Counted from the stretch's first letter, positions 1 through 27,897 are shown. The stretch is DNA of 27,897 bases from Bacteroidales bacterium (GCA_046485255.1 JAWOHI010000335.1:1-27897); one strand, 5' to 3'. The notes: generated by a model not told the origin, from the letters alone. A program made the numbers and translations.

Positions 1-2
1 GC

Positions 3-1163
3 CTGGCGCCCGCGGGCGATGGTATCCGCCTGATCAGGCATACTCCCGCGCTGTGGATCAGGAAGGCCGACCGGCTGTATGACGCTATTCTGATTCAGCT
101 GCCCGGGCCACAAAACCTCCACCTGAACCGCTTCTATTCTGCCGAATTCTTCGGCAGGCTTCGAAAAGTGCTGGCTGAGGGCGGGGTGGTCACAGCGGTA
201 CTGCCGGGCACGGCCAATTATGTCTCGGATGAGGCGGCCGGCGTGCTGGGGCCGGTGCGACAAGCTGGGCTGGAATCCTTTCAACACGCCCTGCTGCTGC
301 CAGGGGAAAACAGTTATCTGCTCCTGTCGGATTCGATGCCGGAATTGGATTTTTTAACACGGATCGAGGAGCTGGGGATTGAGAACCTGTATGTTAACAA
401 AGGCTACTTTGACGAGCGGCTCTTCAAGGCCCGGACGGAACTGGTCAACCAGGAGATTGCCGCTCCCACCCGCCCCAATACCGTGCTCCACCCGGTAGCC
501 AGTCTGAGCCAGGTTGCCTGGTGGCTTGGACACTTTCCCAGCAGGGCCCTCCTGCCCGTCCTGATCCTCACCGCCCTGATCATCCTGGCAGGGCTCTGGT
601 CGGGGCACGGCGGACTGGCGGGCATCTTTATCCTGGGGGCGGCGGCCTCCGGATCTGAGATTCTACTCCTGTTCCTGCTCCAGTCGTTGGCTGGGGCCCT
701 TTATCAGCTATCGGGACTGTTCCTGGGCATCTTCATGGCCGGGTTGGCCGCGGGGAGCCTCCTTTATCACAAGCTGCCCGGACAGGGCGACCGTGCCCGC
801 ATCCACCTCGCCCTCCTGCTTTTCCTGTTCTCTTCAGGGGCCTTGCTGCTGCTCCTTCCCTGGCTTTCTGGTCACGGGGGATCAACTTTCGGACCGATCC
901 TGATGCTTCTGGTCACGGGATTCATCCTGGCTGCCGCCACGGGGATCTTTTTTGCAGGCCTGAGCATTGAAATGAAAAACCTCACTATCAAGCAGAACCG
1001 ATTATATGGATACGATTTATTAGGTGCCGGGGCAGGAGCCATCCTGTTCCCCCTGGTGATCATTCCGCTGGCAGGTATGTTGTTTAGCGCCTTTGTCATA
1101 ACTTTATCGGGTGTGGCGGTATGGGTTATCCTGATATTAGCCGCCCGATCGAAGCGAGCCTGA
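3..1163 (+). CDS. Spermidine-synthase-like SAM-dependent domain fused to a multi-TM membrane domain (5'-partial; gene starts upstream of window)
   Basis: Frame is open from position 3, before the ORF-track GTG at 168. It reads ...LYDAILIQLPGPQNLHLNRFYSAEFFGRLRKVLAEGG, matching the spermidine-synthase D-x-I-x-x-D-x-x-x-P...FY-x-x-EF...L-x-x-GG region. The hydrophobic C-terminus has GAAASGSEILLLFLLQSLAGALY and LYGYDLLGAGAG, typical of fused MFS/spermidine synthase proteins. Confidence 0.75.
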   Translation: MAPAGDGIRLIRHTPALWIRKADRLYDAILIQLPGPQNLHLNRFYSAEFFGRLRKVLAEGGVVTAVLPGTANYVSDEAAGVLGPVRQAGLESFQHALLLPGENSYLLLSDSMPELDFLTRIEELGIENLYVNKGYFDERLFKARTELVNQEIAAPTRPNTVLHPVASLSQVAWWLGHFPSRALLPVLILTALIILAGLWSGHGGLAGIFILGAAASGSEILLLFLLQSLAGALYQLSGLFLGIFMAGLAAGSLLYHKLPGQGDRARIHLALLLFLFSSGALLLLLPWLSGHGGSTFGPILMLLVTGFILAAATGIFFAGLSIEMKNLTIKQNRLYGYDLLGAGAGAILFPLVIIPLAGMLFSAFVITLSGVAVWVILILAARSKRA

Positions 1164-2290
1164 TGGATAAAAGAGGTTTTATCAAATATGCTCTTCTGGC
1201 AGGTGGGTACACCTGTCTGAATGCCTGGGACACCTTAAAACCCGAAAACCTGACTGTTATGGATCCTCAAAGTATCAATCCGGGAGAAAGGGAAGCCAGC
1301 AATTACAGCGTGACTCCCCGCGGCGTCAAATGTCTGATATGCCCCAACGAATGCACCCTCAAGGATGGCGAGCTCAGCGACTGCAGGAACAGGATCGCCC
1401 GCAACGGCATCCTTTACACTATGGCCTATGGCAACCCCTGTGCCGTGCATATCGACCCGGTCGAAAAGAAACCACTCCTGCATTTCCATCCGTCGTCGAT
1501 GACCTTCAGCATCGCCACGGCGGGATGTAATTTCGCCTGCCTGAACTGCCAGAACTGGGAGATCAGCCAGGCAAGCCCCACCCAGACCAGGAATCAGTCA
1601 GCCTCACCGGAGGCTGTGGTGGCCAGCGCCCTGCGCAACGAATGCGAGTCGGTGGCCTACACCTATACCGAGCCCATCACCTTTTACGAGTATATGCTCG
1701 ATACGGCCAGGATTGCCAGGGCGCAGGGGCTTAAAAACATTATGGTATCAAACGGCTACATCAACCGTAAACCGCTCCTTGAGCTCTGCAAGGTACTTGA
1801 TGCGGCCAACATCGACCTGAAGACATTCGACGCGGATGTCCACCTCAAGCTCACCGGCGGCAAGCTGGAGCCCATCCTGGATACGCTCCGGACCCTCAGG
1901 GATGAGGGGGTCTGGCTGGAGATCACCAACCTGATCATCCCGAGCTGGACCGACAATCTTGATCAGCTCGCACGGATGTGTGACTGGCTGGCGAAGGAGG
2001 GATTCACCGATTATCCGCTGCATTTCAGCCGGTTCCATCCCCAGCACAAGCTCACCCGCCTGCCGGCCACGCCCTTACAGGCCTTGACCAGGGCTAAAGA
2101 AATCGCCGTCAAGGCCGGCCTGAACTATGTCTATATCGGCAATGTGCCGGGCATCGGCGGGGAGGACACCTATTGCCCCTCTTGTAAAACACTGCTGATC
2201 AAGCGGGTCGGGTTTGCCATCCAGGCCAATCAGCTAAAGGATGGACACTGCCCCTCCTGCGGCCATCCAATAGCCGGCCGGTGGAGTTAG
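1163..2290 (+). CDS. amrS: AmmeMemoRadiSam system radical SAM enzyme (PflA-like), 375 aa
   Basis: CLICPNEC N-terminal cluster, AVHIDPVEKKPLLHFHP, radical SAM GCNFACLNCQNWEISQ (CxxxCxxC), AYTYTEP, LHFSRFHP, YVYIGNV and C-terminal CPSC...CPSCG. ATG 1163 overlaps the upstream stop (TGATG) and is preferred over the ORF-track start at 1121. Confidence 0.9.
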   Translation: MDKRGFIKYALLAGGYTCLNAWDTLKPENLTVMDPQSINPGEREASNYSVTPRGVKCLICPNECTLKDGELSDCRNRIARNGILYTMAYGNPCAVHIDPVEKKPLLHFHPSSMTFSIATAGCNFACLNCQNWEISQASPTQTRNQSASPEAVVASALRNECESVAYTYTEPITFYEYMLDTARIARAQGLKNIMVSNGYINRKPLLELCKVLDAANIDLKTFDADVHLKLTGGKLEPILDTLRTLRDEGVWLEITNLIIPSWTDNLDQLARMCDWLAKEGFTDYPLHFSRFHPQHKLTRLPATPLQALTRAKEIAVKAGLNYVYIGNVPGIGGEDTYCPSCKTLLIKRVGFAIQANQLKDGHCPSCGHPIAGRWS

Positions 2291-2329
2291 CAGTCTCTAA
2301 TCCAATGATTTTCCGGGCTTTTGGCAAAA

Positions 2330-2343
2330 TTGATTTTCATCAG
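2330..2343. promoter_or_regulatory. FNR/Crp-family-like box upstream of nuoA
   Basis: TTGAT-TTTC-ATCAG is a 9/10 match to the FNR consensus TTGAT-N4-ATCAA, in the AT-rich intergenic region about 110 bp before the nuoA ATG. Confidence 0.4.
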
Positions 2344-2429
2344 TGATTTTATGATATATGTCATTATTATCGTGATATATTATAGCATCATACTTACCTA
2401 TCTGCACAATTAGATCTATTGAAAAGGGG

Positions 2430-2437
2430 TACTTTTG
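2430..2437 (+). promoter_or_regulatory. Bacteroidota sigma70 -7 promoter element for the nuo operon
   Basis: TACTTTTG is a perfect TAnnTTTG, ending 19 nt before the nuoA ATG (2457). No clear -33 TTTG at canonical spacing. Confidence 0.6.
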
Positions 2438-2456
2438 GCGGCATAATTTCCACGCC

Positions 2457-2810
2457 ATGAGCAGCGAATCCCTGGTTCTCTTCTTCATTGTGGGTGTGGT
2501 CCTGGTTGGAGGAGCCGTTCTTTTCTCCACCTTCGCCGCCCCGCGGGTCACCAAGACGCCGGTCAAATTCGAACCCTATGAATGCGGCATCCCCGCGCAG
2601 GGGAAAGCTTGGATCCAATTTAACGTCGGGTATTACCTTTTCGCGATCATCTATCTGATCTTCGCGGTGGAGACCGTTTTCGTGTTTCCCTGGGGAGTGG
2701 TGATGCGCGAGGTGGGGCTCCGTGCTTTCGTCGAGATCGCGATCTTTTTCACGGTCCTTGGCCTGGGACTTCTTTATGCCTGGAATAAAGATGCATTGAA
2801 ATGGCAATAA
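2457..2810 (+). CDS. nuoA: NADH-quinone oxidoreductase subunit A
   Basis: 117 aa, 3 TM segments, KFEPYECG loop, [25 protein letters not shown], terminal ALKWQ. Confidence 0.96.
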
Positions 2811-3361
2811 AAATCAAATCGATGAAATATGAAGATTTCAAGGACAATGAAACCCTTGAGATCTTCAAGGAATCGGGAGGAAACATTCTCCTGACCACAA
2901 TTGATGACGTAATCAACTGGGGCCGTGCCAATTCGGTATGGCCCCTTACTTTTGCAACCAGTTGCTGCGGCATCGAGATGATGGCAGCCGGAGCCCCCCG
3001 CCACGACTTTTCCCGGTTTGGGATGGAGGTGTACCGGGCCACCCCGCGGCAAGCCGATATGATCGTGGTAGCCGGCACCATCGTCCACAAGATGGCCCCG
3101 GTGCTCAAAAGGCTCTACGACCAGATGGCCGACCCCAAGTATGTGGTGGCGATGGGTGCCTGCGCCTGCTCCGGCGGACCTTTCTATTACAATTCTTACT
3201 CCGTCGTCCGGGGGGTTGATCACGTCATCCCGGTCGACGTGTACGTGCCGGGCTGCCCGCCGCGCCCCGAGGCGCTCCTTTACGGCGTCCTCCAGCTTCA
3301 GCGCAAGATGAAGGCCGAGTCGCTGAAAAATGCCCGCAACCCAATGGAGAACTTCATTTAA
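2801..3361 (+). CDS. nuoB: NADH-quinone oxidoreductase subunit B (N2 cluster)
   Basis: [48 protein letters not shown]. Confidence 0.97.
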
Positions 3362-3368
3362 TGCCACG

Positions 3369-3824
3369 ATGGACCAAGAACAACTGAACCAGGCCCTATC
3401 CGGGATGTTCCCGGCCTGCGAAATCACTATTTCAACGGAGGAGACCACCATCAAAGTCAATCCGGAATCCTGGCACGTGGTGGCCCAGCGGCTTCGCAAC
3501 GACGAGCAATTGCAGTTCGACTACCTCCATAACCTGTATGCCATTGATTGGCAGACGCATTTCACGGTTGTGTGCCATTTGGAGTCCACCATTTTCCGCC
3601 ATCAGGTCACGCTCCGGACCGACCTGCCCGAACACGACCAGGCTGCGGCAGACACCCTCAGCGACATTTGGATCACGGCCGAATACCAGGAGCGGGAGGT
3701 TTACGACCTGATGGGGATCCGTTTCAACAACCATCCCGATCCCCGCAGGCTGTTCCTTGATGAGGGTTGGGGATTCCCGCTGCGAAAAGATTACCAGGAC
3801 GAAATTAACTTCATAGAACGCTGA
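3369..3824 (+). CDS. nuoC: NADH-quinone oxidoreductase subunit C (stand-alone, not fused to D)
   Basis: FDYLHNLYAIDW and AEYQEREVYDLMGIRFNNHPDPRRLFLDEGWGFPLRKD. ATG 3369, just after the nuoB stop, is preferred over 3330. Confidence 0.93.
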   Translation: MDQEQLNQALSGMFPACEITISTEETTIKVNPESWHVVAQRLRNDEQLQFDYLHNLYAIDWQTHFTVVCHLESTIFRHQVTLRTDLPEHDQAAADTLSDIWITAEYQEREVYDLMGIRFNNHPDPRRLFLDEGWGFPLRKDYQDEINFIER

Positions 3825-3828
3825 CCCA

Positions 3829-4959
3829 ATGCAGGAAGTTGAATTACAAGATATTCTGACAGCCCAGGAGGACGGCGAGTACATCATCAACATCGGTCCC
3901 CAGCACCCCTCTACCCACGGGGTCCTGCGGTTTGTCGTTTCACTGAAAGGCGAAACACTGGAGTATGTCACTCCGCACTGCGGCTATATCCACCGCGGGA
4001 TTGAGAAGATGTGCGAGCGGCTCACCTACACCCAGATCATCCACCTGACCGATCGGATGGACTACCTGTCGGCCCATATGAATAACGAGGCCGTTTCCCT
4101 GGCTGTTGAGAAAGGCCTGGGTATCGAGGTGCCGGAACGGGTCAAGTATATCCGGACCATCCTCTCCGAACTCCAGCGACTGGCTTCGCACCAGCTCTGG
4201 TGGTCGGCCTTCGGGATGGACCTGGGAGGGCTCACCTGCTTCTTCTACGGGCTCCGCGACCGGGAAAAGATCCTCGACATCTTCGAGGAGTCGTTCGGCT
4301 CAAGGCTGCTGCACAGTTACATCTGTCCAGGCGGGCTGATGAACGACATCCACCCCAACTTTCAAAAGCGCACCAAAGAGTTCCTCGCCTACTTCCGCAG
4401 GAAGCTCCCCGAGTATGACGACCTGCTGACCGGGAACGTCATCTTTGAGCAGCGCACCAAAGGGATGGGCGCCCTTTCGAAAGAGGAGACCATCAGTTAT
4501 GGCATGACCGGCCCGAGCGGCCGCGGCTCAGGGTTCTCCTGCGACATCCGCAAGCTCCATCCCTACAGTGCCTACAACCGGGTTGATTTCAGGGAGATAC
4601 TCTACACAGAAGGCGATACCTGGGCCCGCTACAAGGTGCGGATGGATGAGATGTGGGAATCGATGAACATCATCGATCAGCTGATCGACAATATCCCGGA
4701 GGGCGATTTTACCGCCAAAATGAAGCCGGTGATCAAGCTGCCCGAAGGGGAATACTCCCAGCGGGTCGAAACGGCCCGGGGTGAACTCGGCGTCTACATC
4801 GTTTCTACCGGCGAAAAGAGCCCCTACCGGATGCACTTCCGCACGCCCAACTTCAACAACCTCTTTGTTATCAACCGGCTGGCCGCAGGGAACAAGATTG
4901 CCGACCTGATCGCCATCAGCGGATCCCTCGACCTGGTCATTCCTGATATCGACCGATAA
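3829..4959 (+). CDS. nuoD: NADH-quinone oxidoreductase subunit D
   Basis: NIGPQHPSTHGVLR, GYIHRGIEK, DRMDY, VETARGELG, terminal GSLDLVIPDIDR. No CxxC Ni-binding motifs. Confidence 0.97.
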   Translation: MQEVELQDILTAQEDGEYIINIGPQHPSTHGVLRFVVSLKGETLEYVTPHCGYIHRGIEKMCERLTYTQIIHLTDRMDYLSAHMNNEAVSLAVEKGLGIEVPERVKYIRTILSELQRLASHQLWWSAFGMDLGGLTCFFYGLRDREKILDIFEESFGSRLLHSYICPGGLMNDIHPNFQKRTKEFLAYFRRKLPEYDDLLTGNVIFEQRTKGMGALSKEETISYGMTGPSGRGSGFSCDIRKLHPYSAYNRVDFREILYTEGDTWARYKVRMDEMWESMNIIDQLIDNIPEGDFTAKMKPVIKLPEGEYSQRVETARGELGVYIVSTGEKSPYRMHFRTPNFNNLFVINRLAAGNKIADLIAISGSLDLVIPDIDR

Positions 4960-4983
4960 ACCAAACCGCATAGAACCTGGATT

Positions 4984-6075
4984 ATGCCGTTCAATATTTA
5001 CGATTTTTCCGTCACCACGAAGGCCGTCGACGAGTGGCTCCACTCGAAGATGTCGCCCACCTGGGCGATGATCACCGAGATGGCCATAGTAGGGATACTG
5101 ATCCTGATCGTGTATGCCATCATCGGCTTGTACCTGGTGTATGCCGAGCGCAAGGTTTGCGCATTCATGCAGAACCGCGTGGGCCCCAACCGGGTCGGCA
5201 AGTGGGGTCTCTTTCAGACCATTGCCGACCTGATCAAGCTGTTGATGAAGGAGCTGATCCCGGTCAGGCGAGCCGACAAGCTCCTGTTCAACGTGGCCCC
5301 ATTCATCGTGATCATCGCCTCTTTTATGGCCATTGCGGCCATTCCATTCGCCAAGGGGCTGCACGCCGTCGATTTCAACATCGGAGTCTTTTATATGATG
5401 GCCGTCTCCTCGATCGGGGTAGTTGGCATTCTCCTGGCCGGATGGTCGAGCAACAGCAAGTACTCGCTGATCGGGGCGATGCGGAGCGGTGCCCAGGTGG
5501 TCAGCTATGAGTTGTCGGTGGGATTGGCCCTGCTGTCGATCGTGATCTTCAGTGGATCGATGCAGCTCTCCACGATCATTGAGAGCCAGGCCAACGGTTG
5601 GTGGATATTCAAGGGGCACATCCCCGCGATGATCGCTTTTGTACTGTTCCTGGTGGCCAGCACCGCTGAGATCAACCGCGGGCCATTCGACCTGGCGGAA
5701 GCTGAATCGGAGCTGACGGCCGGCTTCCACACCGAGTATTCCGGCATCCGGTTCGCCTTTTTCTTTCTGGGCGAATACATGAATATGTTCATCGTGGCTG
5801 CCCTGGCCGCCACCGTGTTCCTGGGCGGATGGATGCCGCTGCACATCGGAAACCTCGAAGCATTTAACCGGGTGATGGATTACATACCGCCGGTGGTCTG
5901 GTTCTTCGGAAAAACCATCTTCGTGATCTACCTCATAATGTGGTTTAAATGGACCTTCCCAAGGCTCCGCATCGACCAGCTGCTGACCCTGGAGTGGAAG
6001 TACCTGCTTCCGATCAACCTGGTCAATATCCTGCTGATTGCCTTCCTCGTGCTGATGGGCTGGTATATTAAATAA
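4984..6075 (+). CDS. nuoH: NADH-quinone oxidoreductase subunit H
   Basis: [75 protein letters not shown]. Confidence 0.97.
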
Positions 6076-6608
6076 TGACTATGAGCGCAACGACCAACTA
6101 TTTCACCGATATGTTCAGGGGGATACGCTCCCTCTGGAAAGGGCTGATGGTGACCGGGTACTATTTTGTTCATCCCAGGCAGATCGTAACCCAGCAATAT
6201 CCCGAGAACCGGAAAACCCTGGAGATGTTCGAGCGGTTCAAGGGGGAGGTCATCCTCAAGCACGATGAGAACAACCTCCATCGTTGCAACGGCTGCGGGA
6301 TCTGCCAGCTGAATTGCCCCAACGGCTCGATCGAGATCATCACCGATACCGAGCTGAATGAGGACGGCAAGTCGGAACGGATCATCGACAAGCACATCTA
6401 CCACCTCTCGATGTGCACCTTCTGCGGACTCTGCGTTAAAACCTGCCCGAGCAACGCCCTTGCCTTTTCCCAGGAGTTTGAGCACGCTGTTTTCAACCGA
6501 TCCAAGCTGACCAAGGTGCTCAACCAGCCCGGATCGAAGATCAAGAAGGAGCCAAAAGCGCCCAAGGCGCCGAAGCCCGCCGAACCTGTCACGTCGAACA
6601 AAGAATAA
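6075..6608 (+). CDS. nuoI: NADH-quinone oxidoreductase subunit I (2x[4Fe-4S])
   Basis: TQQYPE, CNGCGICQLNCP and CTFCGLCVKTCP. Start overlaps the nuoH stop (TAATG); 6081 is an alternative start. Confidence 0.95.
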   Translation: MTMSATTNYFTDMFRGIRSLWKGLMVTGYYFVHPRQIVTQQYPENRKTLEMFERFKGEVILKHDENNLHRCNGCGICQLNCPNGSIEIITDTELNEDGKSERIIDKHIYHLSMCTFCGLCVKTCPSNALAFSQEFEHAVFNRSKLTKVLNQPGSKIKKEPKAPKAPKPAEPVTSNKE

Positions 6609-6618
6609 CCATCCAGAT

Positions 6619-7125
6619 ATGCCACTCAACGTATTGATGTTCTATCTGTTATCAGCCGTCATCGTCGCCTGCTCGGTGCTCACCATCACCAGCAGGAGGA
6701 TCCTGAGATCGGCTTTCTACCTGCTGTGCGTCCTGGTGGCCACTGCCGGATTCTATTTTATGATGGATTACCAGTTTCTGGCTGGGGTCCAGCTGATCCT
6801 CTACGCCGGGGGCATCGTGGTGCTGATCATCTTTTCCATCCTGCTGACCAGCCACATCAGCATCAAGTTTGCCAATCCGGAGGCCGGAAGGCTGGTGATG
6901 GGGATCCTCACGGGGGTGACCGGCTTTGTCCTCTCCACTGTCGCCATCCTCAAGTTCGCGTTCACCCCTTCATCGGGGGCCCCGTTGACAGTGGATATGC
7001 ACGTGATCGGCAACCAGTTGCTCGAAACCGGGAAAAACGGGTACGCCCTGCCGTTCGAACTGATCAGCGTCCTGTTGCTGGCAGCGATGATCGGGGCCAT
7101 CATCATAGCAAAGAAAGGGAGGTAA
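6619..7125 (+). CDS. nuoJ: NADH-quinone oxidoreductase subunit J
   Basis: 5 TM, FLAGVQLILYAGGIVVLIIFSILLT, YALPFELISVLLLAAMIGAIII. Confidence 0.95.
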   Translation: MPLNVLMFYLLSAVIVACSVLTITSRRILRSAFYLLCVLVATAGFYFMMDYQFLAGVQLILYAGGIVVLIIFSILLTSHISIKFANPEAGRLVMGILTGVTGFVLSTVAILKFAFTPSSGAPLTVDMHVIGNQLLETGKNGYALPFELISVLLLAAMIGAIIIAKKGR

Positions 7126-7131
7126 GAAATG
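7118..7131 (+). promoter_or_regulatory. Shine-Dalgarno-like element GGAGGT at the nuoJ/nuoK junction
   Basis: GGAGGTAAGAAATG spans the nuoJ stop (TAA 7123-7125) and the nuoK ATG (7129). The identical 14-mer occurs at the dmsB/dmsC junction (22952-22965). Confidence 0.55.
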
Positions 7132-7446
7132 TTAGAAGGAATTCCGATGACCCACGTCCTGATCGTCAGCGCCTTTATGTTTTTTGCTGGCATCTGCGGC
7201 TTTATCATCAGGCGTAACCTGATCACGATCCTGATGGCGATCGAGCTGATCCTGAATGCAGTAACAATCAACCTGGTGGTTTTCAACAAGTACCTTTTCC
7301 CTGACCAGCTCCAGGGGCACTTTTTCGCCCTTTTCGTGGTGGGTATCGCGGCAGCGGAGGCAGCGGTGGCCATCGCCCTGATAATCAACATTTACCGTCG
7401 CCTGACAAGCATCAATGCCGACGAGGTGAGCGAAATGAAATACTAA
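7129..7446 (+). CDS. nuoK: NADH-quinone oxidoreductase subunit K
   Basis: 105 aa, RRNLITILMAIELILNAVTINLV, FVVGIAAAEAAVAIALIINIYR. Confidence 0.96.
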   Translation: MLEGIPMTHVLIVSAFMFFAGICGFIIRRNLITILMAIELILNAVTINLVVFNKYLFPDQLQGHFFALFVVGIAAAEAAVAIALIINIYRRLTSINADEVSEMKY

Positions 7447-7464
7447 TCAACAGCACAGGCTTCA

Positions 7465-9381
7465 ATGAACTACTCGTTAACCCTTCTGATCATCCTGATC
7501 CCCGTGGCAACCTTCCTGTTGCTGGGGCTCACCGGTCACAAGATGAAACCGGTCATTGCCGGCCTTACCGGCACTGTCGGACTGGGGATCGTCGCCATCC
7601 TATCCTATTATACCGCCATTCAATACTTTTTCATCGACGGCACGGTGGATGGTGTCTATCCTAAGATAACCGCCTTTCCGATGGACTGGCTTCAACTGAC
7701 CGACTGGCTCACCATCCGGATGGGGATCCTGCTCGATCCGATCTCGGTGATGATGCTGGTGGTGGTTTCAACGGTCTCCTTTATGGTTCACTGGTACAGC
7801 CTGGGCTATATGAAAGGGGAAAAGGGTTTCCAGCGTTTCTACGCTTTTTTGTCGCTCTTTTCTTTCTCGATGCTCGGACTGGTGGTGGCCACCAACATCT
7901 TCCAGATGTATGTTTTCTGGGAACTGGTGGGGGTATCGTCTTTCCTGCTGATCGGGTACTATTACCAGAAACCGACGGCTGTGGCGGCCTCCAAGAAGGC
8001 GTTTATCGTGACGCGGTTTGCCGACCTCGGCTTCCTGATCGGTATCCTGCTGCTCTCCTATTTTACCAAGACATTTGATTTTTCAGTTCTTACGGGAGCC
8101 GACCAGTCGGTTTTCCGCGAAGCGGCCGCCACCTCGTTCCTGGGCTTGTCGGTGATGACGTGGGCTACCCTTTTGATCTTTATGGGGGGAGCCGGCAAAT
8201 CGGCTATGTTCCCCTTCCACATCTGGCTTCCCGACGCGATGGAGGGCCCCACCCCGGTGTCGGCCCTGATCCACGCGGCCACGATGGTGGTAGCCGGCGT
8301 TTTTCTGGTGGCCAGGATGTTCCCGGTTTACTATTTCCAGGCACCCGGCACGCTGGAGGTGATCGCCTATATCGGAGGCTTCACCTCGCTGTTCGCCGCC
8401 ATCATCGCCTGCACGCAGTTCGACATCAAGCGGGTGCTGGCCTTCTCCACCCTCTCCCAGATCGGCTATATGATGCTGGCCCTGGGGGTCTCGGGCTATG
8501 GTGGCCACCACGGAGTCGGATATATGGCCTCGATGTTCCACCTGTTCACCCACGCGATGTTCAAGGCCCTGCTCTTCCTGGGCGCCGGAGCTATCATTCA
8601 CGCCGTCCACAGCAACGTGATCCAGGATATGGGTGGCTTGCGCAAGTACCTGCCCATCACGCATATCACCTTTCTGATCGCCTGCCTAACCATAGCAGGG
8701 ATGCCGTTCCTCTCCGGATTTTTCAGCAAGGATGAGATCCTGGTTGCCGCCTATGAGCACAACAAGTTCCTGTTCGCAATCGAGTTCCTGGTGGCCGGAA
8801 TCACCGCCTTCTATATGTTCCGCCTCTATTTCAACATCTTCTGGGGTAAGGATACGCACTACCACCACACCCCGCACGAGGCCCCCCTCAGTATGACCAT
8901 CCCACTGATGGTGCTGGCGTTCGGCTCGATTTTCGCCGGGTACCTCCCCTTTACCCGGATGGTCACCTCAGACGGGATGCCGTTCGAGGCCCATATGAAC
9001 TTCGGTATCGCCATACCATCCGTCCTGATCGGGCTAACCGGAATCGGGATCGCCTGGGTTCTCTACCGCAAGCCTAATAACCTTCCTGACCGGATTGCAC
9101 GGGGTTTTGGACGGTTCTATCAGGTGGCTTACAATAAGTTCTATATCGACGAAGTCTACCTGTTCATCACCAAGAAAATCATTTTCAACCTGATATCCCG
9201 TCCGGTCGCTTGGTTCGACCGCCATATCGTGGATGGCACGATGAATGGCATAGGCTGGCTTACCGTCACCAGCGCCCGGAAGATCAGGAAACTGCAATCC
9301 GGTAACATTTCGCAATACGGGCTGGTGTTCGCGCTGGCGGCGATCGTCTTCGTGCTTGTTTTTGCTTATCTGGCAGCCTGA
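7465..9381 (+). CDS. nuoL: NADH-quinone oxidoreductase subunit L
   Basis: FWELVGVSSFLLIGY, KAFIVTRFAD, GKSAMFPFHIWLPDAMEGPTPVSALIHAATMV, KRVLAFSTLSQIGYM, HAMFKALLFLGAG, lateral-helix region NKFYIDEVY. Confidence 0.97.
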   Translation: MNYSLTLLIILIPVATFLLLGLTGHKMKPVIAGLTGTVGLGIVAILSYYTAIQYFFIDGTVDGVYPKITAFPMDWLQLTDWLTIRMGILLDPISVMMLVVVSTVSFMVHWYSLGYMKGEKGFQRFYAFLSLFSFSMLGLVVATNIFQMYVFWELVGVSSFLLIGYYYQKPTAVAASKKAFIVTRFADLGFLIGILLLSYFTKTFDFSVLTGADQSVFREAAATSFLGLSVMTWATLLIFMGGAGKSAMFPFHIWLPDAMEGPTPVSALIHAATMVVAGVFLVARMFPVYYFQAPGTLEVIAYIGGFTSLFAAIIACTQFDIKRVLAFSTLSQIGYMMLALGVSGYGGHHGVGYMASMFHLFTHAMFKALLFLGAGAIIHAVHSNVIQDMGGLRKYLPITHITFLIACLTIAGMPFLSGFFSKDEILVAAYEHNKFLFAIEFLVAGITAFYMFRLYFNIFWGKDTHYHHTPHEAPLSMTIPLMVLAFGSIFAGYLPFTRMVTSDGMPFEAHMNFGIAIPSVLIGLTGIGIAWVLYRKPNNLPDRIARGFGRFYQVAYNKFYIDEVYLFITKKIIFNLISRPVAWFDRHIVDGTMNGIGWLTVTSARKIRKLQSGNISQYGLVFALAAIVFVLVFAYLAA

Positions 9382-9411
9382 TGAGGGCTTATAACAAATA
9401 AGATACTGATT

Positions 9412-10908
9412 ATGAATATCCTGAACCTGTTCATCATCATTCCGGTCCTGACGATCGTGGGGATCCTTTTCACCAGGGACCATCGGGGAACACGGGTAAC
9501 GGCCGCCGTGGGGATGACCCTTCAGCTGATCACGGCAGCCATCCTGGCCATCTCCTTTTTCGCCCAGCGAAAGGCCGGCATCACCGGGGATTTCCTCTTT
9601 ATGAGCGACATCACCTGGTTCAAGTCGCTGAATATCCACTATCTGATCGGCGTTGACACCATTGGGGTCTGGATGATCTGTCTGACCGCAGTCGTCGTTT
9701 TTGCCGGGATCTTCGCCTCCTGGGAGATGGAGTACCTGGCGCGCGAGTTTTATATCTCCCTGATCCTGCTGGCCACGGGTGTTTTCGGGTTCTTTATCTC
9801 GCTCGACCTTTTCACGATGTTCCTGTTCTACGAACTGGCCGTGATCCCGATGTACCTGCTGATCGGGATCTGGGGCAGCGGCCCGAAAGAGTATTCAGCA
9901 ATGAAGCTGACCCTGATGCTGATGGGTGGGTCAGCCCTGCTGGTGGTCGGATTGCTTGGGATCTATTTCCATTCGGCGGATTCGGGCCCGGTCACCTTCA
10001 GCCTGGTTCAGCTGTCGGAGATCAGCTTCCCGATGGGAATGCAGCGTTTCTTCTTCCCATTCCTTTTTGTCGGCTTCGGCATCCTGGGCGCCCTCTTTCC
10101 CCTGCATACCTGGTCGCCCGACGGTCACTCCTCCGCTCCTACCGCGGTTTCGATGCTCCACGCCGGGGTGCTGATGAAGCTCGGGGGATATGGCTGCCTG
10201 CGCGTGGCGATGTACCTGCTACCCGAGGCTGCTGATGAAATGTCCTGGATATTTCTGATACTCACCACAATAAGTGTCGTTTACGGAGCCTTTGGCGCCA
10301 TTGTCCAGAAAGACCTGAAATACATCAATGCCTACTCATCGGTGAGCCATTGCGGACTGGTGCTGTTCGCCCTCCTGATGATGAACAAGACCTCCATCAA
10401 CGGAGCGGTGCTTCAGATGATATCCCACGGGTTGATGACGGCCCTCTTCTTTGCCCTGATCGGGATGATCTACGGGCGAACGCACACCCGAAACATCCAC
10501 GAAATGGGCGGATTGATGGCCGTGATCCCCTTCCTGAGCGTCGCCTACGTGATCGCCGGCCTCGCATCCCTCGGACTGCCCGGGCTGAGCGGCTTCGTGG
10601 CCGAGATGACCATCTTCGTCGGTGCGTTCCAGCATACCGACACCTTCCACCGGGTAGCCACCATCATCGCCACCACCTCCATCGTGATCACAGCCGTCTA
10701 TATCCTGCGGGTGGTCGGGCAGCTCCTGTTCGGGCCGATCCGGGAGAAGGAGTACCTGGAGTTTCCAGATGGCAAATGGTACGAGCGGATCAGCGTGGTG
10801 GCCCTGATCCTGCCGATCGGAATCATCGGGGTGTACCCCAGCTTCCTGTCCGGCTCGCTGATGGAGGCCATCAATCCGATTGTTGAACGACTAACAGCGA
10901 TGTTATAA
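9412..10908 (+). CDS. nuoM: NADH-quinone oxidoreductase subunit M
   Basis: FYELAVIPMYLLIGIWG, FPLHTWSPDGHSSAPTAVSMLHAGVLMKLGGYG, AYSSVSHCG, QMISHG, SLGLPGLSGFVAE. Confidence 0.97.
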   Translation: MNILNLFIIIPVLTIVGILFTRDHRGTRVTAAVGMTLQLITAAILAISFFAQRKAGITGDFLFMSDITWFKSLNIHYLIGVDTIGVWMICLTAVVVFAGIFASWEMEYLAREFYISLILLATGVFGFFISLDLFTMFLFYELAVIPMYLLIGIWGSGPKEYSAMKLTLMLMGGSALLVVGLLGIYFHSADSGPVTFSLVQLSEISFPMGMQRFFFPFLFVGFGILGALFPLHTWSPDGHSSAPTAVSMLHAGVLMKLGGYGCLRVAMYLLPEAADEMSWIFLILTTISVVYGAFGAIVQKDLKYINAYSSVSHCGLVLFALLMMNKTSINGAVLQMISHGLMTALFFALIGMIYGRTHTRNIHEMGGLMAVIPFLSVAYVIAGLASLGLPGLSGFVAEMTIFVGAFQHTDTFHRVATIIATTSIVITAVYILRVVGQLLFGPIREKEYLEFPDGKWYERISVVALILPIGIIGVYPSFLSGSLMEAINPIVERLTAML

Positions 10909-10920
10909 AAGGTTTACAAA

Positions 10921-12345
10921 ATGGAGAGTCACTCTTTTTTCCTGATGAGGAACGAGCTGTTGCTGGTTGGACTCGCGCTGGTGCTGCTCCTGGCCGAACT
11001 GGTCACCCCGGAGAGCAAGAAACAGGCCATCATCCCACTGGCGGCCATCCTGTTCGGGCTGGTCACCGCCGCCGGGTTCCTGCCGTTGCCCGAAGGCGAA
11101 CTGTTTGGAGGCAGCTTTGTCACCAACACGATGACCCAGTTAATGAAAAACATCCTCAACCTGGGGGTGTTCATCGTGTTCCTGCAGTCGTTCACCTGGC
11201 TCAAGCGGGAGGAGAACCAGGGCAAGATCGCCGAATATTTCATACTCCTGCTGTCCACCCTGATCGGGATGAACTATATGATCTCATCCGGTGATTTCCT
11301 GATGATGTACCTGGGTCTCGAACTGGCGACCATCCCGATCGCCGCCGTGGCAGCCTTTGAGAAGTTCAGCGAAAAGTCGGCCGAAGCCGGCATCAAGCTG
11401 ATCCTCACCTCCGCCCTCTCTTCGGGTATCCTGCTTTACGGGTTATCCTTCATTTACGGCACCACCGGCTCAATCTATTTCGAAGATATCGTCAGCCGAC
11501 TGTCCATCAATCCGCTGCAGACCTTTGGATTGGTGTTCTTTATAGCCGGGATGGCGTTCAAGATCTCTCTGGTGCCGTTCCATCTCTGGACAGCCGACGT
11601 ATACGAGGGGGCTCCCATCACCGTGACGGCCTACCTGTCGGTTGTCTCCAAAGGAGCCGCCGCCTTCACCTTCATGATCATCCTGTTCCGGGTCTTCGGC
11701 GCAATGACCGAGGTGTGGCAGCCACTGCTCTATACCCTGGCAGTCGCCACGATGACCGTCGGTAACCTGTTCGCAATCAGGCAGAACAACCTGAAGCGGT
11801 TCCTTGCATTCTCCTCCATCGCACAGGCCGGCTTCATCCTGCTGGGGATTCTGCAGGCGGGAGAGCTGGGTATGGCCACCGTGGTCTATTTTGTCCTGAT
11901 CTATGTCTTCACCAACCTGGCCGCCTTCGGGGTGGTCTCCATCATCTCGGAAGCATCCGGGCGCGAAAGGATCACCGACTACAACAGCCTCTACAAAACC
12001 AACCCCCGGCTGAGCCTGACGATGCTCCTGGCGATGTTTTCCCTCGCCGGCATTCCCCCGGTTGCCGGTTTCTTTGGAAAATTCTTCCTGTTCACCGCCG
12101 CCGGCGCCAAAGGATACTACATCCTGGTCCTGATCGCGGTGCTGAACGCAACCATTTCACTATACTATTACCTGCGGGTGATCAAGGCGATGCTTATCGA
12201 CCATTCGGATGAGCCGATCGCCACCTTCAGGACACCGCTATCGGCTCGTATCGGACTGATGATCTGTATTTTGGGCATCTTTACGATCGGCTTTGCCGGC
12301 TTCATCTACGACTATATTTCAACCATCAGTTTCGGAATAAACTAA
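10921..12345 (+). CDS. nuoN: NADH-quinone oxidoreductase subunit N
   Basis: YLGLELATIP, SAEAGIKL, FKISLVPFHLWTADVYEGAP, KRFLAFSSIAQAG, FSLAGIPPVAGFFGK, SLYYYLRVIK. Confidence 0.97.
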   Translation: MESHSFFLMRNELLLVGLALVLLLAELVTPESKKQAIIPLAAILFGLVTAAGFLPLPEGELFGGSFVTNTMTQLMKNILNLGVFIVFLQSFTWLKREENQGKIAEYFILLLSTLIGMNYMISSGDFLMMYLGLELATIPIAAVAAFEKFSEKSAEAGIKLILTSALSSGILLYGLSFIYGTTGSIYFEDIVSRLSINPLQTFGLVFFIAGMAFKISLVPFHLWTADVYEGAPITVTAYLSVVSKGAAAFTFMIILFRVFGAMTEVWQPLLYTLAVATMTVGNLFAIRQNNLKRFLAFSSIAQAGFILLGILQAGELGMATVVYFVLIYVFTNLAAFGVVSIISEASGRERITDYNSLYKTNPRLSLTMLLAMFSLAGIPPVAGFFGKFFLFTAAGAKGYYILVLIAVLNATISLYYYLRVIKAMLIDHSDEPIATFRTPLSARIGLMICILGIFTIGFAGFIYDYISTISFGIN

Positions 12346-12352
12346 CCAGGAT

Positions 12353-12679
12353 ATGGCATTGAACCAGGGAAAGCATAGCATTGAGGTGATCGACGGCAGG
12401 CGCTGCACGTTGGTCGAGAGCGGGATCACCGCGGAAAGGGCCGGGTTCCTGCGATCGATCCTCGAATTCAACGGGTATGAGGTTAAAACCGAGACCGATG
12501 CAGAAGGGCTGGTGAAGATCGGTGTAACCGACCTGGTATTTCACGCCGTGGTGGATGTGTACAAGCGAAGGCTCAAAACGCCCAACGGCCGGATCATTAC
12601 CCCTGCTTACTGGCTACAGTTGACCGACCGGCAGACCGAGGCCGAAGTCAATTACTGGCTCACCCCGGGACGGGATTAA
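12353..12679 (+). CDS. Hypothetical soluble protein, 108 aa, last gene of the nuo operon
   Basis: ATG 7 nt after the nuoN stop, preceded by AGGA. Globular composition with no TM segment and one Cys (IDGRRCTLVESG), plus ITPAYW. No family recognised with certainty. Confidence 0.75.
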   Translation: MALNQGKHSIEVIDGRRCTLVESGITAERAGFLRSILEFNGYEVKTETDAEGLVKIGVTDLVFHAVVDVYKRRLKTPNGRIITPAYWLQLTDRQTEAEVNYWLTPGRD

Positions 12680-13299
12680 CAGCCTCCGGAAACCTTTTTC
12701 TTCGCCGGTTGGCGGATGATCGTGGGTCGCGGTGCACCCGACTGTTCCGTTGTCGGCGTGATGGCGGCTCCGCCTCCGCCCAGTGCCGTACCTGCGGCAA
12801 GCCTGAAATCATAGCGGGCCAGTTCCTCATCCGGACTTGTAGAGGCCGGTTTATCCGGGTTCAAAATGGTTTCAACCCAGTGGTTGAGTCCGCCTTCCAG
12901 CACGTAATTATTCTGATATCCAAGCTGCCTCGTGATCATCCACGCCTGGTTGGCCACCAGGGTTCCGTTTGAATAGAAGATGTTCATCCGAACATCCTGG
13001 TTCAGGATATCGCTCCATTCGCTGTTGAGCAGGTCGGCAAACGGGATGTTGATAGCTCCCGGAAGGCTGTACTTTTCAAATTCATCCGGATCGCGCACGT
13101 CGATCAGTTGAATGGACGGATCCTTGCTTACCAGGAGGTCGGCCAGCTCATCCGGGCTGAAAAACTGGTAGCGGCTATTGGCTTCTTCAAGCAACTGATT
13201 GGCCGTCAATTTATAAGGCTTCGTTGTATTTTGCGGAACCGCGGCTATGATCAGTCCCAGCCCGACAATGGCAATCGACAAAATGACCCTTGATTTCAT
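12676..13299 (-). CDS. N-terminally anchored/secreted rhodanese-fold protein, 207 aa, with C-terminal GGC
   Basis: Hydrophobic N-terminus MKSRVILSIAIVGLGLIIAAVP, then LIDVRDPDEFEKYSLPGAINIP and YVLEGGLNHW. The active-site loop reads FYSNG (Ser at the usual Cys position). ATG 13299 is preferred over 13353, which overlaps the upstream gene. Confidence 0.88.
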   Translation of the reverse strand: MKSRVILSIAIVGLGLIIAAVPQNTTKPYKLTANQLLEEANSRYQFFSPDELADLLVSKDPSIQLIDVRDPDEFEKYSLPGAINIPFADLLNSEWSDILNQDVRMNIFYSNGTLVANQAWMITRQLGYQNNYVLEGGLNHWVETILNPDKPASTSPDEELARYDFRLAAGTALGGGGAAITPTTEQSGAPRPTIIRQPAKKKVSGGC

Positions 13300-13316
13300 T
13301 TTCCTGTAGATTAAGG

Positions 13317-13907
13317 TTAATACTCCTCGCGCGGGAACCGCTTCTCGGCCCATTCGGCGGCATAGAACATCCCGACGGCGGCAAGGATCACGCCCAGCGC
13401 CAGCAATCCATCGGAGAGGCCCAGCGATTCACTAAGCTTGGGGCTTCCCTTGAAGCCGGCCAGATAGAGTTTCTCCCAGAGCGGGTATGTTTCCGAAAAG
13501 ATGATCACCCCGATGAAAAGGCCTCCCACGAAAACCATCGCATCGATCTTGCCGATGGCTGCTCCGCAGAAGCTGGTACCGGGACAAAAGCCGCCGATGA
13601 TGAATCCGGCTCCCATCACCACGCCTCCGATGATGGCCGAGGTGAGATAGGTGGGGTTGACATAGACCAGGCTGAGGTCGACCCAGCCGAAAAGGCTCAT
13701 AAAAAGCAATCCGAGCATTGCGGTGATGGCCGCCGTGAAGAAAACCTTAAGCACGACGGCATCGTAGCCATAGAAAACGCCTGCCAGCTTGCGGCTGGAG
13801 GAAAACCCGCTGCTTTCCAGCACCATACCAAAGGCGATCCCGATCAGGAAGGCCAGAAGGAAGTTGGTATCTTCCGAAATGATATCATTGACAAATAGTG
13901 GTCCCAT
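13317..13907 (-). CDS. YeeE/YedE (sulfur-compound transporter) family half-size membrane protein, 196 aa
   Basis: AFLIGIAFGMVLESSGF, VFFTAAIT, IIGGVVMGAGFIIGGFCPGTS (G-x-C-P-G-T motif), GLFIG. Confidence 0.88.
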   Translation of the reverse strand: MGPLFVNDIISEDTNFLLAFLIGIAFGMVLESSGFSSSRKLAGVFYGYDAVVLKVFFTAAITAMLGLLFMSLFGWVDLSLVYVNPTYLTSAIIGGVVMGAGFIIGGFCPGTSFCGAAIGKIDAMVFVGGLFIGVIIFSETYPLWEKLYLAGFKGSPKLSESLGLSDGLLALGVILAAVGMFYAAEWAEKRFPREEY

Positions 13908-13925
13908 TGTGTTCTTGGTTTTAGG

Positions 13926-14456
13926 TTAGATCCAGTTTTTGCGGAAAAAGTAGGCCAGGGCGAAAGCGGTTCCGAAGATGGCGGCCATCGTGATGAAGCC
14001 GCCCAGTGAAATGACGGCCATGCCGCTCAGGGCAGATCCGCTGGTGCATCCGCGCCCCAGCTGCGATCCAAAGCCGAACAGGATCCCTCCGATCGCGGCC
14101 AGGAAGAGCCTCTTCCGAGAGGTGATCTTCGGGCTATGCTCCACCTTGAGCTTCAGCCGGCCCCACAGGGCGCCTGAGACGAAGCCCCCGACCAGCACCC
14201 CAGCCATCTGGAAAACCAGCCAGCTACGCAAGGGCTTGTCGTGGTCCTTCATATAATCGTTATAGTAGGCGTTCCGCTCCACGTGGCGGGGGGAGATGGT
14301 TTGTGTGGCAGCCACCACCGCACTCTTGACCGCACCGCTGGCCCCGAGGCCCCGGCCTGAAATGAAATTCGCGGCAAGCAAAACCAGGCCCAGCAAAACA
14401 CCCCCCAGGTAAGGATTCAGGTACCTGCGCGATTTGTCTTTAACCATACTTTCCAT
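13926..14456 (-). CDS. YeeE/YedE family half-size membrane protein, about 176 aa
   Basis: YLNPYLGGVLLG, GRGLGASG, GGILFGFGSQLGRGCTSGSALSG (G-C-T-S-G motif). Start is uncertain: 14471, 14456 or 14447. Confidence 0.88.
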   Translation of the reverse strand: MESMVKDKSRRYLNPYLGGVLLGLVLLAANFISGRGLGASGAVKSAVVAATQTISPRHVERNAYYNDYMKDHDKPLRSWLVFQMAGVLVGGFVSGALWGRLKLKVEHSPKITSRKRLFLAAIGGILFGFGSQLGRGCTSGSALSGMAVISLGGFITMAAIFGTAFALAYFFRKNWI

Positions 14457-14476
14457 AATTGCTCTATTCAATTGTT

Positions 14477-14524
14477 CTATCTATCTATCCAACTATCAAA
14501 CTATCCAACTATCATCTATCATCA
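14477..14524. repeat. Intergenic short tandem repeat array (CTATC core)
   Basis: CTATC occurs at 14477, 14481, 14485, 14493, 14501, 14509 and 14516 (spacings 4,4,8,8,8,7), between the nrfD/psrC stop and the first yeeE gene. Confidence 0.8.
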
Positions 14525-15463
14525 GTACATCCACCGGCTTGCCTGACCCGCATAGACCAGGATGAACCGGAGCATCAGGCCTCCGAAGATGACCAGGATG
14601 GCAGGAATGTAAACCGGGACGCGGTATTTCATCAGCTCCAGGACTTCGAGCAGGGCGGGCAGGATCAGCCCCATCGCGACCACCAGGATCCAGAAAGGTG
14701 CCGTGTAGGGTCCGCCGAGAAAAAGGTTGGCCGCATCGATCTGTACCTGCGTGCTGGCCAGAAAGCCCATAAAGAGGTGTACGATCAGGAAAAGCTCTAT
14801 CGCAATCAGCAGCAGGTCGATACGGGCAAAAGTCTTGCGCTCCTCGTGGTCCCTGGAAAACAGGATGATGGCGGCAGCACCGGTTGAAAGGCCCGACACC
14901 AGGAACAGGGGCCCCAGGATCGAGGTGTTCCAAAGCGGCCGGGCATTGAAAGCCGACAGGAGTATGCCGGTATAGACCCCCAGGATCACCGCGCAGACGA
15001 TGATCAGCCAGGCGAGCACCTTCTTGTATTTGATGAAAAAGGCTTCCAAACTATTGAGCCACTGGTATTTCCAGTCCCACCGCGGAAAAACGTCGCGCAG
15101 GTGGATGGCTGCCCAGATAAACGATATCGGGGTGATGACCATCAGGGTCCAGGCTCCCCAGGACATCGGCGACTGGAGGCGTATGGTGGTGTATAGCTGC
15201 CAGAAATAGAGTTTGTGCTTCAGGTCGAGGAACAGTGCGAACAAGCCCAGGACCAACAGGACGGGAACGATCAGCGGGGCCACCTTCACGGTTGCCCGGT
15301 ACTGTTCCTCCTTGCCCCGGATAACGAAAAGGGCCGCAAAAAAGAGGATGCCGGCCGCCAGTCCCCCCAGGAACAAGTATAGGGGGATTTGCCAGTGCCA
15401 TATATTCAAATGCGGATCGATGAATGGGTTCATCCTGCCGCTGACGATGATCTCTTCTCTCAT
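14522..15463 (-). CDS. psrC: NrfD/PsrC-family quinol-interacting membrane subunit, 313 aa
   Basis: WHWQIPLYLFLGGLAAG, LFLDL, SPMSWGAW, GVYTGILLS...ARPLWN, LFLVSGLSTG, GGLMLRF...AGQ; about 8 TM. Confidence 0.92.
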   Translation of the reverse strand: MREEIIVSGRMNPFIDPHLNIWHWQIPLYLFLGGLAAGILFFAALFVIRGKEEQYRATVKVAPLIVPVLLVLGLFALFLDLKHKLYFWQLYTTIRLQSPMSWGAWTLMVITPISFIWAAIHLRDVFPRWDWKYQWLNSLEAFFIKYKKVLAWLIIVCAVILGVYTGILLSAFNARPLWNTSILGPLFLVSGLSTGAAAIILFSRDHEERKTFARIDLLLIAIELFLIVHLFMGFLASTQVQIDAANLFLGGPYTAPFWILVVAMGLILPALLEVLELMKYRVPVYIPAILVIFGGLMLRFILVYAGQASRWMY

Positions 15464-15476
15464 AATGTGCTATCGG

Positions 15477-16010
15477 TTAGATCAGAAAATAGAGATGCGG
15501 CTTGGTCCCGGCCTCCGGGATCAGGGTTTTGTATTTCCTGTTTTTCAGGACGATGGACACCGGGCTCTTCGGATCATCCAGGTCGCCGAAATACATACAC
15601 TTGGTGGGACACACCGACACGCAGGCCGGTTCGAGGCCCTTTTTCACCCGGTGGATGCAGAAAGTACACTTATCCACATAACCTTTTGGGTGCGAATATC
15701 TTGCATCATAAGGACAGCTGGCAATGCAGGCTCCGCAGCCGATGCACCGGTGAGGAGTGACCAGCACGATCCCCCCGTCGGCGTAGTGGCTCGCCCCGGT
15801 TGGGCAGCAACGGACGCACGGGGAGTTTTCGCAGTGGTTGCAACGCTCCGAGCGGATCTCGATCTCGAGCTGGGGGTAAGTGCCATCGGTCACCTCCACT
15901 ACCCAGTCGCGGCAGTACCCAATAGGCACCTCATTTTCTGTCTGGCAGGCCACCACGCAATCGCTGCAGCCCACGCATTTCAGGGTATCGATCGCCATTG
16001 CGTATCTCAT
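15477..16010 (-). CDS. psrB: 4x[4Fe-4S] electron-transfer subunit (PsrB/NrfC-like), 177 aa
   Basis: CVGCSDCVVAC, CNHCENSPCVRCCP, CIGCGACIASCP, KCTFC...PACVSVCP. No signal peptide. Overlaps the psrA stop (ATGA). Confidence 0.93.
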   Translation of the reverse strand: MRYAMAIDTLKCVGCSDCVVACQTENEVPIGYCRDWVVEVTDGTYPQLEIEIRSERCNHCENSPCVRCCPTGASHYADGGIVLVTPHRCIGCGACIASCPYDARYSHPKGYVDKCTFCIHRVKKGLEPACVSVCPTKCMYFGDLDDPKSPVSIVLKNRKYKTLIPEAGTKPHLYFLI

Positions 16011-18235
16011 TGCCTTACCTCCTCCATTTCAGTGACAAAGGTGACAAAGTTGCCCCGCATTCCGGTTCCACCCATCAGTGGATCAACCAACACCTTGGTG
16101 ATCAGGTTAGTATCACTGGCCCCTCGCCCGTAACTTCGGGTCAGTTTCTTCTGGTCGTGCCCGAAACCGTGAACCATATAAACCGAATCCCACCGGATCC
16201 GCTCGGTGATCCTGATGCGGATGGGGAATTCGGAGCGTTTGCCATCCTGGTTCATCAGGTGGATGTACTGGTCGTTGACCAGTCCCCACTCCCGGGCCAC
16301 TTTTGGGTTGACCCACACGGTGTTCTCATCCATCAGGTCGGTCAGGTTGGGATTGTTTGCCGTGCGGCTGAAGGTATGCATCGGTGCCCGGCCGTAGTTG
16401 AGGCGGTAGTACCCTGGCGGCGGTTCCTCGTGGGGGGTGTAGACCGGCAGCGGGTCGAAACCTTCCATCTCGAACGCGGTGGCATAGAGTTCGATCTTGC
16501 CCGTGTTGGTGTAAAATTCGATCTCTTCGCCCGGAGCAAAATAGAGGTCGTCGAAGGAGCGTTCAAAAGTTTTAACACCGATCCGCATCATCTCCTCCAA
16601 GCTGGTTCCCAGCTCTTTCAGCTGCCAATCCAGCAGGTCTTCCTGTTTTTCAAACGGAAACCAGGCCTCCAGGCCGAGTCGTTGAGCCAGTTCGCGGGCC
16701 ATCCAGTAGGCCGGTTTAGTATCGTGTTTCGGTTTGAAGGCCGGCATTCGAAGGGCGATCTGCGGCTTTCGGTGCGGGCTCACCCGGATCTCGTCGTACC
16801 TTTCGAGGTAGGTACATTCGGGCAACACCACGTCGGCATATCCGGTGATCTCCATCGGCATCGTATCGACCACGACCAGCAGATCGAGCGATTCGATGGC
16901 CTTGATGGTGTTCTCCTGGTTGGGCAGGGTTTCGATCAGGTTGGTGCCGTTGACGATCCAGGCCTTGAAATTGCAGCCCCGGCTCGGATCGGGAATGGAG
17001 GCATCGCACACCCCGTTGGCCAGAACGGTGTCTGAAAGTCGGTAAAGGTCGGGAAATTCCGTACGCCACGTTCTCTTCGGAACGGGATATTCGGGGTGGG
17101 GCGGTTCGGGCAGGGTAACCGACTCGGGACGGTAGAAGCCCCCCCGTCGCCCCCAGGAGCCGAGCAGCGCATTGAGTATGGCCACTGCACGAAGCCGCTG
17201 GGTATCATCGCCGTACCAGGTCACGTGGCGTCCGGGGTGAACGATGACCGCGGGTGAGGCGTGCCCCATCGCGCGGGCGGTCTCCCGGATCACCTCCGGC
17301 CTGATGGTGGTAATGCCGTAAGCCCATTCGGGCGTCATTACGGCAACGTGGTCCCTGAGCTGCTCAAACCCGTAGGTGTAACGCTCCACGTAATCACGGT
17401 CGTAAAGTCCTTCCTTGATGATCACGTGGATCCAGGCAAGCAGCAGGGCAAGGTCGGTGGCCGGTTTGATCGGGAGCCAGTATTTTGACTTGGAGGCTGC
17501 CGTGGAGTAACGGGGATCCACCGTGATGATGGTGGCGCCCTTGTCGATGGCATCCGACATTTCCTGGACCTGCCCATTGTGCATATTCTCCCCCAGGTGG
17601 CTGCCAATCAGCACCAAACAGCGGGTGTCCCGGATATCGGTCCGCTCAGGGCTCTCGACCCCCTCGCCGAACGTGTTCTGAAAGGCCACCTCCCTCGGCC
17701 CGCGGCATTGCGCGTAGGACGGGGCGGCTATATGGGGCGACCCGAAGGCCTTCAGCAAAGTCCCGAAATATTTTCCGCCCGAACCGTGCGTAAACAATGC
17801 CGTACACTCCGGGCCATGCTCAGCCGCAATCTCCGTAATCCTCCTGGCAATGAAATCCAATGCCTCCTCCCAGGAAACCTCCTCGAAAACCTGCTTCCCA
17901 TTCACCATCTTGCGCATCAGCGGGGTCTTCAGCCGGTCCTCATCGTTATACATCCCCACCCCGCCGGTTCCCCTGGGGCAGAAGCGTCCGTTCGAATGAA
18001 GATCCTCATCGTTGCCGGTGATCTTCCACAACTCGCCCCGGTCGTTCTTGTGGATCCATCCGGCACACTTCCAGAAACAAACCTCACAGTAGGTAGGGGT
18101 TCGCCGCATCGCCTCAAAGGGGTATGAGTCGGCCAATTCCGACTGGAATGCCAAGCTTCGGATCACCGGCAGTCCAACCGCTACTCCCCCAGCTCCCAAT
18201 GCCGAAATCTTGATAAAACTTCGTCTGGACGCCAT
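16007..18235 (-). CDS. psrA: Tat-exported polysulfide/thiosulfate reductase-like bis-MGD molybdoenzyme catalytic subunit (PsrA/PhsA clade), 742 aa
   Basis: Tat signal MASRRSFIK, FS0 ligands CEVCFWKC...FCPRG, DRLKTP, SYAQCRGP (likely Cys metal ligand), ADVVLPECTYLER, C-terminal NPKVA...VHGFG. Exact substrate cannot be assigned from motifs alone. Confidence 0.85.
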   Translation of the reverse strand: MASRRSFIKISALGAGGVAVGLPVIRSLAFQSELADSYPFEAMRRTPTYCEVCFWKCAGWIHKNDRGELWKITGNDEDLHSNGRFCPRGTGGVGMYNDEDRLKTPLMRKMVNGKQVFEEVSWEEALDFIARRITEIAAEHGPECTALFTHGSGGKYFGTLLKAFGSPHIAAPSYAQCRGPREVAFQNTFGEGVESPERTDIRDTRCLVLIGSHLGENMHNGQVQEMSDAIDKGATIITVDPRYSTAASKSKYWLPIKPATDLALLLAWIHVIIKEGLYDRDYVERYTYGFEQLRDHVAVMTPEWAYGITTIRPEVIRETARAMGHASPAVIVHPGRHVTWYGDDTQRLRAVAILNALLGSWGRRGGFYRPESVTLPEPPHPEYPVPKRTWRTEFPDLYRLSDTVLANGVCDASIPDPSRGCNFKAWIVNGTNLIETLPNQENTIKAIESLDLLVVVDTMPMEITGYADVVLPECTYLERYDEIRVSPHRKPQIALRMPAFKPKHDTKPAYWMARELAQRLGLEAWFPFEKQEDLLDWQLKELGTSLEEMMRIGVKTFERSFDDLYFAPGEEIEFYTNTGKIELYATAFEMEGFDPLPVYTPHEEPPPGYYRLNYGRAPMHTFSRTANNPNLTDLMDENTVWVNPKVAREWGLVNDQYIHLMNQDGKRSEFPIRIRITERIRWDSVYMVHGFGHDQKKLTRSYGRGASDTNLITKVLVDPLMGGTGMRGNFVTFVTEMEEVRQ

Positions 18236-18271
18236 ATATCTAATTATCTAAATAATTAATTTATTAGAGTG

Positions 18272-18279
18272 TAAACTTA
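18272..18279 (-). promoter_or_regulatory. Possible -7 promoter element for the psr operon
   Basis: Minus strand TAAGTTTA (TAnnTTTG with one mismatch), 36 nt before the psrA ATG. The region is very AT-rich, so a chance match is possible. Confidence 0.3.
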
Positions 18280-18326
18280 CAGATTAATTCAGTGCCCTGA
18301 TAAAAAATTAACAGAAAAAATTATCC

Positions 18327-18334
18327 AATCTTTG
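18327..18334 (+). promoter_or_regulatory. Possible -7 promoter element for lipA-lipB
   Basis: AATCTTTG(CC) is TAnnTTTG with one mismatch, 26 nt before the lipA ATG. Confidence 0.35.
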
Positions 18335-18360
18335 CCTTGATTTTTGATTGGTTAACGCGA

Positions 18361-19212
18361 ATGTCACGACAACGATTGCCAGCCTGGATGAGGATCTCCT
18401 CGAGGCTCGACCAGGATGAAAGCTATAAAGCCATACGCAAGCTGGTAGATGAGAACCACCTCCATACCATCTGCACCTCCGGCAACTGCCCGAACATTGG
18501 CGAATGCTGGAGGGCAGGCACTGCCACCTTTATGATCCTGGGGAACATCTGCACCCGGGCCTGCCGGTTTTGCGGCGTACCCACGGGGAAGCCTCTGCCG
18601 CCAGACGGGTCGGAACCACGACGAATTGCGGAATCGGTAAGAAAGATGGGCGTACGTCACGCCGTCATCACCTCAGTCGATCGCGACGACCTGCCCGACA
18701 AGGGGGCCGGTTTTTGGGCACAAACCATACGGGCGGTCAAGGAGATGAACCCAGGCGTAACGATGGAGACCCTCATTCCCGACTTTGACGGACGCCCCGA
18801 GCTGGTTGCCCTGGTTATTGATGCTGCCCCTGAAGTGATTTCACACAACCTGGAAACCGTGCGCCGCCTCACCCCGCTGATCCGCACAAGGGCCAAATAC
18901 GACACCAGCCTGATGGTTATCAGACAGATAGTTCAATCCGGCCTGGTTGCCAAGTCGGGCATTATGCTCGGTTTGGGTGAGACCCGCGAAGAAGTTCTCG
19001 AAACCCTGGACGACCTGATCTCCACCGGATGCGAAGTCCTGACCGTCGGCCAGTACCTTCAGCCCACCCGTGATCACCTGCCGGTGAGCGAATGGGTTAC
19101 ACCCGAACAATTCAAGTTCTACGAGGAGGCCGGTCTCGACAGAGGCTTCCGCCACGTCGAAAGCAGTCCGCTGGTTCGCTCCTCCTATCACGCCGAAAAA
19201 CATGTCCGATAA
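18361..19212 (+). CDS. lipA: Lipoyl synthase, 283 aa
   Basis: ICTSGNCPNIGECW (Cx4Cx5C), ICTRACRFC (CxxxCxxC), HAVITSVDRDDL, SHNLETVRRL, GQYLQP, VRSSYHA. ATG 18361 is preferred over TTG 18337. Confidence 0.97.
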   Translation: MSRQRLPAWMRISSRLDQDESYKAIRKLVDENHLHTICTSGNCPNIGECWRAGTATFMILGNICTRACRFCGVPTGKPLPPDGSEPRRIAESVRKMGVRHAVITSVDRDDLPDKGAGFWAQTIRAVKEMNPGVTMETLIPDFDGRPELVALVIDAAPEVISHNLETVRRLTPLIRTRAKYDTSLMVIRQIVQSGLVAKSGIMLGLGETREEVLETLDDLISTGCEVLTVGQYLQPTRDHLPVSEWVTPEQFKFYEEAGLDRGFRHVESSPLVRSSYHAEKHVR

Positions 19213-19909
19213 CATCAGCAAGGGAACCATCGTCTACGAGGACCTCGGTTTGATGGATTACCGCCAGGCCTGGGATTACCAGGCGGAGCTTTTCAACGGG
19301 AGGGTGGCGCGCAAGCTCCTGAACCGGGAGATTGGCGAGGAGCAGCAATCCTGGCTCGACAACCGGCTCATCTTCGTGGAGCATCCGCACGTGTACACGC
19401 TCGGAAAGTCCGGAAATCAAAACAACCTGTTGATCAACAGCGACTTCCTCAACAAGATTCAGGCCACCTATTACCATATCGACCGCGGAGGCGACATCAC
19501 CTACCACGGGCCCGGCCAGATTGTGGGCTACCCGATCTTCGACCTTGAGCATTTTGGCCTGCACCTGAAGCAATACGTGTACAATCTGGAAGAGGCCATC
19601 ATATTGACGGTCAGGCGGTATGGCATCTCTGCCGGGCGTCTTCAGGGAGCCACCGGCGTCTGGATTGAGCCGGGAACACCGCGGGCGCGCAAGATCTGCG
19701 CGATCGGGGTCAAGGCCAGCCGGCACGTGACAATGCACGGCTTTGCCTTCAATGTCAACACCAACCTTGCCTATTTCAGCCATATCAATCCTTGCGGGTT
19801 CCTCGACAAGGGAGTCACTTCAATGGCCAACGAGCTGGGATCAGACCAGGATTTCGACCAGGTGAAAGGGGTCTTGAGGGAGAACCTGATCAGCCTCTTC
19901 AGGGTATAG
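19202..19909 (+). CDS. lipB: Octanoyltransferase
   Basis: FVEHPHVYTLGKSG, DRGGDITYHGPGQIVGYP, RKICAIGV, MHGFAFNVN, INPCG. Overlaps lipA by 11 nt. Confidence 0.96.
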   Translation: MSDNISKGTIVYEDLGLMDYRQAWDYQAELFNGRVARKLLNREIGEEQQSWLDNRLIFVEHPHVYTLGKSGNQNNLLINSDFLNKIQATYYHIDRGGDITYHGPGQIVGYPIFDLEHFGLHLKQYVYNLEEAIILTVRRYGISAGRLQGATGVWIEPGTPRARKICAIGVKASRHVTMHGFAFNVNTNLAYFSHINPCGFLDKGVTSMANELGSDQDFDQVKGVLRENLISLFRV

Positions 19910-19968
19910 CGGATTTTTATTATCCGAATTCTGGTGTATTTTTAGGTCGGGATACCAAAACCGGTCTG

Positions 19969-22341
19969 ATGGCTCGTCAAAATCGCAGGGATTTCATTCG
20001 CACAACGGCAGTAGCTGGAGGCGTGGCGCTTACCGCACCTGCCTGGATTGGCAAAACTCTCGGAATTGAGCCAGGGATGGCCGCCTCGGCCGACCTCCCG
20101 CGCAATGGCTGGATCAACCTCGGCTGCCCCGCCCATAATTGTGGCGGTCGCTGCCTGCTGAAAGTGCTGGTCAAGGACGGGGTCATCGCCCGCATCGAAA
20201 CCGACAGCCGGGAGGGCGACAGCGCCGCCGACCCCCAGCTCAGGGCCTGTATCCGGGGCCGTGCCTACCGGAAAAGGCAGTATCACCCCGACCGGCTGCA
20301 GTACCCGATGGTGCGCACCGGCAAGCGGGGCGAAGGGCATTTCGAGCGGATCTCCTGGGATGAAGCATACGATCTGATGGCATCCAAAATGCTGGAGATC
20401 AGGGATCAATATGGCAATGAAGCCTTCCACGTACCTTACGGGACCGGCAGCTACAGCCACCTTAACGGCCGCTGGCCGGCCGCCCGCCTGATCAACCTTT
20501 TCGGTGGGTCGCTCGATTACTACAACTCCTACTCCTGGGCCGCCATCAGCCGGGCCACCCCGACAGTTTACGGCACCGGCATCTGCGGCAACCAGCGGCA
20601 GGACTGGCTCAATTCCAGGTATATCCTGATGTGGGGCTGGAACCCGGCTGAGATGCGCGACGGCACCAATTCGGAGTACTTCATCAAGCTGGCACGTCAG
20701 AACGGTGCCCGGGTGGTCTGCATCGACCCCAGGATGACCCTCTCGGCCGTTGCCCTGGCCGATGAGTGGATCCCGATCCGGCCCGGGACGGACGTGGCGA
20801 TGATGAGTGCAATGGCTTACGTGATGATCCGTGAGGGCCTGGCAGATCGTGAATTCATCCGGACCCACTGCGTCGGGTTTGACAAAACCCAGATGCCTAA
20901 AGGTCTTGAAGGCGAGGAGTCCTATACCGACTATCTACTGGGCAGCCGCGACGGGCAGCCCAAAACACCCGAATGGGCGGCCCGCATCACCGGGGTGCCC
21001 GCGGCCACCATCACACGGATCGCCAGGGAGTATGCCACCATCAAGCCGGCAATGCTCTACCAGGGCTACGGAATGCAGCGGCGCGCCTACGGTGAGCAAC
21101 CGGTCAGGGGCGGCTGCGTCCTCGCCGCAATCACCGGGAACATCGGGATACCCGGCGGCTGGGCCTCGGGAATCGCCCTGCAGCCCGGCGGTGGCCCCTT
21201 CTGGAGCATCTTCCCTACCGGAACCAACCCCGTGAAAGCCAAAATACCGGTCTTCCTTTGGACGGAGGCGATCCTGCGCGGACCTGAACTGACCAAAAAA
21301 GATGGTCTGACCGGAACCGACCGGCTGACCACTGGCATCCAATTCATCTGGTCGGTCGCCTCCAATATCCTGATCAACCAGCACAGCAACACCAACCGGA
21401 CTGCATCGATCCTGAGAAACGAGGACCTGGTGAAATTCATCGTGGTCCAGGACCAGTTCCTCACCGCCTCGGCCCGGTTTGCCGACCTGCTCCTGCCGGC
21501 CTGCACCCATTTTGAAACCTGGGGGCTGGAGGATGGCTGGAAGTACGGCGAAGAGGTGTTCCTGATGCCCAAAATCGTTGAACCCTACGGCGAGAGCCGA
21601 TCCGATTATGCCATCTGCGCCGGCCTGGCAGACAGGCTGGGACTGGCCGACGCCTTTACCGAAGGGCTGGATGAGCGGGGTTGGACCAAACGTCTTTGGG
21701 ATCAGTTCCGTCGTCTGAGATTTCCCGAATTACCTGATTTTGAAGTTTTTATCAAATCCAACCAGGGCGTCTACACGGTTCCGGTGGAAAAACCGGCCAT
21801 CTCCTTTGCCGACTTCAGGCGTGATCCTCAGGGATATCCGTTGAACACCCCAAGCGGGAAGATCGAGATCTTCTCGGAAAACCTTTATAAGATGGAGCAG
21901 CCGGAGGAGATCCCCCCCATTCCCAAGTACATACAGGAGTGGGAATCCCCATTCGGACCGGAGGCTGAAGCCTATCCGCTCCAGGCCATCGGACCGCATT
22001 ATATGCCCCGGGTACACTCCACCCACGACAACATCGACTGGCTCAAGTCGGCCTTTCCCCAGAGGCTCTTCATCAACCCGGTTGATGCCGGGTCGAGGGG
22101 GATCGCGGACGGCGACCAGGTCATCGCCTTCAATTCCAGGGGGAGGCTGATGCTTCCCTGCCGGGTCACCTCACGGATAATGCCCGGGGTCGTCTCCATC
22201 CCACAGGGCTCCTGGAGCAGTTTCGGCAAGAACGGCCTCGACGAAAAGGCCAACATCAACGCCCTCGCATCTGAGCGGTGGACCCCCCTGGCGTTCGGTA
22301 ACGCCCAGCATACGATAATGGTTGAAGTTAAAAAGCGATGA
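19969..22341 (+). CDS. dmsA: Tat-exported DmsA/YnfE-like bis-MGD molybdoenzyme (S-/N-oxide or selenate reductase-type), 790 aa
   Basis: Tat signal MARQNRRDFIR, CPAHNCGGRC, QLRACIRGRAYR, YHPDRLQYPM, NSYSWAAI (Ser ligand region), MQRRAYGEQ, TPSGKIEI, PRVHST. ATG 19969 is preferred over GTG 19792, which overlaps lipB. Confidence 0.88.
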   Translation: MARQNRRDFIRTTAVAGGVALTAPAWIGKTLGIEPGMAASADLPRNGWINLGCPAHNCGGRCLLKVLVKDGVIARIETDSREGDSAADPQLRACIRGRAYRKRQYHPDRLQYPMVRTGKRGEGHFERISWDEAYDLMASKMLEIRDQYGNEAFHVPYGTGSYSHLNGRWPAARLINLFGGSLDYYNSYSWAAISRATPTVYGTGICGNQRQDWLNSRYILMWGWNPAEMRDGTNSEYFIKLARQNGARVVCIDPRMTLSAVALADEWIPIRPGTDVAMMSAMAYVMIREGLADREFIRTHCVGFDKTQMPKGLEGEESYTDYLLGSRDGQPKTPEWAARITGVPAATITRIAREYATIKPAMLYQGYGMQRRAYGEQPVRGGCVLAAITGNIGIPGGWASGIALQPGGGPFWSIFPTGTNPVKAKIPVFLWTEAILRGPELTKKDGLTGTDRLTTGIQFIWSVASNILINQHSNTNRTASILRNEDLVKFIVVQDQFLTASARFADLLLPACTHFETWGLEDGWKYGEEVFLMPKIVEPYGESRSDYAICAGLADRLGLADAFTEGLDERGWTKRLWDQFRRLRFPELPDFEVFIKSNQGVYTVPVEKPAISFADFRRDPQGYPLNTPSGKIEIFSENLYKMEQPEEIPPIPKYIQEWESPFGPEAEAYPLQAIGPHYMPRVHSTHDNIDWLKSAFPQRLFINPVDAGSRGIADGDQVIAFNSRGRLMLPCRVTSRIMPGVVSIPQGSWSSFGKNGLDEKANINALASERWTPLAFGNAQHTIMVEVKKR

Positions 22342-22970
22342 TGATGGCAACACTCGGATTCTATTTTGACGCTTCCGCCTGCTCCGGTTGCAAAACGTGC
22401 CAGGTAGCCTGCCAGGACAAGAACGATCTGCCTGCCGGCATTCGCTTCCGCAGGATTTACGAGGTTTGCGGGGCCAACTGGATGCCCGATGACCTTGGGG
22501 CTTGGATTCCGTCCATCGCCGCCTACAATATATCGGTCGCCTGCAACCACTGTGAGGAGTCTCCCTGTACCAAGGCGTGCCCGACGAGGGCTATGTACAG
22601 GGATGCCAATGGCATAGTGGCCATCGATCCGAAAAAGTGCATCGGATGCCGTTATTGCGAATGGGCCTGCCCCTATGGGGCCCCGCAGTACAATAAATCG
22701 CTGGGAATAATGCAAAAATGCGACCTCTGCCGTGACTACCTCGCCGACGGCAAGCTGCCGGTGTGCGTTTCGTCCTGTCCAATGCGTGCACTCGATTTTG
22801 GCCCGCTCAACGAACTCAGGGAGCGCTATGGCAACAATGCCACCCTATACCCCCTGCCCGATGGCGAAACCGTTGGTGCCGGCTGGGTTGTCAAACCACA
22901 CTCCGCAGAGGGAAAAGCCAGGGATCTGGGTGCGCGGATCATCAATCAGGAGGAGGTAAGAAATGGCTGA
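22338..22970 (+). CDS. dmsB: DmsB-like 4x[4Fe-4S] subunit
   Basis: LGFYFDASACSGCKTCQVACQDKN, CNHCEESPCTKACP, CIGCRYCEWACPYGAPQY, KCDLC...PVCVSSCPMRALDFG. Start is 22338, 22341 or 22344. Confidence 0.93.
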   Translation: MMMATLGFYFDASACSGCKTCQVACQDKNDLPAGIRFRRIYEVCGANWMPDDLGAWIPSIAAYNISVACNHCEESPCTKACPTRAMYRDANGIVAIDPKKCIGCRYCEWACPYGAPQYNKSLGIMQKCDLCRDYLADGKLPVCVSSCPMRALDFGPLNELRERYGNNATLYPLPDGETVGAGWVVKPHSAEGKARDLGARIINQEEVRNG

Positions 22971-23832
22971 CAATATCCTTCCCCTGCTGATCTTCACCCT
23001 GCTGGTCCAGTTTTCGGCCGGGATAGTCATCATTTACGGGCTGTTCCTGCTCTTCCCGCATTTCAGAAGCAAGAATGAAATTCCGCGCAGGTTCAAATGG
23101 ATCCTGATCGTGGCTTCCGCTGCGGCTCTGGTTGGCGTAGTCGCCTCTTTCCTCCACCTGGGGAGTCCGCTTAAGGCATTCCGGGCTGTGGCCAACCTGG
23201 GCAACTCCAGTCTCTCCCTTGAGATCCTGACGGTGCTGGTCTTTCTGGGCAGCCTGCTCACCCTTACCGTGATCCAGTTTGTCATCCCCTACCCTCGCAG
23301 ACGCCACCACTGGCTCACGATCATCACGCTGTTAGCCGGGCTATTGGTGATCTATGTTATGGCCACCGTTTACCAGCTGCCAACCCGTCCGGCCTGGAAC
23401 TCCATTTTCACCCCGGTCGGGTTCTATCTTGCCGCCCTGGTTACGGGCTCCGCACTGTTGCTGCTGTTTCAGATCAACAGTGGCTCCTGGGCCAGCCAGA
23501 AAGCCCTGGCCATCCTGATCATAGCCATCCCTGCCATCCACCTGGCGCTGCTGCCATTTCATATGGGCTGGCTTGGCAAGGCCAGCGAGGCCACCAGGGC
23601 CAGCCTGGAAGTGATGCTTGGCAGTAACCTGGTTCTATTCCTCCTGGGGCTGATCACGATGGCGATAACCATCGGTACCGGATTCTGGGCGCTCTTTTCA
23701 ATTAAATCAGGGATCATCAAGAACCGTTTCCTCTTCATTCCCTCCATCGCAGCCTTCCTCTTCGCTTGGGCGGCAATGATCATCGACCGGGTCCTGTTCT
23801 ATCTGCACGGAGTGGCCGCGGGCGGGCTCTGA
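22963..23832 (+). CDS. dmsC: DmsC-like membrane anchor subunit, 289 aa
   Basis: LLIFTLLVQFSAG, SFLHLGSPLKAFRAVANLGNSSLSLEI, terminal IDRVLFY; about 8 TM. Confidence 0.9.
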   Translation: MADNILPLLIFTLLVQFSAGIVIIYGLFLLFPHFRSKNEIPRRFKWILIVASAAALVGVVASFLHLGSPLKAFRAVANLGNSSLSLEILTVLVFLGSLLTLTVIQFVIPYPRRRHHWLTIITLLAGLLVIYVMATVYQLPTRPAWNSIFTPVGFYLAALVTGSALLLLFQINSGSWASQKALAILIIAIPAIHLALLPFHMGWLGKASEATRASLEVMLGSNLVLFLLGLITMAITIGTGFWALFSIKSGIIKNRFLFIPSIAAFLFAWAAMIIDRVLFYLHGVAAGGL

Positions 23833-23850
23833 CGCTCGGCAACCGGATTT

Positions 23851-25011
23851 TTACAGCCTCGATTCCAATATCGCGGGCACCTCCTCGATGGTGAGGTCGC
23901 GGGCATTGCCCAGGCGGGCGACATTCCGGCTCCGCAGGTTCTCCAGGACACGGTCAATCACCTCTGCACCAATTTGATACTCCGACAAGCGGGTCTTGAT
24001 GCCGAGACAGCGGAAGAACTGCTCGGTATAGCGTATGGCCTCGTCAATGGCAGCCTGGTGGTCGAAGCTGGTGATTCCCCAGATTCGCTCGGCATACTGC
24101 AGCATCTTCTCCTTCCGCCTTTCCGCTGTCACCTTCATCACGCCCGGAAGGATAATGGCCAGGGTAACTGCGTGATCCAGACCATACAGGGCCGTCAGCT
24201 CGTGACCGAGTGTATGGGTGGTCCAGTCGGTCACCACCCCCATCGACAGGGAGCTGTTCAGGGCATTGGTGGCCGCCCACATAAAATTGGCCCGGTCAGC
24301 GTAAACCGGTTCCTCCGAGGCAAAAACCTTTGAACCCGTGTCCTTCAGGATCATCAGCAGGCTCTCGGCAAAACGGTCCTGCACTTCTGCCTGCGATGGG
24401 TAGGTGAGATACTGCTCCAGCACGTGGATGAAGGCATCCACCACGCCATTGGCAATCTGGTTTTTCGGGAGGGAATAGGTCACCTCCGGATCCAGGGCCG
24501 AAAAGCGGGGCATCACCCAGGGGGATCCGAAAGCGAGCTTCTGGCCCAATCCCTCACGGGTGACTACCGCGTTGGCGTTCATCTCAGTTCCGGTAGCCGG
24601 CAGCGTCAGAACCGCACCCAAAGGCAGCGCCGACACCACCGGGGCCTTGTTGAGCAGGATATCCCAGGGATCCTCCCCCTGGTAGTGGGCGGCGGCCGCG
24701 ATGAATTTGGAGCCGTCGATCACCGACCCGCCGCCAACCGCCAGGATGAACCCGATCCGGTGCTCCCGGATGAGTTCCAGGGCCGGCATCAGCTGCTCAT
24801 AGGCCGGATTGGGCTGTATGCCCGGAAATTCAATGAAGCGATGCCCTTCCAAGGCAGCCGCAACCTGCTGATAAACGCCGTTCCGCTTGATGCTTCCACC
24901 GCCGTAAGTGAACAAAACCGGCACATCCGCCGGAATGAAGGCACTGATTTTGCCAATGGCACCCTGGCCGAAGAGTATCCTGACCGGGTTGTAAAATTCG
25001 AAATTTTTCAT
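23851..25011 (-). CDS. Iron-containing alcohol dehydrogenase, NADPH-dependent YqhD/BdhA type, 386 aa
   Basis: MKNFEFYNPVRILFGQG, YGGGSIKRNG, GGGSVIDGSK, TLPATGTEMN, DAFIHVLEQY, HTLGHELTALYGLDHA. ATG 25011 is preferred over 25146, which overlaps the divergent gene. Confidence 0.93.
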   Translation of the reverse strand: MKNFEFYNPVRILFGQGAIGKISAFIPADVPVLFTYGGGSIKRNGVYQQVAAALEGHRFIEFPGIQPNPAYEQLMPALELIREHRIGFILAVGGGSVIDGSKFIAAAAHYQGEDPWDILLNKAPVVSALPLGAVLTLPATGTEMNANAVVTREGLGQKLAFGSPWVMPRFSALDPEVTYSLPKNQIANGVVDAFIHVLEQYLTYPSQAEVQDRFAESLLMILKDTGSKVFASEEPVYADRANFMWAATNALNSSLSMGVVTDWTTHTLGHELTALYGLDHAVTLAIILPGVMKVTAERRKEKMLQYAERIWGITSFDHQAAIDEAIRYTEQFFRCLGIKTRLSEYQIGAEVIDRVLENLRSRNVARLGNARDLTIEEVPAILESRL

Positions 25012-25041
25012 TTTATTGTGACAAGCAAATAACTGAACCGG

Positions 25042-25049
25042 CAAAAGTA
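25042..25049 (-). promoter_or_regulatory. Bacteroidota -7 promoter element for the yqhD-like gene
   Basis: Minus strand TACTTTTG(CCGG) is a perfect TAnnTTTG, 30 nt before the ATG at 25011. It is the same octamer as at nuoA (TACTTTTGGCGG). Confidence 0.6.
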
Positions 25050-25063
25050 AAAGGATTTGCATT

Positions 25064-26437
25064 ATGAAAAAGAATGAGCTGAAACTCATCGTTATTTTAT
25101 TGATTTCAAGTATTATCAGCGCCAGTGCCCAGGAGTCCTGGACCAACCTCGTCAGCGGCAGCTCACTTAAGGGATGGAAACAGCTGAACGGAACTGCTCA
25201 CTATGAGGCTCGGGATGGGCAGGTCGTGGGGACCACCGTCCTGGGATCGCCCAACAGCTTCCTTTGCACGGTCAAGGAGTATGGCGACTTCATCCTCGAA
25301 TATGAAGCTTGGGTTGACCCCTCCCTTAACTCGGGAGTCCAGATCCGCAGCCATAGCCTGAAAGAGTATCAAAACGGCCGGGTTCACGGCTACCAGGTGG
25401 AGATTGACCCATCAGAACGGGCCTGGAGTGCAGGCATTTACGACGAAGCCAGGAGGGCGTGGCTTTACACGCTCGAGGGCAATACCGCCGCGCAGAAGGC
25501 CTTCCGGCAAAACCAGTGGAACCATTACCGGGTGGAAGCCATTGGGCACTCCATCCGCACCTGGATCAACGGGGTTCCGGCGGCTAACCTGACCGACGAT
25601 TTGGATGCCAGCGGATTCATCGGGCTGCAGGTCCACGGCGTTGGCAACGATCCCGCCAAGGCAGGCATCCAGGTCAAATGGCGGAATATCAGGATCATGA
25701 CCACCAACCTGGAAATGAACCGGTGGTTTATGCCCGGGTGGGTCAGGGAGATATCAACCATCCCCAACACGCTGACCCGCGATGAGGTCCGTGAGGGTTG
25801 GAGCCTGCTCTGGGATGGACAATCGACCGCCGGATGGCGCGGAGCCGACCAGGCTGGATTTCCCCAATCCGGGTGGGAGATCCGGGACCGCCTGCTGACA
25901 GTCATCGAATCGGGCGGCGGGGAGAGCAGTCAGGGGGGAGATATCGTCACGATTGAGCAGTTTTCCGATTTTGAGCTCTCGGTGGATTTTTTGCTAACCA
26001 AAGGAGCCAACAGTGGCATCAAGTATATGGTCGCTGAAGGATTGAACCGGGGAGTTGGTTCTTCAATCGGGCTTGAATATCAATTACTTGACGACGCCAA
26101 TCACCCCGACGCCGCACAGGGTGTCGGTGGTAACCGGACACTGGCCTCCCTATACGACCTGATCCCGGCATCCGCCGATAAGCCGGTCAATCCAACAGGG
26201 CAATGGAATAACGCCCGCCTCGTGGTCAATGGAAACCACGTGGAGCATTGGCTCAACGGACGGAAAGTGGTGGAATACGAACGAAACAACCAGTTATTCA
26301 ACGCACTGGTTCAAAAAAGCAAGTACTCTGTTTATCCCGGCTTCGGCAATGCGCCCGAAGGGCACATCTTGCTCCAGGACCACGGAAATCGCGTGAGTTT
26401 CAAGAATATCAAGATTAAAACCACCCCCAGGAAATAA
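25064..26437 (+). CDS. Secreted tandem DUF1080 (3-keto-disaccharide hydrolase family) protein, 457 aa
   Basis: Signal peptide ending SIISASA-QES. Two repeats: NSGVQIR/GYQVEID/WNHYR/GFIGLQVHG/WRNI and NSGIKY/EYQLLDD/WNNAR/GHILLQDHG/FKNIKI. Confidence 0.9.
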   Translation: MKKNELKLIVILLISSIISASAQESWTNLVSGSSLKGWKQLNGTAHYEARDGQVVGTTVLGSPNSFLCTVKEYGDFILEYEAWVDPSLNSGVQIRSHSLKEYQNGRVHGYQVEIDPSERAWSAGIYDEARRAWLYTLEGNTAAQKAFRQNQWNHYRVEAIGHSIRTWINGVPAANLTDDLDASGFIGLQVHGVGNDPAKAGIQVKWRNIRIMTTNLEMNRWFMPGWVREISTIPNTLTRDEVREGWSLLWDGQSTAGWRGADQAGFPQSGWEIRDRLLTVIESGGGESSQGGDIVTIEQFSDFELSVDFLLTKGANSGIKYMVAEGLNRGVGSSIGLEYQLLDDANHPDAAQGVGGNRTLASLYDLIPASADKPVNPTGQWNNARLVVNGNHVEHWLNGRKVVEYERNNQLFNALVQKSKYSVYPGFGNAPEGHILLQDHGNRVSFKNIKIKTTPRK

Positions 26438-26441
26438 GACA

Positions 26442-27897
26442 ATGCCAAAAAAAATGAAAATAGTCCGACTTTTTATTCCAATGGCCCTCTCACTCCTGCT
26501 CTTTTCCTGCACCGCCAAGGATCAGAGTCCACGGGTCATACCGGCGCCGACGATGCTGGTAGAGACTGGCGGCCAGGTCACCATCGACCGCAACTGGTCG
26601 GTATTTGTACAAGATTCTGAAGCTCTGGCTTTTCATGGAGATTACCTGACTAGCCGCATCAGCAAGGCCACCGGGATGGACCTGCCGGTGGTCAAACGTG
26701 CCTCGGCCCGTACCATCAGTCTGCTTCTGGATGGACAACTGGCGGATTCCCTCGGATCCGAGGGGTATGAACTCACGGCTTCCGGCAAGGAGATCAGTAT
26801 CCTGGCAGCCACCGGAAGCGGGGTATTCAACGGCATTCAAACCCTGTTTCAGCTGCTGCCACCGGCCATCTACTCGGATGAGCCGGTCAGGGAGAAATGG
26901 TCGCTGCCCGCCGTCAAGGTTACCGACTCCCCGCGATTTGCGTGGCGGGGCTATATGCTTGACGTATCCAGGCATTTCTTTCCCGTGGAGCACGTCTATC
27001 GCCTGATCGACCAATTGGCTTACCACAAGCTGAACAAGCTTCACCTGCACCTCACCGATGATCAGGGGTGGCGCATTGAGATCAGGAAGTACCCTAAACT
27101 GACGGAGATTGGGGCGTGGAGGGTCAATCGGGAGAGCAACCACTGGAACTCCCGCGAGCCACAGCGGCCTGGCGAAATTGCCGATTACGGCGGGTTTTAC
27201 ACGCAGGATGACATTCGCAACCTGGTTCGATATGCCGCGGAGCGGAACATCACCATCATCCCTGAGATCGAAATGCCAGCCCACGCCACGGCAGCTCTGG
27301 CCTCCTATCCTGAGCACTCCTGTACGGGAGAACCGCTGACAGTCCTGCCGGGGGGCATCTGGCCCTGCACCAACATCTTCTGCGCCGGGAAGGAGGAAAC
27401 GTTCGCCTTCCTTGAAGACATACTGACTGAGATCATCGAGATCTTCCCTTCCCAGTTCATACATATTGGCGGGGATGAAGCCGACAAGACCGAATGGATC
27501 CAATGCCCGGCCTGCCAAAAACGGATCAGGCAGGAGAAGCTCCAGAACGAGCACGAGCTTCAGAGCTACTTCATACGGCGCATCGACCGGTTCCTCACGA
27601 GCCAGGGAAGAAGCCTGATCGGCTGGGATGAGATCCTGGAGGGCGGGCTGGCTGAAAATGCCGCAGTGATGTCGTGGCGCGGTTTCGAAGGTGGTGTGGA
27701 AGCCGCCCGGGCCGGCCATCCCGTGGTGATGTCGCCGACATCGCACTGCTACTTCGATTATTACCAGGGGAGCCCCGACCTGGAGCCCCTGGCCATCGGC
27801 GGATACCTGCCGCTGGAAAAGGTCTATTCCTTTGACCCGGTCCCTGAACAGCTGACCCGGGACGAAGGCCGGCTGATCCTCGGTGCCCAGGCCAACC
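26442..27897 (+). CDS. GH20 beta-N-acetylhexosaminidase lipoprotein (3'-partial, runs off window; absent from ORF track)
   Basis: Manual translation from ATG 26442: MPKKMKIVRLFIPMALSLLLFSC (lipobox), DSPRFAWRGYMLDVSRHFF, LHLHLTDDQGWRIEI, IIPEIEMPAH, IHIGGDEADK (catalytic DE), IGWDEI, VMSWRG, YFDYYQ, ILGAQAN. No stop codon before the window end. Confidence 0.95.
   Translation, partial: MPKKMKIVRLFIPMALSLLLFSCTAKDQSPRVIPAPTMLVETGGQVTIDRNWSVFVQDSEALAFHGDYLTSRISKATGMDLPVVKRASARTISLLLDGQLADSLGSEGYELTASGKEISILAATGSGVFNGIQTLFQLLPPAIYSDEPVREKWSLPAVKVTDSPRFAWRGYMLDVSRHFFPVEHVYRLIDQLAYHKLNKLHLHLTDDQGWRIEIRKYPKLTEIGAWRVNRESNHWNSREPQRPGEIADYGGFYTQDDIRNLVRYAAERNITIIPEIEMPAHATAALASYPEHSCTGEPLTVLPGGIWPCTNIFCAGKEETFAFLEDILTEIIEIFPSQFIHIGGDEADKTEWIQCPACQKRIRQEKLQNEHELQSYFIRRIDRFLTSQGRSLIGWDEILEGGLAENAAVMSWRGFEGGVEAARAGHPVVMSPTSHCYFDYYQGSPDLEPLAIGGYLPLEKVYSFDPVPEQLTRDEGRLILGAQAN

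Follow-up and report, generated by a model that had tools for sequence, protein, structure and literature searches.

In metagenomes, Psr and Phs genes are routinely taken to indicate respiration of sulfur or thiosulfate, and the Bacteroidota of sediments are generally regarded as plain fermenters. The window analysed here, a 27,897-nt stretch of DNA from a Bacteroidales bacterium (GCA_046485255.1, JAWOHI010000335.1:1-27897), raises the question of what a Psr-type reductase does in one operon with a split YeeE transporter and a rhodanese that ends in cysteine. An earlier note on this DNA had proposed an integrated machine for polysulfide/thiosulfate respiration or sulfur trafficking, with the reservation, which we share, that the direction of the reaction (reduction versus sulfide oxidation) cannot be read from sequence. 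The best reading of the reductase is a quinol-driven reduction, with polysulfide, thiosulfate and/or tetrathionate as the predicted substrate; in the cell it may serve respiration, act as a fermentative electron sink or assist sulfur uptake. We lean, by a little, towards an operon that combines a periplasm-facing, quinol-dependent sulfur reductase with a membrane kit whose carrier arm would present sulfur to PsrA and/or YeeE.

The ORF listing bore out the six co-oriented minus-strand genes described previously (12676-18235; psrA, psrB, psrC, yeeE1, yeeE2 and a rhodanese-fold gene; Table 1), together with their spacing. From the psrA end, the intergenic gaps are -4, 13, 50/65, 18 and 17 nt. The first is an overlap of the psrB start with the psrA stop; the third is 50 nt if yeeE1 starts at TTG and 65 nt if it starts at ATG, the probable start being the ATG at 14456. 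Pfam and NCBIfam searches of the six genes returned Molybdopterin plus Molydop_binding, Fer4_11, NrfD, Sulf_transp twice, and Rhodanese. A terminator scan found no terminator in the psrC-yeeE1 spacer, and relatives carry short repeats at the equivalent position that are unrelated to the TTGGATAG repeat. The region between psrA and lipA is a probable promoter region, in which no Rfam family, such as a Moco riboswitch, was found.

Table 1. Features of the operon, in window coordinates.
Feature	Position	Strand	Description	Basis
psrA	16007..18235	-	Predicted Tat-exported Mo-bisPGD catalytic subunit, 742 aa	Pfam Molybdopterin, Molydop_binding
psrB	15477..16010	-	Predicted four-[4Fe-4S] electron-transfer subunit, 177 aa	Pfam Fer4_11; four Cys clusters in translation
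psrC	14522..15463	-	Predicted NrfD-type quinol-interacting membrane anchor, 313 aa	Pfam NrfD, 171 bits
psrC-yeeE1 spacer	14472..14521	-	Short tandem repeat, 8-nt unit TTGGATAG, ~4.6 copies	TRF
yeeE1	13926..14471	-	C-terminal-half YeeE (H8-H13 equivalent), 176-181 aa	Pfam Sulf_transp profile positions 169-309
yeeE2	13317..13907	-	N-terminal-half YeeE plus H7-like fifth TM (H1-H7), 196 aa	Sulf_transp profile positions 9-157; hydropathy
Rhodanese-fold gene	12676..13299	-	Putative Cys-tailed carrier, 207 aa, counted from second ATG, stop TAA	Pfam Rhodanese, 58 bits
psrA/lipA intergenic region	18236..18336	.	Divergent, AT-rich	Sequence read

The reductase resembles PsrABC of Thermus thermophilus (PDB 2VPW-2VPZ) and Psr of Wolinella succinogenes in its architecture: the Tat signal and the FS0 and Mo-ligand cysteines of an exported Mo-bisPGD PsrA, a four-cluster FeS subunit, and an NrfD-type anchor with eight hydrophobic segments, corresponding to eight predicted TM helices. 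The best solved structure for PsrA was Thermus PsrA (2VPW; 630 bits, E 3e-188, full length). The Tat motif, SRRSFIK, occupies residues 3-9, and its RR and F are conserved without exception in 70 orthologues, as are Cys50/53/57/86 (the FS0 FeS cysteines), Cys177, His150 and Arg336. The last three align with Cys173 (the Mo ligand), His145 and Arg332 of Thermus PsrA, Cys177 lying in the AQCRG motif. Jormakka et al. in 2008 reportedly assigned catalytic roles to the corresponding His and Arg of the Thermus enzyme. By sequence, PsrA has all the marks of an active Thermus-type enzyme, including the Tat export and the probable Cys ligand (AQCRGP) noticed earlier.

The top NCBIfam model for PsrA was PhsA (NF012032), at 432.6 bits against a cut-off of 694. 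A Salmonella-type PhsABC was rejected on this score, on 30% identity to Salmonella and E. coli-plasmid PhsA, on a position in the opposite half of the tree, and on the membrane anchor, which is of the NrfD type whereas Salmonella PhsC is a cytochrome b. The models nearest to PsrB were NrfC, ArrB, DsrO and TtrB, every one below cut-off. Tree placement, which the earlier note had proposed as a check, put PsrA in the Psr/Phs sulfur clade with its active site intact, in a subfamily distinct from both Salmonella PhsA and the DmsA outgroup. The same subfamily holds all 20 PsrAs sampled from loci with the yeeE1/yeeE2/rhodanese trio, and five of its seven library representatives with examined gene context are trio-linked. 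The linkage is not strict, since at least one PsrA within the group has a cytochrome b partner and no trio. Elsewhere, a Psr homologue of Shewanella ANA-3 respires thiosulfate and tetrathionate (PMC12949373).

The split YeeE genes do form a pair, as had been claimed, and can now be described more closely: they are not duplicates but a C-half (H8-H13) and an N-half plus H7. Judged by alignment, YeeE1 and YeeE2 are complementary halves of one putative YeeE-type channel, each with a conserved Cys loop. Hydropathy, K/R counts and the topology of StYeeE indicate four TM helices for YeeE1 (N-in/C-in); YeeE2 has five (N-out/C-in) and a K/R-rich C-end. StYeeE itself is N-out/C-in, with H7 reversing the orientation of its halves (PMC7449682). 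The invariant loops of YeeE1 are SGRGLGASG and GRGC(T)SG, with Cys142 aligning at the StYeeE Cys293 position; the Cys of the YeeE2 FCPGTSFCG loop occupies that of Cys91. A single YeeE/TsuA thiosulfate transporter (~330 aa, 9 TM, three conserved Cys) was rejected: there are two proteins, the StYeeE Cys22 position is lost, and the TsuA NCBIfam models, with cut-offs of 400 and 645, gave 38 and 23 bits, respectively. No TsuA or YedE model of NCBIfam came anywhere near its cut-off with the pair. Thus, relative to YeeE/TsuA, PmpAB and SoxT, the Sulf_transp fold and the two Cys loops are shared, whereas the split after H7, hence one 5-TM half, and the missing Cys22 position are distinctive. As in PmpA/PmpB, two adjacent half-length Sulf_transp genes encode a C- and an N-half with one Cys loop each, and the halves are expected to pair, as proposed for PmpA and PmpB; those here are longer, and YeeE2 has the additional H7-like TM (PMC11582611). 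The partner differs from that in YeeE-YeeD(TsuB), being a predicted periplasmic Cys-tailed rhodanese instead of the cytoplasmic TusA-like YeeD.

This rhodanese-fold protein consists of an N-terminal TM helix, a rhodanese domain and a disordered Gly/Pro/Lys-rich tail that ends ...KKKVSGGC-stop. In the AlphaFold model, the helix spans residues 3-19, the domain 33-172 (pLDDT >90) and the tail 176-207 (pLDDT <50); PDB profile matches and Foldseek matches back the fold. Cys207 is the sole Cys and the last residue of the ~30-residue, Lys-rich disordered tail. Diverse members all retain Gly206 and Cys207, the C-terminus is GGC in 119 of 120 homologues, and 112 of the 120 have a single Cys; rare homologues have one to two residues after it. 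The terminal Cys and the fold of the previously described terminal-Cys rhodanese therefore stand, but a normal sulfurtransferase does not, as the active-site loop, FYSNG, lacks the catalytic Cys. Nearly all homologues have Ser or a different non-Cys residue at this position; one relative (L054) retains Cys. A Sud/GlpE/PspE-type sulfurtransferase, in which that Cys starts the loop, was rejected on this ground.

The protein is predicted to have an inner-membrane anchor and a periplasmic domain and tail, because YeeE2 has five TM helices and a K/R-rich C-end, a 4-K/R loop precedes the sixth TM in YeeE2-rhodanese fusions, and StYeeE is N-out/C-in; the placement is based on homology and the positive-inside rule. 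In Sox, a Cys on the flexible C-terminal arm of SoxY carries sulfur covalently. By analogy, the tail may be likened to this arm (C-terminal GGCGG), both being single periplasmic cysteines on flexible, Gly-rich C-terminal peptides. A SoxY-type carrier was nevertheless rejected: the fold is rhodanese rather than Ig-like, and the end is GGC-COOH rather than GGCGG, the Cys being the very last residue with rare exceptions. Unlike in SoxY, a Lys patch precedes the Cys and the partner enzymes are reductases.

YeeE2 and the rhodanese also gave weak matches to Se-linked NCBIfam models (seleno_YedE, YedE/FdhT, TsoB, LYCAU), the starting point for an alternative in which the substrate is a Se or As oxyanion, handled either by a selenite reductase resembling SrrABC, with rhodanese helpers and Se transport of the YedE type, or by an Arr-like enzyme. 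Rhodanese genes are part of the selenite reductase operon in Bacillus selenitireducens, and the host genome, which is 86% complete, encodes SelD besides TatC and MoaA. We nonetheless consider such a substrate most improbable. The Se-model matches were all far under their cut-offs, PsrA scored only 112-122 bits with ArrA against 630 with Thermus PsrA (DmsA and Fdh were also far weaker), and the tail reads Cys followed by the TAA stop, with no Sec codon. SelD occurs in 7 of 59 trio-bearing and 58 of 341 trio-less Bacteroidota genomes and is thus not associated with the trio.

In a synteny survey, also proposed in the earlier note, the complete set of six co-oriented genes recurred at 69 of the 80 closest loci at species level (median gaps -4, 13, 21, 18 and 18 nt), an arrangement that far exceeds chance. 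These loci include cultured Carboxylicivirga, a Chondrinema plasmid and Marinimicrobia; the unit is likewise present in two Bacteroidales genomes with differing flanks and in SAR324, and the YeeE1 pattern was matched at no fewer than 583 species-level loci. In one relative (L142), psrB and psrC flank the trio, and there are overlaps of 4 nt. As had been supposed, yeeE1, yeeE2 and the rhodanese gene are an integral, conserved part of the operon. The supposed integration holds for the trio as an operon unit and fails as an exclusive tie to Psr: in other Bacteroidota, the trio terminates operons for an octaheme Otr and a cytochrome b, the Otr belonging to the family of the Shewanella oneidensis enzyme (PDB 1SP3; TIGR04315). 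Present in both Psr and Otr operons, the trio is common to two unrelated quinol-linked periplasmic sulfur reductases. No Otr scored above cut-off in the window or the 86%-complete host genome. The trio is linked to a reductase at >95% of the evaluable loci examined, and two trios (L110 and L135) stand alone without any reductase. The carrier gene is always adjacent to the YeeE pair or fused with yeeE2, the fusion being found at 13 of 13 Otr-type loci; based on these fusions, the obligate partner of the carrier is the YeeE pair, not Psr specifically.

These features suggest that enzyme and channel handle sulfur borne on a protein arm. In the scheme that we slightly favour, PsrB would serve PsrA as FeS wire and PsrC as NrfD-type quinol site, with quinol probably supplied through the 11-subunit NDH-1 that adjoins the operon. 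The terminal thiol of the carrier would capture sulfane sulfur, from polysulfide or S8, as a covalent adduct; alternatively, its covalently held cargo might be a thiosulfonate from tetrathionate. The flexible arm would then bring the sulfur to the active-site funnel of PsrA, where menaquinol-derived electrons would free sulfide. Alternatively or additionally, it might pass its cargo to Cys142, where the YeeE1/YeeE2 channel opens to the outside, for onward transfer to the cytoplasm. Several points count against this scheme. A respiratory reductase with a cytoplasm-directed channel is hard to explain, and H2S needs no transporter. Searches of the 86%-complete host genome found no NIR_SIR-type (Dsr/Asr/CysI) sulfite reductase, no TusA/YeeD partner (PF01206) and no other cytoplasmic sulfur pathway that imported sulfur could enter; nor did they find a further YeeE. 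The stand-alone trios imply that the kit can operate without Psr, and direct docking of the tail on YeeE would be awkward because the tail is basic, as is the outer vestibule of YeeE.

The stand-alone trios, and carrier fusions that join YeeE2 but never Psr or Otr subunits, speak for a reading that we think unlikely, namely that the trio is an autonomous thiosulfate or zero-valent-sulfur uptake system, like TsuA-TsuB, PmpAB or SoxT. The carrier would then be the capturing donor, on which Psr does not act, and the trio would lie near Psr or Otr only because these enzymes produce or use up the same substances, e.g. thiosulfate from tetrathionate. Import roles are documented for the YeeE family (PMC7449682, PMC11582611), and uptake of a product of thiosulfate reduction was proposed by Williams et al. 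(PMC9324843). However, uptake of this kind fits poorly with the near-constant reductase linkage and with the trio embedded between psrB and psrC. The Psr products, sulfide and sulfite, are likewise poor import candidates in a host genome where neither a sulfite reductase nor a TusA-type cytoplasmic acceptor was detected.

With menaquinone as the oxidant, sulfide oxidation is thermodynamically downhill. PsrABC might oxidise sulfide to a carrier persulfide or polysulfide and pass the electrons to menaquinone, YeeE importing the sulfur for cytoplasmic use or oxidation; Wolinella Psr is cited in PMC3906813 as capable of reverse operation, SoxYZ-to-SoxT import is a known oxidative analogue (PMC11582611), and one locus (L002) has Hdr-like genes (CCG, FAD and Fer4 proteins) ~5 kb downstream. 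We judge an oxidative role highly unlikely, given the failure to find TusA or a NIR_SIR-type enzyme in the 86%-complete host genome, hosts that are fermentative sediment Bacteroidota, and an alternative partner, Otr, that belongs to a reductase family.

A bolder form of the reductive scheme, which we regard as doubtful, is that this Psr subfamily and Otr physiologically act on sulfur bound covalently to the terminal Cys of the carrier rather than on a free compound, with YeeE loading or unloading the arm across the membrane. If true, this would constitute a reductive, carrier-based counterpart of Sox and would cover the long-enigmatic Otr octaheme enzymes. More generally, should the carrier supply the reductase or the channel, current views of the capture of sulfur intermediates at low concentration and of the likely natural role of Otr enzymes would be revised, and psrA counts in sulfur-cycle surveys would need rereading. 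The module, which always brings a channel and a cysteine-tipped carrier, is widespread (Bacteroidota, Marinimicrobia, SAR324, one plasmid). Carboxylicivirga and Chondrinema are cultured carriers, so the idea is directly testable.

Williams et al. (2022, PMC9324843) noted a phsABC-pmpA/B-sulfurtransferase cluster in Ca. Electryonea clarkiae, Ca. Lernaella stagnicola and Caldithrix abyssi, put PhsA/PsrA in the Psr/Phs clade and gave the function of the cluster as unknown. Its order and content are those found here, including a fusion variant of Pmp half and sulfurtransferase, a likeness at the level of gene content. New here are the missing catalytic Cys, the invariant Gly-Cys at the end of the tail, the topology, and the presence of the trio in Otr operons as well. 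The Wolinella Psr helper Sud (PDB 1QXN) is likewise a rhodanese-fold accessory, expected to be periplasmic, and matched the carrier profile (E 3e-8). The carrier would do the job that Sud does for Wolinella Psr, but by SoxY-like arm chemistry; unlike Sud, it has no active-site Cys, is predicted to be membrane-tethered, ends its disordered tail in its sole Cys, and is accompanied by a split YeeE. The psr operon of Desulfurivibrio includes a secreted rhodanese (PMC12142623). A more distant PsrA (P0132), with no YeeE, has as its partner a classical Sud-like rhodanese with a signal peptide and a YCAAGTRG loop.

We classify the module as a putative variant of Psr-type sulfur respiration that has a carrier-and-channel kit of its own: the reductase genes psrABC are followed by a trio consisting of yeeE1, yeeE2 and the gene for a 207-aa rhodanese-fold protein with a terminal cysteine, here called the carrier. 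The earlier note's description of six co-oriented genes encoding these domains was borne out by the ORF list, by the intergenic gaps and by Pfam and NCBIfam, which backed all six domain assignments. The gaps were -4, 13, 50/65, 18 and 17 nt. The carrier start was chosen over an alternative at 13353 because the latter would overlap yeeE2 and because homologues begin at the MKSR methionine; its TAA stop directly follows the last Cys codon. None of the intergenic gaps contained a terminator-like hairpin, no count in the terminator and promoter scans exceeded that of shuffled sequences, the promoter tool not covering Bacteroidota-type promoters, and an Rfam search of the region returned no RNA family. 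No public sequencing run was listed as containing the operon or psrA on its own.

Coordinates of the six genes of the module
Gene	Position	Strand	Basis or remark
psrA	16007-18235	minus	ORF list and translation
psrB	15477-16010	minus	ORF list and translation
psrC	14522-15463	minus	ORF list and translation
yeeE1	13926-14471	minus	likely start is the ATG at 14456
yeeE2	13317-13907	minus	ORF list and translation
carrier (rhodanese-fold)	12676-13299	minus	ORF list and translation

PsrA carries a canonical Tat motif, SRRSFIK. Among NCBIfam models, PhsA scored highest (432 bits, equivalog cut-off 694), followed by Fdh-alpha (236) and ArrA (122); TtrA was absent from the best 25. When PsrA was compared with all solved structures, Thermus thermophilus PsrA (2VPW-2VPZ) ranked first (E 3e-188, 630 bits, residues 3-733), ahead of acetylene hydratase (179 bits), and the ArrA structure scored 112 bits. 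The placement relative to ArrA and TtrA was based on these HMM and PDB scores, not on a tree. Cys177, His150 and Arg336 align to the Thermus molybdenum ligand Cys173, His145 and Arg332, respectively; the roles of the last two Thermus residues were reportedly set out by Jormakka et al. in 2008. In an alignment of 70 orthologues, these three residues, the RR-F motif and the four FS0 cysteines were invariant. PsrB has four Cys clusters, and PsrC is an 8-TM NrfD protein, whereas Salmonella PhsC is a cytochrome b.

The host genome, which is 86% complete, encodes TatC and MoaA. PsrA and a DmsA-type protein, both within the window, are its only molybdopterin enzymes. Neither a NiFe hydrogenase nor a formate dehydrogenase was found in it, and the adjacent 11-subunit NDH-1, acting via menaquinone, is thus the likely electron source for PsrABC. 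The second respiratory molybdoenzyme operon (19792-23832, plus strand) lies just past lipA and lipB. It encodes a DmsA/YnfE-family subunit (TIGR02166, 877 bits) and DmsB (236 bits), which both score above cut-off, together with an anchor of 289 aa whose counterpart in L001, a syntenic locus of a related Bacteroidales genome, is a DmsC-family gene. Together with the nuo operon (1-12345), the dms operon forms a respiratory island around psr, with identical order in L001. A 108-aa ORF (12353-12679, plus strand) without a Pfam or NCBIfam match begins 7 nt past nuoN, is convergent with the carrier gene and overlaps its stop. L001 has a 104-aa ORF at the equivalent position and, between this small ORF and the carrier gene, a group II intron reverse transcriptase (RVT_1 and GIIM; 11303-12700).

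PsrA was further placed in a FastTree tree of 119 rows comprising 50%-identity PsrA-family representatives, 20 PsrAs from trio loci, Salmonella PhsA and, as outgroup, the DmsA of the window. The tree carries local support values only and has few named anchors, with TtrA, SrrA, ArrA, Wolinella and Thermus sequences absent. All known trio-linked PsrAs fell in one half of it, inside a supported group that excludes Salmonella PhsA and a Phs-cytochrome b clade. Gene context was inspected for library representatives in and beside the trio-linked group. The SAR324 PsrA, whose carrier ends in YEGC, and representatives P0124, P0274 and P0131 are linked to the trio; P0132 neighbours a classical Sud-like rhodanese (loop YCAAGTRG) with no YeeE, and P0130 and P0285 lack the trio and are accompanied by a cytochrome b. 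Linkage is thus typical of this PsrA subfamily, not strict.

The two YeeE proteins match complementary parts of the Sulf_transp profile, positions 169-309 for YeeE1 and 9-157 for YeeE2. StYeeE, the reference YeeE of solved structure, runs from an outer N-terminus to an inner C-terminus; in it, H7 joins the inverted repeats H1-H6 and H8-H13, and Cys91 and Cys293 lie at the cytoplasmic and periplasmic sides, respectively (PMC7449682). Judging from hydropathy and K/R counts, YeeE2 corresponds to H1-H7: its acidic N-end, five TM helices and K/R-rich C-end indicate an N-out to C-in topology. YeeE1 corresponds to H8-H13, and its K/R-rich ends and central loop indicate that both termini are inside. 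Based on these data, YeeE1 and YeeE2 are the predicted halves of one channel. The invariant loops SGRGLGASG and GRGC(T)SG are kept in YeeE1, and YeeE2 retains a Cys loop at the Cys91 position and has lost the Cys22 position. The arrangement is similar to the proposed PmpA/PmpB heterodimer (PMC11582611) but is split here after H7. YeeE2 alone matched no solved structure in a sequence search.

The last protein was described in the earlier note as a terminal-Cys rhodanese. The fold and the terminal Cys were confirmed. In its active-site loop, FYSNG, Ser replaces the expected Cys. The sole Cys is the last residue, preceded by a linker rich in Gly, Ala and Pro and by a patch of lysines (KKK). Among 120 homologues of at least 64% identity, 119 end in GGC and 112 contain exactly one Cys. 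In diverse carriers (26-62% identity), Gly206 and Cys207 never vary and the Lys patch hardly does, the endings being only GGC, EGC, GGCS and similar. An AlphaFold model predicted a TM helix (3-19) and, with confidence, a rhodanese domain (33-172), followed by a disordered tail (176-207), and profile and fold searches returned ordinary single-domain rhodaneses, including Sud (1QXN, E 3e-8). In other loci the carrier is fused to YeeE2, with a four-K/R loop ahead of the sixth TM; this loop would place the rhodanese domain and tail of the fusion opposite the cytoplasmic C-end of YeeE2, that is, in the periplasm. One carrier relative (L054, 9901-10545) has, besides the tail Cys, another where rhodaneses normally carry theirs (LLYCEDN). 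Several loci, among L005 (14510-14926), L110, L135, L101 and L112, hold in addition either a second Cys-tailed copy or a short (138-182 aa), rhodanese-like protein that has an N-terminal TM and lacks the Cys tail.

The module is a real, conserved and mobile feature. A carrier homologue occurred in 60 of the 401 sampled genomes of the phylum and adjoined YeeE genes in all 29 inspected loci of other genomes, with both halves present in 27 and the remaining two cut by contig ends. Comparison of larger flanks for 20 carrier loci revealed two architectures. The free carrier lies downstream of PsrABC, YeeE1 and YeeE2 (7/7 loci). The carrier fused to the YeeE2 C-terminus (396-444 aa, the extra TM kept) lies in an operon of the Otr, or octaheme tetrathionate reductase, type (13/13). 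These operons comprise a MerR or MarR regulator, the Otr-family cytochrome (TIGR04315, 599 bits; 1SP3, E 1e-133), a PhsC-like cytochrome b, YeeE1 and YeeE2-carrier. Both architectures stand side by side in L049 and L096. The earlier note had also called for a synteny survey: scanning 185,579 species genomes with a YeeE1 pattern yielded at least 583 YeeE1 relatives, and 69 of the best 80 lie in complete, co-oriented six-gene copies, most of the other 11 being cut by contig ends. These best 80 loci include cultured Carboxylicivirga and MAGs labelled Labilibaculum, Marinifilum, Draconibacterium, Mariniphaga, Flavobacteriaceae and Marinimicrobia. Two Bacteroidales genomes hold the module with unrelated flanks, and the 310-kb plasmid of Chondrinema litorale (L005) holds a complete copy with an adjoining IS4 transposase. 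In the PsrA tree, Marinimicrobia (Fidelibacterota) sequences nest within those of Bacteroidota. This nesting and the plasmid copy point to lateral transfer, and the module appears to move between phyla.

Gene order varies in L142, on a metagenome contig (7001-14276, P0124), where the order psrA, psrB, yeeE1, yeeE2-carrier fusion, psrC places the trio genes between psrB and psrC with 4-nt overlaps. Tightly packed downstream are genes for a Cys-less DsrC-family protein, a FadL/Toluene_X outer-membrane channel, which may admit the sulfur substrate, and a DUF302 protein. In L002, from another related Bacteroidales genome, a full-length YeeE and a 524-aa class-V aminotransferase are encoded upstream; approximately 5 kb downstream of the module, a set of Hdr-like genes (15448-20501; HdrC-like, CCG-domain, short FAD protein, ferredoxin and Fer4+CCG fusion) could be a cytoplasmic sulfur pathway.

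We propose that the carrier acts as a tethered periplasmic arm that would bind reactive sulfur covalently through Cys207, as a persulfide or polysulfide when the source is polysulfide or S8 and as a thiosulfonate when it is tetrathionate. The formation of such adducts is ordinary thiol chemistry. The arm would present the adduct to PsrA for quinol-driven reduction, by analogy with Sud and Wolinella Psr. The adduct may also pass to Cys142 at the outer mouth of YeeE1/YeeE2 and from there, by way of the inner Cys loop, into the cytoplasm, much as has been proposed for transfer from SoxYZ to SoxT (PMC11582611). In Shewanella ANA-3, a Psr homologue respires both thiosulfate and tetrathionate, and Otr has no assigned role there (PMC12949373). 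This dual use and the kit shared by Psr and Otr, two unrelated periplasmic reductases, fit a common pool of sulfur substrates on the arm. Three observations fit the proposal poorly: a respiratory reductase would not obviously require a channel, the trio stands without a reductase in L110 and L135, and the 86%-complete genome yielded no cytoplasmic sulfur pathway, neither TusA nor a NIR_SIR-type sulfite reductase. The genome also yielded no further YeeE and no TusA/YeeD. In light of the unclear need for a channel, the lack of a cytoplasmic pathway and the stand-alone trios, a trio that is only an importer, co-located with the reductase, is a serious rival, if on balance improbable; that the module runs oxidatively is a lesser one and quite unlikely.

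A selenium role was also considered, SelD being present in the source genome, and is unlikely. SelD did not co-occur with the trio, occurring in 7 of 59 trio-bearing genomes versus 58 of 341 others, and every Se-family score was far below cut-off; the hypothesis was rejected. The SelD of the source genome (401 bits, contig C218:1266-2192) sits in a 707-aa open frame, approximately twice the normal length, which suggests a fusion with another domain; the frames in G115 and G131 are similarly long.

The gene cluster has been noted before. Williams et al. (2022, PMC9324843) reported pmpA/B and a sulfurtransferase gene downstream of phsABC in Ca. Electryonea, Ca. Lernaella, which has one fused Pmp-sulfurtransferase, and Caldithrix abyssi; they placed PhsA in the Psr/Phs cluster without functional assignment. 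According to work cited there, C. abyssi is stimulated by thiosulfate both in its fermentative growth and in its production of sulfide. Secreted rhodaneses in psr operons are likewise on record, as in Desulfurivibrio (PMC12142623). The Marine Group A psr operon (PMC3906813) was rejected as a match, being of a different, cytoplasmic psrBCA type, as was a cable-bacteria paper, which does not describe the cluster. No paper that we found describes the missing catalytic Cys, the invariant Gly-Cys terminus, the predicted periplasmic placement or the association of the kit with Otr. Cultured strains carry the module, among them Carboxylicivirga caseinilyticus A049, C. fragile N1Y90 and, on its plasmid, Chondrinema litorale WSW3-B12, making it directly testable.

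Finally, the psrC-yeeE1 spacer (14472-14521) is a short tandem repeat with the unit TTGGATAG. Units are unrelated between genomes, relatives having GAGGTT or GGCAGA, often with period 7 (L001, 8744-8846; L002, 8551-8720). TRF scores of at least 50 were obtained for 13% of 86 psrC-yeeE1 spacers versus 5% of the remaining spacers of 40-300 nt at those loci (1.39 versus 0.39 per kb), with related genomes contributing non-independent samples. These repeats could tune expression of the trio.
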